Source of the DNA: an uncultured Acidobacteriota bacterium | GTDB lineage: Bacteria > Acidobacteriota > Thermoanaerobaculia > Gp7-AA8 | DNA length: 64,000 bases | Reading direction: 5' to 3' | NCBI GenBank assembly: GCA_963734155.1 | Contig: CAVTGG010000004.1 | Coordinates: forward strand, 323,983-387,982 | In this document: in pieces, positions 1-64,000 of the stretch | Position numbering within the stretch: the stretch's first letter is position 1 | Layout: each line of letters opens with the position of its first letter | The notes under the pieces: model-generated | The model's database searches: none | What the model saw: the letters and a program-made list of their open reading frames with translations, nothing else | Told to the model about the DNA's origin: nothing | Made by a program: the position numbers and the translations under genes

Positions 1-935
1 TCGACGTCGCGCTGTGGGGCGGCGTGATTCCGGGCAATACGCGCGAGCTGAAGCCGATGCTCGAGCGCGGCGCACGCGGCTTCAAATGTTTTCTCGTGCA
101 CTCGGGCGTCGACGAGTTCCCGAACGTGAACGAAGACGAGCTGCGCGATGCGGCGAAGACGCTGGCATCGACCGGCGCACCGCTGCTCGTGCACGCGGAG
201 CTGCCGGGTCCGCTCGAAGGTGCGCGCGCGGCGGTCGCGGGCGCGGATCCGAATGATTACCGCACGTATTTGCACTCGCGTCCGAACGCCGCCGAGGATC
301 AGGCCATCGAGTTGCTGCTGCGCGTCTGCCGCGACACCGGCGCGCGGATCCACGTCGTGCATCTGTCGTCGGCGAGCGCGTTGGAGATCGTCGCGCGCGC
401 GCGCAAAGCGAGGCTGCCGCTCAGCGCGGAGACGACGCCGCACTATCTGCACTTCGACGCGGAGTCGGTGCCGCACGGACACACGGAGTACAAATGCGCG
501 CCGCCGATCCGCGAGGCGCGCAATCGCGAGCAGCTCTGGCAGGGACTGCGCGACGGCATCCTCGAGCTCGTCGTCAGCGATCACTCGCCCTGCACGCCGG
601 AGCTGAAGCACGGCACCTTCGACAGCGCGTGGGGCGGCATCGCTTCGCTGCAGTTCGTGCTGCCGATCGTCTGGCGCGGCGCGCGCAAACGCGGCTTCAC
701 GCTCAATCACCTCGCGCGCTGGTGCTGCGAAGCGCCGGCTGAGCTCGCGGGCCTGAAGCAGAAAGGCGCGATCGAAGTGGGACGCGACGCCGATTTCGTG
801 GTGTGGTCGCCCGAGGAATCGTTCACCGTTTCGCCCGACCTCATCGAGCACCGCCACAAAGTCACGCCGTACCTCGGCGCGGAGCTGCATGGAGTGGTGA
901 AGGAGACGTGGGTGCGCGGTAGTATTCGCGCGTGA
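1..935 (+). CDS. allB: Allantoinase, 5'-truncated at the window edge (cyclic amidohydrolase family)
   Basis: ORF frame 3..935. Conserved amidohydrolase motifs (DVALWGG, FKCFLVHSG, LLVHAE, HLSSA, SDHSPC) match allantoinase/dihydropyrimidinase. Lies in a urate-catabolism gene neighbourhood. Confidence 0.8.
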   Translation, partial: DVALWGGVIPGNTRELKPMLERGARGFKCFLVHSGVDEFPNVNEDELRDAAKTLASTGAPLLVHAELPGPLEGARAAVAGADPNDYRTYLHSRPNAAEDQAIELLLRVCRDTGARIHVVHLSSASALEIVARARKARLPLSAETTPHYLHFDAESVPHGHTEYKCAPPIREARNREQLWQGLRDGILELVVSDHSPCTPELKHGTFDSAWGGIASLQFVLPIVWRGARKRGFTLNHLARWCCEAPAELAGLKQKGAIEVGRDADFVVWSPEESFTVSPDLIEHRHKVTPYLGAELHGVVKETWVRGSIRA

Positions 936-1880
936 GTTTCCGCGATCTTCTCGACCTCGCCTCCGAGCGCCTCGGCGGCTCGGTCGTTTACGCGAACGAC
1001 GACTTTTTCGCCGAGAAAGAAAATCTCATCAAGCCGCACGCGCCCGTGTGGAAAGAGCACGAATACACGGACAAGGGCAAGTGGATGGACGGCTGGGAGT
1101 CGCGCCGCAAGCGCGTGCCCGGCTATGACTTCGCGATCCTCCGCCTCGGCGCGCGCGGCGTCGTGCGCGGCGTCGTCGTCGACACCGCGTTCTTCCGCGG
1201 CAATTATCCGGACTCCTGCTCGATCGAAGGCTCGGTCGACGGCGAGACGTGGACCGAGCTGCTGCCGCAGTCGAAGCTGAAAGGCGACTCGCAAAACGAG
1301 TTCGGCATCGATCAACCGTTCGCGGTGACGCAGCTGCGCTTCAACATCTTTCCCGACGGCGGCGTGGCGCGGCTGCGCGTGCACGGCAACGTCGTGCCCG
1401 ACTGGCGGCTCGTCGGCGGACTCGGAAACGAGCTCGACCTCGCCGCGGCGGAAAACGGCGCCGAGGTGCTGACGTGCAGCGACATGTTCTTCGGCCCGAA
1501 GCACAACCTGATCATGCCGGGCCGCGCGCACAACATGAGCGACGGCTGGGAAACGCGGCGCCGCCGCGGACCGGGCCACGATTGGGTGATCGTGCAGCTC
1601 GCGGCGGAAGGCGACGTGCGGCGCATCGAAGTCGACACGAATCACTTCAAAGGCAACTATCCCGACACCGCGTCGATCGAGGGATCGCTCGACGGCGAGA
1701 CGTGGACCGAGCTCCTGCCGCGGACGAAACTGCAGGCGCACACGCGGCACTTCTTCATCGACGAGCTGCTGACCAGCGGCCCGTTCACGCACCTGCGCAT
1801 GAACGTCTATCCCCGACGGAGGCGTGAGCCGCCTGCGCGTGTGGGGCCGCGCCACCGAGGCCGGCCGGCGCGCCGCGGCG
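932..1880 (+). CDS. alc: Allantoicase with two allantoicase repeats; apparent single-base frameshift near 1810-1815, after which the second RLRVxG motif continues in another frame
   Basis: First repeat ends ...RFNIFPDGGVARLRVHG. Second repeat ends HLRMNVY then shifts frame to PDGGVSRLRVWG (frame of ORF 1824..). A C-run (tatccccgac) is at the shift. Confidence 0.7.
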
Positions 1881-2344
1881 GTGACGCGCGTGAACACGCT
1901 GCTCGATCTTCGCGAGCTGCATCGCGTGTGCGGCTCCGCCGCGATGGGTTTCAGAGTTCGCGGAAAAGCGGCCGTTCAAGTCGTGGGACGACATGGTCGA
2001 AGCGGCGCAGAAGACGTGGATGAAGCTCGACGAAGGCGACTGGCTCGAAGCCTTCTCCGCGCATCCGCGCATCGGCGAACGGAAAGCGGGATGGTCGCAG
2101 CAGGAGCAGTCCGGTACGCGCAGCGCGTCCTGCGGAAACGATGGACGCGCTTGCGGATGCGAACCGCGATTACGAGCAGAAGTTCGGCTTCATCTACCTC
2201 GTCTGCGCCACCGGCCGCGGCGCGGACGAGATGCTCGCGAACTGTCGCGATCGTCTCTCGAATGACCGCGCCGCGGAGTTGCGCATCGCCGCGGAAGAGA
2301 ACGCGAAGATCATCGCCTTGCGGCTGGAGAAACTGGTGCTCTGA
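1881..2344 (+). CDS. uraD: OHCU decarboxylase (2-oxo-4-hydroxy-4-carboxy-5-ureidoimidazoline decarboxylase), interrupted by two apparent frameshifts (~1940 and ~2130); no stop separates it from allantoicase (possible fusion)
   Basis: Motifs are spread over three frames: VCGSA / [26 protein letters not shown]...[14 protein letters not shown] / [22 protein letters not shown]. This is the classic UraD signature. Confidence 0.65.
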
Positions 2345-2652
2345 TGGCCGGAATCACGACGCACGTCCTCGACACCGCGAAAGGCCGCCCCGCCGCGAAC
2401 GTCCGCCTCACGCTGACGCGCGATGACCAGACGCTCTTCGACGGAGCGACCGACAACGACGGCCGCGCGCGTCTCCTCGACCGCGCGGAGCCCGGCACCT
2501 ACCGGCTCACGTTTCACACAGGCGAGTACAACCCGGACGGCTTTTTTCCTGAAGCCACGATCGTCTTTCGCATCGACGATCCCGCGCAGCAGCACTATCA
2601 CGTGCCGCTGCTTCTCAGCCCGTTCGGGTACTCAACGTATCGCGGCAGCTAG
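2344..2652 (+). CDS. uraH: 5-hydroxyisourate hydrolase (transthyretin-like)
   Basis: 102 aa with [12 protein letters not shown] and C-terminal YRGS motif. ATG overlaps the upstream TGA. Confidence 0.9.
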
Positions 2653-2653
2653 T

Positions 2654-2729
2654 CTGGAGTGCGGCGACGCCAGTCGCCGCTCTTGCTTCGCATTGAGTGA
2701 GAGCGGCAACTGGCGTTGCCGTACTCCAG
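2654..2729. terminator. Double-hairpin palindromic element (repeat family 4, outer stem GGAGTGCGG...CCGTACTCC) that exactly fills the gap between convergent stop codons; likely bidirectional terminator
   Basis: ctggagtgcggcgacgccagtcgccgc ... gcggcaactggcgttgccgtactccag. Two inner hairpins are enclosed by an outer stem. Confidence 0.6.
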
Positions 2730-2732
2730 ATG

Positions 2733-4022
2733 TCATGCGGCCCGCCGTCCTTGCAAGATCTTCACGAACGAGCGCGAGCGCAGCTCGTCGAGCGTGAGTC
2801 CCGTCGCCAGCGCTTCGTCTTCCGTCAGCGCGCCGCTGTTGATGCCGCGGATGAAGTAGTTGAGCAGGCCCTGGCCTGTCGCCGCGTCGTCGAAGACGTC
2901 GCCGACCAGCGTCGCCTGCCCCGCCTTCTGCATGAAATTGCGCAGCCGTTCGGTGGCGGCGGCGAGTCCTTCGAGGAAGAAGGAGTAGATCGCGGCGTAG
3001 CGCGTCGGCAGTTGCGCGGGATGGAGATCCCAACCTTGATAGTAGGCGTGCACGAGCGAGTGGCGGATGTGATCGACGTGCAGCTTCCAGGCGCGATGAA
3101 TCGTGTCGCGGTCGCCGATCGGCAGGATGTTCGTCGCGCCGTCGGAGAGCCAGATGCCGGTGCCGGCGTACGCGATCTGCATCATGTGCCGCGCGAAGTC
3201 GCAGGACGGATGGTCCATGCGCTGTTCGTTCGCGGTGATGTTGCAGCTGGCGGTGTAGTCGTACGTGCCGAAATGCGCGGCGACGGCGCGGCCGCGCGCG
3301 GCGTCGAGGAAGCGCGGCAGGTTCGACTCGCCGCGCTCGCTGAGGATCGACTGCGTCGTCTCGATCATGAACTCGAGCCGCAGCGTGTTCGCGGCGAGGC
3401 CGAGCTTCGGCTCGAGCGACTCGAAGATGTCGACGAGCAGCGTGACCTGCTCCGGCAGTTGAATCTTCGGCAGCGTGATGACGAAGCCGGATGGCAGCTT
3501 GCCGTTTGTTTCGCCGAGGAGCGTGGTGAGGAAGATGTCGAACGTGCGGATACCGCGGCGCATCAGCTCCGAGGAGAACGGCTTGATGCGGATGCCGATG
3601 AACGGCGGCAGCGTGCCTTCGCGCAGACCCGTCGCGACCTCGCGCGCGCATCGCGCGGCGTCGCGGTCTTCTTCGTCGTCAGGCCGATTGCCGTAGCCAT
3701 CCTCGAAGTCGATGCGAAAGTCTTCGACCGGCTCGCGCCCGAGCTTCTCCACCACGCGCGACCAGATCGTTTCCGCGTGCGCGTCGGCGACGCCGATCGC
3801 GCGCGCGAACGTGAACGGATCGATGCCGTGCTCGTCGAGGATGCTCCTCCCCTTCTCGCCGAGCTTGCGCGTCGTGTCGGACTTGAACAGCTGCGCGCCG
3901 CCGTACACCGTGTGCACCGGCTGGCGCTCGCCGGCGTTGCCGGGGAAGCGGCGCATGAACGGCACGAGTGCGTCCTGCAGCGGTTTGGAGAGCTTGTCGA
4001 TTTCGTTTTCGCTGAGCGTCAT
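2733..4022 (-). CDS. Malate synthase/CitE(HpcH)-like TIM-barrel family protein (possible glyoxylate-processing enzyme of the purine pathway)
   Basis: 429 aa. FRIDFEDGYG resembles the DFED(S) active-site region of malate synthase/CitE. Start overlaps the puuD-like stop (ATGA). Located in the allantoin/glyoxylate context. Confidence 0.35.
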   Translation of the reverse strand: MTLSENEIDKLSKPLQDALVPFMRRFPGNAGERQPVHTVYGGAQLFKSDTTRKLGEKGRSILDEHGIDPFTFARAIGVADAHAETIWSRVVEKLGREPVEDFRIDFEDGYGNRPDDEEDRDAARCAREVATGLREGTLPPFIGIRIKPFSSELMRRGIRTFDIFLTTLLGETNGKLPSGFVITLPKIQLPEQVTLLVDIFESLEPKLGLAANTLRLEFMIETTQSILSERGESNLPRFLDAARGRAVAAHFGTYDYTASCNITANEQRMDHPSCDFARHMMQIAYAGTGIWLSDGATNILPIGDRDTIHRAWKLHVDHIRHSLVHAYYQGWDLHPAQLPTRYAAIYSFFLEGLAAATERLRNFMQKAGQATLVGDVFDDAATGQGLLNYFIRGINSGALTEDEALATGLTLDELRSRSFVKILQGRRAA

Positions 4023-4024
4023 CA

Positions 4025-4789
4025 ATGCTTCCGAATCACGTGCGCGATCGCCCATCCCACGAGGATGAACACCGCCAGCATCTTCCAGTCATACCCGCGC
4101 ATGGCGATCGGGAAGTGCCCGTTCATCATGATGAGCACGACCGGCCACACGATGTACGTGTTGTGTTTCGAGCGGAACTTGGCGCGGTCGGCGAGGCGCG
4201 GATCGGGCTCGCGCCCTTCGCGTACGGCCGCGACCATTTTTTTCTGCGCGGGGATGATGCGCTCCCAGACGTTCGCGGCCATCGCCGTTCCCATGAGCGC
4301 GCCGATGTGCATGTAGGACGCGCGCGGGCTCATCACGTGCGGCAGCCACCACGCCAGCCCCACCAGCGCGGCGTACGAGATGACGATCAGCAGCGGCTCC
4401 GGCAGCGGCGAGAGCCACAGCAGGTCATACAGTTTCCAGCCGACGAAGATGAGCCCGATGCCCCAGATCGCGGCAGTCGTGAAGTTCTGCTCCGAGACCA
4501 GCAATCCGCCGAAGTAGTAGACGAGGATCAGCAGCAGCAATCCGCTGATCCACGTGATCGCCGCCTCCCACTTGAACCAATGCAGCGTGTGCTCGGACGA
4601 CGGCTTCTTCGTTTTGTTGACGACGTAGAACCCGCCGCTGTGAACCATCCACACCTGATCGGGATCGGTGGTGTGGAAGCGGCGGTCGAGCCAGGTGAAG
4701 TAGTACGTCGCGCCGACCCACATGATGCCGGCGAAGACATGCACCCAGCGGAAGGCGAGGTTGAGCCACTCCTGTACGACGTAATTCAT
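4025..4789 (-). CDS. puuD: PuuD-like urate hydroxylase membrane domain protein (COG3748-type) lacking the C-terminal cytochrome c domain
   Basis: About 255 aa polytopic membrane protein (WVHVFAGIMWVGATYYF...), downstream of xdhB. Similar to the N-terminal membrane domain of cytochrome-c urate oxidase PuuD. Confidence 0.5.
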
Positions 4790-4795
4790 AAGCTT

Positions 4796-4870
4796 GAACG
4801 CAGAGCGCAAAGAACGTAGAAACTAGAAAATTCTCAATTCTACGTGCTGCGTTCTGCGTTTCTACTGTTG
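4796..4870. repeat. Repeat family 2: palindromic (GAACGCA)n hairpin, intercistronic between xdhB and puuD
   Basis: gaacgcagagcgcaaagaacgtagaa...ttctacgtgctgcgttctgcgtttc. Related copies at 54666-54766 and 56779-56869. Confidence 0.8.
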
Positions 4871-7087
4871 TTGCCTTCGCGAGTACTCCGTCAGTCGCGA
4901 AAGGATCTCCTCGTTCGTCGCCGGCAACCGCAGCCGCGCGATGTCTCCGTTCGCGACGGATTGCAGCGCGTTCTTCACCGCGCACCAGATCGAGATCGCC
5001 ATCAGCAGCGGCGGCTCGCCGACGGCTTTGCTGCCGCGGACGTTGATGGGATTGTCGACGTCGATCCAATCGACGTTGAAGACTTCGGGGACGTCGTTGA
5101 TGTTCGGGATCTTGTACGTCGTCGGCGAGTGCGAGAGCAGCACGCCTTTGTCGTCGTACCGCAGCTCCTCGGTGGTGACCCAGCCCATTCCCTGAACGAA
5201 CGCGCCGATGAGCTGGCCGCGGTCGATGCCGGGATTGATCGGCTTGCCGATGTCCATCAGCACGTCGCTGCGCAGCACTTTCAAATCGCCCGTGAACCGG
5301 TCGATCAGCACTTCGGAACACGCCACGCCCATCGTGAAGTAGAGGAACGGCGTGCCGCGGCCGCTGGTCCAGTCCCAGTCGAGGCGCGGCGTGGCGTAGA
5401 ACCCGCGCTCGCCGAGGGAGACGCGCTCGTGATACGCGAGCTTCACCAGCATCTCCCACGAATCCTGCTTGCCGAGGTGCGCCTCGAGCTCGTCGAGGCG
5501 GAAGCGGATCTTGCGCGCCGCATCGACCGCCGCGCTGCCGTTGAGATCCGCCGCGCTCGAGGCCGCGCTCGCCGACGTGTTGTTGTTCTTCTCCGTCGAC
5601 GTGATCATCACGCTCACGCGCTCGACCGGGATGCGCAGCTCATCGGCGACGAGCTGCCCGATCTTCGTGTTCACGCCCTGCCCCATCTCCGTCGCGCCGG
5701 TCGAGACCTGCACGCTGCCGTCGAGGTAGATGTTCACGAGCGCGTTCGCCTGATTGAGAAACTTCGTGTTGAAGGAGATGCCGAACTTCACCGCGGAAAT
5801 CGAGATGCCTTTGAGCTGCGTCTGTGACGTCGCGTTGAACGCGCGCACCGCTTCGACGCGCGCGCGGTAGTCGCAGCGCTCGGGCAGCTCGGTGAAGAGC
5901 CGAGGCAGCGTGTTGTTCGGAACCACCTCTTCATACGGCGTGGTGTTGCGCGTCTCGACGCCGTAGCAGTTCACGCGGCGCACATCGAGCGCGTCTTTCT
6001 TCAGGAACGCGGCGATCTCTTCGATGATGTTCTCCATCGTCGCCACGCCTTGCGGTCCGCCGAAGCCGCGGAACGCGGTGTTCGGAGGCATGTTCGTGCG
6101 GCAAACCGTGCCGCGGATGTCGATGTTCGCGATGTAGTACGCGTTCTCCGCGTGGGTCATGGCGCGGGCCATGACCGCCGGCGAGAGATCGGCGTACGCG
6201 CCGCCGTCGGAGTAGAAGTCGATCTTCATCCCGACGATCTCGCCGCTGCGCGTGAATCCGACGCGATAGCGGTTCTGAAACGCGTGACGCTTTCCCGTCA
6301 CGTGCATGTCGGTGTCTTTGTCGTAGACGATGCGCGTGGGCCGCTTCGTTTTCTGCGACACGAGCGCAGCCATCGCCGCGGGATGCGTGGCCTGCGCTTC
6401 CTTGCCGCCGAACGCGCCGCCCATCCGCTTGGTCGTGACCACGACCTGATTCATCTGCAGTCCCAGCAGATGCGCGATGACTTCCTGCACCTCGGTCGGA
6501 TGTTGCGTCGAGGACAGCACGTGCATCGCGCCGTTTTCGCCCGGCTGGATGATCGCTGCTTGCGATTCGAGATAGAAGTGATCCTGGCCGAGGTTGCGGA
6601 ACACGCCTTCGAGGACATGCTCGGCGGAGGCGAGCGCAGCGTCGGCATCGCCGCGGCGGATGTAGCGCGTCTCGCCGATGAAGCTCTGCGCGGCGATGGC
6701 GTCGTCGATCTCGAAGATCGGCGTGAGCTCCTCGAATTCGATTTTGACGGCGCGCTTCGCCGCGTCGACCGCTTCGCGCGTTTCCGCGGCGACGACGACG
6801 ATCGGCTGGCCGCGGAACGTGCAGTGGCCGTCGTCGACGAGGAGCGGCTCGTCGGCGATGATCGGACCGAGGCGGTTGTGATGCAGGTCTTCGTGCGTGT
6901 AGACGTGCGCGAGCTTCTTCGCTTCGCTCACATCGAGCGAGACGATGCGCGCGTGGGCGTAGGGCGACCAGACGAAGTCGACGACGAGCTCGCCATGCAG
7001 CGGCGGCAGGTCATCGACATACATCGACTCGCCGGTCACGTGACCGCGCGCGGAATCGTGCGGGATGTCCTTGCCGACGGAGGGCAT
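4862..7087 (-). CDS. xdhB: Xanthine dehydrogenase molybdopterin-binding (large) subunit
   Basis: 741 aa from MPSVGKDIPHDSARGHVTGE. Shows the aldehyde-oxidase/xanthine-dehydrogenase MoCo domain pattern. The ORF-track extension upstream of this Met is GC-rich read-through. Confidence 0.9.
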   Translation of the reverse strand: MPSVGKDIPHDSARGHVTGESMYVDDLPPLHGELVVDFVWSPYAHARIVSLDVSEAKKLAHVYTHEDLHHNRLGPIIADEPLLVDDGHCTFRGQPIVVVAAETREAVDAAKRAVKIEFEELTPIFEIDDAIAAQSFIGETRYIRRGDADAALASAEHVLEGVFRNLGQDHFYLESQAAIIQPGENGAMHVLSSTQHPTEVQEVIAHLLGLQMNQVVVTTKRMGGAFGGKEAQATHPAAMAALVSQKTKRPTRIVYDKDTDMHVTGKRHAFQNRYRVGFTRSGEIVGMKIDFYSDGGAYADLSPAVMARAMTHAENAYYIANIDIRGTVCRTNMPPNTAFRGFGGPQGVATMENIIEEIAAFLKKDALDVRRVNCYGVETRNTTPYEEVVPNNTLPRLFTELPERCDYRARVEAVRAFNATSQTQLKGISISAVKFGISFNTKFLNQANALVNIYLDGSVQVSTGATEMGQGVNTKIGQLVADELRIPVERVSVMITSTEKNNNTSASAASSAADLNGSAAVDAARKIRFRLDELEAHLGKQDSWEMLVKLAYHERVSLGERGFYATPRLDWDWTSGRGTPFLYFTMGVACSEVLIDRFTGDLKVLRSDVLMDIGKPINPGIDRGQLIGAFVQGMGWVTTEELRYDDKGVLLSHSPTTYKIPNINDVPEVFNVDWIDVDNPINVRGSKAVGEPPLLMAISIWCAVKNALQSVANGDIARLRLPATNEEILSRLTEYSRRQQQ

Positions 7088-7119
7088 GGCGAAGAGCGTG
7101 ATTGTACGATGATCTCGAA

Positions 7120-7142
7120 CCCGTGCCCGTGCCCGCACGGGA
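7120..7142. repeat. Repeat family 1: short (GCCCGT)n hairpin in the divergent xdhB / sigma-factor promoter region
   Basis: cccgtgcccgtgcccgcacggg. Confidence 0.6.
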
Positions 7143-7169
7143 GTGTGTCGCGAATGATTTGTTCTCGGG

Positions 7170-7742
7170 GTGCCGTCTAACCGGGCAATGGACGAACGAT
7201 TTCTGGTCCAGCGGATGGTGCGCGGCGATGAGGGGGCGTTCGAGGAGTTCTTCAACGCCAACTTCGGGCCGCTGTTCCGGTTCGCGCTGCCGCGCGTCGG
7301 CGGGGACGCCGACGTGGCCGAGGAAGTGGTGCAGCTGGCGCTGTGCCGCACGGTGCGGAAGCTGGCGACGTATCGCGGCGAGGCGTCGCTGCTGACCTGG
7401 CTCTGCACGATCTGCCGCCACGAGATTCACGACTGGTTCGAGAAACAAAGGAGGGTTCCGCCGATGGTCGAACTGGTGGAGGATCTGCCGGAGGTGCGCG
7501 CGGCGCTCGATTCGCTGGACGCGGTGCAGAAGAAAGAGACCGCGCGGCTCGTGCAGGTCGTGCTCGACCGGCTGCCGAACCGCTACGGCGACGCGCTGGA
7601 GTGGAAATACATCGAAGGGCTTTCGGTCGCGGAGATCGGCGAACGCCTGGGCGTGGCGACGAAGGCCGCGGAGTCGCTGCTGGCGCGCGCGCGGGTGGCA
7701 TTCCGCGACGCGTTCCAAGCGGTGCAGGGAGTGCAGGCATGA
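7170..7742 (+). CDS. ECF (sigma-70 family, group IV) RNA polymerase sigma factor, FecI-like
   Basis: Region 2 (FEEFFNANFGPLFRFAL...AEEVVQLAL) and region 4 HTH (LSVAEIGERLGVATKAAESLLARAR). Followed by FecR and a TonB-dependent receptor. Confidence 0.85.
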   Translation: MPSNRAMDERFLVQRMVRGDEGAFEEFFNANFGPLFRFALPRVGGDADVAEEVVQLALCRTVRKLATYRGEASLLTWLCTICRHEIHDWFEKQRRVPPMVELVEDLPEVRAALDSLDAVQKKETARLVQVVLDRLPNRYGDALEWKYIEGLSVAEIGERLGVATKAAESLLARARVAFRDAFQAVQGVQA

Positions 7743-8737
7743 AAGAAGACAACGAAGATCAGATCGCGGAGCTGCTGCGGCTCGCCGGCCCGCGTCCGCG
7801 GATCAGCGACGAGCGGACGGCGCGCGTGCGCGCGGCGGTGCGTGACGAGTGGAAGCGCAACGTGCGCAAACGAACGGGCGTGACGTGGCTGGCGATCGCG
7901 GCCGCCGCGGTGATTGCGATGATTCTGTTCGTGCCGCGCGCGAACAAGACGCCTGCTCCCGTGCCGGCGGTCGTCGTGGCAGAGGTGCAGGCGATCCGCG
8001 GCAACACGATTCCCGCGCTGCACGCGAGCGCTACCGTCGTTGCATCGACGAAGATCGAAACGCTCACCGGCAGCACGCTCTCGCTCGATTGGAACGGCGC
8101 GACGCTGCGCCTCGGCGAAGGGACGCGCGTGCAACTCGATGCGCAGACGGCCTCGCTCGAACGCGGAACAATTTATTTCGACAACGGCGGCGGGACGCCG
8201 CCGGGCCAGCCGGCGAGGACGCCGGCGTTCCCAGGTCGGAACGCCGCCGTCTCGGCGGCTGGTCAGGCGGCGTCCCGCCGCCTCGGCATTGCGATCAACA
8301 CTCCTTTCGGCGAGATCCGCGACATCGGAACGCAATTCGAAGTCCGCCTCGATGAACATTCGTTGCGCGTACGCGTGCGCGAAGGGCGCATCGATCTGCG
8401 TCGCGGCAATCAGGTTGAAGTCGCAGAGGCAGCGACCGAGTTGATTGCGGATCAAACGTCCGTGCACAAGAACGCGATCGCAATCAGCGGCGCGGAGTGG
8501 AAGTGGATCGAAGACGCCGCGCCGCCGCTGCGGCTCGAAGGGCTCACGCTGCGCGAGGCGGTCACGCGCGTCGCACGCGAAAAGGGCTTGCGCGTCGAGC
8601 TGCAGGGCGTCGACGGCAATGTGAAGCTGCACGGCAGCGTGGAGTTCACGCCGGATGAAGCGCTCGAGGCCGCGACTGCCGCGACGTCGGCCTCCTATCA
8701 GATCAGGAACGACACGCTCATCGTGAGAAAACACTGA
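7739..8737 (+). CDS. FecR-family anti-sigma factor / transmembrane sensor
   Basis: ATG overlaps the sigma stop (ATGA). N-terminal anti-sigma segment, one TM helix (WLAIAAAAVIAMILFV) and a periplasmic FecR domain (ATLRLGEGTRVQLDAQTASLERGTIYFD). Confidence 0.8.
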   Translation: MKEDNEDQIAELLRLAGPRPRISDERTARVRAAVRDEWKRNVRKRTGVTWLAIAAAAVIAMILFVPRANKTPAPVPAVVVAEVQAIRGNTIPALHASATVVASTKIETLTGSTLSLDWNGATLRLGEGTRVQLDAQTASLERGTIYFDNGGGTPPGQPARTPAFPGRNAAVSAAGQAASRRLGIAINTPFGEIRDIGTQFEVRLDEHSLRVRVREGRIDLRRGNQVEVAEAATELIADQTSVHKNAIAISGAEWKWIEDAAPPLRLEGLTLREAVTRVAREKGLRVELQGVDGNVKLHGSVEFTPDEALEAATAATSASYQIRNDTLIVRKH

Positions 8738-10978
8738 ATGATCCTCCTCATCCTCATGCTGTACGCGGGTCACCCGCTCGTCGAGGCGCTGCGCGATCTC
8801 GAATCGAAGGGGCTCCGCCTCGTGTACAGCGACGACGTCGTGACGCGCGAGATGGTCGTGAAGAGCGAGCCGCGCGCGACCGAACCGCGGCGCGTGCTCG
8901 ACGAGCTGCTGCGCGAGCACGGGCTCACCACGACGCCGGGGCCGCGCGGAACGCTGCTGATCGTCAAAGCGAAAATCGAGGAAGCGGCGCCGGCGCCACA
9001 GTTCCCCATGCCGAAGACGCTCGCGGAGATCGTGGTGACGCCGAGCCGTTTCGAGCTTCTCGGTGAGGAGCCCGAGCAGCGGCAGTTTCTGAGTCGCGAA
9101 GAAGTCCGCCGCGTGCCGCACATCTCCGACGATTTCTATCGCGCGATCCGCCGCATCCCCGGCGCGGCGTCGGACGATCTCACGGCGCGCTTCAACATCC
9201 GCGGCGGCGAAGAAGACGAGGCCGTGATCCTCCTCGACGGCGCGGAGATCTACGACCCGTTTCACGTGAAGGACATCGTGCGCGCGTTCTCGATCATCGA
9301 CACCGAGGCCATCGGGTCGGTCGACATCCTGACGGGCGGGTTCCCGGCGGAGTACGGCGGGCGGATGAGCGGCGTGATCGACATCGCTTCGCTCGCGCCG
9401 TCGGAGACGAAGACCGAGATCGGCGCGAGTCTGCTCAACCTGCACGGGCTGTCGCAGGGAACGCTGGCGGACGGGCGCGGGCAGTGGCTGCTGTCGATCC
9501 GCCGCGGATATCTGCACGAACTGCTGGAGCTGGTCGACTCGACGAACGACGTCGATCCGCGTTACTACGATCTCCTCGCCAAGCTGCAATGGACGCTCGG
9601 CGCGAAGAACGTTCTCTCCGCGCACGTCCTGGCCTCGCGCGACGTGCTGCGCGTCGAGGAGTCGAGCAACGACGACGTGAAGGCGACGTATCGCGATACG
9701 TACGCGTGGCTGAATCTGCGCAGCACTCCGCGCGACGGGCTGCTCCTGCAGAACGTGCTGCAGTACGGCACGTCCGGACGCGACCGGCACGGCGTGTACG
9801 AAGACAACGCGCAGTTCGGAAACGTGAAGGACGTCCGCGACTTCGACTTCGCGGGCCTGAGGAGCGACGCCTCGTACAACGTCTCGGCGCGGAATCTGAT
9901 CAAGGGCGGCGTCACGATCCGGCGTGCGAAGGCGCGTTACGACTACGACGGCGAAGCGCTGATCGCAGGGACGCTGCTCGAGCTCGGCGCGCCGCCGCGA
10001 CGCATCAGCAATCACGCGCACACCAGCATCACGTCGACCGAGGTCGCCGTGTATGCGTCGGATCGATTCAAGGCCGGCGAGCGCGTGATCGTCGAGACGG
10101 GCGCGCGGTGGGAGACGGAGAGCCACACGCCCGACGGCGGGCATTTCTCGCCACGTATCAACGCCGCCTGGATGGTCTCGCCGGCCACGACGGTGCGCGC
10201 GGCGTGGGGACATTTCTATCAGCCGCAGGGCGTGTATGAGCTGCAGGTGGAAGACGGCGTCACGAATTTCTTCCCCGCCCAACGCGCGGAGCATCGCGTG
10301 ATCGGCGTCGATCAGCAGTTCGGACGGGCGCTCACCGCGCGCGTGGAGTTGTACGACAAAGTCTTCACCGATCCGCGGCCGCGCTTCGAGAATCTGTTCG
10401 ATCGCATCGTCGTGTTTCCGGAGCTGCGCGACGACCGCACGCGCGTCGCGCCGGAGCGCTCGACCGCGCGCGGCGCCGAGGTGCTGCTGCGCCACGACTC
10501 GCAGGGCGCGCTCAGCGGCTGGATCCACTTCACGCGCGCGACGGTGACGGATGAAATCGGAGGCCGCCGCGTGCCCCGCGCGTGGGATCAGCGGAACGCG
10601 GCGACGTTCTGCGTCAACTACAAGATCGGCGCGTCGTGGAACTTCAACGTCGCCGCGACGTGGCACAGCGGCTGGCCGTCGACGCCGCTGCTCGTTTCGG
10701 CAACGGGCGCGCAGCTGCAGAGCGAGCTCGGTCCGCTGCGCTCGGAGCGGCTGCCCGCGTACCGCCGCGTCGACGTCCGCGCGTCACGCCGCGTCGCCAC
10801 GGCCGGCGGGACGTTCACGTTTTTTGTCGATGTCTTCAACGCGCTCAACCAGTCGAACGCGAGCAGCGTGAACGGCTTCCTCGTCGAGCAGCAAAGCGAC
10901 GGCACGTTCTCGACGAAGCGAATCGAAGACCCGGTGGTCGGCGTCGTTCCGTCGTTCGGCATTTCCTGGCAGTTCTGA
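8738..10978 (+). CDS. TonB-dependent receptor with N-terminal STN (signalling) domain, FecA-like transducer
   Basis: STN domain (LVEALRDLESKGLRLVYSDD...), plug domain, 22-strand barrel region and C-terminal ...GISWQF. Start directly abuts the FecR stop. Confidence 0.8.
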   Translation: MILLILMLYAGHPLVEALRDLESKGLRLVYSDDVVTREMVVKSEPRATEPRRVLDELLREHGLTTTPGPRGTLLIVKAKIEEAAPAPQFPMPKTLAEIVVTPSRFELLGEEPEQRQFLSREEVRRVPHISDDFYRAIRRIPGAASDDLTARFNIRGGEEDEAVILLDGAEIYDPFHVKDIVRAFSIIDTEAIGSVDILTGGFPAEYGGRMSGVIDIASLAPSETKTEIGASLLNLHGLSQGTLADGRGQWLLSIRRGYLHELLELVDSTNDVDPRYYDLLAKLQWTLGAKNVLSAHVLASRDVLRVEESSNDDVKATYRDTYAWLNLRSTPRDGLLLQNVLQYGTSGRDRHGVYEDNAQFGNVKDVRDFDFAGLRSDASYNVSARNLIKGGVTIRRAKARYDYDGEALIAGTLLELGAPPRRISNHAHTSITSTEVAVYASDRFKAGERVIVETGARWETESHTPDGGHFSPRINAAWMVSPATTVRAAWGHFYQPQGVYELQVEDGVTNFFPAQRAEHRVIGVDQQFGRALTARVELYDKVFTDPRPRFENLFDRIVVFPELRDDRTRVAPERSTARGAEVLLRHDSQGALSGWIHFTRATVTDEIGGRRVPRAWDQRNAATFCVNYKIGASWNFNVAATWHSGWPSTPLLVSATGAQLQSELGPLRSERLPAYRRVDVRASRRVATAGGTFTFFVDVFNALNQSNASSVNGFLVEQQSDGTFSTKRIEDPVVGVVPSFGISWQF

Positions 10979-10990
10979 TCGGAGAGTCCT

Positions 10991-12223
10991 ATGCGCAAAG
11001 CGATTCTGTTTCTCACGGTGATGCTGTTCACGTTCGCGGCGGCGAAACGCCGCTCGGCCACGTCTCCCGGGCAAGTGACGTACAACAAGGAAGTGGTGCG
11101 CATCCTCCAGGAGCATTGCCAGAGCTGCCACCGGCCGGGCGACATCGGGCCGTTCTCGCTGATGACGTATCGCGACGCGGCGGCGATGGCGCCGCAGATC
11201 AAGCTGATGACGAAGCTGCGCAAGATGCCGCCGTGGAAGCCGGCCGAGCACGTCGGCGACTTCGTCGGCGCGCGGCGACTCACGCAGCAACAGATCGACA
11301 CGCTCGCGCAGTGGGCCGACGCCGGCGCGCCGGAAGGGCGGCCGGAAGATCTGCCGCCCGCGCCGGAGCCGAAAGGCGACTGGATCCTCGGCGCGCCCGA
11401 CATGATCCTCGGCATGCAGAAGGACTTCACTCCGCCCGCGAATCGCGACGAGTACCGCTGCTTCTCGATTCCGGTGCCGGCGAACGACGACTTGTGGATC
11501 TCGACGATCGACTTCCGTCCCGGCGACCGCGCGACCGTGCATCACATCGTGCAGTATCTCGATCCCACCGGCGCGAGCGCGCAGCTCGACCGGGATGGCA
11601 GCGGCTTCACCTGCTTCGGCGGGCCGCTCGTCGACGACGCCGACGTTCTCGGCGCGTGGTCGCCGGGCGGACGTCCGACGCCGCTGCCCGACGGAACGGC
11701 CATCCGCCTGCCGAAAGGCGCGCGCGTGCTGATGCAGGTGCACTATCACCCGCACTTCGGCAAAGTCGGCGTGGACCGCACCGAGATCGGCCTCTACTTC
11801 GCGAAGTCGGAAGTGAAGAAGGTGATGCGCTACGACGCGGTTCTGAACACGCGACTCTTCATCCCCGCCGGCGCGGCGAATCAGCGCATCGAGGCGACGG
11901 CGACGCTCGGCGCCGACATTGAGATGGTGTCGATCTACCCACACATGCATCTTCTCGGCAAGAGCATCCGCGCCGACGCGATCCTCCCCGACGGCACGGT
12001 CCTGCACCTGATCGACATCCCGCAGTACGAGTTTCAGTGGCAGGGACAGTACGTCTACAAAGCTCCCGTCAAGCTGCCGAAGGGCACGCGGCTGCTCATC
12101 GAGAGCTTCTACGACAACTCGACGAACAACCTGCAGAACCCGAACTCGCCGCCGAAGGACGTACGGTGGGGCGAGGCGAGCACGGATGAGATGTGCATCG
12201 CGCTGTTTGGGTACACGAGTTAG
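10991..12223 (+). CDS. Periplasmic cytochrome c domain fused to a PHM/DBH-like type-2 copper monooxygenase core (Cu2_monooxygen-like)
   Basis: Signal peptide, CQSCH heme-c motif, then CuH-site-like HH (VHHIVQY) + H (VHYHPHF) and CuM-site-like HxH (YPHMHLLGK) + Met (DEMCIAL), in the order and spacing of peptidylglycine alpha-hydroxylating monooxygenase. Confidence 0.6.
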   Translation: MRKAILFLTVMLFTFAAAKRRSATSPGQVTYNKEVVRILQEHCQSCHRPGDIGPFSLMTYRDAAAMAPQIKLMTKLRKMPPWKPAEHVGDFVGARRLTQQQIDTLAQWADAGAPEGRPEDLPPAPEPKGDWILGAPDMILGMQKDFTPPANRDEYRCFSIPVPANDDLWISTIDFRPGDRATVHHIVQYLDPTGASAQLDRDGSGFTCFGGPLVDDADVLGAWSPGGRPTPLPDGTAIRLPKGARVLMQVHYHPHFGKVGVDRTEIGLYFAKSEVKKVMRYDAVLNTRLFIPAGAANQRIEATATLGADIEMVSIYPHMHLLGKSIRADAILPDGTVLHLIDIPQYEFQWQGQYVYKAPVKLPKGTRLLIESFYDNSTNNLQNPNSPPKDVRWGEASTDEMCIALFGYTS

Positions 12224-12229
12224 GAAACA

Positions 12230-12358
12230 CCCCTCATCCGGCCTTCGGCCACCTTCTCCCCGCAAGCGGGGAGAAGGGCTCTCGCGGCACCTCTCGTCGA
12301 GTGCCCCTCTCCCCGCTTGCGGGGAGAGGGTGGCGCGAAGCGCCGGGTGAGGGGCCGT
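12230..12358. repeat. Composite inverted repeat of two ~50-nt inverted copies, each with an internal CTCCCCGC-N4-GCGGGGAG hairpin, between convergent genes; probable bidirectional terminator / REP-like element
   Basis: acccctcatccggccttcggccaccttctccccgcaagcggggagaagggc ... gcccctctccccgcttgcggggagagggtggcgcgaagcgccgggtgaggggc. Confidence 0.7.
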
Positions 12359-12360
12359 GC

Positions 12361-13755
12361 CTACACGACGTCGTAGTAGAACCGCTGCAACACGTTCTCC
12401 GCGAGCTGCAAACGGAAGTCGCGCGATCCGCGGACGTCGCTGATCGGCGCGACTTCTCCGCGGGCGATCTCGCCTGCCTCGGCGAACGTTTCGCGGGCGA
12501 GCGTTTTGCCGGCGAGGAACTGCTCGGTCTTCGGCAGGCGCAAAACGACCGGCGCAACGCCGCCGTACGCGATGCGGATCGAGTCGACGCGGCCGTCATT
12601 GCGGCGCATCAGCATCGCGGCAGTGAACGACGAAATATCGAGATGGCTGCGCTTCGAGATCTTGTAGAGGCGCAGCGTCTCGCTCTTCGACGGGAGCGGG
12701 ATGACGATGCGGGTGATGATCTCGTCGGGCTTGAGGTCGAGCGTCTTGTAGCCGAGGTAGAAATCGGAGATGGCGACGGTGCGGGTGCCGGAGAGGCCGG
12801 TCAATTCGAGCGATGCGTTCGTGACGAACAGGAACGGGAGCGTGTCGGCGATCGGCGAGGCGTTGGCGATGTTGCCGGCGAGCGTGCCGGCGTTCTTGAT
12901 CTGCGGCGAGCCGAAGCGATCCATGATCGGCGCGAGCTCGGGGATGAGCTCGCGCACCGCGACTTCGAAGTCGGCCAGCGACGCGCGTCCGCCGACGACG
13001 AGCGCGCCGTCGACCTGGCGAATGTCGCCGAATCCTTCCACTGCATCGAGCGAAAGCATCGCCTCGGCGACGAAGCCGCGCTTGTTGCACCAGACGCCGA
13101 AGTCGGTCGCGCCCTGCACGATCACGCACTTTGCATGTTCGGATTTGAACCGGATCGCGCTTTCGAGGTCGGTGGCTTTGAAGAAATTCTCGATGCGCAC
13201 TTCATCGCGCTCGTGTTGTTGGATCGCTTCAACGATCGGCGCGGACGGATAGAGCTGCGCGATCTTCGGCTGCTCTGTCGCTTCGAGTGCGGCTTTGATG
13301 ATCGACGTGTAGCCGGTGCAGCGGCAGAGATTTCCGGTGAGCGCGGCGCGGACGTCGTTCTCGGTCGGATGCGACGTGCATTCGTACATGCCGGCCATGG
13401 CCATGATGAAGCCGGGCGTGCAGTAGCCGCACTGCGCGCCGTGGCAGCGCACCATCGCGTCCTGCACCGGCGTCAGCTCGCCGCCGCGCGCGAGTCCTTC
13501 GACCGTGACGATGTGCGTGCAGTCGAGCTGAAAGAGAAATTGGATGCAGGAGTTGATCGGGCGGTAGGACAGCGCGCCGTTCTCGCGACGCCCCACGAGC
13601 ACCGTGCACGCGCCGCAGTCCCCTTCTTCACAAACGATCTTCGTGCCGGTCTCGCGCTGGTCGTAGCGGAGAAATCGCGAGAGCGTCTGAAACGCCTGCG
13701 GCGCCGCGATGCGATGCGGGACGCCGTTGATGTGGACGAGGAGATGGTCGCGCAC
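12361..13755 (-). CDS. xdhA: Xanthine dehydrogenase small subunit (2Fe-2S ferredoxin + FAD-binding domains)
   Basis: CEEGDCGACTV, CHGAQCGYCTPGF and CRCTGY iron-sulfur motifs, then an FAD-binding PCMH domain. Confidence 0.9.
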   Translation of the reverse strand: MRDHLLVHINGVPHRIAAPQAFQTLSRFLRYDQRETGTKIVCEEGDCGACTVLVGRRENGALSYRPINSCIQFLFQLDCTHIVTVEGLARGGELTPVQDAMVRCHGAQCGYCTPGFIMAMAGMYECTSHPTENDVRAALTGNLCRCTGYTSIIKAALEATEQPKIAQLYPSAPIVEAIQQHERDEVRIENFFKATDLESAIRFKSEHAKCVIVQGATDFGVWCNKRGFVAEAMLSLDAVEGFGDIRQVDGALVVGGRASLADFEVAVRELIPELAPIMDRFGSPQIKNAGTLAGNIANASPIADTLPFLFVTNASLELTGLSGTRTVAISDFYLGYKTLDLKPDEIITRIVIPLPSKSETLRLYKISKRSHLDISSFTAAMLMRRNDGRVDSIRIAYGGVAPVVLRLPKTEQFLAGKTLARETFAEAGEIARGEVAPISDVRGSRDFRLQLAENVLQRFYYDVV

Positions 13756-13773
13756 GGTGCGCGCGATTGTAAT

Positions 13774-14781
13774 TCAGCGTGCCGCGCGGCGCTTCGTGAT
13801 CACCGGCTGCAGCGCCGCGCGCCACTCGCCAACGACCGTCATCGCCATGATCCTGTACGTCGACGGCGGTAGCACCGCGACGGCGGCGGCCGTGTTCGGC
13901 GAAGCAAAATCGACCCGCGCCAACAACGTGCCCTTCCCGGCCCAGAACCCGTTCGCGTCCGGCGTCAACACGAGGTGATACGCCGGCACGCGATAGACCG
14001 CGAGCTGCTTTCCCGTCCGATCGAACCGCCGCACGTCGTTGAACGTCGCGACGAGAAAATCGCCGTTCGGCAGTTGCCGGATGCCGGCCGCTCCTTGCGC
14101 ATCCTCGGGGAGCACGAACAGGTCGGGGGCCGCGCGATTCGTGCAGATGTCGAAGGCACGAATGCGCCGCGCGTTGCTCAGCCGGTCGTCGTTGAACGCG
14201 ATGCCCAGCGTCCACGCCACTGTGCACTGGTCCGCGAGCAGCTCGATGAACCGCGCGCCGTTGTATCGCGCGCCCAGCTCCATCGTCACCGGAGGAAGGT
14301 AATACGCGCCTGCAACTTTGCCGTCGCGGCTGAATCGGATGAGCTTGGGAAACTCCCGCTGGTAGGCGCCTTCCTCGGCGAGCAGCAACTCGCCGGATCG
14401 CATCTGCAGAAGGTCCCCGGGAAAAACGAGATTGCGGTCTTTCAGGTACTGGGCGCTGACCGTGCGCGCATCGGGCGAAACGACGACGAATGCGTCGGAC
14501 TTCAGCGCGTTCGAGTTCGTAAAGGCCGCGTAGAGAACGCCGCCGGTGACGAGGAAGCCGCGGGATGGCGGGAACTGGTCCGTTTCCGAACGATGCCCGT
14601 AGAAGTCTTTCTGCGCTCCCGACGAATCGAAGATCGTCATGTCGACGTGCGGGACGCAGCGTTCGGGAATGCAGTTGGCCAATTGATCGGATTGCACGAT
14701 GACGTCGCCGCGCTGAAAGGTCTGGGCATTCGCGGCAACGACGCAGAGGAGGAAGGCGAGAACGACGGAAGCGCGGTGCAT
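13774..14781 (-). CDS. Hypothetical secreted protein (signal peptide; possible beta-propeller fold)
   Basis: Starts MHRASVVLAFLLCVVAANAQ. Sits upstream of xdhA on the same strand. No recognisable catalytic motif. Confidence 0.5.
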   Translation of the reverse strand: MHRASVVLAFLLCVVAANAQTFQRGDVIVQSDQLANCIPERCVPHVDMTIFDSSGAQKDFYGHRSETDQFPPSRGFLVTGGVLYAAFTNSNALKSDAFVVVSPDARTVSAQYLKDRNLVFPGDLLQMRSGELLLAEEGAYQREFPKLIRFSRDGKVAGAYYLPPVTMELGARYNGARFIELLADQCTVAWTLGIAFNDDRLSNARRIRAFDICTNRAAPDLFVLPEDAQGAAGIRQLPNGDFLVATFNDVRRFDRTGKQLAVYRVPAYHLVLTPDANGFWAGKGTLLARVDFASPNTAAAVAVLPPSTYRIMAMTVVGEWRAALQPVITKRRAAR

Positions 14782-14833
14782 AAAGTTATTTTTAGCACCG
14801 AACACCCGAGTTCGCAACGGGGAGAAATGGAAA

Positions 14834-15265
14834 TCAGCCGATCGAGACCAGCTCAAGCTCGAACGTCAGATCTTTTCCCGCCAGCGGATGATTCGCGTCG
14901 AGCGTGACCTCGTCGTCGTCGAGCGCCGTGACTTGCACGTTCGCGCTGCTGCCATCGGGGAATCCGATGCGCAGCATGTCGCCGACGTCGACGGCAGTGT
15001 CGGGCGGCATCTGATTGCGCGGAACGCTGAAGACCAGTTCTTCCTGGCGGTCGCCGTACGCATTCGCGGCGGCGATGGTCTCCGTCTTCCTGTCGCCGAC
15101 GCTCATGCCTTCGACCGCGCTCTCGAATCCGGGAACGACTTCGCCGGCGCCGAGGGTGAAGCTGATGGGATCACTGCCGGCGGAGCTGTCGAATTCCGTT
15201 CCGTCGGAAAGCGTGCCGCGGTAGTGCACGGAGACAGAGTCGCCGCGTTGTGCCTGTTGGGCCAT
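14834..15265 (-). CDS. FKBP-type peptidyl-prolyl cis-trans isomerase (SlyD/FkpB-like)
   Basis: GDSVSVHYRGTLSDGTEFDSS...FTLGAGEVVPGFESAVEGM, the classic FKBP motif. ATG start is Met9 of the listed ORF; the GTG extension lies inside the hairpin. Confidence 0.8.
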   Translation of the reverse strand: MAQQAQRGDSVSVHYRGTLSDGTEFDSSAGSDPISFTLGAGEVVPGFESAVEGMSVGDRKTETIAAANAYGDRQEELVFSVPRNQMPPDTAVDVGDMLRIGFPDGSSANVQVTALDDDEVTLDANHPLAGKDLTFELELVSIG

Positions 15266-15273
15266 GGAAGCTC

Positions 15274-15339
15274 CGTGGAGGACAGGCACTCCTGCCTGTC
15301 CGGCGTGTGCGAGGACAGGCAGGAGTGCCTGTCCTCCAC
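15274..15339. other. 27-bp perfect inverted repeat (12-nt loop) between the RRM-protein stop and the FKBP start; strong RNA hairpin
   Basis: gtggaggacaggcactcctgcctgtcc-N12-ggacaggcaggagtgcctgtcctccac. On the minus-strand transcript a U-run precedes it and GGAG plus ATG follow. Confidence 0.7.
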
Positions 15340-15352
15340 CAAAAAAGCGGGC

Positions 15353-15832
15353 TTACAAGCTGCGCTTCTTGCCGCGGATGTTGCGTCGGCTGCCTTTGGC
15401 CTTGCCGCCGCCACCACCGTAGCCGCCACCGCCGCCGTAATCGCCGCCGCCACCGCCGCCGCTGTAGTCGCCACCACCGCCGCCATAACCACCGCCGCCG
15501 CCGTAGCCACCACCACCGCCGCCGTAGCCGCCGCCACCGCCGCCGCCGTAACCTCCGCGGCCACCGCCGCCGCCAGCGCCGCGAGGACGATCCTCGGCCT
15601 GGTTCACGCGCAGCGCACGTCCACTGAGCTCGTATCCATTGAATTTCTCAATCGCTTTCGCGGCGTCTTCATCCGACGTGAACTCGACGAACGCGAACCC
15701 TCTCGGCCGGCCGCTCTCGCGATCGGTTGGCAAAAACACGTCGCGGATCTCGCCGATCTGCGAGAAAAGCGTCTGCACTTCAGCACGGGTCGTGTTGAAG
15801 TCCAGATTGCCGACAAACACCTTCGATGCCAT
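15353..15832 (-). CDS. RRM-domain RNA-binding protein with Gly/Tyr-rich C-terminal tail
   Basis: RNP-2 (KVFVGNL) and RNP-1 (RGFAFVEF) motifs, then a (GGYGGGG)n tail. Confidence 0.85.
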   Translation of the reverse strand: MASKVFVGNLDFNTTRAEVQTLFSQIGEIRDVFLPTDRESGRPRGFAFVEFTSDEDAAKAIEKFNGYELSGRALRVNQAEDRPRGAGGGGGRGGYGGGGGGGYGGGGGGYGGGGGYGGGGGDYSGGGGGGDYGGGGGYGGGGGKAKGSRRNIRGKKRSL

Positions 15833-15965
15833 TTTCCTTCATCACCTTTCTGCCGGACGGCACTCGCAAACATCGCGCCTGTGCTCCGGTCACGGAAAAC
15901 AATCTCACGAGAGAGGTGTTATGAGCAACCTTCGTGCTCAATGTCGCGACGCGCGGAGGCGCCGG

Positions 15966-19144
<3,179 letters not shown>

Positions 19145-19150
19145 GGTCAC

Positions 19151-19270
19151 CGCTCGATCCCGCGCCCGTGCCCGTGCCCGTGCCCGAGCCCGAACGGCAA
19201 AGCCAAGCATGTGGCGCGGGCTGCGCTTCGCGTTTCGGGCACGGGCACGGGCACGGGCGCGGGCACGGGT
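19151..19270. repeat. Repeat family 1: long palindromic hairpin built from (GCCCGT)n / (ACGGGC)n hexamer runs, intercistronic between glgE and treS
   Basis: cccgcgcccgtgcccgtgcccgtgcccgagcccg...cgggcacgggcacgggcacgggcgcgggcacggg. Confidence 0.8.
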
Positions 19271-21238
19271 TTACAGGAAGTATTCAAAGTCTCTCTCCGT
19301 CCGCACCCGTCTTCGAATGCGGAAGATGTACGCCGGAATCACGTGCGGATTCAGCGTCAGCGTGTTTTTTCCGGAATGCCAGGTGAAGCGCGTGCCACTC
19401 AAAAGATCGTGGACCTGGAACGGCTTGCCCGCCTCGAGCTCGAGCGCGTCGTAGTTGAGATTCACGTCCGCGCTCTGCGTGTTGTGCGGATCGAGGTTCA
19501 CGACGCAGACGATCGCGTTCGTTCCCGCGGTCTTGCTGTAGCAGAGGATCTGATCGCTCGATGTTTCGTGAAACGTCAGCGTCGCGTTCTGCTGCAGCGC
19601 GGGATTCTCGCGGCGGATGCGATTGACGAGGGCGATCAGCTCGCTGAGGTCCTCTTCGCCCGCGGGCCAGTGACGCACTTCGTACTTTTCGGAGTCGAGG
19701 TACTCCTCGCTCCCCTGCTCGCGCGCGACGTGCACGAAGCGCTCGAACGCCGGCCCGTAGATCCCGTAGTTCGCGGAGAGCGTGGCCGCGAGGATGAGGC
19801 GCATCGTGAACGCGGGACGTCCGCCGTGCTGCAGAAACTCCGGGAGGATGTCGGGCGTATTCGGCCACGCGTTCGGGCGGAAGAAGTCGCTCACCGGCGG
19901 CTTCGCGATCGCTTCGAAATACTCCGTCAGCTCTTCTTTCGTGTTGCGCCACGCAAAGTACGTGTACGACTGATTGAAGCCGCCCTTCGCCAGCCGGTAC
20001 ATGATCTTCGGCCGCGTGAACGCCTCGGCGAGAAAGATGAGATCGGGCCACTCGCGCTTCAGCTCGCGAATGCACCACTCCCAGAACGGCAGCGGCTTCG
20101 TGTGCGGGTTGTCGACGCGGAAGACGCGCACACCCTTGTCCGCCCAGAACGCGAACACGTCGCGCAACTCGTTCCACAGCTCGCGCCACGCGTCGCTCTC
20201 GAAGTGGAACGGATAAATGTCCTGATACTTTTTCGGCGGATTCTCCGCGTACTGAATCGTGCCGTCGGGCCGCGCGAGAAACCAGTCGGGATGTTCTTTG
20301 ACGTACGGATGATCGGGCGAGGCCTGAAACGCGATGTCCATCGCGATCTCGAGCCCGTGATTTTTCGCGACGGCAACAATGTTCTGAAAGTCGTCGAGGT
20401 TGCCGAGATCGGGATGGACGCTTTTGTGCCCGCCCTCCGCTCCGCCGATGGCCCACGGACTGCCGACGTCGCCGGCCTCCGCCGCGACCTTGTTGTTCTT
20501 CCCTTTGCGGAAATGGACGCCGATCGGATGAATCGGCGGGAAGTAGAGGATGTCGAATCCCATCTTCGCGATGCGCGGCAGTTCGGCTTCAACGTCTTTG
20601 AACGTGCCGATCGAGCGGGGAAACATCTCGTACCACGCGCTGAACGCCGCGCGCGGACGATCGACTTCGATCAGCAGCTCGCGCTCGTAGCGCGTGACGA
20701 ACTTCCGCTCGCCGTTCCGCCACATCAGCGCGAGCAAGTCTTCGCCGCGAAGGTCTTCGACTTTTTCCGCGACGGACGCGTCGCTTTCGATCGTGGCGAG
20801 ATAGCCTTCGAGCTTGCGCCGATCGCGCACGCCTGCGCGCGCCGCCGCTTCGCGAATGTACTGCGCGGCGATGAGCAGTTGCACGCGCAGGTCTTCCTCG
20901 GACGTGCGCTTCTCCAGATCGCGGCGCCAGGTGAGGAAGTGATCGATCCACGCTTCGAACGTGAATCGATGGAAGCCTAAATGCTCGACCGTGATCTCGG
21001 CGCGCCAGCGGTCGTTCGGCAGCGGGCGCATCCGCACTTCGGCCCATTTCTTCTCGCCTTCGTCGTGGCGATGCAGCGCGACGGCGGAGATGAGGTCGTG
21101 GCCGTCGGCGAAGATGTCGGCTTCGACCGCGACCACGTCGCCGGTCACGCGCTTGGCCGGAAACGCCCCGGCATCGACTTCCGGGGATGCGCCTTCGATG
21201 ATGACGCGATGCCGTCCATCCAACTCCGCTCGAACCAC
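19271..21238 (-). CDS. glgE: Alpha-1,4-glucan:maltose-1-phosphate maltosyltransferase
   Basis: 655 aa GH13 protein. N-terminal GlgE-specific domain (EGASPEVDAGAFPAKRVTGDVVAVEADIFADGHD), catalytic region FRVDNPHTKP. Adjacent to treS-mak. Confidence 0.85.
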   Translation of the reverse strand: MVRAELDGRHRVIIEGASPEVDAGAFPAKRVTGDVVAVEADIFADGHDLISAVALHRHDEGEKKWAEVRMRPLPNDRWRAEITVEHLGFHRFTFEAWIDHFLTWRRDLEKRTSEEDLRVQLLIAAQYIREAAARAGVRDRRKLEGYLATIESDASVAEKVEDLRGEDLLALMWRNGERKFVTRYERELLIEVDRPRAAFSAWYEMFPRSIGTFKDVEAELPRIAKMGFDILYFPPIHPIGVHFRKGKNNKVAAEAGDVGSPWAIGGAEGGHKSVHPDLGNLDDFQNIVAVAKNHGLEIAMDIAFQASPDHPYVKEHPDWFLARPDGTIQYAENPPKKYQDIYPFHFESDAWRELWNELRDVFAFWADKGVRVFRVDNPHTKPLPFWEWCIRELKREWPDLIFLAEAFTRPKIMYRLAKGGFNQSYTYFAWRNTKEELTEYFEAIAKPPVSDFFRPNAWPNTPDILPEFLQHGGRPAFTMRLILAATLSANYGIYGPAFERFVHVAREQGSEEYLDSEKYEVRHWPAGEEDLSELIALVNRIRRENPALQQNATLTFHETSSDQILCYSKTAGTNAIVCVVNLDPHNTQSADVNLNYDALELEAGKPFQVHDLLSGTRFTWHSGKNTLTLNPHVIPAYIFRIRRRVRTERDFEYFL

Positions 21239-21271
21239 TTCAGGCGCGGTGGGTGCGAAGTGCGTGCCTCT

Positions 21272-21328
21272 GGGAGTGCGGTGGCGTAGCCACCGCCTTG
21301 AAAGCGGTAGCTGGCGCTACCGCACTCC
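21272..21328. repeat. Repeat family 4 double-hairpin element; its right arm encodes the last codons and the stop of the upstream membrane-protein gene
   Basis: ggagtgcggtggcgtagccaccgcc ttgaaa gcggtagctggcgctaccgcactcc. Confidence 0.7.
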
Positions 21329-22360
21329 TAAATACCGCTTCACGAATGGGCGCACGAGCGGCGCGAGGACGCTTCCCGCCGGGCGGTGCTGCAGCGCGTA
21401 GAGGCGGACGACTTGTTCGATGGTGAGCACGGCCGCGACGCCGAAGGAGAGAAACGCGCTGACGCCGCCATTGCCGCGCACGCTGGGCAGCAGCGTGATC
21501 ACGCCGAGGAGCGCGCCGCAGAGGATGATGATCGCGGGGGCGTAGGCGTGCGCGCGGTAGTCGAAGCCGTAGCGCTCCGCGAGCGCGTGCTGTTCCGCCG
21601 GCGAGAGGAGCGTGAGGAGCGGCGCGCGCATGTACAGGTCGTCGCGCACGACGACGTCCGCCTCGGGTGCGAGCATGAACGACTGGGCGCCGCGCTCGCG
21701 CGGCCACGGGAACTGCTTCGGCGCGATGAGCGAGAGGATGGCGTAGACGATCGTGCCGGGCAGCGAGCCCGTCGCGCGGTTGGAGGTCATGAAGCTGAGA
21801 TAGCGCACCGCGCTGTCGAGCAGCATGAACGCTGCGATCAGCCACACCCACCCCGGCACCGGCGACCCCTCCCCCGCGAGCTTCGCGCCGACCCAAAGCC
21901 AGACGCAGATGCCGAGGAGGACGATGCTCGGGATCGTGGAAATGACGGTCATGCGCGGCGCGGTGACGCCGTACTCGTTCGCGAGACGGTTCTGCACCGG
22001 CGCGGGCAGGTGCCCGAGGACGATGCTCGCGAGCCAGACCATCTTCCCGCGGCTGCGCTGCCGCTTCGCCTGCTCGAAATCGGCGGAAAGCCGCGCTTCG
22101 CTTTCGTCGTCGTACACCTGGAAGTCGCGGAACACGTGCTCGTCCCGCCACGCCGCCAGCACGTAGCGGACGCCGCCCCCCTGCATCACGCCCGCCTCGA
22201 TCACTTCGTAGTACTGCTCGTCCCACAGCACCGCCGTGCCGGGATGCTCGCCGCGAACGTTCGTCGCCGCCACGCGCGGCTGCCATCCTTTGGAGATGCG
22301 CGAGAAGAGAAGGATCTTGTCGCCCGCGGCGCGGACGCGATCGGACCCGTGGGGCTGCAT
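21317..22360 (-). CDS. Hypothetical membrane protein (soluble N-terminal ~100 aa + multiple TM helices)
   Basis: 347 aa, no recognisable family. Upstream of glgE on the same strand. Confidence 0.4.
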   Translation of the reverse strand: MQPHGSDRVRAAGDKILLFSRISKGWQPRVAATNVRGEHPGTAVLWDEQYYEVIEAGVMQGGGVRYVLAAWRDEHVFRDFQVYDDESEARLSADFEQAKRQRSRGKMVWLASIVLGHLPAPVQNRLANEYGVTAPRMTVISTIPSIVLLGICVWLWVGAKLAGEGSPVPGWVWLIAAFMLLDSAVRYLSFMTSNRATGSLPGTIVYAILSLIAPKQFPWPRERGAQSFMLAPEADVVVRDDLYMRAPLLTLLSPAEQHALAERYGFDYRAHAYAPAIIILCGALLGVITLLPSVRGNGGVSAFLSFGVAAVLTIEQVVRLYALQHRPAGSVLAPLVRPFVKRYLGVR

Positions 22361-22376
22361 GATGGAAATCGTAACT

Positions 22377-22455
22377 CGTCATCCTGAGCGCAGCGAAGGA
22401 TCTCAACCTACGCAGCCTGAGATGCTTCGCCGTCTGCGCGGCTCAGCATGACGGG
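22377..22455. repeat. Repeat family 3: GTCATCCTGAGCG...GAAGGATC palindromic element
   Basis: cgtcatcctgagcgcagcgaaggatctcaa...ctgagatgcttcgccgtctgcgcggctcagcatgacgg. Four more copies at 28909, 31514, 36923 and 54069. Confidence 0.85.
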
Positions 22456-22865
22456 TGCGCCTGCGCGTCCACGCACGCCTTCACGTGCCCGATGAGCGCG
22501 GCGATGTCGAACGGCTTCGGCAGGATGGCGAACGGCTTGCCGGACAGGCGGTCGCGCATGACGTTCGGCGAGGCGGCGCTGGTGACGATCACTTTGCTCA
22601 GCATCTCCGGCTGGTTCTCGGCGAAGGTGTTGAGGAACGTGAAGCCGTCGAGGTGCGGCAGCATGAGATCGAGAATGATCACGTCGTACTCGTTGAGGCC
22701 GAGCTTCAGCACCGCCTCGAGTCCGTCCACCGCCTCGTCGACGCGATAGGCGTGGCGCAGCAGCACCATCTTCACGAGACGGCGAATCGCAGGATCATCT
22801 TCGACGACGAGTACGCTGTACTCTCGCTTGGCTTCCACTCCGTTCCCCGAGTTGGGCGCCAGCAA
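22443..22865 (-). CDS. Single-domain response regulator (CheY-like receiver)
   Basis: VLVVEDDPAIRRLVK...DVIILDLMLPHLDG...KPF. Receiver-domain Asp pocket. Confidence 0.8.
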   Translation of the reverse strand: MLAPNSGNGVEAKREYSVLVVEDDPAIRRLVKMVLLRHAYRVDEAVDGLEAVLKLGLNEYDVIILDLMLPHLDGFTFLNTFAENQPEMLSKVIVTSAASPNVMRDRLSGKPFAILPKPFDIAALIGHVKACVDAQAHPSC

Positions 22866-22878
22866 AAAGTGATCCGGC

Positions 22879-23319
22879 TCAACGCGGCTGCGGAACGCCC
22901 TTCACCACCGGAATCAAATCGTTCAGGATCCAGAGCGGTCCGACGAGCAGATGGACGAAGTTGCGCAGAAACGCGGGCTTCTTCTTCTCGTACACGCTGT
23001 GGCCGATGAACTGGAAGATCCAGCCGAGGATGAAGAGCGCAGCGTTCAGCCAGAGCGGCATCGCCGCGCCGAGGAAGTAGAAGGCGATGGAGACGGCCAG
23101 CATCGCCAGGGCGAGGCGCCATTCGATGACGAAGTAATAGATGGTGGCGAGCGCGATGAGGATCATCGCCAGATTCACGCCTCTCGCGAGCGGCACGTAC
23201 GTAAGCATGCCGATCAGCGTGAGCATGATCAGCGGGATGCCGATGCGGTGATAGTTCTTGTTGCCTTTGGTCTGATGAAACGACGCGTAGTCGGCGAACA
23301 AGGTCTGGATGTCCTGCAT
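22879..23319 (-). CDS. DUF962 / Mpo1-like membrane protein
   Basis: 146 aa, 4-TM, YHRIGIPLIML and HSVYEKKKPAF motifs typical of the YGL010w/Mpo1 family. Confidence 0.6.
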   Translation of the reverse strand: MQDIQTLFADYASFHQTKGNKNYHRIGIPLIMLTLIGMLTYVPLARGVNLAMILIALATIYYFVIEWRLALAMLAVSIAFYFLGAAMPLWLNAALFILGWIFQFIGHSVYEKKKPAFLRNFVHLLVGPLWILNDLIPVVKGVPQPR

Positions 23320-23341
23320 GGGGGAAGTATAGGCTCGCGGC

Positions 23342-25072
23342 GTGACACCACGCGAGCTCTACGCGCAACGGCTGAGTGAGCGCCGCGATGCGGCCGCGGC
23401 GCAGCGACGCCGCGAGCTGACGTTCTCCATCGCGCGCGTCGCGCTCATCGCCGCCGCGGTCGTGCTCGTCTTCGTGCGCGCGGCATTCGCGCTGATTCCA
23501 TTCGGCCTGTTCTTCGTCATCGCGGTCGCGCATGACCGGCTGATCCGCGCGCGCAAGCGGCTCGAAAGCGGCGCGGCGTTTTACGAGCGCGGGATCGCGC
23601 GGATCGACGGCACGTGGGCCGGCGGCGGCGACCGGGGCGATGAATTCGCCGAGGATCATCATCCCTACGCGAACGACTTCGATCTCTTCGGACGCGGGTC
23701 GCTCTTCGAGCTGATCTCGCTCGCGCTGACACGCGCCGGCCGGCTGCGTCTCGCGGCATGGCTGAAGACGCCGGAGATGAATGTCGTCGAGATTCACGCG
23801 CGCCAAGCGGCGGTGCAGGAGCTGCGCGACAACGTCGATCTTCGCGAGGACCTCGCCACGACGGGCACGGAGGTCGTGCACGAAGTGGAGAGCGCGAAGC
23901 TCGACGAGTGGGGCGCGATGCCGGCGATTGCGTTCACTTCGTTCGAGCGGATCGTGATGCTCGCGGTGCCGATCGTGAGCCTCGTCCTGGTCGCCATCGT
24001 GATCGCGAACTATCGACTCTGGCCCGTCCTGCTCCTCGGCTTCGCCATCGGCGGCATCGCCGCGCGCGCTCTCCAGGAGCGCGTCGCCCGCATCGTCACC
24101 GCCGTCGAGCGCGCCGAGCCCGCGCTCGCGCTCCTCGGCGGGATCCTGCTGCGCCTCGAGCGCGAGTCCTTTCACTCGGAAACCCTGGCGCGCCTCCACG
24201 CCCGCATCGGCGGCGCGCACCTGGAGATCGAGCGGCTGCGCAAACGCGTCGCGCTCCTCGACGCGCGGCGCAATCAGTTCTTCGCGCCCATCGCCATTCT
24301 GTTGTTGTGGACGCCCAACGTCGCCGTCGCCATCGAGCGCTGGCGCTCCCTCCACGGCGCGCGCATCCTCGATTGGATCGACGTCGTCGCCGAATTTGAG
24401 GCGTTGTCTTCGCTCTCCTCGTTCGCCTTCGAGCACCCGTCCTTCACGACGCCCACGGTCGTCGAGCGCGGCCCCCTGTTCGACGCGAAGAACCTCGGGC
24501 ATCCGCTCATTCCGAGCGACCGCCGCGTCCCGAACGACCTCCGCCTCGACGACACGCGGCGCCTCTTCATCGTCAGCGGCTCGAACATGTCGGGCAAGAG
24601 CACGATGCTGCGCAGCACGGGCATCGCCACGGTGCTGGCCATGGCCGGCGCGCCCGTCTGCGCGAGCGCGCTCACGATCGCGCCGATGGCCGTCGGCGCC
24701 TCGATCCGCATCCACGACTCGCTGCAGGAAAACGCCTCCCGCTTCTATGCGGAAATCCTGCGCATCCGGCAAGTGCTGGAAATGTCACAGCACGGACCGC
24801 TGCTGTTTCTGCTGGACGAGATGCTGGCGGGAACGAACTCGCATGACCGGCGCATTGGCGCCGAGGCCATCGTGAAGGCGCTGGTGAGCCACGGAGCGAT
24901 CGGCCTTGTCTCTACGCATGATCTCGCGCTCGCGGAGATTGCCAGCGACAACGTGCATTTCGAGGATCACCTCGAGAACGGACGGGTGGTGTTCGATTAC
25001 CGGATGCGCGACTGGGGTGGTCACAAAGAGCAACGCGCTGGAGTTGATGCGTTCGGTGGGGATCGAGGTGTA
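23342..25072 (+). CDS. MutS-related protein (membrane-anchored, MutS domain V ATPase); apparent frameshift near 25010
   Basis: N-terminal TM helices, then Walker A (GSNMSGKSTMLRS), LLFLLDEMLAGTN and STHDLAL motifs. C-terminus ...YRMRD / GVVTKSNALELMRSVGIEV* continues in the +2 frame. Confidence 0.7.
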
Positions 25073-25077
25073 GTTAC

Positions 25078-25140
25078 TAGGTTGCTGAGTTGCTCGGTTG
25101 CTGTTAGCAACCCAGGAACCTCGCAACTCGCAACTCACTC
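25078..25140. terminator. Imperfect inverted repeat (GTTGC/GCAAC runs) downstream of the mutS-like gene and of a small minus-strand ORF
   Basis: gttgctgagttgctcggttgctgttagcaacc...acctcgcaactcgcaactc. Confidence 0.5.
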
Positions 25141-25305
25141 CGACTGCCTCTTCAGCGCCTCCTCGATATCCCGATCCTCCCCTTCCGCCTTGCCCGGCGT
25201 GCGGCCGGGGGCGTCGGTGCGGCGATTGGCCAGGCGGCGTTCGGATTGGCGGAGCTCCGATCCGCGGCGCTCGCTCGGGTTCTCGGTGCGTTCGACTCGG
25301 GACAT
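25135..25305 (-). CDS. Candidate small charged protein (56 aa) with strong SD
   Basis: caGGAGGAcccaATG, then MSRVERTENPSERRGSELRQSERRLANRRTDAPGRTPGKAEGEDRDIEEALKRQSE. Hairpin lies immediately downstream. No homology call is possible. Confidence 0.35.
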   Translation of the reverse strand: MSRVERTENPSERRGSELRQSERRLANRRTDAPGRTPGKAEGEDRDIEEALKRQSE

Positions 25306-25349
25306 TGGGTCCTCCTGTGGTCGCGCGCTAGACGTGCAAATTACGTGCT

Positions 25350-25444
25350 TCCCGTGCCCGCGCCCGTGCCCGCTTGCGTGCCCGGGGCGGGGGACGCTTC
25401 CCAGCCACCCCGGGCCGGGCACGGGCACGGGCGCGGGCACGGGA
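25350..25444. repeat. Repeat family 1: (GCCCGT)n palindromic hairpin upstream of argR
   Basis: cccgtgcccgcgcccgtgcccgcttgcgtgcccggggcggg...ccgggccgggcacgggcacgggcgcgggcacggg. Confidence 0.8.
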
Positions 25445-25477
25445 AAAGAGGGAATGGACCTTGACATGAGCCCGTTA

Positions 25478-25513
25478 GTGCATAAAGATTCGCAATGATG
25501 AATATTCATGCAC
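25478..25513. promoter_or_regulatory. ARG-box-like palindrome overlapping the argR start codon (putative ArgR autoregulatory operator); a TTGACA -35 hexamer lies 12 bp upstream
   Basis: GTGCATaaagattcgcaATGATGAATATTCATGCAC contains TGAATATTCA and outer GTGCAT/ATGCAC half-sites. ttgaca is at 25461-25466. Confidence 0.5.
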
Positions 25514-26013
25514 ACGGCGATGCAGCGCGGAGACGGGAGGAAATCCTCCGGATCGTCCGCTCCACGCCCGTCCATTCGCAGGACGAGCTGATGGCCGAGC
25601 TGCGCCGCCACGGCGTCACCGTCACCCAGCCGACGCTCTCGCGCGACTTGCGCGAGCTCGGTTTGGTCAAGACGCCGGCCGGTTACGTCGAGCCGGATGC
25701 CATCGCCATGGCGCCGGTGGCGACGTTCACGCCGCGTGAATCGCGCGAGCATCGCCTCGAGCAGCTGATCCACGACTCGGTGGTGTTCGCCGAGGCCGCG
25801 GGAAATATGGTCGTCATCAAGACGCCGGTTGCCGCGGCCCAGCCGCTGGCGAGCGCCATCGACACGACGCCACTGGACGACGTCCTCGGCACCATCGGCG
25901 GCGACGACACCATCTTCGTCGCTCTTCGCACTCCCGCCGCCGCGACGAGCTTCGCTCGGCGCATTCATGCGATCGCTGGCTTGAACCCGCAGCATCGCCG
26001 TACTCGCGCATAG
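25495..26013 (+). CDS. argR: Arginine repressor
   Basis: Winged-helix N-terminus (QDELMAELRRHGVTVTQPTLSRDLRELGLVK) plus C-terminal oligomerisation/arginine-binding domain (GTIGGDDTIFV). Confidence 0.85.
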   Translation: MMNIHAHGDAARRREEILRIVRSTPVHSQDELMAELRRHGVTVTQPTLSRDLRELGLVKTPAGYVEPDAIAMAPVATFTPRESREHRLEQLIHDSVVFAEAAGNMVVIKTPVAAAQPLASAIDTTPLDDVLGTIGGDDTIFVALRTPAAATSFARRIHAIAGLNPQHRRTRA

Positions 26014-26041
26014 GCGCGGGACTCGTTTAGGAGCCCGAACC

Positions 26042-27046
26042 ATGGAACAGATCGAACATGCGATTGGTGTAGTTGACGCGAACGCCGCGAGACTGCGGAC
26101 CCGCGTCGCCATCGCCGGCGCCACCGGCTATTCCGGCGCGGAGCTCGTGAAGATCCTCTCGCGCCATTCCGGCGTCGAGATCGCGGCCGCGTTCTCGAGC
26201 GAGTCGTTTTCGATCGAAAAGCTGGTGGAGGCGAAGCCCGAAGTGGCGTTCCTCGCGACGCCGAACGAAGTGTCGGCCGACGTCGCGCCGCAGCTGCTCG
26301 ACCTCGGCATCAAGGTCATCGATCTCTCCGGCGCGTTCCGCCTCGGCGAGCCGTCGCTCTATCCGTCGTGGTACGGCTTCGAGCACCCGCGCCCGGCGCT
26401 GCTCGGCGAAGCCGTGTACGGCCTCACGGAGCTATGCAACGGCGAGCTGTCGAAGGCGCGCCTCGTCGCGAACCCCGGCTGCTATCCGACCTCGATCCTC
26501 CTCGCGCTGCGGCCGCTCACCTATCAGATCGACCGCACGCAGCCGGTGATCGTCGACGCGAAGAGCGGCGTCTCCGGCGCGGGCAAGAAAGCCGACGTCG
26601 CGTTTTCGTTCACGGAGCTGTTCGGCAACTTCAAGGCGTACGGCGTCGGCCATCACAAGCACGAGCCGGAGATCCGCCAGGGACTGCACCTCGGCGAGCG
26701 GACCGCGTTCGTGTTCGTGCCGCACCTGCTGCCGACCGATCGCGGCATCTACTCGACGATGCACATCGCGTTCAGCCAGCCGATGACGAACGAGGAACTG
26801 GCGGAGATCTACGCCGGCGCGTACGCGAATGCGCCGCTCGTGCGCGTGCTCCCGGCCGGGAAGATGCCGGAGCTGAAGAGCGTCGTGAACACGCCGTTCG
26901 CGGAGATCGGGTTCCAGGTCCTGAACGGCGGCAAGCGCGCCGTCATCGTCTGCGTGATCGACAACCTCCTCAAAGGCGCCGCGTCGCAGGCGGTGCAGAA
27001 CTTCAACCGGATGTGCGGCTACCCGGAGACGGAGGGACTGCAGTGA
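26042..27046 (+). CDS. argC: N-acetyl-gamma-glutamyl-phosphate reductase
   Basis: VAIAGATGYSGAELVKIL and the active-site region ANPGCYPTS. Confidence 0.9.
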   Translation: MEQIEHAIGVVDANAARLRTRVAIAGATGYSGAELVKILSRHSGVEIAAAFSSESFSIEKLVEAKPEVAFLATPNEVSADVAPQLLDLGIKVIDLSGAFRLGEPSLYPSWYGFEHPRPALLGEAVYGLTELCNGELSKARLVANPGCYPTSILLALRPLTYQIDRTQPVIVDAKSGVSGAGKKADVAFSFTELFGNFKAYGVGHHKHEPEIRQGLHLGERTAFVFVPHLLPTDRGIYSTMHIAFSQPMTNEELAEIYAGAYANAPLVRVLPAGKMPELKSVVNTPFAEIGFQVLNGGKRAVIVCVIDNLLKGAASQAVQNFNRMCGYPETEGLQ

Positions 27047-27777
27047 CGACGGTCATCAAACTGGGAGGATCGCTGCTCGACGACGCCGCGCGCCGCGACG
27101 CCGCGCTGCGGCAGATCGTCGCGCGCTGGAACTCCGGCGAGAACGTCGTCCTCGTGCACGGCGGCGGGAAGCACATCGACGCGATGCTGGCCAAGCTCGG
27201 CATCGCCAAGAAGACGCACGCCGGCCTGCGGATCACCGACGACGCGACGCTCGACGTCGTGGTCTCGGTCCTCGGCGGCACCGTCAACAAGATGCTGGTC
27301 AGCGAGCTGACGAAGCTCGGCGTCCGCGCGGCCGGAATCTCCGGCAGCGACGCCACGCTGATCGCCACGCAGCACCCGCCGATCGACGGCGTCGAGCTCG
27401 GCCATGTCGGCCGCGTCACCGGCGCGAACTGCACGCTCATCAAAGCGATGCTGCAGTACGGAATCCTGCCGGTCGTCTCGTCGATCGCACAGACGGAAGA
27501 CGGCGCGCTGCTGAACGTGAACGCCGACAGCGCCGCCGCGGCACTCGCGGTCGCGCTGCAGGCGAAATCGCTGCGCTTCATCACCGACGTCGCCGGATTC
27601 CTCGATGCCAACGGCGTCGTCGTTCCGGTGCTGCGCGCGAACGAGGCCGAGACGTTCCTCGAGAGCGTCACCGGCGGCATGAAGCCGAAGCTGCAGGCGG
27701 CGCTCAGCGCGCTGCGGGCGGGAGTGGGCGCCATCGAGATCGGCGAGAACGGAGGGACTCACCTTGTTGCTGCATGA
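27043..27777 (+). CDS. argB: Acetylglutamate kinase
   Basis: GTG start overlapping the argC stop (GTGA). VIKLGGS...VLVHGGG...NVNADSAA amino-acid-kinase motifs. Confidence 0.85.
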   Translation: MTTVIKLGGSLLDDAARRDAALRQIVARWNSGENVVLVHGGGKHIDAMLAKLGIAKKTHAGLRITDDATLDVVVSVLGGTVNKMLVSELTKLGVRAAGISGSDATLIATQHPPIDGVELGHVGRVTGANCTLIKAMLQYGILPVVSSIAQTEDGALLNVNADSAAAALAVALQAKSLRFITDVAGFLDANGVVVPVLRANEAETFLESVTGGMKPKLQAALSALRAGVGAIEIGENGGTHLVAA

Positions 27778-29010
27778 CGAATCGCCGGCCGCGGTCGAAG
27801 CGCGCGAAGACGCGTTTCTCGTGAAGACGTACGCGCGCACGCCGTTCCATCCGCGCGATGGAAAAGGCGCGCGCCTCTCCGACGCCGACGGCCGCATCTA
27901 CTGGGATCTCCTCGGCGGCATCGCCGTCAACGTCCTCGGGCACAAGCATCCGCGGCTGCAGAAAGCGCTGCGCGATGCGTCCACGACGCTGATGCACGTC
28001 TCGAATCTCTACTACCACCCGGCCCAAGGCATCCTCGGCGAGAAGCTCGTGCGCGCGTCGGGACTCAATCGCGCGTTCTTCTGCAACAGCGGCACGGAAG
28101 CGAATGAAGCCGCGCTGAAGTTCGCGCGCCTTGCAACGAAGAAGACCAAGCTCGTCGCATTGCAGGAGAGCTTTCACGGCCGCACGTTCGGCGCCCTCTC
28201 GCTGACCGGACATGACGCGTACCGCGAGCCGTTCGCGCCGCTCGTTCCCGGCGTCACGTTCATCGAGCCGAACGACGTCGCCGCGCTCGAAGCGGCCGTC
28301 GACTCCGACACCGCCGCGATCTTCCTCGAGCCGATCATGGGCGAGGGCGGCATCATCCCGCTCACCGATGAATTCCTGATCGCCGCGCGCTGCATCGCCG
28401 ACAAGAAAGGCGCGCTCCTCGTGCTCGACGAAATCCAGTGCGGCCTCGGCCGCACCGGCCGGATGTTCGCGTTCCAGAAGAGCGGCATCCTTCCCGACAT
28501 CGTCACGCTCGCGAAGCCGCTCGGCGGCGGCCTGCCGCTCGGCGCGGTGCTCACCGGCGCGGCGCTCGAAGGCGTCGTGAAGCCGGGACATCACGGCACG
28601 ACGTTCGGCGGCAACCCGATCGCCTGCCGCCTCGGACTGGTCGTGCTCGAAGAGACCGAGCGCCTCCTCCCGCAGATCAATGCCCTCGGCGCGTGGTTCG
28701 AACAGGAATTGAAGAAGCTCCCGGTCGTCGACGTTCGCGGCGCGGGCCTGATGTGGGGCATCGAGCTCGATCGCCCCGCCGCGCCGGTCGCGCGCGAACT
28801 GCTCGCCGCCGGATTCGTCGTCGGCACGGCGCGCGAGAAAGTCCTGCGGCTTCTGCCGCCATACATTGTTCCCAAGAAAGCGCTTGTCGAGTTCCTCGAT
28901 GCGCTGGGTGTCATCCTGAGCCGCGCAGACGGCGAAGGATCCCCAGCCAAGAAAGTAGGAGATCCCTCGACGTCGCTCGGGATGACACAAATCACCAAGG
29001 AGAAAGCAGC

Positions 29011-29014
<4 letters not shown>
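27764..29014 (+). CDS. argD: Acetylornithine aminotransferase (class III PLP); the C-terminal ~30 aa are encoded by a family-3 repeat
   Basis: [41 protein letters not shown] and [11 protein letters not shown] motifs. Tail ...[35 protein letters not shown] comes from the repeat. Non-ATG (TTG) start in the ORF track. Confidence 0.85.
28909..28988. repeat. Repeat family 3 copy embedded in-frame in the argD 3' end
   Basis: gtgtcatcctgagccgcgcagacggcgaaggatcccc...gggatgacaca. Confidence 0.85.
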
Positions 29015-30224
<1,210 letters not shown>

Positions 30225-30228
<4 letters not shown>

Positions 30229-31604
30229 CCGGCACGCAAGTGCCATCATCTATGTGGGGCGGCCGCTTCAGCGAAGGGCCGTCCGCGCTTCTCCGCGCGC
30301 TCAACGATTCCTTCTCCTTCGACCGCGAGCTCTTCGCGGAAGACGTGGAAGGCTCGGTGGCGTGGGCGGTGGAATTGGGACACGCGGGCGTGCTCACCTC
30401 CGCCGAGGTGAGCGCTCTCGTCGAGGCGTTGCGTTCGCTCCCAACCCCCAACCCCCAATCCCTACCCCCTTACGAGGACGTTCATAGTTACGTCGAAGGT
30501 GAGCTGCGTCTAAGACTCGGCCCACTCGCGGGCAAGCTGCACACCGGCCGCTCGCGCAACGACCAGGTCGCGACCGATCTCAGACTCTGGCTGAAGAAAG
30601 CGTCCGACGACTTCGACGCGCTCGTCGTCGCGCTCGCGCGCGTGCTCGCGCAACGCGCGCTCGTCGAAGCCGCGACGGCGATGCCCGGCTACACGCACCT
30701 CAAACAGGCGGAACCCATCACGTTCGGCCACTGGTGTCTCGCCTACGTCGAGATGCTGCGCCGCGATTTGACGCGCATCCGCGATGCGAAGGCGCGCGGC
30801 GATGAATGCCCGCTCGGCTCCGCCGCGCTCGCCGGCACGCCGCTCAACATCGACCGCGATCGCCTCGCGAAATCCCTCGGCTTCGCGCGCGCGACCTCCA
30901 ACTCGATCGACGCCGTCTCCGACCGCGACTTCGCGGCCGAGTATCTCTTCACCGCGTCGATGCTCCTGACGCACCTCTCGCGCCTCGCGGAAGATCTGAT
31001 CTTCTTCAGCAGCGACGAAGCGGCCTACATGGAGCTGCCCGACTCGCTCGCCACCGGCTCGTCGCGCATGCCGCAGAAGAAAAATCCCGACGTGCTCGAA
31101 CTGACGCGCGGCTACGCGGCGCGCTCGATCGGCGAAGTGACCGGCTTTCTCACGCTGCTGAAGGGACTGCCGCTCGCCTACAACAAAGACCTGCAGCTCG
31201 ACAAAGAGCCGCTCTTCCGCACGCGCGGGTTGCTCGGCGTTCTTCTGCCCGCACTGACGGCGCTGATCGGAGGGCTGCAGCTGAATCGCGAGTGCCTGCG
31301 CGGCTCGGCCGGAAGTCCGCTGCTGCTCTCGACCGACGCGGCCGACGAGCTCGCGGCGACGGGCATTCCGTTCCGCGAGGCGCACGAGATCGTCTCGCGC
31401 GAACGGCGGCACACCTCGAACGTGAGCACGGTGCTCGAGAAGAAGAATGTGTACGGCGGCACCGCGCCCGATTGCGTGCGCGAAGCGGCGAAGTCGGCGC
31501 TGGCCGGCCTCGAGTGTCATCCCGAGCGTAGCGAGGGATCCCCTTCAGCGCACGTGGGCGGGGGATCCTTCGCCGTCTCCGCGGCTCAGGATGACACGAC
31601 ATGA
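30225..31604 (+). CDS. argH: Argininosuccinate lyase; contains a C-rich insert and a repeat-encoded C-terminal tail
   Basis: ATG overlaps the argG stop. [23 protein letters not shown] fumarate-lyase signature. Tail ...[31 protein letters not shown] is encoded by the family-3 repeat. Confidence 0.9.
30441..30470. other. C-rich (G4-forming on the opposite strand) 30-nt tract inside argH encoding [10 protein letters not shown]
   Basis: cccaacccccaacccccaatccctaccccc; the complement is GGGGGTAGGGATTGGGGGTTGGGGGTTGGG. Confidence 0.7.
31514..31598. repeat. Repeat family 3 copy at the argH 3' end / argJ start
   Basis: gtgtcatcccgagcgtagcgagggatcccc...ggggatccttcgccgtctccgcggctcaggatgacac. Confidence 0.85.
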
Positions 31605-32773
31605 AACTCCCGAAGGGCTTCCTCGCCTCCGGCGTGCGCGCGGGCATCCGCAAGAAGCGCCCCGACCTCGGCCTGATCGTCGCCGAGGACGGAGCGAATG
31701 CGGCTGCGGTGTTCACGCGGAACAAGTTCCAGGCGGCGCCGGTGACGCTGTCGAAGTCCGCGCTGAAGAAGAGCGGCGGGCGCGTGAAGGCCTGCGTCGT
31801 CAACGCCGGCTGCGCGAACGCGGTCACGGGACGCGAAGGAATGGAAGCGGCGAAGCGCGTGCGCACGCGCGCCGCGGAACTGCTCCGCTGCGATGAGAAC
31901 GAGATCTTCCTGGCCTCGACGGGCGTGATCGGCGTCGTGCTGCCGGACAAAAAGGTGACGGAGTCGCTCCCCGACTCGATCACCCGCCTTTCCAGCGGCG
32001 GCATCGACGCCCTCTCGCACGCGATCCTCACCACCGACGTCGGCCCGAAGGTCGCGCAGGCGACGTTCTCCCTCGGCGGGAAGCGCGGACGCGTCGTCGG
32101 CGTCGCCAAGGGCGCGGGCATGATCCATCCGAACATGGCCACGATGCTGGCGTTCGTGATGACCGACGCGAACATCCCTCCCGCTGCCTTGCAGCGCGCA
32201 TTGAAGAGTGCAGTCGATCAAAGCTTCAACGCCATCTCCGTCGACGGCGACACGTCGACGAATGACTGCGTGCTCCTCCTCGCTTCCGGAAAGCTCGGCA
32301 ACGAATCACGCGCCGATCTCGCCGATTTTCAGCGCGCGCTCGACGCCGTCTGCCGCTCGCTGTCGTGGATGATCGTCCGCGACGGCGAAGGCGCGATTCG
32401 GGTGATGGAGATCGAAGTCGCCGGCGCGAAGAGCGAGCGCGATGCGAAGCTCGCCGCGCACGCCGTCGCGACCTCGCCGCTCGTGAAGACCGCGCTGCAC
32501 GGCGGCGATCCGAACTGGGGCCGCATCCTCGCCGCCGTCGGCCGCAGCGGCGCGCGCTTCTCCATCAAACGCGTCACCCTCACCGCCGGCCCGGTCACCC
32601 TCGTCCGCAACGGCCAGCCCGTCGCGTTTCGCGAGAAAGACGCCGCGCGCGTGTTCTCGCGCGAGCGCGTGCCGTTGAAAGTGGATTTGGGCGGCGGAAA
32701 CGCGCGTGCGGTCGTGCTGTCGTGCGATTTCGGGCACGACTATGTGAGTTTGAACGCGGATTACCGAAGCTGA
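31601..32773 (+). CDS. argJ: Bifunctional glutamate N-acetyltransferase / amino-acid acetyltransferase (ornithine acetyltransferase)
   Basis: ATG overlaps the argH stop. Self-cleavage site region ATMLAFVMTD. Full-length 390 aa. Confidence 0.9.
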   Translation: MKLPKGFLASGVRAGIRKKRPDLGLIVAEDGANAAAVFTRNKFQAAPVTLSKSALKKSGGRVKACVVNAGCANAVTGREGMEAAKRVRTRAAELLRCDENEIFLASTGVIGVVLPDKKVTESLPDSITRLSSGGIDALSHAILTTDVGPKVAQATFSLGGKRGRVVGVAKGAGMIHPNMATMLAFVMTDANIPPAALQRALKSAVDQSFNAISVDGDTSTNDCVLLLASGKLGNESRADLADFQRALDAVCRSLSWMIVRDGEGAIRVMEIEVAGAKSERDAKLAAHAVATSPLVKTALHGGDPNWGRILAAVGRSGARFSIKRVTLTAGPVTLVRNGQPVAFREKDAARVFSRERVPLKVDLGGGNARAVVLSCDFGHDYVSLNADYRS

Positions 32774-32777
32774 CGCG

Positions 32778-33122
32778 CTATTCGCCGGTCGTCAGAATGT
32801 CTTCGATGATGTGCTGCGACTCTTCCGGCAAGTCGATGAAATAGAGCCGCGAGGCGTATAGCGTATCGCCGCTCGTCGACTGCCGTCCCACCACGCCGCA
32901 CGAGCCGACCCGCACCCGTCCGCTGAATTTGCGTCCGCTGTAGTCGAACGTGATCGTCACCTCGGATGAGACTTTCAGCGGCCCGGAATGCGTCACGAAC
33001 GCGTTCGCGCTGCTGACATCGACCAGCGTCGCTTCCTTCAATCCGATCTTCACCGGGCGGGCGATCGGCACACGAAACCGGCTGCTGCGCCGGACTGCAT
33101 TCAGGACGACCTTGTCTTTCAT
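32778..33122 (-). CDS. PilZ-domain protein (c-di-GMP binding)
   Basis: RRSSRFRV (RxxxR) and DVSSANAFV motifs; 114 aa. Confidence 0.6.
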   Translation of the reverse strand: MKDKVVLNAVRRSSRFRVPIARPVKIGLKEATLVDVSSANAFVTHSGPLKVSSEVTITFDYSGRKFSGRVRVGSCGVVGRQSTSGDTLYASRLYFIDLPEESQHIIEDILTTGE

Positions 33123-33140
33123 GGTTGGACCGCCGAGATC

Positions 33141-33800
33141 TTACGGCATGAACCGCCGCGAAGGAATGCCTTCCGCGGACGTGATGCTCAATTTGGCCAT
33201 CCGCCGGATCAGGTCGCGCTCGTCGGAGCGCGGATTGGCGCTCTCGAACGCGCTCCGCAGCATGGCCACTTCCTGCGGCGAATGCGTCGACGACACCGTG
33301 AACCCGTTCGCCGGCTGTGCGGGATCGGTCGTGTCGGTCTCACGCCAGCGGCCGCCCATGAACTCGTGGCGCTTGTAGTGCGTCGCCTTCGTGGCCTGGT
33401 TCGATTGTGCGGCGATCGGAGGAATCCCGCGCGCGTTCGCCTTCTGCTCGTCGAGCGCGCGGACGATGTGCTCGTGAATCAGCTCGCGCAACGTCGCCAG
33501 CGCCAACTCATCGGCGCGCGTCACGCTGAGGCCCGAGTGATAGAGCGTCCGCCCGGTCGCGGAATCGGCGGCGCGATGGATCTGCGTCCGGGTGATGCGG
33601 CACTCGAGCATGAACGGCTTTCCGTCCCACTGCGTCTGCAGCGTTACCCGCTCGCCGGCGCCGCCGATCTCCGCCTGATGCGCCACGCGCACGCCGCGCA
33701 CTGAGACGTCGACGACAAATACGGGAGTGTTCCCGATCTTGCCGCGGAGCGGCTCGAGAAGTTTGACGCGCTGGACGCGCCGTCGTTCGGCGAAAAGCAT
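33141..33800 (-). CDS. PilZ-domain protein with C-terminal extension
   Basis: ERRRVQRV (RxxxR) and DVSVRGVRV (DxSxxG) at the N-terminus. Confidence 0.55.
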   Translation of the reverse strand: MLFAERRRVQRVKLLEPLRGKIGNTPVFVVDVSVRGVRVAHQAEIGGAGERVTLQTQWDGKPFMLECRITRTQIHRAADSATGRTLYHSGLSVTRADELALATLRELIHEHIVRALDEQKANARGIPPIAAQSNQATKATHYKRHEFMGGRWRETDTTDPAQPANGFTVSSTHSPQEVAMLRSAFESANPRSDERDLIRRMAKLSITSAEGIPSRRFMP

Positions 33801-33815
33801 GTTAGGGGGACCCGT

Positions 33816-35543
33816 TTGCATTATACGCTTGCCGTCATGAAGCGGTTCCTCGCGCTCTTCCTGCTGCTAGCCCTCCCGGTCGCTGTTTCGCTCGAGGCCG
33901 CCTCGCGCGAGCCGCTCCGCGCGCGCCACGCCATGGCCGTTTCCGTCTCCGAGATCGCCTCGCGCATCGGCGCCGACGTGATGAAAAAAGGCGGCAACGC
34001 CGTCGACGCCGCGGTCGCAATCGGCTTCGCGCTCGCCGTGACCTGGCCCTCGGCCGGCAACATCGGCGGCGGCGGGTTCATGCTCGTCCGCCTCGCCGAT
34101 GGAACGACCGAGGCCATCGACTATCGCGAGCGAGCGCCGCTGAAAGCCACGCGCGACATGTACCTCGACGCGCAGGGCAACGTCATCAAAGGATTGTCGG
34201 TGCAGGGCTACAAAGCGGTCGCCGTTCCCGGCACCGTCGCCGGCCTCGCGCTCGCGCACAAGCGCTACGGCAAACTGAAATGGGCGGAGCTCGTCGAGCC
34301 CGCGCGCAAGCTCGCCTCCGGCGGATTCGAGGTCAGCTATCACCTCGCGAAAAACTTCAGCGCGAAGAGCACCGTCGATCGCATGCAGCCGTTCGACGAC
34401 AGCCGCCGCATCTTTCAGCGCAACGGCAAGTTCTACGAGCCCGGCGAGCTGTTCGTGCAGCCCGAGCTCGCGGCGACGCTGGCGCGCATTCGAGACAACC
34501 CGCGCGACTTCTACGAAGGCGAAACCGCGCGGCTGCTCGCCGAGGCCATGAAAGGCAACGGCGGCATCATCACGCTCGAAGACCTGAAAACGTACGAGCC
34601 GACGGTCCGCACGCCGCTGCGCGGCACGTATCGCGGCTACGAGATCGTCACCATGCCGCCGCCGTCCTCCGGCGGGATCTGCCTGCTCGAGATGCTGAAC
34701 ATGCTCGAGCCGTACGACCTCAAGTCGATGGGCTGGCACTCCTCGCGTCACACGCACACGATGATCGAGGTGATGCGCCGCGCATTCGCCGATCGCGCCG
34801 AGTTCCTCGGCGATACCGACTTCGTTCCCAACGTGCCGGTCAACGCGCTGATCTCGCGCGCGTATGCGGACGAGCGCCGTAAGTCGATCGATCCCGCGCA
34901 CGCGACACCGAGCAAAGGAACTCCCGCGGGCAAACCGGAGAAGACGCAGACGACGCACTACACCGTCATCGATCAGGACGGCAACGTCGTCACCAACACC
35001 TACACACTCAACGACGGCTTCGGCTCCGGCGTGACCGTGCGCGGCGCGGGATTCCTACTCAACAACGAGATGGACGACTTCGCCGCGCGGCCCGGCGTGC
35101 CGAACGACTTCGAACTGATCCAGGGCGAAGCGAATGCGATCGCGCCGAAGAAACGTCCGCTGTCGTCGATGACGCCGACGATCGTGCTGAAAGACGGCAA
35201 GGTGTTCTTCGCCACGGGCAGCCCCGGCGGCCCGACGATCATCAACACGGTGCTGCAGACGATCGTGAACGTGATCGATTTCGGCATGACGCTGCAGCAG
35301 GCCGTCGACGCGCCGCGCGTTCATCATCAATGGCTGCCCGATCAAATCTACTGGGAACTGCTCGACCTGCAGGCCGACACGCGCACGACGCTGGAGCAGA
35401 TGGGACACAAGTTCCGCGACAAGCCCGGCTTCTCCGACCTCGACTCGATCGGCGACGCGCACAGCGTGATGATCGATCCCGCGACCGGCCTGCGCCTCGG
35501 CGCCGCCGATCCGAGACGCGGCGGCGCGGCGGCTGGGTGGTAG
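33816..35543 (+). CDS. ggt: Gamma-glutamyltranspeptidase
   Basis: Signal peptide, GGNAVDAAVA, autoprocessing Thr region (TTHYTVID) and GSPGGPTII motifs. Confidence 0.9.
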   Translation: MHYTLAVMKRFLALFLLLALPVAVSLEAASREPLRARHAMAVSVSEIASRIGADVMKKGGNAVDAAVAIGFALAVTWPSAGNIGGGGFMLVRLADGTTEAIDYRERAPLKATRDMYLDAQGNVIKGLSVQGYKAVAVPGTVAGLALAHKRYGKLKWAELVEPARKLASGGFEVSYHLAKNFSAKSTVDRMQPFDDSRRIFQRNGKFYEPGELFVQPELAATLARIRDNPRDFYEGETARLLAEAMKGNGGIITLEDLKTYEPTVRTPLRGTYRGYEIVTMPPPSSGGICLLEMLNMLEPYDLKSMGWHSSRHTHTMIEVMRRAFADRAEFLGDTDFVPNVPVNALISRAYADERRKSIDPAHATPSKGTPAGKPEKTQTTHYTVIDQDGNVVTNTYTLNDGFGSGVTVRGAGFLLNNEMDDFAARPGVPNDFELIQGEANAIAPKKRPLSSMTPTIVLKDGKVFFATGSPGGPTIINTVLQTIVNVIDFGMTLQQAVDAPRVHHQWLPDQIYWELLDLQADTRTTLEQMGHKFRDKPGFSDLDSIGDAHSVMIDPATGLRLGAADPRRGGAAAGW

Positions 35544-35556
35544 GATTCGCGCCGAT

Positions 35557-36933
35557 ATGAACGTCGAGAAAAAAGCGCTTGCCGCGTGGGCCAAAAACGA
35601 GCGGGCGCGATACGAAGACACGCTCAAGACCATCGTCGAAATCCCGTCCGTCTCCGCCGAGGACGCGCGCAAGCCGGACATCCGCCGCTGCGCCGATGCC
35701 GCGGCGCAGCTGATCCGCGATTTCGGCGGCGAAGCAGCCATCATCGAGACCGACGGCAACCCGCTCGTGCACGGGCGTTTTACGGCCGGCGCAAATCTGC
35801 CGACGTGCACGATCTACAACCACCTCGACGTGCAACCGGCGTCGCGCGAGACCGAGCCGTGGGACACCGATCCGTTCGTCTTCACGAAAAAAGGCGATCG
35901 CTACTTCGGCCGCGGCACGACCGATGACAAAGGTCCCGCGCTCAGCGCGCTCTGGGGCATCCTCGCGGCGCGCGAAGCGAACGTGGCGCTGAACCTCAAC
36001 GTGCTGTGGGAGCTCGAAGAAGAAATCGGCTCGCCAAACTTCGAGGACGCGGTGAAGAAGAACGCGAAAACGCTCGCCACCGATCACCTCCTCGTCTCCG
36101 ACACGATCTGGGTCTCGCGCCAGCAGCCGGCCTGTCCCGCGGGACTGCGCGGATTGCAGGGCATCACGCTCTCGCTGCAGACCGGCCAGACCGATCAGCA
36201 CTCCGGCGTCACCGGCGGCGCGGCGCGCAACCCGGTCGGCGAATTGATGCAGCTCGTCTCGGAGATGTACGACGCGCGCACCGGCAAGGTGAAGATGAAG
36301 GGCTTCTACGACGACGTCGTCGCGCCCGACCGCCGCGAGCTCGCCGACTTCCGCAACTCCGGCTTCACGGTGAAGCAGTTCAAGAAAGACCACCTCTTCA
36401 AATCGATCCGCACCGAGGATCCGCTCGACGTGATGAAACGCATCTGGGCCATGCCGACGATGGAGATTCACGGTCTCGTCGGCGGATACACCGGCCCCGG
36501 AATCAAGACGATCATCCCGCCGAAAGCGGAGGTGAAGATCTCGTTCCGCCTCGTGCCGAACCAGGACCCGAAGAAGATTCAGAAGATCGTGAAAGAGTTC
36601 GTGAAGCAGCGCGGCCGCGACGTGAAGGTGGAGATCGAGAACTCGATGTACCCCTACCGCGCGCCGACGACCGGCCCGCTCGCGGATGCCGTTCGCGACG
36701 CGATGAAGTTCGCCTTCGGCCGCGAGCCGGTCTTCATCCGCGAAGGCGGGTCGATCGGTGCCGTGATCTCGATGGAGCAGGTCCTCAAAACCCCGGTCAT
36801 GTTCCTCGGCCTCTCCCTCCCCGAACACGGCTACCACGCCCCGAACGAGAACTACGACTGGCAGCAGGCCTCGGGCGGGATCGTGGCGTTCGTGAAGTAC
36901 TTCGATAATCTGTCGCGGCTCCCGTCATCCTGA
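35557..36933 (+). CDS. M20-family dipeptidase (ArgE/DapE/ACY1/CPG2 superfamily)
   Basis: YNHLDVQPA, GRGTTDDKGP and HAPNE motifs. The stop codon (TGA) is supplied by the start of a family-3 repeat (ccgTCATCCTGAgcc). Confidence 0.85.
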   Translation: MNVEKKALAAWAKNERARYEDTLKTIVEIPSVSAEDARKPDIRRCADAAAQLIRDFGGEAAIIETDGNPLVHGRFTAGANLPTCTIYNHLDVQPASRETEPWDTDPFVFTKKGDRYFGRGTTDDKGPALSALWGILAAREANVALNLNVLWELEEEIGSPNFEDAVKKNAKTLATDHLLVSDTIWVSRQQPACPAGLRGLQGITLSLQTGQTDQHSGVTGGAARNPVGELMQLVSEMYDARTGKVKMKGFYDDVVAPDRRELADFRNSGFTVKQFKKDHLFKSIRTEDPLDVMKRIWAMPTMEIHGLVGGYTGPGIKTIIPPKAEVKISFRLVPNQDPKKIQKIVKEFVKQRGRDVKVEIENSMYPYRAPTTGPLADAVRDAMKFAFGREPVFIREGGSIGAVISMEQVLKTPVMFLGLSLPEHGYHAPNENYDWQQASGGIVAFVKYFDNLSRLPSS

Positions 36934-36999
36934 GCCGCGAAGACGGCGAAGGATCTCAAGCTACGCAACTTGAGATCCTTCGCTACGCTCAGGATGACG
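36923..36999. repeat. Repeat family 3 copy between the convergent M20 dipeptidase and astacin genes
   Basis: cgtcatcctgagccgcgaagacggcgaaggatctcaagctacgcaacttgagatccttcgctacgctcaggatgacgg. Confidence 0.85.
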
Positions 37000-37009
37000 G
37001 CTGGCGCCG

Positions 37010-38225
37010 TCACATGAGCGGCAACGTCGCGGCCGCCCGCGACGAAATCCGCTTCGCGAAATCCTGCGGCGTCAGCACGCGCACCTCACCCGTGTACGCG
37101 TAATTGCGATCGAGCAAATCGCTGTACGTGAGATCGAGCTTGAACGTGCCGGCCAACGGCATCGTCTTCGAGACCTTCGTCCCACTGCTCGCCGTCGCGC
37201 CGTCGAGCTTCCACGCGAAGTTCTTCGCCACGTGCGGGATGTCTGCGCCCGCCGCTTCCCACTGCGCGACGAGATTCAGCGTCTCACCCGTGCGCAGCAC
37301 CCGGCGTCCGATGAATTCCGCGACGCGGTTCGCCTCGGGATAGAGGATGTGCAGCGCGAGGCGGTCGAAGTCCGAAGAGGCCGGTGTTCGCGTAGTTGCC
37401 CGGCGCGAAGCTCATCGTCTCGGGCCAGGTATAGTGCATGACAGACAGCGGATCGTACGGCGTGAGGAAGAACGTCGCGCCGCCGCCGTAAATCGGCACA
37501 TTCGCGTCCTCTGCTTTCTTCGCGTTGTCCTTCAGCGCCGTCGCCGCGGCGACGGTGCGTGAATCCCGGAATCTTCTGCAGGTCCGACACCGCCGCGTCC
37601 GAGACCCACGCGACGTTGCGATAGCCGGCGTCGTAAATCGCCTTCGCTTTCGTCGCATCGACGCCGGCGATCTTCTGGAAGAACGTCAGCACCTGATCCT
37701 TGCGGACGTCCATGCGCTCGTGCTCGTGCGACAGACCGAGGGCATGACCGAACTCGTGAAGCGGATGGTTGATGAACGGCGATCGCGCCGCCGGATGGAT
37801 CGCCGAAGCCCGCACGTGGTGAAACTGTCGTTGCCGAGGTGCATGTTGAACACGCAAGGGCGGTTCGCGGCGAATTCGGCAGGACTGTTCGACCAGCCGC
37901 CGCCGAGTCCCGGATCGCTATCGGGCATCCCTTGCCCGGCACCGGCTTGAACTTGGCGAAGAGACTTCCATCCGTGTCCGGAACCACGACGCGGATGTCT
38001 TCGAGCCAGAAGTCGTTGCCGTTCGCCTGCGGCTGGTTCGTGCAGCTCGCTTTGTAGGTCGAAGCGGATATTCGCCGCGTACTCGAACTGCTTCAGCACT
38101 TCCTTGATCTGCGCGATGCGATCCGCGCGCGCGGTGCCGCCGGTGCCGGCGAAGCAGACCGTCGGCGTCGCGCCGCGCACGCCCGACTCCCAGTACAGCG
38201 CCGCAACGAGGACGAGCGCGTGCAT
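37010..38225 (-). pseudogene. Astacin-like (M12A) zinc metalloprotease, secreted, disrupted by at least three frameshifts
   Basis: Signal peptide MHALVLVAALYW. HEFGHALGLSHEHERMD zinc-binding motif and SVMHY Met-turn lie in different frames (ORFs 37686..38258, 37276..37857, 37284..37658, 37010..37300). Confidence 0.55.
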
Positions 38226-38568
38226 CAGAACATCTCCAGCGCCATCGCGCGGCGGCAATCACTCGTCGCGCAGCCGAAGCCCGCGCCGCTCAGATCAGCC
38301 GGATCGTACTGAATCTTCAGAGTCCGTCCCGCGACGAGCGCGGAGGTGGCGACGCTGACGAAGCGCGCTGCCTGCGCCGCATCGGTCGTCGGGAGGGCGA
38401 AGAAGAGAATGCCGCCGCTGACCGTCGCCGAGCATCGCACGTGAACGCGGTTCGAGAACGTCGCCACCGCCGGCTGGCGTGCAATCCGACCCACTGAACC
38501 GCCGCCGATGCCTGCGACGCCATTCCAAGAACCACGAGAGCAAAGGTCACCCAGAGCGTTTTCTTCAT
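38225..38568 (-). CDS. Small secreted protein (signal peptide MKKTLWVTFALVVLGMASQASA), apparently frameshifted; stop overlaps the astacin start (TGATG)
   Basis: N-terminus in ORF 38317..38622, C-terminus (GRIARQPAVATFSNRVHVRCSATVSGG...CATSDCRRAMALEMF) in ORF 38225..38494. Confidence 0.4.
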
Positions 38569-38625
38569 AACGAATCTCTCCTTTTCTCCGGGATAGTGAA
38601 GAAAACGCGGAAAACGTTTCAAACG

Positions 38626-39816
38626 CTATTGCGGTTTTTCGCCGACGTACCGCGCGCGCGGCCGGATCATCGCATCCTGCGCGTACTGCTCGATGGCGTG
38701 CGCGATCCAGCCGATGGTGCGGCCGAGGGCGAAGAGCGCGAGCGCGCTGCCGGGCGGGAGGCCGATGACGCGCGAGAGCGCGACGAGCGCAAAGTCGACG
38801 GTCGGCTTCTCGCCGAGGACGCGCTGCGCCGCGGCGGCGAACGCGTGCGCGAACGCGAGCTCCTTCGATTTCGGAAAGCTCTCGTCCAGCAGCTCGAGCA
38901 GCAGCGCCGCGCGCGGATCGCCTTTCGGATAGAGCGGATGGCCGAAGCCTTCGATGCGCTCGCCGCGGCGGAGGCGATCGGCAAGTGATTTGGCGAGATC
39001 GCGCGCGCGGCGGAGATCGTCGAACAGCACCTCGACGCGCGCCGTCGCGCCGCCGTGCTTCGAGCCTTCGAGCGCCGCGAGCCCGCCGAGGACCGCGGCA
39101 TACGGATTCGCGCAGGACGATGCGATGCAGCGCGCGGTGAACGCGGAGACGTTCAGCTCATGGTCGGCGATCAGAATCAGCGCCGCGCGGATCAGCGCCG
39201 GCGCGCGCTTCACCTTCGGCGCCCACGCCTGCGCGAGCGTGTCGTCGATCGTCGGCGCGAGCTCGCGCGTCGATGCGGCGACGCTGGTCAGCAGGTTGAG
39301 AATCCGCCAGCCGGTTTGCGCGACGGCGCGCGGGCGGAGGTCGAACGCGAGCGGATCGCGCGCGGCGACGATCGGCAGAATCGATTGCGCGCGGTTGATG
39401 AACGGCAGGTCATTCGTCGCCGCGCCTCCGACGACATGCAGCGGCGTATCGAACAGCGTGTCGTCGAACGCGCCGGTCCAGATCAGCGAGGCCGCCTCTT
39501 CGATCGAGTGCTCGCGCGCGAGCGTGGCGACGTCGTGGCCGCGGTAGTACAGCTTGCCGTCGGTGATGAGCGTGATCGACGACTCGAGGATCGGAACGCC
39601 CCAGCGCAGCGCATTCTCCGCGGCTTTCTCCGGATTCCGCCGCTCCTCCGCGCGCTTGCGCAGCCGCTCCACGTCCTCCCGCGCATACCGCTTCAGCCTC
39701 GGCTTCCCGGGCACGGCCTCGGAGCGGAGGAAGCCGCGGCTGACGTACGCGTACAGCGTGGCCCGGCTCACGCCGAGGAGCCTCGTAGCCTGGTTCGCAT
39801 CGATCCATGCAGCCAT
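38626..39816 (-). CDS. Citrate-synthase-like protein with N-terminal excisionase/MerR-type HTH
   Basis: MAAWIDANQATRLLGVSRATLYAYVSRGFL HTH, then a citrate synthase fold (GFGHPLYPKGDPRA; HGGATARV). 396 aa from Met85 of the listed ORF. Confidence 0.7.
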   Translation of the reverse strand: MAAWIDANQATRLLGVSRATLYAYVSRGFLRSEAVPGKPRLKRYAREDVERLRKRAEERRNPEKAAENALRWGVPILESSITLITDGKLYYRGHDVATLAREHSIEEAASLIWTGAFDDTLFDTPLHVVGGAATNDLPFINRAQSILPIVAARDPLAFDLRPRAVAQTGWRILNLLTSVAASTRELAPTIDDTLAQAWAPKVKRAPALIRAALILIADHELNVSAFTARCIASSCANPYAAVLGGLAALEGSKHGGATARVEVLFDDLRRARDLAKSLADRLRRGERIEGFGHPLYPKGDPRAALLLELLDESFPKSKELAFAHAFAAAAQRVLGEKPTVDFALVALSRVIGLPPGSALALFALGRTIGWIAHAIEQYAQDAMIRPRARYVGEKPQ

Positions 39817-39820
39817 TAGG

Positions 39821-39854
39821 TTGATTATAGAATCAATATTGACATCAATGTCAA
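39821..39854. promoter_or_regulatory. Two palindromes in the 51-bp divergent intergenic region: TTGATTATAGAATCAA and perfect TTGACATCAATGTCAA (candidate operator)
   Basis: ttgattatagaatcaatattgacatcaatgtcaa sits between the HTH-citrate-synthase-like gene and the divergent citrate-synthase-like gene. Confidence 0.55.
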
Positions 39855-39867
39855 CCACCCCTACGTT

Positions 39868-40944
39868 ATGAAGAGCATGACGAACGTACACAACGGACTG
39901 GAAGGCATCGTCGCCGCGGAGACGCGGCTGAGCATGGTCGACGGCGAGCGCGGCGAGTTGGTGATCGCGGGATACCGCGTCGAGGATCTCGCGCCGCGGT
40001 TCACGTTCGAGGAGACGGTGAACCTGTTGTTTGACGCTGCAGGTTTCGGAGTGCGGTGGCAGAGCCACCGCTATCTGAAAGCGGCGGCAGAGCCGCCGCA
40101 GTCCATACCGCTGATGGACGCGCTGCGCATGGGCGCTGCCTCACTGAGCGCGGAGAACGACGAAGAAGCCGCAGTGATGCTCCTCGCCGCCTTCCCCGTC
40201 ATCGTCGCCAGCCACTGGCGGCGGCAAAACGGTCAGGAGCCCATCCCACCCCGTGAAGACCTCGGCTACGCCGCGAACTATCTCTACATGCTCACCGGCG
40301 TCGAGCCGCACGCGGAGCTCGTGCGCGGGCTGGAGACCTATCTCAACACCGTCGTCGATCACGGCCTCAACGCGTCGACGTTCACCGCGCGCGTGATCGC
40401 GTCGACCGGCTCCGATCTCATCTCCGCGATCACCGGCGCGATCGGCGCGCTGAAAGGTCCGCTGCACGGCGGCGCGCCCGGTCCCGCGCTCGACATGGTC
40501 TTCGAGATCGGCGAGGCGTCGCGCGCGGAAGACGTGCTGCGCCGTAAGATCGAGTCGGGCGAGCGTCTGATGGGCTTCGGCCATCGCGTCTACAAAGTGC
40601 GCGATCCGCGCGCCGATGTTCTCGCCGCTGCCGCCGAGCGGATGTTCACGCGCGCCGGCGACATGCGTCTCTACGAGCTCGCGCGCTCGGTCGAAGCGAC
40701 GGCGCTGCGCCTCCTCGAAGAGTACAAACCGGGCCGCCGCCTGCAGACGAACGTCGAGTTCTACACCGCGCTCCTCCTCCACGGCCTCGGCCTCGAGGTT
40801 CCGCTGTTCACGCCGACGTTCGCCATCAGCCGCGTCGCCGGCTGGATCGCGCACTGCATCGAGCAGCGCCGCACCGGCCGCATCATCCGCCCGCAGTCGG
40901 TGTACGTCGGCGAGATGCGTACAATCGCGGCATGCGTCGTCTGA
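39868..40944 (+). CDS. Citrate synthase family protein (short ~358 aa; citrate/2-methylcitrate synthase or citryl-CoA lyase-like); contains an in-frame repeat family 4 element
   Basis: GFGHRVYKVRDPRA, HGGAPG and DHGLNASTF motifs. Element at 40048-40104 encodes ...GFGVRWQSHRYLKAAAEPPQS... Confidence 0.75.
   Translation: MKSMTNVHNGLEGIVAAETRLSMVDGERGELVIAGYRVEDLAPRFTFEETVNLLFDAAGFGVRWQSHRYLKAAAEPPQSIPLMDALRMGAASLSAENDEEAAVMLLAAFPVIVASHWRRQNGQEPIPPREDLGYAANYLYMLTGVEPHAELVRGLETYLNTVVDHGLNASTFTARVIASTGSDLISAITGAIGALKGPLHGGAPGPALDMVFEIGEASRAEDVLRRKIESGERLMGFGHRVYKVRDPRADVLAAAAERMFTRAGDMRLYELARSVEATALRLLEEYKPGRRLQTNVEFYTALLLHGLGLEVPLFTPTFAISRVAGWIAHCIEQRRTGRIIRPQSVYVGEMRTIAACVV
40048..40104. repeat. 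Repeat family 4 double-hairpin copy inside the citrate-synthase-like coding sequence
   Basis: ggagtgcggtggcagagccaccgc tatctgaaa gcggcggcagagccgccgcagtcc. Confidence 0.7.
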
Positions 40945-42200
40945 TCGTTGCCCTTCTCTTCGCTGTCGCTGCATTCGCCGAGGAGCCCGTCACCGTCATC
41001 CGCGCCGCGCGCATGATCGACGGCACCGGCGCGCCTGCGGTGCAGAACGCGGTCGTCGTCATCACCGGCAACAAAATCACGTCGATCGGCGGCCCGGTTC
41101 CGAAGAACGCGACCGTGATCGACCTCGGCGACGTGACGCTGTTGCCCGGCTTCATCGACGCGCACACGCATCTCATCGGCCGCGTCCTCGGCGAGGACGG
41201 CTGGAACGACTCGGCGGTGCGCGACTACGAGGGCTACACCGCTGTACGCGCGGTCGGGCACGCGGAGAAGACGCTGCTCGCCGGCATCACCACCGTGCGC
41301 AACGTCGGCGCGGAGCGTTTTCACGACATGGCGCTGCGCAAGGCCATCGAAGAAGGCTACGTGCGCGGGCCGCGCATGCAGAACGCCGGCTACGCGCTCA
41401 GCATCACCGGCGGGCACTGCGACGAAAACGGCTATCGTCCCGGCCTGCTCGACGGCACGGTTCGCGAAGGCATCGCGAACGGACCCGACGAAGTGCGCGC
41501 CGCCGTGCGCTACATGGCGAAGTACGGCGCGGACGTGATCAAGACCTGCGCGACCGGCGGCGTGCTCTCCGAGGGAGATGCGGTCGGCGCGCCGCAGTAC
41601 ACGTTCGAAGAAATGAAGGCGATCGTCGACGAAGCGACGAAGCTCGAGCGCAAAGTCGCGGCGCACGCGCACGGCACGGAAGGAATCAAGATCGCCGTGC
41701 GCGCGGGCGTCGCATCGATCGAGCACGGCTCGTTTCTCGACGAAGAAGGCGCGCGGATGATGGCCGAGCGCGGAACGTTTCTCGTGCCGACGATCTCCGC
41801 CGGCGAGTTCGTGGAAAAGGCGGCGAAGGCGAACGTGCTCACCGGGCTGCGCAAAGAGAAAGCATTGATGGCCGCGGCGGCGATGCGCAACGCGATCAAG
41901 CTCGCGGTGAAGTACCACGTGCCGATCGCGATGGGCACCGACGCCGGCGTCGGCCCGCACGGCGCGAACATGCACGAGCTGAAGCTGCTGGTCGACTGGG
42001 GCGGCATGCGGCCGCTCGATGCGATCACCGCGGCGACGATGGGCGGCGCGCGCCTTCTCGGGTGGGAGAAACGGATCGGCTCGATCGAGGCCGGCAAGCT
42101 CGCCGATCTCATCGCCGTGCCGGGCGACCCGCTCGCCGACATCACGCGGCTGGACAACGTCGCGTTCGTGATGAAGGACGGCAAGGTTTACAAGCGCTGA
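40932..42200 (+). CDS. Secreted metal-dependent amidohydrolase (imidazolonepropionase/Xaa-Pro-dipeptidase-like)
   Basis: Signal peptide; PGFIDAHTHL; TPHB... full amidohydrolase barrel; HGTEGIKIAV...; DAG... motifs. Confidence 0.75.
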   Translation: MRRLIVALLFAVAAFAEEPVTVIRAARMIDGTGAPAVQNAVVVITGNKITSIGGPVPKNATVIDLGDVTLLPGFIDAHTHLIGRVLGEDGWNDSAVRDYEGYTAVRAVGHAEKTLLAGITTVRNVGAERFHDMALRKAIEEGYVRGPRMQNAGYALSITGGHCDENGYRPGLLDGTVREGIANGPDEVRAAVRYMAKYGADVIKTCATGGVLSEGDAVGAPQYTFEEMKAIVDEATKLERKVAAHAHGTEGIKIAVRAGVASIEHGSFLDEEGARMMAERGTFLVPTISAGEFVEKAAKANVLTGLRKEKALMAAAAMRNAIKLAVKYHVPIAMGTDAGVGPHGANMHELKLLVDWGGMRPLDAITAATMGGARLLGWEKRIGSIEAGKLADLIAVPGDPLADITRLDNVAFVMKDGKVYKR

Positions 42201-42248
42201 GAAACCCTCGGCGGGGCGCTCCGTATCTCCCCACTGGGGAGGTCGGCC

Positions 42249-42524
42249 ATGTTCGAACTGCTCGCACTCTTCATCGTAGTCGCGATCACCGGCGGCGTGG
42301 TCGTCGGCGTAATGGCGCTGGCGTTCGCGCTCGTGAAGTTCACGTTCAAGCTGGCGCTGCTGCCGCTGAAACTCATTCTCTTCCCGTTGATCGCGGTCTT
42401 CGTCATCGTGAAATTCGCGGTGCTGCTCGCGCTCGGCGTCACGGTTGCGGCGGTCGCTCTCGCCTTCGTGATCGTGGTCGCGGTCCTGGTGGCGCCCTTC
42501 GCGCTGATCGCGTGGCTGACTTAA
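42249..42524 (+). CDS. Small hydrophobic membrane protein (91 aa)
   Basis: GGAGG SD 8 nt upstream; entirely TM-like sequence. Confidence 0.4.
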   Translation: MFELLALFIVVAITGGVVVGVMALAFALVKFTFKLALLPLKLILFPLIAVFVIVKFAVLLALGVTVAAVALAFVIVVAVLVAPFALIAWLT

Positions 42525-42551
42525 GGACGAGTCCGCGTATCATTACGCGCC

Positions 42552-42920
42552 GTGACAGAGAAGAAGCGTGCGCTCGTCGTCGACGACGATGATCCGATCC
42601 GGGCAATGCTGGCAAAAGTCGTCGAGCGGCAGAACCTCGCCGTCGACACCGCACGCGACGGCGCCGAGGCCATCCAGCGCATCGACGCCAACAACTACTC
42701 CGTCATCCTCCTCGACCTGATGATGCCGCGCATCGACGGCTACGGCGTCCTCAAGCACATGAACTCCCACTGCCCCGAGAAGCTCGGCTGCACCATCATC
42801 GCGTCCGCCGTTCCCGAGACCGAGATCCTCAAGCGCTTCAACCTGCCGGTCTTTCGCATCCACGCGAAGCCGTTCGACCTCGGCAAGCTGATCGAAGACA
42901 TCAAAGAGTGCGTCGGGTAA
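42552..42920 (+). CDS. Single-domain response regulator (CheY-like receiver), paralog of 22443..22865
   Basis: ALVVDDDDPIRAML...VILLDLMMPRIDG...KPFD. Confidence 0.8.
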   Translation: MTEKKRALVVDDDDPIRAMLAKVVERQNLAVDTARDGAEAIQRIDANNYSVILLDLMMPRIDGYGVLKHMNSHCPEKLGCTIIASAVPETEILKRFNLPVFRIHAKPFDLGKLIEDIKECVG

Positions 42921-42968
42921 ACCGGGTGCGATGCTTGCTCCTCCGCTCCGCCCGGAGGACAGACGCAA

Positions 42969-43667
42969 ATGCATCGGAGAATCGCACTTTTACTCATCAC
43001 TTTGACGGCGATTTCGTGTGGCTCGATGGGGACGTTGCCGGGGCGGATGCCGGACAACGACATCGCCGGGATCGTGTCGACGGCGAATGAAGGTGAAGTT
43101 CAGCAGGGACAGGCGGCGCTGACGGCGGCGAGCTCCGCCGAGGTGCGCGAGTTCGCGCAGATGATGGTGAACGATCACACGAGCGCGCTCAGCAAGGCGC
43201 GGGACGTGTTCGCGCGCAACGGCATCACGCCGGCGGACAACGACACCACGCGCAGTCTGAAAGACACGGGGCAGCGCTCGACGATGAGCCTCTCCTCGTA
43301 TCGCGGCGCGGCGTTCGATCGCGCGTACATGCAGGCGCAGATCGACATGCACCAGTGGCTGCTCACGAACATGGACACGGTGCTGATCCCGTCGGCGCGC
43401 GGCGAGCTGCGCACGCTGCTCGAAGAGATGCGCGGCAGCGTTTCGACGCACCTCGACCACGCGCGTCAGATCATGGGCCGGTTTTATTTACGATCAGCGA
43501 TTGGCGTACTGCTTCTCGTAGTACGCCTTGTACTCCGCGCTGCGCTCCTTGATGGCGCGCCACCACGGCTCGTGATCGACGTACCACTGCACCGTGCGCT
43601 CGAGCGCGGCGTCGAAGTCCGTGTCGCACTTGAAGCCGAGGCGTTCGAGCTTGGTGGTATCGAGTGA
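42969..43667 (+). CDS. DUF4142-family lipoprotein; the 3' end is uncertain (the ORF overruns into the convergent rfbB; the real end is probably near 43490)
   Basis: Lipobox LTAISCGS, DUF4142 motifs (EVQQGQAAL...EVREFAQMMVNDH...YMQAQIDMHQ). Confidence 0.5.
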   Translation: MHRRIALLLITLTAISCGSMGTLPGRMPDNDIAGIVSTANEGEVQQGQAALTAASSAEVREFAQMMVNDHTSALSKARDVFARNGITPADNDTTRSLKDTGQRSTMSLSSYRGAAFDRAYMQAQIDMHQWLLTNMDTVLIPSARGELRTLLEEMRGSVSTHLDHARQIMGRFYLRSAIGVLLLVVRLVLRAALLDGAPPRLVIDVPLHRALERGVEVRVALEAEAFELGGIE

Positions 43668-44522
43668 ATAACGGCGATCGTGGCCCTGGCGATCGCCGAC
43701 CTTCTTGATCAGCGACGCCGGCTTCTTCAGCAGGTCGAGGATCTTCTGCGTGATCTCGCGATTCTCGCGCTCGTTGCCGCCGCCGATGTTGTAGACCTCG
43801 GAATTCTCGCCGCGCTCGATCAGGAAATCGATCGCCGCGCAGTGATCGTCGACGAACAACCAGTCGCGGATGTTCTTCCCGTCGCCGTACAGCGGCAGCG
43901 GCAGATCGTCGAGCGCGTTCGTGACGAAGAGCGGGATCAGCTTCTCCGGATACTGATACGGACCGAAGTTGTTCGACGCGCGCGTGACGATGACGGGCAT
44001 GCCGTACGTCTGCGCGTACGCGTAGGCCATGCGATCGCCGCCGGCCTTCGATGCCGAATACGGATTGCGCGGATTGAGCGGATCCTGTTCGTGGAACGAG
44101 CCGCTTTCGATCGAGCCGTAGACCTCGTCGGTCGAGATCTGCACGAAGCGCTTGAGATTCAGTTTCGCGCGGCGCGCGTGCTCGAGCAGCACCAGCACGC
44201 CGCGAACGTCGGTCTCGACGAACTCCGCGGCGTCATCAATGGAACGATCGACATGCGACTCCGCGGCGAAGTTGACGACGACATCGACGCCGCTGCCGTC
44301 GACACCTTTGTACGCCTCGGCGACGTCTTCCGGTTTGGCGATGTCGCCATGCACGAAGCGGTAGTTGCTCTTTCCTTCGTACTCCGCAAGGTTCTCGCGA
44401 ATGCCGGCGTACGTCAGCTTGTCGAGGTTCACGACCTGCGCGTCGTCGCCGTATTTTTTGAAGAGGAATCGGATGAAATTCGAGCCAATGAACCCGGCGC
44501 CGCCGGTAACGAGGTAACGCAT
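43494..44522 (-). CDS. rfbB: dTDP-glucose 4,6-dehydratase
   Basis: MRYLVTGGAGFIGSNF..., YSASKAG and extended SDR motifs; 342 aa. Confidence 0.9.
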   Translation of the reverse strand: MRYLVTGGAGFIGSNFIRFLFKKYGDDAQVVNLDKLTYAGIRENLAEYEGKSNYRFVHGDIAKPEDVAEAYKGVDGSGVDVVVNFAAESHVDRSIDDAAEFVETDVRGVLVLLEHARRAKLNLKRFVQISTDEVYGSIESGSFHEQDPLNPRNPYSASKAGGDRMAYAYAQTYGMPVIVTRASNNFGPYQYPEKLIPLFVTNALDDLPLPLYGDGKNIRDWLFVDDHCAAIDFLIERGENSEVYNIGGGNERENREITQKILDLLKKPASLIKKVGDRQGHDRRYSLDTTKLERLGFKCDTDFDAALERTVQWYVDHEPWWRAIKERSAEYKAYYEKQYANR

Positions 44523-44576
44523 GGAATCTCCTAAGAGCGTAGAAAAGCGCGTAATCCTACTAAAATCCGGCGCTTC

Positions 44577-45989
44577 ATGCGCGCCGCGGTCTATAAACAC
44601 GAATTGCGCGAGCTATTCCGGCTCGCACTGCCGGTGACCGCCGCACAGGCGGGCACGCAGATGATGGGTCTCGTCGACGTGGCGGTGCTGGGCCGCCTCG
44701 GCGCGCGCGAACTGGCGGCGTCGGGACTCGGCAACGCGATCTTCTTCACGTTTGCGATCCTCGGCACGGGCATCGTCGCGGCGGTCGATCCGCTAGTCGC
44801 GCAGGCGGTTGGTGCCGGCGACCGCGCGCGCGCGCGGCGCATGCTGTGGCAAGGCGTGTGGCTGGCGCTGATCGTCACGGCATTTCTGACTGTGCTGCTC
44901 GTCGCGGTGTCGTTCGCCGTTCCCTACGCGGGCGTGAAGGAGGAGCTCGTCGCGCCGGCGACGACGTTCATGCTCATTCGCACGATCGGACTCGCGCCGT
45001 ATCTCGTCTTCCTCGCCATCCGCGCGTATCTGCAGGCGCACGGCGTGACGCGGCCGATGCTCACGGCGATGATCGTCGCGAACGTCTTCAACCTCGGTTT
45101 CGACATCCTCCTCGTCTTCGGCGCCGGTCCGATTCCGGCGATGGGCGTCGCCGGCGCGGCGACGTCGACGGTGATCTGCTCGTTCATCCAGCTCGCGATC
45201 GCGGCAGCAGCTGTGCGGCACATCACGGTGGAAGGGCATTTCGATCACCGCCCGAACCGCGCCGAGATCGCGCAAGCGGCGCGCGTTGGAATCCCGATTG
45301 GATTGCAGCACGCCGCGGAGATCGGCGTGTTCGCGCTCGTCGGCGTGCTGGCCTCCCGACTCGGCACGCTGCAGAGCGCCGCACATCAGCTGACGATCAG
45401 CCTGGTCTCGTTCACCTACACCATCGCCCTCGGCATCGCCGCCGCGGGCTCGGTGCGCGTCGGCCTTTACATCGGCGCGCGCAATCAGGCCGCCACGCGC
45501 GTCGCGGGACACGTCGCGTTCATCTTCGGCGCGCTGGTCATGGCCCTCAACGGACTCGCGTTCGCCGTGATCCCGCGCCCGATCGCGCGGCTCATCACGA
45601 ATCAGGAAGACGTGATCCGCGCTGCCGTCCCGCTCCTTCTCGTCGCCGCCGTCTTCCAGCTCTCGGACGGCATCCAGGCCGTCGGCGCCGGCGTGTTGCG
45701 CGGCGGCGGCGATACGAAGTTCACGCTCTACGCGAACCTCGCCGGCCACTGGCTGATCGGATTTCCGATCGCGATGTGGCTCGGCTTCCACCTTGCGCAG
45801 GGCGTGGTGGGGTTGTGGTGGGGACTGTGCGCCGGCCTGACGGTCGTGGCAGTGCTGCTGTTCGTTGCGATTCGAGAGGTTATCAAAGCGCGGCATCGAG
45901 CCGATCTGACGTCTTACGATCGCCGCCGCGCTGCTCTACCTGCCCTTCGGGCGCCGGTCGTCTGGGACGCCTGGGCCCATTTCCGATAG
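44577..45989 (+). CDS. MATE-family efflux transporter
   Basis: 12-TM profile, MATE motifs (LALPVTAAQAGTQMMGLVD...). Confidence 0.8.
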   Translation: MRAAVYKHELRELFRLALPVTAAQAGTQMMGLVDVAVLGRLGARELAASGLGNAIFFTFAILGTGIVAAVDPLVAQAVGAGDRARARRMLWQGVWLALIVTAFLTVLLVAVSFAVPYAGVKEELVAPATTFMLIRTIGLAPYLVFLAIRAYLQAHGVTRPMLTAMIVANVFNLGFDILLVFGAGPIPAMGVAGAATSTVICSFIQLAIAAAAVRHITVEGHFDHRPNRAEIAQAARVGIPIGLQHAAEIGVFALVGVLASRLGTLQSAAHQLTISLVSFTYTIALGIAAAGSVRVGLYIGARNQAATRVAGHVAFIFGALVMALNGLAFAVIPRPIARLITNQEDVIRAAVPLLLVAAVFQLSDGIQAVGAGVLRGGGDTKFTLYANLAGHWLIGFPIAMWLGFHLAQGVVGLWWGLCAGLTVVAVLLFVAIREVIKARHRADLTSYDRRRAALPALRAPVVWDAWAHFR

Positions 45990-46717
45990 GCCGCAGGCGT
46001 GACGCCGAAGACGCGCGTGAATGCATTCGTGAAGTGACTCTGATCGCAGAAGCCGGCGGCGAGAGCGACATCGGCGATCGAGGCGTCGGTGGTGCGCAAG
46101 GATGCGGACGCGCCCTCCAATCGACAGCGCCGCGCGAACTCGCCCACCGAAACGCCTTCGTGGCGACGAAACTCACGCGCCACGTGGCTCGGATGGCGCG
46201 CGATCCGGCGTGCGATGTCGGCGAGGGGATGGTCCTTGCGCGCGAGATCGACCGCATCGTCGAGCCACGCGGGACGCAGCTGATCGAGACGGCGGATGCG
46301 CTCGAGATGCCCAATCGCCTCGAGGGTCAGTCCCTCCAGGATCCACTGCCATCCCGGCTCGCGCGCGGCGGCCTCGCGGATGAGGTTCAGCGACCAGGCG
46401 CGGGAGGTCTGCTCGATCACCACGCCGCCGAGCGCCGCGTGTTCGGGGACTTCGATGAGCAGACAGTGCACGTGGTCCGCGTACGCATTGGCGTGACGGA
46501 CGCCCGCGGGCTTGTACACGATCGAGCCGGCGGCGAGCTCGTAGGGCTTGCGATCGATCGTCTCGGTCAGTTCGCCGGCGGTGACGATCTCGAGGCTGGC
46601 GACGTCATGCGCGTGCGGCGGCAACGATGTGCCGGCGCGATAGCTCGCGCGCCTGTAGGTGAATGCTCCGATCTGCCACGTCTCAGTGATCGGGACGCTG
46701 GCGATTGCGCCGGACAC
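45914..46717 (-). CDS. AraC-family transcriptional regulator (cupin-like N-terminus + AraC HTH)
   Basis: C-terminal HTH ...IADVALAAGFCDQSHFTNAFTRVFGVTPAAYRK. Confidence 0.8.
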   Translation of the reverse strand: MSGAIASVPITETWQIGAFTYRRASYRAGTSLPPHAHDVASLEIVTAGELTETIDRKPYELAAGSIVYKPAGVRHANAYADHVHCLLIEVPEHAALGGVVIEQTSRAWSLNLIREAAAREPGWQWILEGLTLEAIGHLERIRRLDQLRPAWLDDAVDLARKDHPLADIARRIARHPSHVAREFRRHEGVSVGEFARRCRLEGASASLRTTDASIADVALAAGFCDQSHFTNAFTRVFGVTPAAYRKWAQASQTTGARRAGRAARRRS

Positions 46718-46729
46718 GGCATGACAGTA

Positions 46730-47785
46730 TCACTGCCCCTCCACACGCCCGATCGCACGACTCAGAAAACTTCGCAACTCGTCATCCGGCGCTTTGTCGC
46801 GCAGCGCCTGCAGGGCCCGCAGATGCGCGGTCTTCAACGCGTCCTTTTCGTCGACGGCGATCTGCGGCTCGACGCCCTTCCCTTCCCAGTTCGTCCCGCT
46901 GACCGGATCGAAGACGCGCGCGATCGGCATCTTCACCGCCAGGTTCGGGTGCATGTTCACCCACTGCGCGATGTGCGCGCCGCCACTGGTCGTCTCGCCG
47001 ACGATCACGGCCTTCGTGAGGCGCTTCATGTGTTCCGTAAAGCCCTCGGCCGCCGACCACGTCCGGTCGCTGGTGAGCACGTACACGTCCTTGCCGACGT
47101 AGCGCGGAGCCGGCACGTATGGGAGGCTCCAGACCTGTCTCGTGACGTTGCCCGAACGGTAGTAGATGGATACGAGATGCAGCGGATCTCCCTCGGGCAG
47201 AAAATACGTCATCAGCAACTGCACCATCGCCGGCGAGCCGCCGTCGCTGTCGCGCATGTCGATGATCAGGGCGTCGCTCGACGCGAGCAGCGTCATCGCT
47301 GCCGCGAGCGCATCGCCGGCACCGGTGTCAGGACCCTCGAAGCTCATCCAGGTCAGGAGACCGACGTTGCCGTCGAGCCGCCGCACCCCGTCGATGCCGT
47401 AGGCGAAACGGCGCGCGTAGCGGATGCGCTCTTCGCGTTCGGCCGCGGTCTCGGGCGCGTCCACGGGCGTGGTCTTCGGTACGTCGGTGTAGCCGAACGC
47501 GAGATGCTTGTCGCGCACCGTTGCGGACAACACGCGATTCATCGCCGGCACGAGCTTCAACGCCGAGCCGATGTCTTTGAACGTCCCGTTCTTCTGCGCC
47601 GCGCGAACGGCCGCAGCGATTTTCTTCCCCTGCTCTTCGAAGACGTAGAGCTGTTCGATCTTTTCGGCGGAGGCTTCGATGACGGCGTCGCGGACGGCGG
47701 GAGTAAGCGGCATGTCGGGCGGCGGCTGCTGCGCAAAAAGGGACAGGGCCGCGGCGAGGGAAAGGAACAGCCGGAACGATCTCAT
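46730..47785 (-). CDS. Secreted S41-family peptidase (tail-specific protease-like)
   Basis: Signal peptide; LTSDRTWSAAEGF (S41 Ser motif) and K further downstream. Confidence 0.65.
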   Translation of the reverse strand: MRSFRLFLSLAAALSLFAQQPPPDMPLTPAVRDAVIEASAEKIEQLYVFEEQGKKIAAAVRAAQKNGTFKDIGSALKLVPAMNRVLSATVRDKHLAFGYTDVPKTTPVDAPETAAEREERIRYARRFAYGIDGVRRLDGNVGLLTWMSFEGPDTGAGDALAAAMTLLASSDALIIDMRDSDGGSPAMVQLLMTYFLPEGDPLHLVSIYYRSGNVTRQVWSLPYVPAPRYVGKDVYVLTSDRTWSAAEGFTEHMKRLTKAVIVGETTSGGAHIAQWVNMHPNLAVKMPIARVFDPVSGTNWEGKGVEPQIAVDEKDALKTAHLRALQALRDKAPDDELRSFLSRAIGRVEGQ

Positions 47786-47917
47786 TCGCGCACGATGTCA
47801 TCGCGAGCGCGCACGGTCTTGAAGCAGCGTTGCGTCGTTGGATGCGCGTTGCGCTCACTACCCAGCGCGGCGGCGTCTCGCCGCCCGCTACTGCTTCGTT
47901 GAGGGCAGCGAGCTCGA

Positions 47918-48253
47918 TTACTGGTACAGGCTCCACGCCCGCGAGAAGTAATCGCTGAACGTCAACACGAACAGCACCCCCAACCAGAGGAAAGAGCTGA
48001 TCACCACGATCCAGGTCATGCGCGGGGAGTGGATGACGTGCATGAACCAGAGGATGACGATCGTGGCTTTGAGCACGGCGATGGCGAGGGCGATGGGGGT
48101 GTTCCACTGGTGGAGGTTGATCTTCGAGGCGTAGACGGTGAGCACCGTGAAGATCATCAGCGCGAAGAAGACGGCGAAGTAGGCGAAGAGGGACGCGCGG
48201 TGGTGCTTCGGTGCGTGTCCTACGTGATCAGCATGGTCAGGAGCGTGTGCCAT
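47918..48253 (-). CDS. coxD: Cytochrome c oxidase subunit IV (bacterial caa3-type)
   Basis: 111 aa, 3-TM, typical CoxIV bacterial family sequence. Confidence 0.75.
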   Translation of the reverse strand: MAHAPDHADHVGHAPKHHRASLFAYFAVFFALMIFTVLTVYASKINLHQWNTPIALAIAVLKATIVILWFMHVIHSPRMTWIVVISSFLWLGVLFVLTFSDYFSRAWSLYQ

Positions 48254-48260
48254 CTTGTCC

Positions 48261-48968
48261 TCAGTGAATCAGGTACAGCAGCGGGAAGAGGAAGATCCAG
48301 ACGATGTCGACGAAGTGCCAGTACAGGCCCATGATCTCGACGGGGCTGTAGTACTCCTCGCCGAAGTCGCCGCGCCAGGCGCGTTTGATGAACCAGATGA
48401 GCAGCCCGGCGCCGATGATCATGTGCAGCGCGTGCAGGCCGGTCATCGTGAAGTAGAACACCATGAACAGCTGGATGCCGGGCGTGAGCGCGGGGTTCTC
48501 ATGGTGCACGTACGTGAAGTGCGAGCCGGGGAAGAGGCCCTCGTGGATGTGCTGGCGGTACTCGTAGCCCTTCACGCCGACGAAGGCCATGCCGAGGAGC
48601 AGCGTGAGCACGAGCATCAGCGTCGTGAACTTCCGCTTCGCGCTCTGCGCGCCCCACACCGCCAGCGCCATCGTGAGCGAGCTGCCGATCAGGACGATCG
48701 TGTTGAACAATCCGATCGTCGAGTTCTGATGATGCGCCCCCGCGCTCCAGGCCTCGGGGTACATGTTCCGGTAGACCGCGTACGCGCAGAAGATGCCGCC
48801 GAAAAAGAGGATCTCCTGCGCGACGAAGAACCACATCCCGAGCGTCGAGGCCTCGTGCTGCTGGCCGAGGTCCTCGAAGTGATGCTGAAGGAACGGGTGA
48901 TGATGCGCGTGCGCGTCATCCTCGAGCGATCCGGGATGCTGCAGGTCATGCAGCGTGGGATTAGCCAT
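48261..48968 (-). CDS. coxC: Cytochrome c oxidase subunit III
   Basis: [16 protein letters not shown]... HALHMIIG... seven-TM subunit III pattern. Confidence 0.9.
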
Positions 48969-50622
48969 GCTGCGTCTCCCTCATCGCCTTCAGGAACGCC
49001 GGGTAGTCGTACGCTTCCCACGTCACGGTCGGCGTCTCGTAGAAGTTCTCTTTCGGCGGAGGCGAGGACGTCGCCCACTCGAGGCCGACCGCGCCCCACG
49101 GATTCGTTCCCGCCTTGCGCCCGAACTTCAGCGACCAGCCGAGATAGATCATCGGCAGCAGATAGCCGGCGGCGAGGATCGTCGCGCCCGCGGTCGAGAG
49201 CACGTTCAGCACCTGGAACTCCGGCGCGTACGCGTGATAGCGGCGGGGCATGCCGACGTAGCCGACGAGGAACTGCGGGAAGAAGGTGAGATTGAATCCG
49301 ACGAACACGAGCAGCGCGGAAAGGCGCGCCCACCATTCGGGATACATGCGGCCGGTGATCTTCGGCCACCAATAGTGAATGCCGGCGAGGTAGGCCATGA
49401 TCGTGCCGCCTACCATGATGTAGTGGAAGTGCGCGACGACGAAGTAGCTGTCGTGCACATGCACGTCGATGCCGAGCGCGCCGAGGAACAGGCCGGTCAC
49501 GCCGCCGACGGTGAACAGTCCGATGAAGCCGAGGACGTAGAGCATCGGCGTCTGCCACGACACCGACGCGCGATAGAGCGTGGCCGTCCAGTTGAAGACT
49601 TTGATCGCCGACGGCACGGCCACGATCATGCTCAGGAACGAGAACACCATCGCCGAATAAACGGAGATGCCGGCGATGAAGAGATGGTGCGCCCAGACCA
49701 GGAAGCCGAGGAACGCGATCGCCAGCGACGAGAACGCGACGAACTTGTAGCCGAAGATCCGCTTGCGCGTGAACGCCGCCACGCACTCGGAGATGATGGC
49801 CATGCCCGGCAGAATCATGATGTAGACGGCCGGGTGCGAGTAGAACCAGAAGAGGTGCTGATACAGCACCGGATCGCCGCCGAGGGCGGGATCGAAGATG
49901 CCGACGTGCAGCGTGCGCTCGACCATCAGCAGCACCAGCGTGATCGCCAGCACCGGCGTCGCCAGCATGATCACCACGCTCGTCGCATACATCGACCAGA
50001 CGAACAGCGGCAGGCGGAACCAGGTCAGCCCCGGCGCGCGCATGCGATGGATCGTGACGAGGAAATTCAGCCCCGTGAGAATGGACGAGAAGCCGGTGAT
50101 GAATGCGCCCAACGTCGTCAGAAAGACGTGCGTGTTCGAGTACTGCGTGGAGAACGGCGTGTAGAACGTCCAGCCGGTGTCGACGCCGCCGGTGATGATG
50201 ACGATGACGCCGAACGTGCCGCCGATCATGTAGATGTACCAGCTCAAGAGGTTGAGCTTCGGGAACGCGAGGTCTTTCGCGCCGAGCATGATCGGCAGGA
50301 TGAAGTTCCCGATCACCGCGGGGATCGCGGGGATCAGGAAGAAGAAGATCATCACGATGCCGTGCAGCGTGAAGAGTTTGTTGTAGGTGTCGCTCGTGAA
50401 CAGATCCCCCTCGGGCGTCAGAAGCTCGAGGCGCATGAGGAACGCGATGATGCCGCCGACCATGAAGAAGAGCGTGACGGAGAACGCGTAGAGGACGGCG
50501 ATGCGTTTGTGGTCCCGGGTGAGGAGCCACGAGAGCACGCCGTACTCGTCGTTGAGATAGTTCCGCCGCGCCGTGCCGCTCGGCTCGATGAAAGGTGCGT
50601 CGTCGATCGTGGTCGTGGTCAT
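48961..50622 (-). CDS. coxA: Cytochrome c oxidase subunit I (heme-copper oxidase)
   Basis: Canonical His ligands ([25 protein letters not shown]...). Confidence 0.95.
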
Positions 50623-50624
50623 GG

Positions 50625-51596
50625 CTATCTCGGCTGGGCAGGCACGAGTGCCTGTCCTCCACTCGTGGGAGCGGGAATCGATTTCACGTAAGAGATCAGG
50701 CGGATGAGATCCTCCTCGCTGACCTGCCCCTGGAACGTCGGCATGATCGGCTGAAACCCTGCGGCGATCTTCGCGGTCGGATTCATGATCGACTCGCGAA
50801 GGTAGTTGTCGTCGGCGACGATGCTCTGCCCGTTCGCGAGCGGCACCGCTTTGCCGGCGATGCCGGCGAGCACGGGACCACGTCCCGTCGCGTCATTGGT
50901 GTGGCAGGTGTGACACGCGTATTTCTGGAAGAGCACTTCGCCCTGCGACGCCAGCGAGCCTTCGCTGCCGCCGGCGAGCCACTTCTGATATTCGGTCGGC
51001 TCCATCACGTCGACCCAGCCGCCCATGCCGCTGTGCTGCGTGCCGCAATACTCGGCGCAGAAGATGTGATAGCGGCCGACCTTCGTGGCCGTGAACCACA
51101 TCGTGCGATAGCGGTTCGGCAGCACGTCGTTCTTCACGCGGAACGCGGGGAACCAGAGGCTGTGAATGACGTCTTCGGACGCCATGGTGATCTTCACGGG
51201 ACGGTTGACCGGAACGTGCAGCGTGTTGATCTCGCGCTGCCCGGTCGGATGCTGGAACTTCCACATCCACTGCCGGCCGGTGGCGTAGACCTCGAGCGCA
51301 TTCGTCGGCACGCGCTGGATCTTGAAGTAGACCCACGCGCCGGCGACGAAGATGCCGATGAAGATGATCAGCGGGACGACGGTCCAGGTCATCTCCAGGA
51401 TGGCCGGCGGCTCCTGTTCCTGCGCGAGCTCGTTGTCCGGGCGGCGGCGATATTTGATCGCGAAGTAGAAGATGACGAACCAGATCAGCAGCGACACCGC
51501 GCCGCAGATGACGACCAGCCCGAGGTAGAGACCGTCGACGTACTTGGCGACGCTCGACGCCGACTCGGGGAACAGCGGGAAATCGGAGAGCATCAT
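50625..51596 (-). CDS. coxB: Cytochrome c oxidase subunit II with fused C-terminal cytochrome c domain (caa3-type)
   Basis: CuA motif [15 protein letters not shown] plus CHTCH heme-c motif. Confidence 0.9.
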
Positions 51597-52357
51597 TTCG
51601 TTTCAGTGCGCTCCTTGCGAAACATGACGAAGATGAATCCGCCCAACGCGAGCATGGTGGCCACGCCGCCGGCGCGCGTGAAGAGCATGGCGTCGCGGCT
51701 GTACTTTCCGATCTTCGGGTCGTAGTGATAACAGAGGAGCAGGAGTTGGTCGGCGAGGCTGCCGATCCTGCCCTGCGAGGCTTCGAAGATGGCCAGGCGC
51801 AAGTCGCGCGGCTTGTATTCGAAGCCGAAGAAGTAACGCGACGTGCGGCCTTCGGGCGTGAGCACGAAGAGCGCGGCGCCGTGCGCGAACTGGTCCATCT
51901 TCGGGTCGTAGATGTATTGGAATCCGACCGCGTCCGTGAGCTGCTTGATCGCGGTCTCGTGCGCGGTCAGGAAGTGCCAGCCGCTCGCGGACTCGAGGCG
52001 GCCGTAGCGCTTGATGTACTTTTCTTTCATCCGCGCCGCGTCTTCCGGTTTGTCGCGCGGATCGATGCTGACGGTGAGGACGTCGAATTCTTTGCCGATG
52101 TCGTATTTCAGCTGCGTCATGGCCTCGGTGGTTCCATCGAGGACGATCGGGCAGAGCATCGGGCAGCGGTAGTAGACGAACTGGAGAACGATCGGCTTCT
52201 TGCCGAAGTACTCACGCAGGCGGACGACTTTTCCGGTCTCGTCGCGGAACATCAGCTCCAGCGGGATCTGCGTGTTGAGTTTCTGGGCGATGGTGATGTT
52301 GGGCGGCTGGGGAGTGGCCGTCGCTACCAGCGCGGTGAGTGCGAGAGCGGCGATCAT
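51593..52357 (-). CDS. sco1: SCO1/SenC copper chaperone
   Basis: Thioredoxin-like fold with CPMLCP motif. Confidence 0.85.
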   Translation of the reverse strand: MIAALALTALVATATPQPPNITIAQKLNTQIPLELMFRDETGKVVRLREYFGKKPIVLQFVYYRCPMLCPIVLDGTTEAMTQLKYDIGKEFDVLTVSIDPRDKPEDAARMKEKYIKRYGRLESASGWHFLTAHETAIKQLTDAVGFQYIYDPKMDQFAHGAALFVLTPEGRTSRYFFGFEYKPRDLRLAIFEASQGRIGSLADQLLLLCYHYDPKIGKYSRDAMLFTRAGGVATMLALGGFIFVMFRKERTETK

Positions 52358-52860
52358 TGGGTGCCTCCGGCAGGCGGCGGGGACGCCGCCTGATCAGCCG
52401 GCGGGGACGCCGGCGTTCCGACCGCAGGTGCGGGGACGCCGCGCTGTACGACGAGCTGCTTTGCAACCTCGATCGGGATGTGCACGGCGCCTTTTTGCTG
52501 ATCGACCCAGCCGTAGCCGTGGAGTCTCTGATCCTCGGCGTGGCGCATTTCCACGAGATCGGTGACCGGGGTGTCTTTGGTCGGATCCTGCTGCAGCGGG
52601 AAGGGCTGCAGGAGCGGCTGGTTGCGCGGCACGTAGGCGTCCTTCGGCAGCGCGACCTGCGTCCAAGGCGCATCCATCTTTTTCTTCTCGCTGTTCACGA
52701 AGCCGCGGAACATCGCCGCGAGCGCGAGGTGGGTGACGACCGCAAACACGATGAAGATCCCCACCGCCCAGAAGAGCGGCTTGATCGGCACATCCGATTC
52801 CTCGTGATGTGTCTCAGGATTGAACAGGTCGTCGTCCTGATACCGGATGTGCTCAGGCAT
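52354..52860 (-). CDS. Hypothetical membrane protein encoded between actF and sco1 (possible ACIII/oxidase accessory subunit)
   Basis: 168 aa, one TM helix (LFWAVGIFIVFAVVTHLALAAMF), Pro-rich C-terminus. Overlaps neighbours, so it is operonic. Confidence 0.4.
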   Translation of the reverse strand: MPEHIRYQDDDLFNPETHHEESDVPIKPLFWAVGIFIVFAVVTHLALAAMFRGFVNSEKKKMDAPWTQVALPKDAYVPRNQPLLQPFPLQQDPTKDTPVTDLVEMRHAEDQRLHGYGWVDQQKGAVHIPIEVAKQLVVQRGVPAPAVGTPASPPADQAASPPPAGGTQ

Positions 52861-54052
52861 TTCGAGTGAGCGCTCCCTCGCGAATGGCCTCTTCGACCCA
52901 GGTCTCGTGAATCGGAATGATGGTCTGTCCCTTCAGCTGCCAGATGAATGCCGCCAGCCACAATCCGCCGATGCCGACGAACGCGGCGATGGTGATCCAG
53001 AACGTCGCCGGAATGCCGGGATGATGCGCCGGCACGACCAGCCAGGTGAGGTCGATGAAGCGCATCAGCAGGATGATCACGGTGACGACGCCGATCGTCT
53101 TCGGATGGTCTTTGATGCCGCGCATCAAGAGCATGAAGAACGGCAGGAAGAAGTGGAAGAGGATCAGCGCCGCCGCCATCCATCCCCAGATGCCGTGCAT
53201 GCGCTTGAGGTAGTAGGGCGTCTCTTCCTTGATGTTGCCGTACCAGATGAGCAGGAACTGCGAGAAGTTCGTGTAGGCCCAGAGCATCGTGAACGCGAGC
53301 ATCAGATTGCCGAGGTCGCGGAAGTGGCTGGGCTTGAGGATGTCGCGCATCGCCGCGTTGCCCGAGAGGAGCACGAGGAAGAACGTCACGAACGCGAACG
53401 CGGAGAGGCCCGCGCCGACGGTGAAGGCGATGCCGAACATCGACGAGTACCACTTCGGCTCGAGCGACATGACCCAGTCGACCGAGCAGAACGTCAGCGT
53501 CAGCACGATCACCAGGAGCCCGCTCGCGCTCCACTTCCGACGCGAAAGCTCGGTGTACGGCGAGCGATCCTCGGCGAATTTGAGCGAGAGCACGCGGATC
53601 CGCCAGGTCCACAGCGTCCAGAGCGCGAAGTAGACGAGGCCGCGGATGATCCACGACGTCGCGTTCAGATACATCTGCTTTTTCTGCAGCAGATGGTCGT
53701 GCGCAACGATGTCGTGATTCGCCCAGACGTACACGTGCTCGAGCCCGAGGACGAGCGGAATGGCGAAGAGGATGAAGAGCGGAATCGTGCGCGACGCTGC
53801 GCCGAGCGGGCGGCGGATCAACAGGCCCCACTCACCGCCGGTGATGTACTGCAGGCACATGATGCCGACGGAGCCGACGGCGATCAGGAACCAGAACAGG
53901 AACGCCGGCAGCCAGGCGCGAAAGAACTCCGGCCCGTTGGTGAAGAAGCCGATCGCGGCGACGGCGATGCCGATGATGCCGGCAATGAGCGCCGGAACCT
54001 GCGCGCGGGCGATGCCGGTGACCGGGGCCGGCCGGACCTCAGGCGCGGTCAA
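52853..54052 (-). CDS. actF: Alternative complex III subunit F (NrfD/PsrC-like membrane subunit)
   Basis: 10-TM NrfD-like profile. Non-ATG start overlapping the actE stop. Confidence 0.75.
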   Translation of the reverse strand: MTAPEVRPAPVTGIARAQVPALIAGIIGIAVAAIGFFTNGPEFFRAWLPAFLFWFLIAVGSVGIMCLQYITGGEWGLLIRRPLGAASRTIPLFILFAIPLVLGLEHVYVWANHDIVAHDHLLQKKQMYLNATSWIIRGLVYFALWTLWTWRIRVLSLKFAEDRSPYTELSRRKWSASGLLVIVLTLTFCSVDWVMSLEPKWYSSMFGIAFTVGAGLSAFAFVTFFLVLLSGNAAMRDILKPSHFRDLGNLMLAFTMLWAYTNFSQFLLIWYGNIKEETPYYLKRMHGIWGWMAAALILFHFFLPFFMLLMRGIKDHPKTIGVVTVIILLMRFIDLTWLVVPAHHPGIPATFWITIAAFVGIGGLWLAAFIWQLKGQTIIPIHETWVEEAIREGALTRNA

Positions 54053-54636
54053 TGCGTGCCTCCGGTATGTGTCATCCCGAGCCCCGCAGAGGGCGAGGGA
54101 TCTCCTGGCTTCGCAGAGGGGGATCCTTCGCCGTCTCCGCGGCTCAGGATGACACGTTGGCCCGCAGGCACATCATTCACCGTCGCGTTCTGACTAAGCT
54201 GCAACGCGCGGATGTAGGCGATGATCGCCCAGCGATCCTGCGGCGGGATGATCGTGCCGTACTGCGGCATCGAGCCGAATCCGTTCGTGATCACGTCGAA
54301 GTAATGTCCTGTCGGTTGATTGCGCAGCGTGTCGGTGTGGAACGACGGCGGATGGCGATAGCCGCGCGCCGGAATCATGCCGCGGCCGTCGCCGATGCGG
54401 CTGTGGCACGGCGTGCAGTAGACGTTGTAGCGATCGTTACCACGCTCCATCACCGCCGCGGTCACCGTCATCGGAAATCCGTTTCCGACCACGCCGCCCA
54501 TTTTTCCGGTGGCGAGGAACTCGTTCGTGACGAGCTCTCCGCGTGCGACCGTGCCGGCGATGCGTGGCCGCGCGGACATGCCGTCGGCGAAGAAGGTGCT
54601 GGGCTCGAGCGGATCGTAGCGCGGCTGGTTGGCCAT
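54049..54636 (-). CDS. actE: Alternative complex III subunit E (monoheme cytochrome c); the C-terminal tail is encoded by a family-3 repeat
   Basis: CTPCH heme motif. Start MANQPRYDPLEP (Met50 of the listed ORF; the upstream part is the family-2 repeat). Tail [33 protein letters not shown] comes from the repeat. Confidence 0.75.
   Translation of the reverse strand: MANQPRYDPLEPSTFFADGMSARPRIAGTVARGELVTNEFLATGKMGGVVGNGFPMTVTAAVMERGNDRYNVYCTPCHSRIGDGRGMIPARGYRHPPSFHTDTLRNQPTGHYFDVITNGFGSMPQYGTIIPPQDRWAIIAYIRALQLSQNATVNDVPAGQRVILSRGDGEGSPSAKPGDPSPSAGLGMTHTGGTH
54069..54154. repeat. Repeat family 3 copy inside the actE 3' end
   Basis: gtgtcatcccgagccccgcagagggcgagggatctcc...ggggatccttcgccgtctccgcggctcaggatgacac. 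Confidence 0.85.
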
Positions 54637-54665
54637 CTTCTGGCGACACGCCGACGCAGCAAAAA

Positions 54666-54766
54666 GAAGAAGAACGCAGAACGCAGAGCGCAGAACGAAG
54701 AACGAAGAATCGGGACGCAGAACGTTTCTACGTTCTACGTTCTGCGCTCTGCGTTCTGCGTTCTTC
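54666..54766. repeat. Repeat family 2 (GAACGCA)n palindromic hairpin, intercistronic between actD and actE
   Basis: gaagaagaacgcagaacgcagagcgcagaacgaagaacg...cgttctacgttctgcgctctgcgttctgcgttcttc. Confidence 0.85.
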
Positions 54767-54769
54767 CGG

Positions 54770-55318
54770 TTACCACGGGACATCAGTCACCTCCCGTGGT
54801 CCGAGACCCTGCAGAAATGCGCGCGCGTCGTCGAGCTTGAACTTCGGGTCGCGCGCCTGAATCACGAGGAAGAATTTGTCGCGCGAGGCGCTGTCGAACC
54901 TTCGCACGTTGAAGACGGGGTGATACGGCATCGGCAGGCCGTTGAGAGCGAGCATGCCGAAGACGGCGCCGAAGGCGGCGAGGAGGATCGCGCATTCGAA
55001 CGTGATCGGGATCCACGCCGGCCAGGAGTTGAACGGCTTGCCGCCGATGTTCAGCGGATAGGCGATCACGTTCGCGTACCAGCACATCACGAAGCCGCCG
55101 ATGCCGCCGAGAATGCCCATGCCGAGGACGATCGAGGACAAGCGTGACTTGTGAAAGCCGATCGCTTCCGCGAGTCCGTGAATCGGGAACGGCGAGAAGG
55201 CATCGACCGACGTGTAGCCGGCCTCGCGCGTCGCGTGCGCGGCGTCGAGCAGCGACTGCGGATCGTTGAACTCCGCGATCACGCCGTACAGACCTTCTCT
55301 GATCTTTCCGATCGCCAT
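54770..55318 (-). CDS. actD: Alternative complex III subunit D (DUF3341)
   Basis: MAIGKIREGLYGVIAEF... Two TM helices and a conserved ActD sequence. Confidence 0.75.
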   Translation of the reverse strand: MAIGKIREGLYGVIAEFNDPQSLLDAAHATREAGYTSVDAFSPFPIHGLAEAIGFHKSRLSSIVLGMGILGGIGGFVMCWYANVIAYPLNIGGKPFNSWPAWIPITFECAILLAAFGAVFGMLALNGLPMPYHPVFNVRRFDSASRDKFFLVIQARDPKFKLDDARAFLQGLGPREVTDVPW

Positions 55319-55322
55319 CGCG

Positions 55323-56757
<1,435 letters not shown>

Positions 56758-56778
56758 GCGTTATTCCGGTGAACTTTG

Positions 56779-56869
56779 AACGCAGAACGCAGAACGCAGA
56801 ATGAAGAATCGAGAAATGAGTCTCGTCTTCGTTCTACGTTCTACGTTCTGCGTTCTGCGTTCTGCGTTC
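56779..56869. repeat. Repeat family 2 (GAACGCA)n palindromic hairpin, intercistronic between actB and actC
   Basis: gaacgcagaacgcagaacgcagaatgaagaatcgagaaatgagtctcgtcttcgttctacgttctacgttctgcgttctgcgttctgcgttc. Confidence 0.85.
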
Positions 56870-56873
56870 ATCC

Positions 56874-59800
56874 TCATCCCTCGTGCCCCGTATCCACCGG
56901 ATGCCCACCCACCAGCGACGGGTGCGGGTTGCGAATCGTCGCCAGGTACGTCGTGCGCGGCCGCGTCTGCAGTTCTTCGAGCAGCGAGAAGCTGGTCGGC
57001 TCCGCCTTCAGCTGGGCCACGTGGCTGCTCTTGTCGTTCATGTCCCCGAACACGATGGCCTCGGTCGGACAGGCCTGCTGGCACGCAGTCGTCACTTCTC
57101 CGTCGCGCACGCGGCGGTTTTCTTTTTCGGCCACGATCTTCGCGGCGTTGATGCGCTGCACGCAGTACGTGCACTTCTCCATCACGCCCCGCGTGCGGAT
57201 CGTGACGTCGGGGTTGCGCATCGGCTTGAGGGCGTCGGTATCGTAGTCGGCGTAGTGGAAGAAGTTGAAGCGCCGCACTTTGTACGGGCAGTTGTTCGAG
57301 CAGTACCGCGTGCCGATGCAGCGGTTGTAGGTCATGTCGTTGAGGCCTTCGTCGCTGTGCGAGGTGGCCTCGACCGGACAGACCGGCTCGCACGGCGCGT
57401 TCTCGCACTGCATGCACGGCACCGGCTCGTGGAAGACTTCGGGATTGTTGACGTCGCCGCGGTAGTAGCGATCGATGCGCAGCCAGTGCATCTCGCGCTC
57501 GCGCACGACCTGCTCTTTGCCGACGATGGCGATGTTGTTCTCGGCCTGACACGCGAGCACGCAGCCGTTGCAGCCGATGCACACGCTGTTGTCGATGACC
57601 ATCGCCCACGCGTGACCTTTGCTGTAGTCGTAGTGGGGATACATCGACTCGTCGTGACTCATGCCGGCGACGTCGCTGCCGTGCTCCGCTGCCTGCGCGA
57701 ACTTCGGATTCTTCAGATACTCGGTGAACGTTGCAGCGCGAATGAGTCCGCGCTCGCCGACGTCTTTCGGATCGATCGACTGATGTTCCTGCGTGCAGGC
57801 GATCGGATAAATCGGCTGCGCCTCGTTGATCGTGATCGATGCGCCCGCACCGCCGTGCAGCGCGTTCGAGAAGCGAAGTGGATAGGTGTTGAAGCCGACG
57901 CCGCTGCCGACTTTGCCGGCGTTCGTGCGGCCGTAGCCGAAGTAGATCGTGGCGACGTCGTCGGCGTGTCCGGGAACGACCCAGATCGGGAGGTTCATCT
58001 TCACGCCGCGATACGTGACTTCCGCGTATTTCGTCCGCTTCTCGTTGACGAGCGGGTCGCGCTCGTCGGGTCCGTAGCCGATCTTCGCGGCGGTGGCGGG
58101 ACCGACCACGAGGACGTTGTCCCAGGTGATTTTCGTCTGCGGCTTCGGGAGCTCCTGGAGCCAGCCGTTGTTGGCGAATCTTCCGTCGTAGATGGTGGGA
58201 TCGGGACGTAACTCGAGCTCGATACCGGAGGTATTAGGGGATAGGGGTTGGGTGTTAGGGGCAGCAGAGGCAGCAGCGGCGCGAGTGGGAAGAGCGGAGT
58301 TCTCAACAACGCCGTCGTGCAGCCATTTGCGCCACGTTTGTTCCGTCGCGCCTTTGCTGAACCAGTAGGTGCGGACGGTTTGATACGGGGTTTGATCGAG
58401 GCCGCCGATCAGGGCGCCTAACACTTCGAGCGCGTTGCGGCCGTTGTAGAGCGGGGAGATGAGGGGCTGGACGATGGAGATCGTGCCGTCGTGGGCGCGG
58501 GCGTCGCTCCAGGTTTCGAGCCAGTGGGTGTCGGGGACGTGCCAGTGGCAGCGGAGCGAGGTTTCGTCGTAGTAGAGCGAGTGGTGCGCGCGGAACGGGA
58601 CTTTGTCGAGCGCGTCGCGGAATCGCAGGTCGGCCGGCGCGTCGAAGACGGGATTGCCGCCAAGGATGAGCAGCGCCTTCACCGCGCCGGCGTTCATGTC
58701 GCGGACGAGCTCCATTAAGGATGCGAGCTGATTCACCGGCGCGACTTCGGCGGAATCGGTGACGAGCACCGTCGAGCCGATGTTGCCGTACGCGCTGTTG
58801 ATCGCGTGCGCGATCGCGTGCACGACCGCCGGCTGTTCCTCGCCGGCGACGACTAGCCCCAAGCCGCGGTTCGCGTTCAAGTCTTCGAGCAGCGCTTTCA
58901 GCACCGGCGTCGCGGCCTGTCCGTTCAGAATCTGCCGCGCGATGCCTTCGATCTGCGACGGCTTCACCGCGACGCGGTGATCGGCAATCGAGCCGGTGTT
59001 CGTCATGCCGGCTTCGATGGCGTAGAGGCGATTCATCGATGCGGTTTTGCCGTGACGCACGCGGCGGCGCGAGGCGAAGTCGCGCGCGTACCGCAAATGT
59101 CCCGGTCCCTCGGAGAAGATGTCCGACCCGAGGGAGACGACGACGTTCGCTTTCGTGAAGTCGTAGTGCACGTCGGCGTAGCCGCCGAACGCGAGCCGCG
59201 CGCCTTCGCGCACGTTGTCGCGACTCACCGCTTCCCACTGATGCCACTTCATCCCCGGGTACTGCGCAAGCAGCGCCTGGATCTGCGCGCCGAGCGTCGG
59301 CGAGGTGATGGTCTGGGTGAGGAGGCGCAGTCCCGCGCCGTTGGTTTTCGCGGCGGTGAGAATCGGCTGCACTGCGCCGATGAAATCGCCCCACGTCGCG
59401 GTGTCACCGTAGCGGCGCACGACCTGCGAGCGATCGGGATCGTAGAGGCCGAGGAGCGACGCCTGCATGAACGCGTCGCTCGCGCCGATGCTCGACGGAT
59501 GATCGGGATTCCCCTCGACTTTCGTCGGGCGGTTCATATGGCTCTCGACGAGCACGCCGGTCGCGTATCCGCCGAGCGGCATCGCGCTGGCGAAGTAGAT
59601 CGGCTTCCCGGGAATCAGGTTTTCCGGTTGGTTGACGTACGGAACGATCGTGTCAGCGGGCTGGCGGCAGGCCGCGAGTCCGGCCATCGCCACCGAAGCG
59701 CCCATCAGCTTCATGAAATCGCGGCGGTGCACGCCTTTCTCGAGCGGGAGCGCCTGTTGCGGGAACTCCTGCTTGAAAAAGTCGTCGAAGACGTCGCTCC

Positions 59801-59900
59801 GCGACAGCTCTTCGAGGCTGCGCCAGAACTCGCGCCCCCGCAGATCGCCCACGCGCGCGCGGAATTCGGAGAAGCTCAGCGTTTTCGTCGACTCGTTCAT
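56874..59900 (-). CDS. actB: Alternative complex III subunit B (fused molybdopterin-oxidoreductase-like B1 + 4Fe-4S ferredoxin-like B2), Tat-exported
   Basis: Tat motif RRDFMKLMGASVAMAGLAA. Complex-iron-sulfur-molybdoenzyme fold and multiple CxxCxxCxxxCP clusters. Start overlaps the actA stop. Confidence 0.85.
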   Translation of the reverse strand: MNESTKTLSFSEFRARVGDLRGREFWRSLEELSRSDVFDDFFKQEFPQQALPLEKGVHRRDFMKLMGASVAMAGLAACRQPADTIVPYVNQPENLIPGKPIYFASAMPLGGYATGVLVESHMNRPTKVEGNPDHPSSIGASDAFMQASLLGLYDPDRSQVVRRYGDTATWGDFIGAVQPILTAAKTNGAGLRLLTQTITSPTLGAQIQALLAQYPGMKWHQWEAVSRDNVREGARLAFGGYADVHYDFTKANVVVSLGSDIFSEGPGHLRYARDFASRRRVRHGKTASMNRLYAIEAGMTNTGSIADHRVAVKPSQIEGIARQILNGQAATPVLKALLEDLNANRGLGLVVAGEEQPAVVHAIAHAINSAYGNIGSTVLVTDSAEVAPVNQLASLMELVRDMNAGAVKALLILGGNPVFDAPADLRFRDALDKVPFRAHHSLYYDETSLRCHWHVPDTHWLETWSDARAHDGTISIVQPLISPLYNGRNALEVLGALIGGLDQTPYQTVRTYWFSKGATEQTWRKWLHDGVVENSALPTRAAAASAAPNTQPLSPNTSGIELELRPDPTIYDGRFANNGWLQELPKPQTKITWDNVLVVGPATAAKIGYGPDERDPLVNEKRTKYAEVTYRGVKMNLPIWVVPGHADDVATIYFGYGRTNAGKVGSGVGFNTYPLRFSNALHGGAGASITINEAQPIYPIACTQEHQSIDPKDVGERGLIRAATFTEYLKNPKFAQAAEHGSDVAGMSHDESMYPHYDYSKGHAWAMVIDNSVCIGCNGCVLACQAENNIAIVGKEQVVREREMHWLRIDRYYRGDVNNPEVFHEPVPCMQCENAPCEPVCPVEATSHSDEGLNDMTYNRCIGTRYCSNNCPYKVRRFNFFHYADYDTDALKPMRNPDVTIRTRGVMEKCTYCVQRINAAKIVAEKENRRVRDGEVTTACQQACPTEAIVFGDMNDKSSHVAQLKAEPTSFSLLEELQTRPRTTYLATIRNPHPSLVGGHPVDTGHEG
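58228..58262. other. G-rich tract (G4 motif on the plus strand; C-rich coding strand) inside actB encoding ...APNTQPLSPNTSG...
   Basis: ggaggtattaggggataggggttgggtgttagggg. Confidence 0.7.
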
Positions 59901-59902
59901 CA

Positions 59903-60547
59903 GTAGTGACACGTCGAACAACTGGTCAGGCTCTTCACGCCGTACTGCTTGACCAGCTGCGGTCCGAGAACCTCCTGATTTTTCGCGACATAGGCCATGT
60001 TGAAGACTTCGTTGCGCGGGCGGATCTGCTTCTCCGGCGCGCGGTGGCACTCGAGACACCAGCTCATCGTCATCGGCGTGGCCTGGTACATCAGATTCAT
60101 GCGGTCGACGCGGCCATGACAGCTCGCGCAGCCGATTCCCTTGTTGATGTGGATGTCGTGTTTGAAGTGGACGAAGTCCGGCAGGCGGTGCACGCGGCTC
60201 CAGATCAGCGGCTTGCCGCTCTTGAACGACGCGCGCACGGGCTCGAGCATCTGCGCATTCGTCCAGATTTGCGAGTGGCAGTTCATGCACGTCGACGTCG
60301 GCGGGATGCCGGCGAAGCTCGAAGTCTCGACGGAGGTGTGGCAGTAGCGGCAGTCGATGCCGAGGCCCGCGACGTGATGCTGATGGCTGAACGGAACGAC
60401 CTGCTCGCGCTCGATGCCCTGGTTCGTGAAGTACGGAGAGCGGACGATGCCGCCGATGACCCAGAGAACGAAACCAGCGATGAACACGGCGCCAAAGATG
60501 GTGACGCGCGAGAGTGTATTTGCAGAACGCTGAAAGATTTGCGCCAT
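59903..60547 (-). CDS. actA: Alternative complex III subunit A (pentaheme cytochrome c, NrfH/NapC-like membrane anchored)
   Basis: N-terminal TM helix and five CxxCH motifs (CRYCH, CMNCH, CASCH, CLECH, CSTCH). Confidence 0.85.
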
Positions 60548-60631
60548 GCGGGTAATCGTCCGTCGGTTCGCCGGGCAGCGCGGACGATGCGCATCATATT
60601 CAAATTGTGGAGTGACGCAAGGCGCGCCGGT

Positions 60632-61168
60632 TCAGACACGCGAGACGCCGCCGCTCACAACCAGCGAGAGGATGCTCGCGCTGTCGGACTCCAGCGGCAG
60701 CACCCGCTCGCGCGGCACGACCAGGAAACAGCCGTCCCACGTGTACGAGAACGGGACGTACACTCCGACCTCACCCGGTGTCGCGAGCGTGCCGAGATCG
60801 TCGCGGGTAATGAAGCCGAAGACCCGGACGTTGTCCGCGAGCTGCACCGCAACCGGCTTGTCGAAGCGGCGCTTGTTGCCGACGAATGCTTCGAGCAGAT
60901 CCTTGATCGCGGCGTAAACGATCCGCACGAGCGGCGCTTTCGTGAACACCGTTTCGGTGAGCGCGAAGATGCGCCGCCCGACGAAGTTCGAAGCCAGCGC
61001 GCCGATCAGGACCGTCGCCACGAGCAGGATCGCGATGCCGAGGCCGGGCGTCGGCAGCTTGAGCAAGCGGTCGAGCGTGACGAAGGTCTGGTAGAGCAAG
61101 TAGACCGTCACCGCGATCGGGACGACGATCACCAGGCCGCGAAGGAAGTTTTTGATGAGCCAGTTCAT
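60632..61168 (-). CDS. DUF502-family membrane protein
   Basis: 178 aa, two N-terminal TM helices, conserved DUF502 region (PFSYTWDGCFLVVPR). Confidence 0.6.
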   Translation of the reverse strand: MNWLIKNFLRGLVIVVPIAVTVYLLYQTFVTLDRLLKLPTPGLGIAILLVATVLIGALASNFVGRRIFALTETVFTKAPLVRIVYAAIKDLLEAFVGNKRRFDKPVAVQLADNVRVFGFITRDDLGTLATPGEVGVYVPFSYTWDGCFLVVPRERVLPLESDSASILSLVVSGGVSRV

Positions 61169-61194
61169 AGATCGATAAGATATGTCCGGTCTCC

Positions 61195-61557
61195 ATGCCA
61201 GACATCGTCGCGCTTTACGATGAATTCGCGCCGCGGCTCTATGCGGTCGCCCTTCGCATCACCGGCGACGAGCAAATCGCCGCCGATGTGCTCGAGGATG
61301 TCTTCACGTTCCCGCCCGTCCCAACGGACCTCGGCGGGCTGGTTCGGGCGGTCCGGGAAAAATCTTTGGGGTGGGAAAACCGATCGAGCGTCCGGTCCGT
61401 AGTGTCAGGCGGCGAAGCTCCGACTCCGCGCCGGCTCGTCGAGGCGGCGTTTTTCGAAGGGCAATCCCTCGGGGAACTTTCGAAAACGTTTTCACTCGAC
61501 GAAAAGACGGTCCGGGTTATGCTTCGTCAAGGTCTGGACGAGTTGAAGAAATCATGA
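61195..61557 (+). CDS. Short ECF-sigma-like protein (region 2 and region 4 recognisable, unusually short linker)
   Basis: YDEFAPRLYAVALRITGDEQIAADVLEDVF (sigma region 2-like) and QSLGELSKTFSLDEKTVRVMLRQGLDELKK (region 4 HTH). 120 aa. Confidence 0.45.
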   Translation: MPDIVALYDEFAPRLYAVALRITGDEQIAADVLEDVFTFPPVPTDLGGLVRAVREKSLGWENRSSVRSVVSGGEAPTPRRLVEAAFFEGQSLGELSKTFSLDEKTVRVMLRQGLDELKKS

Positions 61558-62087
61558 GCGACGCATTCACCCGAGACGAACTGGCGCTGCTGGATCAGAT
61601 CACCGCCGAGACGATCGAGCCGATCGCTCCGCCGCCCATGGTCCGCGCGCGCATCCTCGAGGCCGCGCGCCGCACCCCGCAGCTCGACGAGTCGCTCCCC
61701 GGCGAGCACGAGAGCCGCACCGTCCGCTCCGACGAAGGCAACTGGCGCTCCTGCGTTCCCGGCGTCCGGACGAAGAAACTGTCGAAAGATCCAGTCCGCG
61801 GCACAGCCACGCTCCTCCTCGAGCTCGAGCCGCGCGCCATCCTCCCCGCCCACGATCACGAAGGATCGGAAGACTCGTACGTGATCCGCGGCAGCTGCCG
61901 CATCGGCGCCGTCGCGCTTTACGCCGGCGACTTCCATCACGTCGACTCTGGCGCCCATCACGGCGATGTGGTTTCGTCGGATGAGGGGTGCCTGCTTGCT
62001 GCTGACCGTGGATCTCGCGGACGTGGCGTAGCAGGCCACGAAAATCGCGTCCCCTGCCAGTCCATTAACGGCAGGAGACGCCCATGA
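61554..62087 (+). CDS. ChrR-like anti-sigma factor with C-terminal cupin domain
   Basis: ATG overlaps the upstream stop (ATGA). Cupin motifs PAHDHEGSEDSYVIRGSCRIG...GDFHHVDSGAHHG. Confidence 0.5.
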   Translation: MSDAFTRDELALLDQITAETIEPIAPPPMVRARILEAARRTPQLDESLPGEHESRTVRSDEGNWRSCVPGVRTKKLSKDPVRGTATLLLELEPRAILPAHDHEGSEDSYVIRGSCRIGAVALYAGDFHHVDSGAHHGDVVSSDEGCLLAADRGSRGRGVAGHENRVPCQSINGRRRP

Positions 62088-64000
62088 TCCGCAGAAGCAT
62101 CCCCTTTTTCTTCCTGACGATTCTGTTCGCGCTGCACGCCGCGGGAGCGACGATGCAGTGGTCCTTCACGCATCCGCGGCCGGCGAAAGAAGACTGGCTG
62201 TTCGCAATCGTTCCGACCTCCGACGGCGGCTATCTCGCCAGCGGGTACACGACGAAGGCCATCAACGCGACGGATACGCGCAGGCGCGGCACGATCCTGA
62301 AACTCGATGCGCGGCGCAATGTGCAATGGGAGAGCGTCACTCCCGACCCGAGCCCGCTGACCGAGAAGCAATCTCGTGCGCGGCGTGCTCGAGACCTCGA
62401 CGGCGTATGTCGGTGCAGGTGAGCGCAATCAGTCGGTACGCGTCGTCTCGATCGACAAAACCAATCCGGCGAATGTGAAGGAGGTCCTCTTCTCTCTCGC
62501 CTCTCTCGGTCTCGACGGTCGGCTCGATGTGTATTGGATCGTGCACGTCGAGCCCGCGGGCGGCTATGCAGTCCTCGGCCGCACTCGCCCGCTGCCGTCT
62601 CCGCCGCCCGGCGCGAGTCCCGGCACTGCATTCCTTCTCCGCCTCGATGAGCAGTTCCAGAAGATGGCGACGTTCGGCAACAGCGGCGTTGCCTACCTGA
62701 GTCACAACGGCCTGGCCACGTCACAAACACGATGCGAGCGGGTGCGGGTGACGTACAACGCCAACGGCGCGTTCTCCGGATTCGTCGTCGCCGGCGCCAT
62801 CCCACGAGCTCCGGGCAGCAGTCTCCAGGACATGTTCATCGAGACGCTCGATACCGTTGGAAAACGCATCGCATCGAAAACCCTCTCCATCACGGATCTT
62901 GACGCGATCGGGATGCCGCCGCTGACGCTGCGCACGAGCCTTTGTCCGCTGGACGTGCCGTCTCTCGAGACGACCAACGCGATCGCGTTCGATGTCGCCC
63001 AGGTTCCGGGCAGCGCCGAACGAATTCATCGTCGCCGCACAGCTGAATGCCTCCGGACACTTCGGTCAAAGCGGCTGCACCAACACGCGCCTGGACGGCG
63101 GCATCGGCTACACCGATCTCACCGCGGCGATGGTGCGTCTCGATTCGAAACTCGATCCGCTTTGGGCGAAGGAGCTCGGCCGGTTCAGCGGCATCGATTT
63201 TCAGACGCCGCTGGTGCCGGTCGACGGCGGATTCCTCGTCGTCGGAAACGCGGCGGACAACGCGAACAACAAGGTCTACGTCCGCGTGATCAAGACGAAT
63301 CTGTCGGGCAAAGTGCAATCGTACGTCCGACCATCTGATCGGCGGCGACCTGAACGACTGCCCGTTCGCGGCGGCGCTTTCATTCGACGATGGCCTGCTC
63401 ATCGCCGGCAACAACGAAAAGAACGACCACGACTTCTTCATCATGAAGCTCGACGCCGCGCGCGATCTCTGGGTGCAGGACACGAAGAAGGATCTCGGGA
63501 CGGAGCCGAACAACTCCGGCGATGACCTCTGGATCAGCGAAGACATCTGGGTCAAGAACGACCAGCTCGCCTATCCGTACAGCGACGATGCGCACGAGAA
63601 TCCGCGCTATCGCAATCCCGCACTGCAACTCCCGAATTACGTTTACGTGCGCGTGCGCAATCGCGGCACCGAGCCGGCAAGCGGCGCGGTGACGGTGAAT
63701 TTCGCAAAGGCTTCAACAGGCCTCGGCTGGCCCCACGATTGGGATGGCAGCCAATTGTGCTGCGGCGTGAAATGCAGCGGCCGGATCGGAACGGCCAACG
63801 TCGTCAATCTCAAGCCCGGCCAGGAGGAGGTGGTCGAGCTGCCGTGGTATCCGCCCGATCCCACGAAGTTCGTGACCGTGACCAAACAATGCGGCGACGT
63901 CAACGAGCAGGGGCACTTTTGCCTCCTCGCGCGCATCGAGACCGCGACGGCCGCACCGTTCGGCATGACGTTTCCGGAGACGCCGATCGTCGCCACGAAT
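62084..64000 (+). pseudogene. Secreted SBBP-repeat (beta-propeller) protein, 3'-truncated by the window edge, with at least three apparent frameshifts
   Basis: Signal peptide MIRRSIPFFFLTILFALHAAGA. Repeated SDGGYLASGYT/GGYAVLGRT/DGGFLVVGN ... KLDA motifs run through frames 2, 0, 1, 2 (ORFs 62084.., 62376.., 62992.., then an unlisted frame to the end). Confidence 0.5.

Follow-up and report, generated by a model that had tools for sequence, protein, structure and literature searches.

What does a cassette that joins cell-surface signalling genes to a copper enzyme do between xdhB and xdhA? In the window, by which we mean the whole 64-kb stretch of DNA that was analysed, four plus-strand genes lie between these two minus-strand genes, where an earlier note on this DNA had placed them, and encode an ECF sigma factor, a FecR-like anti-sigma factor, a TonB-dependent receptor and a secreted protein that combines a cytochrome c with a dicopper monooxygenase (CuMO). 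The identities that the note had given to the genes are borne out by Pfam and TIGR profile matches for all four proteins, and so is their tight coupling: the sigma stop and the FecR start overlap in ATGA (4 nt, 7739-7742), the receptor ATG at 8738 follows immediately on the FecR TGA, and the CuMO ATG at 10991 is preceded by a 12-nt spacer with GGAG. We infer that the four genes form one transcript.

Features of the cassette and of the genes that flank it, in window coordinates
Feature	Position	Strand	Basis
xdhB flank	4862-7087	minus	TIGR02965 873.6 bits, cutoff 849.5
ECF-type promoter	7152..7180	+	-35-like GAATGA, 16-nt spacer, -10-like CGTCTAA
ECF sigma factor, 184 aa	7188..7742	+	Above cutoff with Sigma70_r2 (37.8 bits), Sigma70_r4_2 (45.3 bits) and TIGR02937 (77.2 bits, cutoff 42.9)
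FecR-like anti-sigma factor, 332 aa	7739..8737	+	PF04773 31.5 bits, cutoff 24
TonB-dependent transducer, 746 aa	8738..10978	+	Plug 39.3 bits, TonB_dep_Rec_b-barrel 62.7 bits
Secreted cytochrome c + PHM/DBH-type dicopper monooxygenase (CuMO), 410 aa	10991..12223	+	Cu2_monoox_C, ligands, AF2 fold
Long-hairpin spacer, CuMO/xdhA convergent stops	12224..12360	.	RNA MFE, inverted repeat
xdhA flank	12361-13755	minus	Four expected domains (Fer2, Fer2_2, FAD_binding_5, CO_deh_flav_C); best match TIGR02963, 445.8 bits, slightly below its cutoff of 467

The profile matches identify the product of the first gene as an ECF (group 4) sigma factor in which both the sigma-2 and the sigma-4 region are present. 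The start first assigned to it, GTG 7170, is unlikely; ATG 7188 is most likely, because it yields the 184-aa product recorded in NCBI/ENA and because the same start, MDERFLV, is common to L001 and L005 among the related loci. Just 5' of the gene is an ECF-type promoter of the general form GAAKGA-N16-CGTCTAA. The motif GAA(T/G)GA-N15-17-(C/T)NTC(T/C)AA stands in front of the sigma gene, at the same place, in L001, L003/L004/L092, L005, L006, L008, L009, L088 and L089, as well as in L168, which has the sigma/FecR/receptor triad only (11 related loci in all). It occurs once in the window, with three other, weaker matches in 4.7 Mb of fetched loci searched on both strands. Since the promoter ends 7 nt before ATG 7188, the sigma transcript would be leaderless or nearly so. 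A scan of the window found no copy at the xdh genes, and none lies upstream of the solo CuMO gene L050, which is in the same genome as L168.

The second gene encodes a single-pass regulator of the FecR family, with a cytoplasmic N-terminus of ~45 aa, one transmembrane helix (aa 45-65, the single segment in a hydropathy scan), a FecR domain in the periplasm and, at the C-terminus, an STN-like domain of 88 aa that reaches 28.2 bits with Pfam STN, borderline to the cutoff of 28.4. The receptor is built from a very short signal sequence, a signalling domain (aa ~9-78, nt 8762-8971), the invariant TonB box LAEIVVTPS (aa 95-103, nt 9020-9046), a plug and a 22-strand-type barrel. The earlier note had called its N-terminus an STN domain. 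Pfam STN finds no match there even at E<=10, whereas the predicted fold superposes on the signalling domains of PupB, FecA, PupA, FpvA and HasR; according to this model, the N-terminus is a signalling domain of STN/N0 fold ahead of the TonB box. Both in the window and in three relatives the signal sequence amounts to ~8 hydrophobic residues with no charged n-region, which raises a question over receptor export. The sequence of the receptor bears no informative resemblance to characterised transporters (its best PDB sequence match is CirA, E 0.002 over 70 aa) and does not reach the siderophore-receptor model TIGR01783 (24.6 bits, cutoff 223.5).

What kind of enzyme is CuMO? By profile alone its second domain is recognised (Cu2_monoox_C, 26.7 bits, cutoff 23), its first falls below the threshold (Cu2_monooxygen, 21.3 bits, cutoff 30), its heme region scores 19.9-23.1 bits against Cytochrome_CBB3, under the cutoff of 27, and no NCBIfam model matches at E<=0.01. 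The AF2 model (pLDDT 82) retrieves PHM (E 1.5e-16) and human DBH (E 2.8e-15) from the PDB by Foldseek over 277-305 aligned columns, with both beta-sandwich domains of PHM and DBH recovered, so that CuMO has the two-domain PHM fold. It also carries the PHM/DBH set of copper ligands: H184, H185 and H251 at CuH, and H318, H320 and M401 at CuM. In HMMER alignments PHM H107/H108/H172 and H242/H244 map onto the CuMO histidines; M401 is taken as the counterpart of PHM Met314 on the strength of the invariant DEMC motif, which the Cu2_monoox_C match covers, and not by residue-level alignment. Ahead of these domains, a Sec signal peptide (aa 1-~19, MRKAILFLTVMLFTFAAA) is followed by C43-x-x-C46-H47 and the distal M79 in MPPWK, as in a class I c-type cytochrome of an exported protein. 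Every heme and copper ligand is invariant among 22 homologs of 46-94% identity.

Two closer assignments were considered for CuMO. In PHM-substrate structures, PHM Arg240 binds the C-terminal carboxylate of the substrate. The profile alignment pairs PHM ...AYRVHTHHLGK with ...SI(Y/A)PHMHLLGK, in which Arg240 becomes Tyr316 here and Ala in many homologs; a peptidyl-glycine substrate is therefore unlikely, and we do not regard CuMO as a peptidylglycine alpha-hydroxylating monooxygenase. Likewise, membership of MbnP/MbnH (families TIGR04039/TIGR04052 in PMC3621798) is rejected by the lack of an NCBIfam match and by a fold that is that of PHM/DBH and not MauG-like. CuMO further differs from PHM and DBH in its ~20% identity to them, its bacterial origin, its Sec export and its fused N-terminal cytochrome c. 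The fused domain, with its invariant CXXCH and Met79, suggests an electron donor other than ascorbate; most likely the class I cytochrome c, and not ascorbate, would pass electrons to the CuH site. We see an even chance that CuMO is the first bacterial PHM/DBH-type monooxygenase in which a fused cytochrome c takes over the part of ascorbate. It belongs to a large, uncharacterised family with over 4,500 members in the database, spread across Acidobacteriota, Planctomycetota and Rokubacteria/Methylomirabilota, with all catalytic ligands intact and an electron donor probably unlike that of the animal enzymes.

Does the position of the cassette disclose its function? The flanking genes are xdhA and xdhB by equivalog models and domain sets. 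At present xdhB is the first gene of an xdhB / puuD-like / DUF6986 unit, and xdhA is the last gene of an FKBP / 360-aa protein / xdhA unit, with 18 nt between the 360-aa ORF and the downstream xdhA. The earlier note held that xdhA and xdhB are normally adjacent and that the cassette interrupts them. The interruption is confirmed in the nearest outgroup: ~20 loci, with XdhA 68-79% identical, have contiguous genes with xdhA-xdhB gaps of 6-143 bp, in an operon xdhA-xdhB-puuD-like-DUF6986 set in the same TreS/FKBP ... puuD-like/DUF6986 backbone, which marks the cassette as a lineage-specific insertion. More widely, xdhA and xdhB are split by more than 1 kb in 19 of 51 two-subunit loci, 16 of these 19 without the cassette, and unrelated genes, an OPT transporter included, divide them in another lineage. 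Routine splitting without the cassette is what the note itself had named as evidence against its reading, and in part it is what we find. From the compared sequences, a single insertion, in opposite orientation, took place at the xdhA/xdhB junction of a purine-catabolism island in the lineage of the window. Since that insertion xdhA and xdhB would be transcribed separately; a TACAAT hexamer ~13 nt upstream of the xdhB ATG is common to L001 and L089, and a promoter scan found no consensus sigma-70 promoter for xdhB.

The arrangement is not a chance one, as the cassette recurs within the xdh locus in at least eight independent metagenome contigs (L001, L003/L092, L005, L088, L089, L091, L170). 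The four genes also travel as a unit, as the note had supposed: they occur away from xdh in L006, L008 and L009, in the same order, and receptor and CuMO identities drop in parallel (91/94, 77/77, 71/72, 53/64, 51/60 and 50/58%). The operon is an old, portable unit within Thermoanaerobaculia (Acidobacteriota). Yet triads without CuMO exist (L168, L169, L171, and L090 inside the xdh locus), and most CuMO homologs, at 52% identity or less, do not adjoin any sigma/FecR/receptor triad, so CuMO is an accessory to the triad and not obligatory.

It is very unlikely that the cassette was recruited to serve the purine island, with CuMO and its cytochrome c acting for a cytochrome-less PuuD-like urate oxidase or oxidising a purine-derived compound imported by the receptor. 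The setting invites the idea, for the island is complete (amidohydrolase, allantoicase, OHCU decarboxylase, HIU hydrolase, DUF6986, puuD-like, xdhB/xdhA), the position is kept in every sampled member of the clade at 72-94% CuMO identity, and the promoters of the sigma gene and of xdhB point away from each other at a distance of only ~100 bp. Moreover, the PuuD-like protein (262 aa) lacks a cytochrome c domain, which in PuuD is invariant and probably essential (PMC4562309). However, cassette-free relatives with contiguous xdh genes also have a cytochrome-less puuD-like gene, abutting or overlapping DUF6986, so that the heme domain is missing whether or not the cassette is present. The association with xdh is a single evolutionary event with no recurrence, the same cassette sits in non-purine contexts in L006, L008 and L009, L090 has a triad at the xdh position and no CuMO, the ECF motif precedes the sigma gene and not the xdh genes, and in other lineages the junction is occupied by genes as unrelated as the OPT transporter. 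The link to urate or purines that the earlier note had drawn is accordingly unsupported, and the position of the cassette is a matter of history, not of a functional link to purine catabolism. Co-option at this one locus, with the heme c/dicopper enzyme as the partner missing from the PuuD-like urate oxidase or as the oxidiser of a urate-derived compound, strikes us as most improbable; if true, it would mean that cell-surface signalling couples purine breakdown to an external cue. Position within a pathway island can mislead, and the xdhA/xdhB junction is filled with different unrelated genes across lineages.

Which known systems does the cassette resemble? FecI/FecR/FecA of E. coli, PupI/PupR/PupB and FpvI/FpvR/FpvA of Pseudomonas, and HasI/HasS/HasR of Serratia have the same sigma/anti-sigma/transducer set. 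The likeness extends to the STN-like C-terminus of the FecR-family protein, to the signalling domain before the TonB box of the transducer, and to the adjacent, co-oriented genes. In classical FecIRA a Fur-controlled fecIR unit is separate from the FecI-dependent fecABCDE unit, whereas here the sigma gene is part of what appears to be one operon that regulates itself from a single ECF-type promoter. The cassette differs also in that no inner-membrane transporter, ABC importer or binding-protein gene accompanies it in any locus examined, in a receptor that matches neither Pfam STN nor the siderophore-receptor model, in the short cytoplasmic part of FecR, in its acidobacterial host and in its last gene, for a copper monooxygenase. 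Pairing of a TonB-dependent receptor with a processing enzyme is known from P. aeruginosa, in PfeA with the esterase PfeE and PiuA with the hydroxylase-like PiuC. There too the gene of an outer-membrane transporter precedes that of an enzyme which presumably works on the imported compound outside the cytoplasm. The enzyme classes differ (esterase; Fe/2-oxoglutarate oxygenase), regulation is two-component or by Fur, and no copper monooxygenase and no fused cytochrome c occurs in either pair. The earlier note had not seen such a cassette described. An analogue is in fact known, since FecIRA-like MbnIRT triads adjoin the periplasmic heme-c redox and copper proteins MbnPH (PMC3621798); the literature searched yielded no case with this copper monooxygenase as the partner. 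MbnI/MbnR/MbnT resemble the cassette as a triad, with an N-terminally extended TonB-dependent transporter, whose neighbours encode copper-binding proteins and redox proteins with c-type heme, both periplasmic, and not just an ABC importer. In contrast, MbnH, a MauG-like di-heme peroxidase, has its copper-binding partner in a separate protein, MbnP; CuMO is one polypeptide with one heme c and a PHM/DBH fold, and the cassette has no methanobactin genes.

We propose that the cassette is, with fair probability, a FecIRA-type cell-surface signalling operon to which a periplasmic enzyme has been added. By analogy with FecIRA, PupIRB and HasISR, an extracellular ligand would bind the TonB-dependent transducer, whose N-terminal signalling domain would contact the C-terminal STN-like domain of FecR. 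The ECF sigma factor would then be released or activated and would transcribe its own four-gene operon from GAATGA-N16-CGTCTAA, in positive feedback. In its most probable role, CuMO would hydroxylate the imported ligand or a close periplasmic relative, and the ligand would thereby be degraded, released or made transportable.

Two other readings keep the signalling triad and part company over the enzyme. The receptor might import a metallophore, either a ferric siderophore or, as for MbnT, a copper chelator, with CuMO destroying or modifying the chelator in the periplasm, so as to free the metal, or being itself the copper client of the uptake system. This possibility, which overlaps with the explanation that we favour but commits to a metal-chelate ligand, we judge unlikely. 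Characterised FecIRA-type systems are overwhelmingly iron-carrier systems (PMC9249621), the MbnIRT triads stand beside MbnP, which binds copper, and MbnH, a di-heme cytochrome c peroxidase, CuMO requires two copper ions and one heme, and the absence of inner-membrane transporter and binding-protein genes at all loci fits metal release in the periplasm. Against these points stand the low score of the receptor with the siderophore-receptor model, the failure of CuMO to match any NCBIfam model, and the loci themselves, in none of which, among those examined, were siderophore or chalkophore biosynthesis, Fur-type regulator or MbnP/MbnH-type genes seen. Alternatively, CuMO could be co-transcribed with the triad without acting on the receptor ligand, as a housekeeping or stress enzyme of the envelope or periplasm under ECF control. 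The triad would then work alone, as in L168, L169 and L171. Loci of this kind, with the triad only, are common, and their receptors make up a large clade; L090 kept its triad and lost CuMO, and CuMO paralogs have quite different neighbours: an upstream thioredoxin-like gene in Bryobacterales/Terriglobia, and an amidohydrolase, a MacB-type ABC system and a hybrid kinase in other Thermoanaerobaculia. What makes this reading improbable is the long-lived linkage of receptor and CuMO, unusual for an unrelated passenger: it holds over deep divergence (receptors to ~50% identity) and in three receptor clades that lie apart in an NJ tree, with a spacer of ~10-15 nt in most loci.

A signalling operon with an added periplasmic enzyme would extend trans-envelope signalling of the FecIRA type to Acidobacteriota, with a periplasmic oxygenase as its output and, it may be, with something other than an iron carrier as its cargo. 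As the adjacent receptor should bind the CuMO substrate, the cassette-linked subgroup offers the best handle on that substrate. Finally, we note that the spacer between CuMO and xdhA is one long hairpin of ~130 nt (inverted repeat 12248-12284 / 12298-12334), with an RNA MFE of -126 kcal/mol and z = -13.3 against shuffles. It is not conserved in relatives. A strong hairpin after the last cassette gene counts, on the side of regulation, in favour of the operon that we propose; the element is likely a bidirectional terminator or a palindromic repeat.

What kind of system is encoded by the four plus-strand genes that separate xdhB from xdhA? The best-supported reading is that this cassette (ECF sigma factor, FecR-like anti-sigma factor, TonB-dependent receptor and copper monooxygenase, CuMO) forms an operon for FecIRA-type cell-surface signalling, with outputs that would include a periplasmic dicopper monooxygenase of the PHM/DBH type, fed by cytochrome c. 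The mechanism is argued by analogy with FecIRA, PupIRB and HasISR, and we propose that CuMO most likely acts on the ligand imported by the receptor. In silico, the system shows the sigma-factor, anti-sigma and transducer features by which membership of the TonB-dependent transducer/FecR/ECF sigma kind can be checked. That system type is already known; what is new is its partner enzyme, its organisation as one self-promoted operon, and its phylum. The locus is of value mainly for an enzyme family not yet characterised, whose substrate may be approached through the neighbouring receptor.

Coordinates of the cassette, its borders and its neighbours in the window
Feature	Position	Strand	Basis or remark
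DUF6986	2733-4055	minus	ORF listing and Pfam/NCBIfam scan
Urate_ox_N/DUF989 protein (PuuD-like), 262 aa	4022-4810	minus	ORF listing and Pfam/NCBIfam scan
xdhB	4862-7087	minus	TIGR02965, 873.6 bits, above cutoff
ECF-type promoter motif	7152-7180		Aligned upstream regions of cassette loci
ECF sigma factor	between xdhB and xdhA, probable start ATG 7188	plus	Pfam/NCBIfam
FecR-family protein	7739-8737	plus	Pfam/NCBIfam
TonB-dependent receptor	8738-10978	plus	Pfam/NCBIfam
CuMO, 410 aa	10991-12223	plus	Cu2_monoox_C above threshold; cytochrome c and Cu2_monooxygen matches weak
CuMO/xdhA spacer (hairpin)	12224-12360		137 bp, convergent stops
xdhA	12361-13755	minus	4/4 XdhA domains; TIGR02963, 445.8 bits, slightly below the cutoff of 467
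Secreted protein, 360 aa	13774-14856	minus	No Pfam or NCBIfam match

The cassette lies within a complete purine-catabolism island, since genes for an amidohydrolase, an allantoicase, an OHCU decarboxylase and an HIU hydrolase are found farther left, on the DUF6986 side; base composition (~65% G+C in the window) does not shift at either border of the cassette. The tight gene coupling claimed in the earlier note is confirmed: sigma and FecR genes overlap by ATGA, TGA is followed by ATG between FecR and receptor, and a 12-nt GGAG spacer separates receptor and CuMO. The sigma start, placed in that note at the first position of the cassette (7170), is probably ATG 7188, in keeping with the 184-aa recorded product and the start common to relatives. 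FecR and receptor share one reading frame, with TGA alone between them (8735-8740, AAACAC TGA ATG ATC), and read-through would yield a FecR-receptor fusion. This match is probably incidental, because in L001 (L numbers denote fetched loci of relatives) there is a 1-nt offset and the frame relation is not kept. The receptor leader (8738-8770) consists of M-ILLILML only, without a charged n-region, before the conserved mature motif YAGHPL, and the FecR stop, an in-frame TGA, leaves no room to extend the ORF upstream. Receptors of L001, L088 and L091 have the same short leader; in L005, L006, L008 and L090 the leader is canonical, at 18-30 aa. Four intact ORFs speak against cassette decay as the main reading, as does the short leader, which is kept in relatives down to 68-72% receptor identity.

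The Pfam STN model finds no match at the receptor N-terminus, contrary to the STN label first given to it. The predicted fold of this region matches the signalling domains of FecA (1zzv, 2d1u), PupA (2a02), FpvA and HasR, as well as secretin N0 domains; by its modelled fold the receptor is thus a TonB-dependent transducer whose signalling domain is missed by sequence models. The FecR protein has one transmembrane segment (aa 45-65) followed by the FecR domain; its C-terminal segment scores 28.2 bits against STN, for which the cutoff is 28.4, and the FecR protein has no match among PDB sequences. An attempt to read the substrate from receptor homology gave CirA as the sole PDB sequence match (E 0.002, 70 residues); the receptor has no relatives that would point to its ligand.

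CuMO carries a Sec signal peptide, and its predicted metal ligands are invariant among 22 homologs of 46-94% identity: C43-x-x-C46-H47 and M79 for heme c, H184, H185 and H251 for CuH, and H318, H320 and M401 for CuM. In HMMER alignments the five histidines correspond to PHM H107/H108/H172 and H242/H244, and an AlphaFold model (pLDDT 82) matches PHM and human DBH across both domains. PHM Arg240 anchors the C-terminal carboxylate of the peptide. Opposite this residue the CuMO alignment has Tyr or Ala, and a peptidyl-glycine substrate is therefore unlikely, as judged from the alignment. A literature search of limited coverage found no paper on bacterial Cu2_monoox family members, on bacterial cytochrome-c-fused PHM/DBH-type enzymes, or linking Cu2_monoox/PHM/DBH-type enzymes to TonB or ECF systems.

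How did the cassette come to lie between xdhB and xdhA? The exact order xdhB <- [sigma, FecR, receptor, CuMO] -> <- xdhA recurs in L001, L003/L004 and L005 (CuMO 72-94% identity), and an XdhA-anchored scan of metagenome contigs, with loci mapped by tblastn, found the cassette in L088, L089, L091 and L092 (XdhA at least 87% identity). At 68-79% XdhA identity, ~20 loci carry xdhA-xdhB-puuD-like-DUF6986 as one contiguous operon (gaps, 6-143 bp), and these share the upstream TreS/RRM/FKBP genes with the window. Comparative gene order thus argues for a single insertion into a once-contiguous xdh operon, since the nearest outgroup keeps the operon intact in the same upstream context. Inversion as the origin of the split is ruled out, as the outgroup flanks have the same order and orientation and simple insertion fits. 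The earlier note's view of the split therefore stands insofar as the cassette interrupts a formerly contiguous operon, but a split is not peculiar to the cassette: of the 51 loci that hold the pair, 31 have it contiguous; in 19 the split exceeds 1 kb, and 16 of those 19 are cassette-free. The inspected gaps hold unrelated genes, such as one for an OPT-family transporter or a large secreted protein, and insertions seem to recur at the xdhA/xdhB junction.

Several further arrangements occur around this junction. A second lineage (xdhA 55-58% identity; L126-L128, L132, L134, L135, L137, L138, L140, L146, L154, L166) keeps xdhA and xdhB in one orientation, 4-9 kb apart. Where its gaps were inspected (L128, L134, L135, L137), they contain unrelated genes on the opposite strand: small toxin-antitoxin-like ORFs and genes for an OPT-type membrane transporter (~650 aa) and a secreted protein (650-750 aa). 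In the close relative L121 an S10-type serine carboxypeptidase gene (897-2441) occupies the same site, convergent with xdhA. In L133 and L151 xdhB was not found within 10 kb of xdhA. L170, also a close relative, has the full cassette (11598-16842) followed by seven small unannotated plus-strand genes where xdhA would be; its xdhA is >8 kb from the cassette.

The proposal that the four genes travel as a unit is borne out by L006, L008 and L009 (CuMO 58-64% identity), which hold the same genes and promoter motif in contexts unrelated to xdh. The sigma/FecR/receptor triad is found without CuMO in L168, L169 and L171. Similarly, in the close relative L090 (7041-9906) FecR and receptor adjoin xdhA with no CuMO remnant, the contig ending before the sigma gene. 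A neighbour-joining tree of 120 receptor homologs with midpoint rooting, which is weak evidence, places all three confirmed triad-only cases within one large clade and the CuMO-linked receptors in three others; this separate placement suggests that the receptor-CuMO linkage is old, with later loss or paralogy. CuMO homologs of <=52% identity occur in Acidobacteriota, Planctomycetota (including Singulisphaera) and Rokubacteria/Methylomirabilota, without the triad and with other conserved neighbours. For example, in Bryobacterales/Terriglobia and some Planctomycetota a ~200-aa thioredoxin-like protein (motif DCPNS) is encoded directly upstream of a solo CuMO (position -1 in L052, L055, L065, L069, L073, L074), and may stand in as the partner for electron or copper handling. 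Other Thermoanaerobaculia (L010-L023) have MacB-type ABC genes, a ~530-aa amidohydrolase, CuMO and a hybrid histidine kinase, in this order.

Alignment of the upstream regions of cassette loci revealed a conserved motif before the sigma gene, GAA(T/G)GA-N16-C(G/T)TC(T/C)AA(C), with the shape of a typical ECF promoter (GAA-type -35, CGTC-type -10). It ends 7 nt before the sigma ATG, so the mRNA would be leaderless or nearly so. The motif occurs once in the 64-kb window. When the window and 171 loci were scanned (fetched loci: 4.7 Mb, both strands), it preceded the sigma gene in every cassette locus and in triad-only L168; the three other matches were all weaker. It was not found upstream of xdhB or xdhA, nor upstream of the solo CuMO of L050, from the same genome as L168. 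A wider regulon is not upheld, the motif standing, weaker strays aside, only before sigma genes. Between 6900 and 14000, consensus scans found no sigma-70 promoter and only chance-level terminator matches, and an Rfam search of 1-20000 found no riboswitch, only sub-threshold miRNA-like matches to hairpins. A single conserved promoter motif and a hairpin after CuMO fit one autoregulated transcription unit of four genes, whose co-transcription we infer.

What, then, might the system sense? A metal chelate as receptor ligand is a reasonable sub-hypothesis, given the association of MbnIRT triads with MbnPH already described (PMC3621798). A role in urate or purine handling, raised in the earlier note from the position of the cassette, is a weak alternative. 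The cassette does reside stably in the purine island, and this residence and the ~100-bp divergent promoter region leave room for co-regulation. However, one event accounts for the association with xdh, the cassette behaves as a portable unit, CuMO has been lost from one member of the clade, and the xdh genes lack the promoter motif; the suggested link is not borne out. Nor does the PuuD-like protein of the xdh operon speak for it. Full-length DUF989 proteins in purine contexts always have a cytochrome c domain, which is probably essential (PMC4562309). The PuuD-like protein matches Urate_ox_N/DUF989 over nearly the whole profile (positions 3-267 of 295) and lacks the C-terminal cytochrome c domain, but so do its counterparts in cassette-free relatives; it may be a variant urate oxidase that has no cytochrome, or that relies on a separate partner. 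The signalling operon with a periplasmic monooxygenase output remains the reading we favour.

Both cassette borders are, by sequence comparison, hypervariable and gather palindromic repeats. The CuMO/xdhA spacer forms one near-perfect ~130-nt hairpin (-126 kcal/mol, z = -13.3), which might act as a terminator in both directions or represent a mobile palindromic repeat; it has no second copy in the window, and a 34-nt probe from one arm did not find it in 169 fetched loci. The hairpin holds two small palindromes, TCTCCCCGC(AA/TT)GCGGGGAGA. The same junction in L001 (11234-11594; CuMO 94% identical) contains a tandem array of 17 units of 21 bp, built on the palindrome GTTCGCACGTGTGAAC, which is not present in the window, and the xdhB/sigma spacer of L001 (6167-6230) has (GATGGCA)x4 and an inverted copy. 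In L003, L088 and L089 the CuMO and xdhA ends overlap, with no spacer.

Finally, we note two neighbours of the cassette. DUF6986, weakly similar to the malate synthase TIM barrel and to HpcH/HpaI aldolases, is the constant last gene of the xdhA-xdhB-puuD-like operon in many Acidobacteriota loci (L095-L120), and is a candidate for an unassigned step of purine or glyoxylate metabolism. Likewise, the 360-aa secreted protein encoded upstream of xdhA belongs to a family with several diverged members (32-42% identity) near the locus in relatives (e.g., L088 5356-9034, L092 16855), one of them placed between cassette and xdhB in L003/L092.

Follow-up and report, generated by a model that had tools for sequence, protein, structure and literature searches.

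A candidate two-copper monooxygenase of the PHM/DBH type, fused to a cytochrome c domain, closes a four-gene receptor operon in Acidobacteriota

Peptidylglycine alpha-hydroxylating monooxygenase (PHM), dopamine beta-monooxygenase (DBH) and tyramine beta-monooxygenase, which belong to the copper type II ascorbate-dependent monooxygenases (Pfam PF01082 and PF03712), are the textbook examples of enzymes whose two copper sites are uncoupled; in animals, enzymes of this type produce amidated hormones and noradrenaline. It is still debated how electrons cross the copper-copper gap of ~11 A and in what way reduction and substrate binding are coupled, and work on both points has been confined almost entirely to the animal enzymes, whose reductant is diffusible. 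DBH, tyramine beta-monooxygenase and MOXD1 (PDB 4zel) begin with a DOMON domain, which in DBH carries no covalent heme. Heme domains that serve copper sites are known from other enzymes: cytochrome c-fused copper nitrite reductases have one as a built-in one-electron donor, and the cytochrome domain of cellobiose dehydrogenase feeds lytic polysaccharide monooxygenases, the same concept of heme-to-copper transfer in a secreted or periplasmic setting. The copper domains of these heme-tethered enzymes have unrelated folds and different chemistry, and their likeness to the protein described here is a functional analogy only.

The genetic setting of that protein also has described counterparts. In the FecIRA, FoxIRA and FpvIRA systems, an ECF sigma factor, a FecR-type anti-sigma factor and a TonB-dependent receptor are encoded in this order and are tightly coupled; to our knowledge, a PHM-type monooxygenase has not been described before in such cell-surface signalling operons. 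An analogue of a receptor-coupled heme/copper system is MbnIRT, whose receptor is likewise accompanied by a periplasmic heme protein and copper protein, the MbnP/MbnH pair. In the window (the whole stretch of 64,000 nucleotides, from an uncultured Acidobacteriota bacterium, that was analysed), the FecIRA order recurs with a PHM-type monooxygenase as its fourth gene:

7170..7742, + strand: FecI-like ECF sigma factor, with which the cassette opens (Pfam Sigma70_r2, Sigma70_r4_2, Sigma70_ECF)
7739..8737, + strand: FecR-like anti-sigma factor of 332 aa, counted from the ATG at 7739 (Pfam FecR, 31.5 bits)
8738..10978, + strand: TonB-dependent receptor (Pfam Plug, TonB_dep_Rec_b-barrel)
10980..10985, + strand: Shine-Dalgarno sequence GGAGAG of the monooxygenase gene, 5 nt before its ATG (sequence reading)
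10991..12223, + strand: gene for the putative PHM/DBH-like copper monooxygenase with its fused heme c domain (410 codons and a stop)
12252-12277 and 12305-12330, no strand: two similar GC-rich palindromes (sequence reading)

The four genes are separated by -4, 0 and +12 nt, and the gaps are similar at other loci. We consider the best explanation of the last gene to be a periplasmic O2-dependent hydroxylase that is fed by its own heme c and encoded in a receptor-coupled operon, a reading that we favour with modest confidence. The open reading frame is exactly the one that the sequence-only reading had proposed as a secreted protein of 410 aa; its N-terminus (MRKAILFLTVMLFTFAAA followed by KRR) resembles by eye a Sec signal peptide, and the AlphaFold2 (AF2) model places there a helix of low pLDDT (aa 2-17), the putative signal peptide. 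The motifs CQSCH, VHHIVQY, HYHPH, YPHMHLLGK and DEMC, on which that reading was built, are all present where it had placed them, and the protein can be laid out as follows:

10991..11044, + strand: putative Sec-type signal peptide, aa 1-18 (sequence reading)
11078..11365, + strand: predicted cytochrome c domain, ~aa 30-125
11117..11131, + strand: CQSCH heme c attachment motif, aa 43-47 (C43, C46, H47)
11225..11227, + strand: Met79 in M-P-P-W, likely sixth heme ligand
11387..11800, + strand: N-terminal beta-sandwich of the copper core, ~aa 133-270 (hhalign pairing), also carrying Q249 and the C157-C208 pair
11540-11545, + strand: predicted CuH ligands H184/H185, in VHHIVQY
11741-11743, + strand: predicted CuH ligand H251, in QVHYHPH, beside H253 and H255
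11801..12220, + strand: C-terminal beta-sandwich of the copper core, aa 271-410 (Pfam Cu2_monoox_C, hhalign)
11942-11944 and 11948-11950, + strand: predicted CuM ligands H318 and H320, in YPHMHLLGK
12191-12193, + strand: predicted CuM ligand M401, in TDEMC

Two of three Pfam domain scores of this enzyme fall under the gathering cut-offs: Cu2_monoox_C is above (26.7 bits, cut-off 23), and Cu2_monooxygen (21.3, cut-off 30) and Cytochrome_CBB3 (19.9, cut-off 27) are below; the remaining Pfam match is a weak one to Haem_bd. The single sequence nonetheless retrieves rat PHM from the PDB (phmmer, E 5e-9), and a family profile retrieves PHM across both domains (4e-15) and DBH (7e-8). Comparison with 21 animal PHMs by hhalign gave a probability of 98.6% (E 6e-16, 261 columns) and paired all six copper ligands: at CuH, H184/H185 with PHM H107/H108 and H251 with H172; at CuM, H318, H320 and M401 with H242, H244 and M314. 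PHM Q170, C81, C126 and C315 are paired in the same comparison, Q170 with Q249 and C81/C126 with C157/C208. The CuH pairings recur in the phmmer and family-profile alignments, and those of H318 and H320 in the family-profile alignment; the equivalence of M401 and M314 was obtained by the profile-profile comparison with the animal PHMs. Searched against the PDB by itself, the C-terminal domain has no match as a single sequence, and as a 23-sequence profile it finds only DBH (E 0.59), in an alignment that stops short of the Met. The earlier assignment of the His and Met residues to the CuH and CuM sites is therefore borne out by profile comparison at all six positions. For the HYHPH motif it applies to H251; H253 and H255, the other two histidines of the motif, are extra residues that have no counterpart among the PHM ligands and are less conserved across the wider family.

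The predicted fold points the same way. The AF2 model (pLDDT 89.4, pTM 0.82) has scores that suggest domains packed in a fixed arrangement, and two beta-sandwich domains with the PHM fold lie one after the other in it; Foldseek matches it to PHM and DBH at E ~1e-14 to 1e-15, and the next matches are unrelated jelly-roll capsids. Taken with the ligand mapping, this supports the reading of the protein as a PHM/DBH-like core with two predicted copper sites.

The protein departs from its animal relatives in several respects. Unlike PHM, which is the core of PAM (PDB 1phm, 1opm, 1sdw), it is bacterial, predicted to be periplasmic, and fused at its N-terminus to a cytochrome c; it has no lyase (PAL) domain, and ascorbate is presumably not its reductant. 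Where DBH and its relatives have a DOMON domain it has the CxxCH cytochrome c, and no Pfam match to DOMON was found in it. The residues with which PHM anchors its peptide are replaced (in the hhalign alignment, R240 by Y316, N316 by I403 and Y318 by L405). Because these peptide-binding residues are not kept, the enzyme is not a PHM orthologue, and its substrate should therefore not be a glycine-extended peptide bound in the manner of PHM. At position 316, distant representatives of the family have T, A, L, M, F or Y; the residue is Tyr in 100% of the receptor-coupled clade to which the window enzyme belongs, against Ala outside this clade, a pattern that fits a substrate particular to this clade.

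Ten residues (C43, C46, H47, M79, H184, H185, H251, H318, H320 and M401) are invariant in 104 homologues of 47-94% identity. In a wider alignment of 155 rows, built on 148 representatives of 50%-identity clusters, each of them is kept in 145-150 rows (~95%), the rest being mostly gaps; by site, the counts are 148-150 for the CQSCH residues, 149 for Met79 and 147-150 for the CuM ligands. Among the same 148 distant representatives the disulfide cysteines drift while the cofactor ligands hold, and by this conservation the predicted heme and copper ligands are under strong selection. The family comprises 16,833 clusters at 50% identity (3,348 of them at E<=1e-30) and is found in Acidobacteriota, Planctomycetota, Armatimonadota, Rokubacteria, Verrucomicrobiota and Poribacteria; because it is large and spans many phyla, it probably represents a widespread oxidative reaction of soil and water bacteria. 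A literature search found no publication on this enzyme family, which does not prove it unpublished. A 2025 review of PHM (PMC12164859) is silent on bacterial PHM homologues, its single mention of bacteria being unrelated, and in the reclassification of ECF sigma factors (PMC7826278) neither "monooxygenase" nor "cytochrome c" occurs.

By homology, we infer that the protein is loaded with heme and copper and acts as a monooxygenase, the heme being its built-in electron donor. Three cofactors would then sit together in the periplasm, a class I c-type cytochrome being packed on a core of the PHM/DBH type, in which the two copper sites are uncoupled. The heme, attached through C43/C46 and axially ligated by H47 and probably M79, would, by analogy with the PHM/DBH cycle, draw single electrons from the periplasmic pool of respiratory cytochrome c, a supply that would replace the ascorbate or cytochrome b561 of eukaryotes, and would reduce CuH electron by electron; after two electrons, O2 bound at CuM would abstract a hydrogen atom and a substrate C-H bond would be hydroxylated. 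Since the window also encodes an Alternative Complex III-like cluster, SCO1 and a caa3 oxidase with a cytochrome c domain, the organism evidently respires O2 and matures c-type cytochromes. Electrons might also run the opposite way: the copper core would oxidise a periplasmic substrate and pass the electrons out through heme c to the respiratory chain, making the protein a copper dehydrogenase or oxidase, like the copper enzymes whose electrons go to a partner cytochrome c, and not an O2-inserting monooxygenase. We regard this direction of flow, and the dehydrogenase or oxidase it implies, as quite unlikely, for the complete His3 and His2Met sets of the O2-activating PHM/DBH sites are strongly conserved, PHM Q170, which is implicated in the electron-transfer path from CuH to CuM, is retained as Q249, and we know of no characterised member of the PHM/DBH fold that acts as a dehydrogenase.

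The four-gene cassette (ECF sigma factor, FecR anti-sigma factor, TonB-dependent receptor and, last, the monooxygenase) is found with enzyme relatives of 94%, 64%, 62%, 60%, 56% and 53% identity, in six neighbourhoods that are otherwise unrelated. In this clade of 53-94% identity the enzyme gene always closes the tight four-gene operon, an observation that is new here. In favour of this linkage, 19 receptor clusters have a longest contig of the same length as that of enzyme-clade clusters. The arrangement of sigma factor, FecR and receptor is kept at loci L001, L003, L008, L088, L089, L090, L091 and L092; at L090 and L092, two of the three receptor-side homologues sampled, no enzyme gene lies within 5 kb, and the enzyme is accordingly either dispensable for that receptor system or encoded elsewhere. 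Family members of 52% identity or less have neither a receptor beside the enzyme gene nor any other constant neighbour, so the link between receptor and substrate is limited to this clade.

The neighbours of the cassette in the window were the source of a further proposal. The sequence-only reading had named urate and 5-hydroxyisourate as candidate substrates, and in the window, as at L001, the cassette does lie between two xanthine dehydrogenase subunit genes, with genes for a PuuD-type urate oxidase N-domain, DUF6986 and allantoicase nearby. Only in the window and in this 94%-identical relative, however, is the cassette flanked by purine genes; at L003/L004, L008, L088, L089 and L091 they are absent although the four-gene cassette is kept. 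The purine genes are moreover on the strand opposite to the cassette, which resembles an insertion that split the xdh gene pair, and the enzyme is predicted to be exported, whereas the pathway is normally cytoplasmic. As the purine context is not conserved, the urate/5-hydroxyisourate proposal was rejected, and an action of the enzyme on these or related compounds is in our view highly improbable.

The anti-sigma factor of the cassette has one transmembrane segment, the hydrophobic stretch VTWLAIAAAAVIAMILFV, and an STN-like C-terminal subdomain (Pfam STN, 23.8 bits). The receptor carries an alpha/beta extension at its N-terminus (aa 11-78), which a disordered linker joins to the plug; the barrel follows and has a terminal Phe. 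In its AF2 model (pLDDT 75) the small alpha/beta domain has a pLDDT of ~80; the plug is preceded by ~85 extra residues, and Pfam STN does not match the extension of the window protein, reaching only E 0.076 in one homologue. The best Foldseek matches are full-length FoxA, FpvA and FecA, and the receptor is probably of the transducer type. Its family is narrow, with 227 relatives at E<=1e-20 in Thermoanaerobaculia and other Acidobacteriota, and no close characterised relative was found (far sub-threshold siderophore-receptor scores only with NCBIfam, and none in the PDB with phmmer).

A receptor of this kind invites the explanation that the cassette serves to acquire copper or another metal, the receptor importing a metal chelate from which the heme-copper protein binds or oxidatively releases the metal. 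The layout of sigma factor, FecR and receptor is the classic one of metallophore uptake, the best structural matches of the receptor are siderophore transducers, and methanobactin-type loci, in which MbnP/MbnH pairs stand beside TonB-dependent receptors and FecIR-like regulators, offer a likeness; a Cu/Zn superoxide dismutase gene lies near the cassette at L088 and L089, and the cassette includes no inner-membrane transporter, as would suit metal acquisition. The lack of such a transporter and of a periplasmic binding protein also counts against the hydroxylase reading. Yet the fold match says nothing of the ligand, because all TonB-dependent receptors share this fold, at ~13% identity, and no Pfam match links the enzyme to MbnP or to MbnH, a diheme peroxidase resembling MauG, so that the parallel is one of context only. 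We judge metal acquisition unlikely as a separate explanation, and it would overlap with the hydroxylase reading if the release step were itself a hydroxylation.

Under the hydroxylase reading, the place of the enzyme gene at the end of the four-gene operon suggests that the enzyme would be produced once the receptor detects its ligand at the surface of the cell. The enzyme would then hydroxylate this ligand, or a fragment of it, on its arrival in the periplasm; candidate ligands are a metallophore or another scarce organic molecule, and the imported ligand is probably the molecule on which the enzyme acts. We suggest, tentatively and as a possibility that we hold below even, that the cassette encodes a pathway of an undescribed kind that senses, imports and then hydroxylates its ligand, using respiratory electrons delivered through the heme c of the enzyme. 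If this is true, the enzyme would be the first in the PHM/DBH class that is bacterial, works without ascorbate and has its physiological setting defined, and it would open a way into a family with over 16,000 sequence clusters. The receptor-coupled clade would offer a practical route to the substrate, the prime candidate being whatever molecule switches on the ECF sigma factor via the receptor, and a soluble bacterial homologue with a covalent, spectroscopically visible heme would allow electron delivery to be triggered and followed directly.

Beyond the clade, the family varies in what is attached to the enzyme or encoded beside it. About 40% of distant relatives have a fused N-terminal AhpC/TSA redoxin domain, whose role the proposed mechanism does not account for, and at some loci a separate redoxin gene lies directly upstream of the enzyme gene. 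These redoxins, together with the NCBI annotation "peroxiredoxin" on one relative, would suit a role in reactive oxygen or thiol redox metabolism, in which heme and copper reduce O2 or peroxide in the periplasm. Such a role is improbable: the window enzyme, like its entire clade, lacks the redoxin domain; an operon induced by a receptor ligand would be an odd place for a general antioxidant, and a redoxin could equally supply reductant or scavenge H2O2 from uncoupled turnover. No universal neighbour of the family emerged among 601 clustered flanking ORFs at 87 loci; the neighbours found are limited to single clades, and comprise a hybrid histidine kinase (11 loci), a MacB-type ABC transporter (6-7), the separate redoxin (4) and planctomycete cytochrome/DUF1501 pairs (4 each).

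Downstream of the enzyme gene in the window, the two palindromes sit between its stop codon and the convergent xdh small-subunit gene. Scans of 6800-12500 for promoter and terminator consensus sequences gave no match; the terminator scan demands a T-run and leaves the palindromes unflagged. The palindromes could act as bidirectional terminators or represent REP-like elements.

The open reading frame at 10991-12223 (+), as claimed in the sequence-only reading, is real: it encodes 410 aa, is preceded by a ribosome-binding site (GGAGAG, 5 nt upstream of the ATG), starts 12 nt past the point where the gene before it stops, and has an N-terminus (MRKAILFLTVMLFTFAAA/KRR) that reads as a Sec signal peptide. 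Every motif listed in that reading was found in the enzyme:

aa 43-47: CQSCH, heme c motif
H184/H185: contained in VHHIVQY
H251, H253 and H255: contained in QVHYHPH
H318/H320: contained in YPHMHLLGK
M401: contained in TDEMC

These matches are non-chance. Across 104 aligned homologues (47-94% identity), ten residues show no variation at all (C43, C46, H47, M79, H184, H185, H251, H318, H320 and M401), and each is retained in 145-150 of the 155 aligned rows of a distant set, built on 148 representatives of 50%-identity clusters that are 37-60% identical to the enzyme. The equivalents of the PHM disulfide cysteines drift freely among those 148.

Pfam Cu2_monoox_C scores above its cut-off on the enzyme (26.7 bits, cut-off 23), and Cu2_monooxygen (21.3 bits, cut-off 30) and Cytochrome_CBB3 (19.9 bits, cut-off 27) score below theirs; at E<=0.01 the three models match 103, 99 and 95 of the 104 homologues, respectively. 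In searches of solved structures, the single sequence matched rat PHM (E 5e-9), and the family profile matched PHM over both domains (4e-15) and human DBH (7e-8). A profile of 21 aligned animal PHMs was compared with the enzyme-family profile by hhalign (probability 98.6%, E 6e-16, 261 columns), giving these pairs:

CuH site: H184/H185 with PHM H107/H108; H251 with PHM H172
CuM site: H318/H320 with PHM H242/H244; M401 with PHM M314
Other positions: Q249 with PHM Q170; C157 with C81; C208 with C126; C402 with C315

All six copper ligands thus map onto the two copper sites of PHM, the comparison on which the sequence-only reading had staked its proposal, and the outcome favours a PHM/DBH-like protein. 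AlphaFold2 models the protein with confidence (pLDDT 89.4, pTM 0.82), its domain packing included, and PHM and DBH are the sole strong neighbours of the model in Foldseek (E about 1e-14 to 1e-15), ahead of unrelated jelly-roll capsids. The enzyme is exported and has a conserved site for covalent heme c as well as a pair of PHM-type copper sites, and its architecture is almost certainly that of a heme c joined to a PHM-type two-copper core.

The PHM/DBH class is already known, and its domains are recognised by automatic annotation, although NCBIfam has no model for the enzyme. In the literature outside subscription journals we found no description of a bacterial monooxygenase of PHM/DBH type that carries its own cytochrome c domain, of such an enzyme encoded in fourth place in an operon for a cell-surface-signalling receptor, or of the enzyme family itself. 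The enzyme is not a PHM orthologue, since the residues by which PHM holds peptidyl-glycine are all replaced (R240 by Y316, N316 by I403 and Y318 by L405 in hhalign), nor is it of DBH/TBM type, since a Pfam scan found no DOMON domain in it.

The enzyme gene is the last of a four-gene cassette (7170-12223, +) flanked by purine genes:

4022-4810 (-): protein of only 262 aa with a PuuD-type urate oxidase N-terminal domain; Urate_ox_N is its sole Pfam match
4862 to about 7100 (-): xanthine dehydrogenase large subunit
7170-7742 (+): ECF sigma factor
7739-8737 (+): FecR-type anti-sigma factor
8738-10978 (+): TonB-dependent receptor
10991-12223 (+): enzyme
12361-13755 (-): xanthine dehydrogenase small subunit

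The intergenic gaps within the cassette are -4, 0 and +12 nt, in gene order, and the enzyme gene is predicted to be co-transcribed with a ligand-sensing import system. With equal order and tightness, the cassette is kept around enzyme relatives in loci L001 and L002 (94% identity), L091 (64%), L003 and L004 (62%), L008 (60%), L088 (56%) and L089 (53%), among which the neighbourhoods otherwise differ; it is absent from L005-L007 and from 79 of 79 genome loci whose enzyme relatives are at most 52% identical. All related loci compared come from metagenome assemblies or metagenomic contigs, none from cultured isolates. The receptor-coupled enzymes differ from the remaining family at two positions, namely 316 (the position of the PHM substrate anchor R240), which is Tyr in the clade and Ala elsewhere, and 346, Tyr in the clade and Trp elsewhere; Tyr316 and Tyr346 are consistent with a clade-specific substrate.

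The receptor family is narrow (227 relatives at E<=1e-20, for the most part Thermoanaerobaculia), and the longest contigs of 19 receptor clusters equal in size those of enzyme-clade clusters. Of three receptor homologues sampled from the receptor side, two (L090 and L092) come with sigma factor and FecR genes and no enzyme gene within 5 kb; the receptor-enzyme link is therefore non-reciprocal, and the enzyme is an accessory of the receptor system, not an obligate part. FtsK follows the receptor in L092, and monooxygenase, Metallophos and PGAP1-like genes lie between the two in L091, which suggests that the enzyme gene has been gained or lost here. About 85 residues precede the receptor's plug, of which aa 11-78 fold in the AF2 model into a small alpha/beta domain, with a disordered linker after it, and in structure the receptor comes closest to the full-length signalling transducers FoxA, FpvA and FecA; because the Pfam STN model had no significant match to this extension, we grade the receptor a probable signalling transducer. 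In the window and L001 the receptor starts MILLILMLYAG (8738-8770), 10-17 residues short of the clear signal peptides of homologues in L003, L088 and L089 (e.g. MIARCFLILLLIASAAEA), and the upstream FecR frame extends right to this start; a lineage-specific indel or an unusual start codon may account for this.

The normally adjacent xanthine dehydrogenase genes (4862-13755 in the window) are split by the cassette both in the window and in L001 (94% identity), with the PuuD-type gene, DUF6986 and allantoicase nearby, and the cassette looks like a unit inserted into the pair. Urate, put forward as a candidate substrate in the sequence-only reading, fares poorly: apart from this proximity, the purine genes lie on the opposite strand and are missing from every cassette neighbourhood beyond the window and L001, so that a role in purine catabolism is highly improbable. 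The described membrane urate oxidase PuuD has an additional cytochrome c domain, which is seemingly absent from the 262-aa protein. The convergent gap holds two similar GC-rich palindromes, at 12252-12277 (CCTTCTCCCCGC..GCGGGGAGAAGG) and 12305-12330 (CCCTCTCCCCGC..GCGGGGAGAGGG), not flagged by a terminator scan, which may be REP-like elements or terminators lacking a T-run.

A respiratory cluster, which includes an Alternative Complex III (ACIII)-like set, occupies 48261-60290 (-):

48261-51596 (-): caa3-type oxidase (COX2 with cytochrome c domain, COX1, COX3)
51593-52357 (-): SCO1
54049-54783 (-): ACIII-like monoheme cytochrome c
55323-56345 (-): ACIII-like NrfD
56874-60290 (-): ACIII-like FeS subunit

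Given these genes, the organism respires oxygen and matures c-type cytochromes. We hypothesize that the heme is reduced by the cytochrome pool of the periplasm and in turn reduces CuH, and that O2 bound at CuM would serve to hydroxylate a C-H bond, as in PHM and DBH; in the receptor-coupled clade the substrate would be the molecule brought in by the adjoining receptor. Monooxygenase chemistry is probable, the heme is a rather likely electron entry point, and the receptor's ligand is a tentative candidate substrate; the composite of these with the architecture is modestly favoured. Electron flow in the reverse direction, with the enzyme acting as a dehydrogenase, seems quite unlikely. Metal-chelate acquisition or metal release, by analogy with MbnP/MbnH, overlaps our explanation in part and is doubtful.

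The wider family is large: an exhaustive HMMER search at E<=1e-3 gave 16,833 clusters (50% identity level), of which 3,348 reach E<=1e-30, and species-representative genomes hold at least 594 relatives, of which the best 80 loci by score, all in metagenome-assembled genomes, fall in Thermoanaerobaculia, Blastocatellia, Bryobacterales, Armatimonadota, Planctomycetota, Rokubacteria, Verrucomicrobiota and Poribacteria. Members are labelled 'mono/diheme cytochrome c family protein', 'ascorbate-dependent monooxygenase' or 'peroxiredoxin' in databases. Roughly 200 additional N-terminal residues occur in about 40% of distant representatives, an AhpC/TSA redoxin domain in every scanned case, and in other relatives the additional modules are C-terminal (TIG, TPR, FGE-sulfatase, G8 or EF-hand). 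The redoxin either forms the N-terminal part of a fusion with the cytochrome c-copper core or has its own gene just upstream (L062, 4826-5464, and relatives; wider-family proteins P0122, P0128, P0130, P0196 and P0206), which points to a recurrent functional partnership. Such fusions suggest periplasmic redox defence, which we consider improbable for the window enzyme; it has no redoxin partner of this kind.

Among other genes of the window, a citrate synthase frame at 38626-40068 (-) has an N-terminal HTH_17 DNA-binding match (aa 88-137), either an unusual fusion or an over-long call. Downstream of the enzyme locus, 15966-21238 (-) carries a trehalose synthase/maltokinase fusion gene and GlgE, of the alpha-glucan pathway with trehalose as its starting compound; these appear unrelated to the enzyme. 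A small RRM-type RNA-binding-like protein with a long Gly/Tyr-rich tail of GGYGGGGGG repeats is encoded at 15353-15832 (-).

What the first reader, a model, noticed from the sequence alone, without database searches (positions are those of the whole stretch)
38626..40944. Divergent pair of citrate-synthase-like genes, one fused to an HTH, with a palindromic operator between them
The minus-strand gene encodes an excisionase/MerR-type HTH (MAAWIDANQATRLLGVSRATLYAYV) fused to a complete citrate-synthase fold. The plus-strand gene, 51 bp away, is a paralogous short citrate synthase. The gap contains the perfect palindrome TTGACATCAATGTCAA and the near-palindrome TTGATTATAGAATCAA. This arrangement suggests a metabolite-sensing enzyme-derived regulator that controls its own promoter and its paralogue. 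A secreted amidohydrolase, a small membrane protein and a response regulator follow.
Basis: partly seen in the sequence, partly recalled or inferred. Interest (0 to 1): 0.65.

Follow-up and report, generated by a model that had tools for sequence, protein, structure and literature searches.

The report
Citrate-synthase-fold transcription factor and its operator
A DNA-binding domain fused to a complete citrate-synthase fold sits back-to-back with a minor citrate synthase gene, sharing an operator conserved across at least eight bacterial phyla, which points to a large transcription-factor family that no paper I found describes.

Summary
Gene 38626-39816 (-) encodes a MerR/excisionase-type winged helix joined by a flexible linker to a full citrate-synthase (CS) fold. 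Gene 39868-40944 (+), 51 bp away, is a CitA-type short CS.

The fusion belongs to a large family: more than 1,500 clusters at 50% identity and at least 598 species genomes. Databases call it only "citrate synthase family protein".

In 79 of 85 loci examined, the exact motif TCAA-N2-TTGA-N8/9-TCAA lies just upstream of the fusion gene, always in the same orientation. Shuffled sequence gave none. The far half is specific to this clade.

The divergent partner gene varies:
- a CitA-type CS with Glu in place of the catalytic Asp, in 55 of 85 loci
- a family III CoA-transferase, in about 21
- an HMGL-like enzyme, in a few

The fusion keeps the His/His/Asp triad in more than 90% of members. Caulobacter CitC, which primer sequences place in this family, fails to complement an E. 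coli gltA mutant, while its neighbour CitB does.

Best reading: a metabolite-sensing one-component regulator that controls itself and the divergent acyl-CoA enzyme gene. DNA binding, the ligand and the direction of control are inferred, not shown.

The parts
38626..39816 (-). HTH-citrate-synthase fusion gene (396 aa plus stop), the CitC-type regulator
   Evidence: ORF and Pfam. Homologues of 66-96% identity share the same start. AlphaFold2 model pLDDT 92.9.
39637..39807 (-). Winged helix-turn-helix, residues 4-60, with the order strand-helix-helix-strand-strand-helix. The recognition helix is TLYAYVSRG.
   Evidence: Pfam HTH_17 and MerR_1. Domain model pLDDT 91.6. Foldseek finds Pukovnik Xis, BldC, SoxR, RacA, GlnR and NmlR. 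A profile search of PDB finds SoxR at E=0.0076. Invariant residues Y22, Y24, V25, S26, R27, G28.
39577..39636 (-). Linker, residues 61-80, with low predicted confidence
   Evidence: pLDDT of 50-66 for the blocks covering residues 61-80, and below 50 for residues 68-73.
38629..39576 (-). Citrate-synthase-fold effector domain, residues 81-396. It keeps H219, N222, R229, H254, H293, D300, R302, D341 and R385.
   Evidence: Pfam Citrate_synt. PDB alignments place KHGGA, GFGHPLY and PTVDF on the catalytic motifs. Foldseek target-normalised TM-score about 0.75 to PrpC and CitA structures. Residue counts over 149 family members.
39821..39842 (-). Family-wide operator motif TCAATATTGATTCTATAATCAA. It comprises dyad 1 (39821-39836) plus a third half-site.
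   Evidence: Exact match and unique in the window. The same motif class appears upstream of the fusion gene in 79 of 85 loci, against 0 in shuffles.
39839..39854 (.). Dyad 2, TTGACAT-ca-ATGTCAA. It is a complete second TTGA-N8-TCAA site only in this clade.
   Evidence: L001 keeps it. L002 keeps the symmetry through two paired changes, TTGACGAttTCGTCAt. The distal half is variable in other phyla.
39839..39867 (+). Putative promoter of the paralogue: TTGACA, 17 bp, TACGTT, ending 0-9 nt before the candidate start codons, which suggests a leaderless mRNA (inferred)
   Evidence: Read from the sequence. The same geometry occurs in L001 and L002. TAnnnT lies 17 bp from the TTGA(C/T) element in only 28 of 77 loci. 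The tool's stricter scan reports no promoter here.
39824..39854 (-). Putative promoter of the fusion gene: TTGACA (39854-39849), 19 bp, TATAAT (39829-39824), then 7 nt to the ATG (inferred)
   Evidence: Read from the sequence. The scan did not call it because the spacer exceeds 18 bp.
39868..40944 (+). CitA/CitB-type short citrate synthase (358 aa) with Glu at the position of the catalytic Asp (TNVEFY)
   Evidence: Pfam E=3.9e-105. NCBIfam NF009005 scores 355 bits against a cut-off of 332. The best PDB match is B. subtilis CitA, 2c6x, at 4e-86, with the same NVEFY. Glu occurs in 46 of 51 divergent partners.
40932..42200 (+). Amidohydrolase with a signal-like N-terminus. Its start overlaps the CS stop by 13 nt, so it is probably co-transcribed. 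Close relatives lack it at this position.
   Evidence: Pfam Amidohydro_1. NCBIfam Xaa-Pro dipeptidase scores 441 bits, below its cut-off of 500. Absent in L001 and L002.
42249..42524 (+). Small hydrophobic protein (91 aa). A gene of similar size sits downstream of the CS in Thermoanaerobaculia relatives.
   Evidence: No Pfam hit. ORFs of 94-95 aa occupy the same position in L001 and L002.
42552..42920 (+). Receiver-only response regulator (122 aa). It is a neighbour in this clade only.
   Evidence: Pfam Response_reg E=1e-18. Present in L001 and L002. No terminator is predicted between 40944 and 42920.

Best explanation
The minus-strand gene encodes a one-component transcription factor. Its effector domain is a complete citrate-synthase fold.

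Proposed mechanism, with my probability for each step:
1. The CS fold dimerises, as citrate synthases do (established knowledge of the family, not tested here). The dimer presents two MerR/excisionase-type winged helices on flexible linkers of about 20 residues.
2. The helices bind the operator GTCAAT-a-TTGATT-N4-AATCAA at 39821-39842. In this clade a second adjacent dyad (39839-39854) probably takes a second dimer. That the protein binds this operator and regulates both divergent genes: about 0.8.
3. The operator overlaps the likely -35 of the divergent CitA-type citrate synthase promoter. It also overlaps the -10 and start region of the regulator's own gene. Binding therefore most likely represses both: about 0.55 for repression against activation.
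4. A CS-type ligand occupies the conserved pocket. Candidates are oxaloacetate or another 2-oxo or hydroxy di- or tricarboxylate, and/or an acyl-CoA or CoA. The well-known open-to-closed domain movement of citrate synthases then repositions the helices and changes DNA affinity. That the signal is a CS-type substrate or product: about 0.5.

The output is expression of the secondary citrate synthase. In this window that also includes the co-transcribed amidohydrolase, and probably the small membrane protein and the response regulator.

Shown here: the domain architecture and fold, the size of the family, the conserved synteny, the conserved operator and its position, and conservation of the pocket residues. 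Inferred: DNA binding, the oligomeric state, the ligand, and the direction of control.
For: Architecture and fold.

Family size:
- 1,542 clusters at 50% identity match the HTH plus N-terminal part at E<=1e-10.
- At least 598 loci occur in species-representative genomes.

Operator:
- The exact TCAA-N2-TTGA-N8/9-TCAA motif sits upstream of the fusion gene, in the same orientation, in 79 of 85 loci, with 77 distinct sequence contexts.
- There are 80 matches in 577 kb, against 0 in 20 shuffles.
- It is also present in Agrobacterium fabrum C58 pAt, a Caulobacter sp. and a Deinococcus plasmid. A variant with shorter spacing occurs in Embleya.
- The recognition helix is nearly invariant, in parallel with the operator.
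- In L002, dyad 2 keeps its symmetry through two paired substitutions.

Targets are all enzymes that act on acyl-CoA or 2-oxo-acid substrates:
- CitA-type CS in 55 of 85 loci
- CoA_transf_3 in about 21
- HMGL-like in Ktedonobacter and Deinococcus
- Acyl-CoA thioesterases lie nearby in Caulobacter.

Pocket residues are conserved in 149 members: H219 in 143, R229 in 148, H254 in 141, H293 in 136 of 142, R302 in 142 of 142, D341 in 132 of 141, R385 in 140 of 140.

Functional hint: Caulobacter citC does not complement E. coli gltA, while the adjacent citB does (PMC7083601). The primers give CitC the N-terminus MTDWMDAEQVL and the C-terminus AGYSPSSSS. These match Caulobacter family members P0405 and P0395.
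Against: - There is no experimental evidence of DNA binding or ligand response for any member of the family.
- The catalytic triad is kept in more than 90% of members. That is more than a pure sensor would need, so residual or different catalysis cannot be excluded.
- The promoter assignments are weak. The tool's sigma-70 scan finds nothing in the gap. A -10-like TAnnnT at the expected spacing exists in only 28-37 of 77 loci.
- Which half-sites pair with one dimer is unresolved. TCAA-N2-TTGA has constant spacing, while TTGA-N8/9-TCAA varies.
- The oligomeric state and the geometry of the helices relative to the CS dimer were not modelled.
- The CitC link rests on 20 residues deduced from primer sequences.
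Confidence: 0.7

Rival explanations
1. Bifunctional 'trigger enzyme'. The fusion is still an active citrate, methylcitrate or related acyl-CoA condensing enzyme, or a citryl-CoA-type lyase. The HTH only adds autoregulation, as in PutA or BirA. Turnover, not mere binding, sets the DNA-binding state.
For: His/His/Asp and the substrate-binding His and Arg residues are kept in more than 90% of 149 members. The CS fold is complete and predicted with high confidence.
Against: Caulobacter CitC does not rescue E. coli gltA although it keeps the triad. The N-terminal half of the CS domain has diverged: Pfam matches it in two stretches, and every NCBIfam CS model scores far below its cut-off, for example 164 bits against 332. 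Failure to complement could also reflect poor expression or a different substrate.
Confidence: 0.2
2. MerR-style activator. The protein stays bound and, when liganded, remodels a promoter with an over-long spacer, as SoxR, CueR and MerR do, rather than acting as a simple repressor.
For: The HTH passes the Pfam MerR_1 cut-off. Its best PDB profile hit is SoxR. On the minus strand, TTGACA and TATAAT are 19 bp apart with the palindrome TCAATATTGA centred between them.
Against: The model shows no MerR-type coiled-coil dimerisation helix; the HTH is followed by a floppy linker and the CS fold. The paralogue's putative promoter has an optimal 17-bp spacer. The distal TTGACA that gives the 19-bp geometry is not conserved outside this clade. 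The structural match to Xis and BldC is as good as the match to SoxR.
Confidence: 0.15
3. There is no dedicated operator. The palindromes are only back-to-back -35 and -10 promoter elements of two divergent genes, and the HTH has some other role.
For: TTGACA and TATAAT/TAGAAT can be read on both strands of the gap. The third half-site reads TTGAC or TTGAT toward the divergent gene in all loci.
Against: The exact 12-base motif, with fixed orientation relative to the fusion gene, is conserved across many phyla with different promoter usage and different divergent genes, and is absent from shuffles. Conserved positions extend beyond any -35 or -10 hexamer. Conservation tracks the presence of the fusion gene and not the identity of the partner gene.
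Confidence: 0.04
4. The HTH is an excisionase or recombination-directionality domain of a mobile element, fused by chance to a citrate synthase.
For: There is a Pfam HTH_17 hit. The best structural match is a phage Xis.
Against: No integrase or other mobile-element gene flanks the pair here or in relatives. The chromosomal synteny is stable across phyla. The family has thousands of members with the same architecture.
Confidence: 0.01

Closest known systems
Caulobacter crescentus citB (CCNA_03757) and citC (CCNA_03758), from Berge et al. 2020, eLife (PMC7083601)
   Same: This is the same module. A Caulobacter sp. locus has a CitB-like CS (MSDGLEGV..., TNVEFY) divergent from an HTH-CS fusion, with GTCAATCTTGATCAATATAATCAAT between them. 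The CitC termini deduced from the paper's primers match these family members.
   Different: The paper treats CitC only as a citrate synthase paralogue that fails to complement gltA. It mentions no DNA-binding domain and no regulatory role. The identity of CitC with the family rests on 20 residues. The NA1000 sequence itself was not available to me.
Bacillus subtilis citA-citR (from my own knowledge: Jin and Sonenshein 1994)
   Same: A minor, CitA-type citrate synthase is controlled by a dedicated regulator gene transcribed divergently from it. The best PDB match of the window paralogue is B. subtilis CitA, 2c6x, with the same NVEFY motif.
   Different: CitR is a LysR-type regulator. Here the regulator's sensor domain is itself a citrate-synthase fold.
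MocR/GabR-type regulators, which fuse a GntR HTH to a full aminotransferase fold (from my own knowledge)
   Same: The logic is the same. A DNA-binding domain is fused through a linker to a complete, dimeric enzyme fold that keeps its active-site residues and is used as the effector-sensing module, often next to the genes it regulates.
   Different: The HTH class and the enzyme fold both differ. GabR's chemistry is established, while nothing has been tested for this family.
MerR superfamily winged helices (SoxR, BldC, RacA, GlnR/TnrA) and phage Xis
   Same: The N-terminal domain has this fold and weak sequence similarity to it. Its operator is made of short inverted half-sites.
   Different: It has no MerR coiled-coil and effector module. 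It is not a stand-alone small protein like BldC or Xis. No integrase is present.
Trigger enzymes with their own DNA-binding domain (PutA, BirA, NadR), from my own knowledge and as cited in PMC7083601
   Same: An enzyme fold and a DNA-binding domain lie in one chain, linking metabolism to transcription.
   Different: Those proteins are proven enzymes. Here the one indirect test, on CitC, argues against ordinary citrate synthase activity.

Membership tests
Citrate synthase superfamily (Pfam PF00285) | HMM score above the gathering threshold | tested here: met
   The fusion scores 216 bits and the paralogue 352 bits, against a cut-off of 27.
Citrate synthase superfamily (Pfam PF00285) | Complete two-domain, all-helical CS fold | tested here: met
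   The AlphaFold2 model has pLDDT 92.9. Foldseek gives a target-normalised TM-score of about 0.75 to PrpC (3hwk), Mtb CitA (8s9d) and 2c6x.
Citrate synthase superfamily (Pfam PF00285) | Catalytic His-His-Asp triad (pig H274, H320, D375) | tested here: met
   The fusion has H254, H293 and D341 aligned to the motifs of 2p2w, and they are kept in more than 90% of 149 members. The paralogue has His, His and Glu (NVEFY), as does 2c6x. For the paralogue alone this feature is not met in the strict sense.
Citrate synthase superfamily (Pfam PF00285) | Citrate synthase activity | not testable with these tools
   Only indirect evidence exists: Caulobacter CitB complements gltA and CitC does not (PMC7083601).
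NCBIfam NF009005 (PRK12350), the CitA-type citrate synthase subfamily | Score at or above the curated cut-off of 332 bits | tested here: met
   The paralogue scores 355.2 bits. The fusion scores only 164.4 bits and is not a member.
MerR-family transcription factors | N-terminal winged HTH of the MerR type | tested here: met
   MerR_1 scores 23.1 bits against a cut-off of 21.6. SoxR and TipA are the top PDB profile hits. Foldseek matches SoxR, NmlR, MtaN and CarH.
MerR-family transcription factors | A long coiled-coil dimerisation helix and a C-terminal effector site following the DNA-binding domain | tested here: not met
   The model shows helix 46-60, then a low-confidence linker, then the CS fold.
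MerR-family transcription factors | Operator dyad inside a 19-20 bp promoter spacer | tested here: inconclusive
   A 19-bp spacing can be read for the fusion's own promoter in this window. It is not called by the scan, and the distal -35 is not conserved.
Excisionases and recombination directionality factors (HTH_17, Xis) | Xis-like winged-helix fold | tested here: met
   HTH_17 scores 29.5 bits against a cut-off of 27. Pukovnik Xis gives a target-normalised TM-score of 0.78-0.81 at 35% identity.
Excisionases and recombination directionality factors (HTH_17, Xis) | A small stand-alone protein encoded next to an integrase in a mobile element | tested here: not met
   The domain is fused to a CS domain of about 330 aa. 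The neighbours are peptidases, a CS and a response regulator, and no integrase appears here or in relatives.
One-component regulators with an enzyme-fold sensor (MocR/GabR-like logic) | A DNA-binding domain and a complete enzyme fold in one chain, with a conserved cognate site beside the regulator's own gene | tested here: met
   For the architecture. The operator is present in 79 of 85 loci.
One-component regulators with an enzyme-fold sensor (MocR/GabR-like logic) | Ligand-dependent DNA binding | not testable with these tools
   This needs EMSA or DSF with purified protein.

The most novel reading that the evidence does not exclude
The CS-fold domain is not a passive ligand pocket. It still carries out a slow condensation or thioester chemistry. 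The closed state, bound to an intermediate (citryl-CoA-like), is the state that releases or remodels DNA, so the regulator reports flux and not concentration. Alternatively, because it shares the CS dimer interface, it forms heterodimers with the divergently encoded CitA-type synthase, so that the enzyme titrates its own regulator. Either way this would be a new allosteric principle: the citrate-synthase hinge used as a transcriptional switch, operating with an almost unchanged operator in at least eight phyla.
Probability: 0.15. Interest if true: 0.85.

Novelty: new variant of a known kind. Interest (0 to 1): 0.64.

Why it matters
If this is right, thousands of genes now annotated as "citrate synthase family protein" are in fact transcription factors. 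They include genes in model organisms: Caulobacter citC and Agrobacterium fabrum pAt ATU_RS25370.

The work gives a ready-made operator consensus, (G/A)TCAAT-N-TTGATT-N4/5-AATCAAT. It also gives a predicted regulon theme: secondary citrate synthases, family III CoA-transferases and HMGL-like enzymes.

It offers an explanation for why CitC does not behave as an enzyme in complementation tests. It also offers a new sensor module for acyl-CoA or oxo-acid metabolites that could be built into biosensors.

The near-identical operator and recognition helix across distant phyla are unusual for a bacterial regulator. They make the system easy to test in any of several tractable hosts.

Tried and rejected
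- Four full-text literature searches for an HTH-citrate synthase fusion found no description of it. The only 'citrate synthase-like' hit concerned SCO5831 abundance.
- A profile search with the diverse alignment A1 returned only the same Thermoanaerobaculia clade, so it added no diversity.
- The sigma-70 and terminator scan found nothing in the gap. It found no terminator between the CS and the response regulator. The promoter geometry is therefore my reading of the sequence, not a tool call.
- Rfam found no RNA family in 39600-40100, so a riboswitch or leader RNA is unlikely.
- Two metagenome scans for the 5' end of C. crescentus citC, one exact and one codon-degenerate, found nothing. The link to CitC had to be made through primer-derived peptides and Caulobacter sp. 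homologues.
- The TSS supplements of the Agrobacterium transcriptome paper do not list the locus tags.
- My early impression that catalytic residues are much less conserved than binding residues, based on 35 sequences, did not hold up with 149 sequences. The triad is kept in more than 90%.
- No multimer or DNA-complex modelling was available.
Full report
**Observation.** The ORF list and the sequence confirm two divergent genes separated by 51 bp (39817-39867). The minus-strand ORF is listed from a GTG at 40068, but every homologue begins at the ATG at 39816 (MAAWIDANQ...), so the gene is 38626-39816, 396 aa. Pfam finds HTH_17 (29.5 bits, cut-off 27) and MerR_1 (23.1 bits, cut-off 21.6) at residues 4-53, and Citrate_synt (E=1e-63) in two stretches. 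The plus-strand gene 39868-40944 (358 aa) is a full-length Citrate_synt match (E=3.9e-105). The gap holds three overlapping inverted repeats: TTGATT/AATCAA (39821-39836, 4-nt spacer), TCAATATTGA (39833-39842) and TTGACAT/ATGTCAA (39839-39854, 2-nt spacer). Otherwise the description is accurate.

**The two proteins.** The paralogue passes the curated cut-off of NCBIfam NF009005 (355 bits against 332). Its best solved relative is B. subtilis CitA (2c6x, 4e-86). Both carry NVEFY, with Glu where canonical citrate synthases have the catalytic Asp. The fusion scores far below every curated CS model and resembles the paralogue only over its C-terminal 190 residues, at 37% identity. Even so, alignment to 2p2w places KHGGA, GFGHPLY, DPR, PTVDF and IRPR on the catalytic and substrate-binding motifs.

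An AlphaFold2 model (pLDDT 92.9, pTM 0.81) shows three parts: a strand-helix-helix-strand-strand-helix winged helix (residues 4-60), a low-confidence linker (residues 61-80), and a complete CS fold. Foldseek matches the CS part to PrpC and CitA structures with a target-normalised TM-score of about 0.75. Modelled alone, the N-terminal domain is closest to mycobacteriophage Xis, BldC, SoxR, RacA, GlnR/TnrA and NmlR, which together make up the MerR/excisionase winged-helix superfamily. A sequence profile finds SoxR first, at E=0.0076.

**Family size and spread.** The HTH plus the divergent N-terminal part (residues 1-212) matches 1,542 clusters at 50% identity with E<=1e-10. Most full-length members are 380-420 aa. 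They come from Acidobacteriota, Alpha-, Beta- and Gammaproteobacteria, Chloroflexota, Gemmatimonadota, Myxococcota and Binatia. Plasmid and chromid records add Agrobacterium, Ensifer, Cupriavidus, Deinococcus and the actinomycete Embleya. Source names are only 'citrate synthase', 'citrate/2-methylcitrate synthase' or 'citrate synthase family protein'. I found no paper describing the fusion.

**Synteny.** In 55 of 85 loci, including the window, a short CS lies upstream on the opposite strand. In 49 of the 84 related loci it lies within 400 bp. Of 51 distinct partners, 46 have the TNVEFY Glu variant, and the two His and the two substrate-binding Arg residues are invariant or nearly so. The partner is therefore a specific CitA/CitB-type orthologue.

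Other lineages have different partners:
- In about 21 loci (Burkholderiales, one Terriglobales genome, Telmatospirillum) the divergent gene is a family III CoA-transferase of about 490 aa.
- In Ktedonobacter and a Deinococcus plasmid it is an HMGL-like enzyme.
- In one genome it is a DUF2252 protein.
- In a few genomes an isocitrate/isopropylmalate dehydrogenase-family gene or a PLP-enzyme gene is inserted between the pair.

The common theme is chemistry on acyl-CoA and 2-oxo-acid or hydroxy-acid substrates. Within Thermoanaerobaculia, a 94-95-aa ORF and a receiver-only response regulator follow the CS. The window's amidohydrolase is absent in L001 and L002, so it is not part of the conserved unit.

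**Operator.** Aligning the intergenic regions revealed one motif in nearly all of them: (G/A)TCAAT-(A/C)-TTGATT-N4/5-AATCAAT. The exact pattern TCAA-N2-TTGA-N8/9-TCAA lies upstream of the fusion gene, in the same orientation, in 79 of 85 loci with 77 distinct contexts. There are 80 matches in 577 kb, against none in 20 shuffles. In the window it is an exact match at 39821-39842 and occurs nowhere else in the 64 kb.

The motif is present whatever the divergent gene is. It also occurs in A. fabrum C58 pAt, between ATU_RS25365 and ATU_RS25370, in a Caulobacter sp., and in Deinococcus. Embleya has a variant with shorter spacing, TCAATATTGAcgggaTCAA. Two Myxococcaceae loci have TCAATCTCGATT...ATCAA together with a changed recognition helix, TLYTYVSRG.

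The distal half, TTGACAT, completes a second TTGA-N8-TCAA dyad only in this clade. L001 keeps it. L002 keeps the symmetry through two paired substitutions. Other lineages have variable upstream half-sites. The recognition helix and wing residues (L21, Y22, Y24, V25, S26, R27, G28, S32, R40, Y44) are invariant or nearly so across phyla, in parallel with the conservation of the operator.

**Promoter geometry (inferred).** On the plus strand, TTGACA (39839-39844) is followed after 17 bp by TACGTT (39862-39867), which ends directly at the first ATG and 9 nt before the second. L001 and L002 show the same layout, with the ATG 7-8 nt after the -10-like hexamer. On the minus strand, TTGACA (39854-39849) is followed after 19 bp by TATAAT (39829-39824), and 7 nt later by the ATG. 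Both mRNAs may therefore be leaderless, and the operator would cover the -35 of one promoter and the -10 and spacer of the other. In many loci the operator abuts the fusion's start codon (...ATCAATATG).

This reading is weak. The tool's stricter scan calls no promoter here. A TAnnnT at 17 bp from the TTGA(C/T) element is present in only 28 of 77 loci, or 37 of 77 if 16-18 bp is allowed. No Rfam family matches the region.

**Enzyme or sensor?** Across 149 distinct family members the residues equivalent to pig CS H238, H274, H320, R329, D375 and R401 are kept in 93-100% of cases. That argues for a selected, CS-like ligand pocket, and it does not exclude catalysis.

The one functional datum comes from Caulobacter crescentus. 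The adjacent genes citB (CCNA_03757) and citC (CCNA_03758) were tested in E. coli gltA. citB complemented and citC did not (PMC7083601). The paper's primers give CitC the N-terminus MTDWMDAEQVL and the C-terminus AGYSPSSSS, and give CitB the N-terminus MMSDGLEGV. Caulobacter spp. family members found here read MADWMNAEQVLERLGIRPQTLYAYVSRG...ESYSPSSSS. They sit divergently from a CitB-like CS (MSDGLEGV..., TNVEFY) with the operator between the two genes.

I conclude that CitC is a member of this family. Its HTH went unremarked, and the Glu-variant partner is a working citrate synthase. These CitC-like proteins keep the triad (PLHGG, GFDHPLY, NIDF), so failure to complement suggests the fold is used for something other than bulk citrate synthesis.

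**Mechanism and rivals.** I commit to a one-component, metabolite-responsive regulator. The CS fold dimerises and presents two winged helices that bind the operator. In this clade two adjacent dyads probably take two dimers. Binding most likely represses both divergent promoters, and a CS-type ligand, through the classical open-to-closed domain movement, changes DNA affinity.

The rivals are:
- a true bifunctional trigger enzyme (0.2)
- MerR-style activation through the 19-bp spacer (0.15)
- plain promoter elements with no dedicated operator (0.04)
- a mobile-element excisionase (0.01)

The evidence for and against each is given in the corresponding fields.

**Comparison with what is known, and novelty.** The nearest functional analogues are B. 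subtilis citA-citR, which has the same kind of target but a LysR regulator, and MocR/GabR regulators, which fuse an HTH to a full enzyme fold used as the sensor. The HTH belongs to the MerR/Xis superfamily but lacks the MerR coiled-coil, so the protein is not a MerR-family member in the strict sense. The architecture is visible in domain databases. However, I found no description of it as a regulator, of its operator, or of its link to CitC. I rate it a new variant of a known kind: an enzyme-fold one-component regulator.

Noticed in passing
window 37010-38260 (-): A metzincin-like gene appears broken across at least three reading frames. HEFGHALGLSHEH lies in ORF 37276-37857, a Met-turn-like SVMHY in ORF 37284-37658, and a plausible N-terminal part in ORF 37686-38258. 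The rest of each ORF is Arg-rich out-of-frame sequence. This is either a pseudogene or indel errors in the assembly. Pfam gives only weak Astacin and Peptidase_M10 hits.
   Followed up: partly
window 38225-38622 (-): An ORF with a good signal peptide (MKKTLWVTFALVVLGMASQASA) runs into Arg-rich sequence. A second ORF in another frame (38225-38494) continues with plausible protein sequence, so another frameshift is possible. Neither has a Pfam hit. The roughly 1.7 kb from 37.0 to 38.6 kb is absent in relatives L001 and L002, where the M20 peptidase gene directly follows the fusion gene.
   Followed up: partly
window 39862-39888 (+): The inverted repeat TACGTT/AACGTA brackets both candidate start codons of the paralogue. 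It could be a small hairpin at the 5' end of the mRNA or simply coding constraint. I did not examine it systematically in relatives.
   Followed up: no
L033-L065 (Paraburkholderia loci), about 20 nt downstream of the operator: The operator is followed by a further perfect palindrome, ATCAATATATATTGAT, that shares its last half-site. This gives four half-sites in a different arrangement from the window. A GntR/UTRA regulator gene lies beyond the CoA-transferase.
   Followed up: no
L056 1316-1338 (Uliginosibacterium silvisoli): A second copy of the operator (TCAATCTTGATCGAGTAGATCAA) lies about 1.6 kb from the first, upstream of another minus-strand gene (455-1291). This suggests that regulons can have more than one target.
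   Followed up: no
L075 and L082 (Corallococcus / Myxococcaceae), upstream of 3001: An operator variant with TCGA in place of TTGA (TCAATCTCGATTCGACCATCAA) co-occurs with a changed recognition helix, TLYTYVSRG instead of TLYAYVSRG. This may be co-variation of protein and DNA specificity, but it rests on one clade only.
   Followed up: partly
L085 4887-6164 (Agrobacterium fabrum C58 pAt, ATU_RS25370): The annotated CDS starts one base from the divergent CS start and runs through the operator (4947-4970). The real start is probably the ATG at 4983 or the one at 5005, so the RefSeq model looks over-extended at its N-terminus. An ECF sigma factor, FecR and a TonB-dependent siderophore receptor lie downstream.
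   Followed up: partly
window 42249-42920 (+); L001 4033-4779; L002 3357-4799: A hydrophobic ORF of about 91-95 aa and a receiver-only response regulator are kept downstream of the CitA-type CS in Thermoanaerobaculia, but not in other phyla. Their relation to the CS is unknown.
   Followed up: partly
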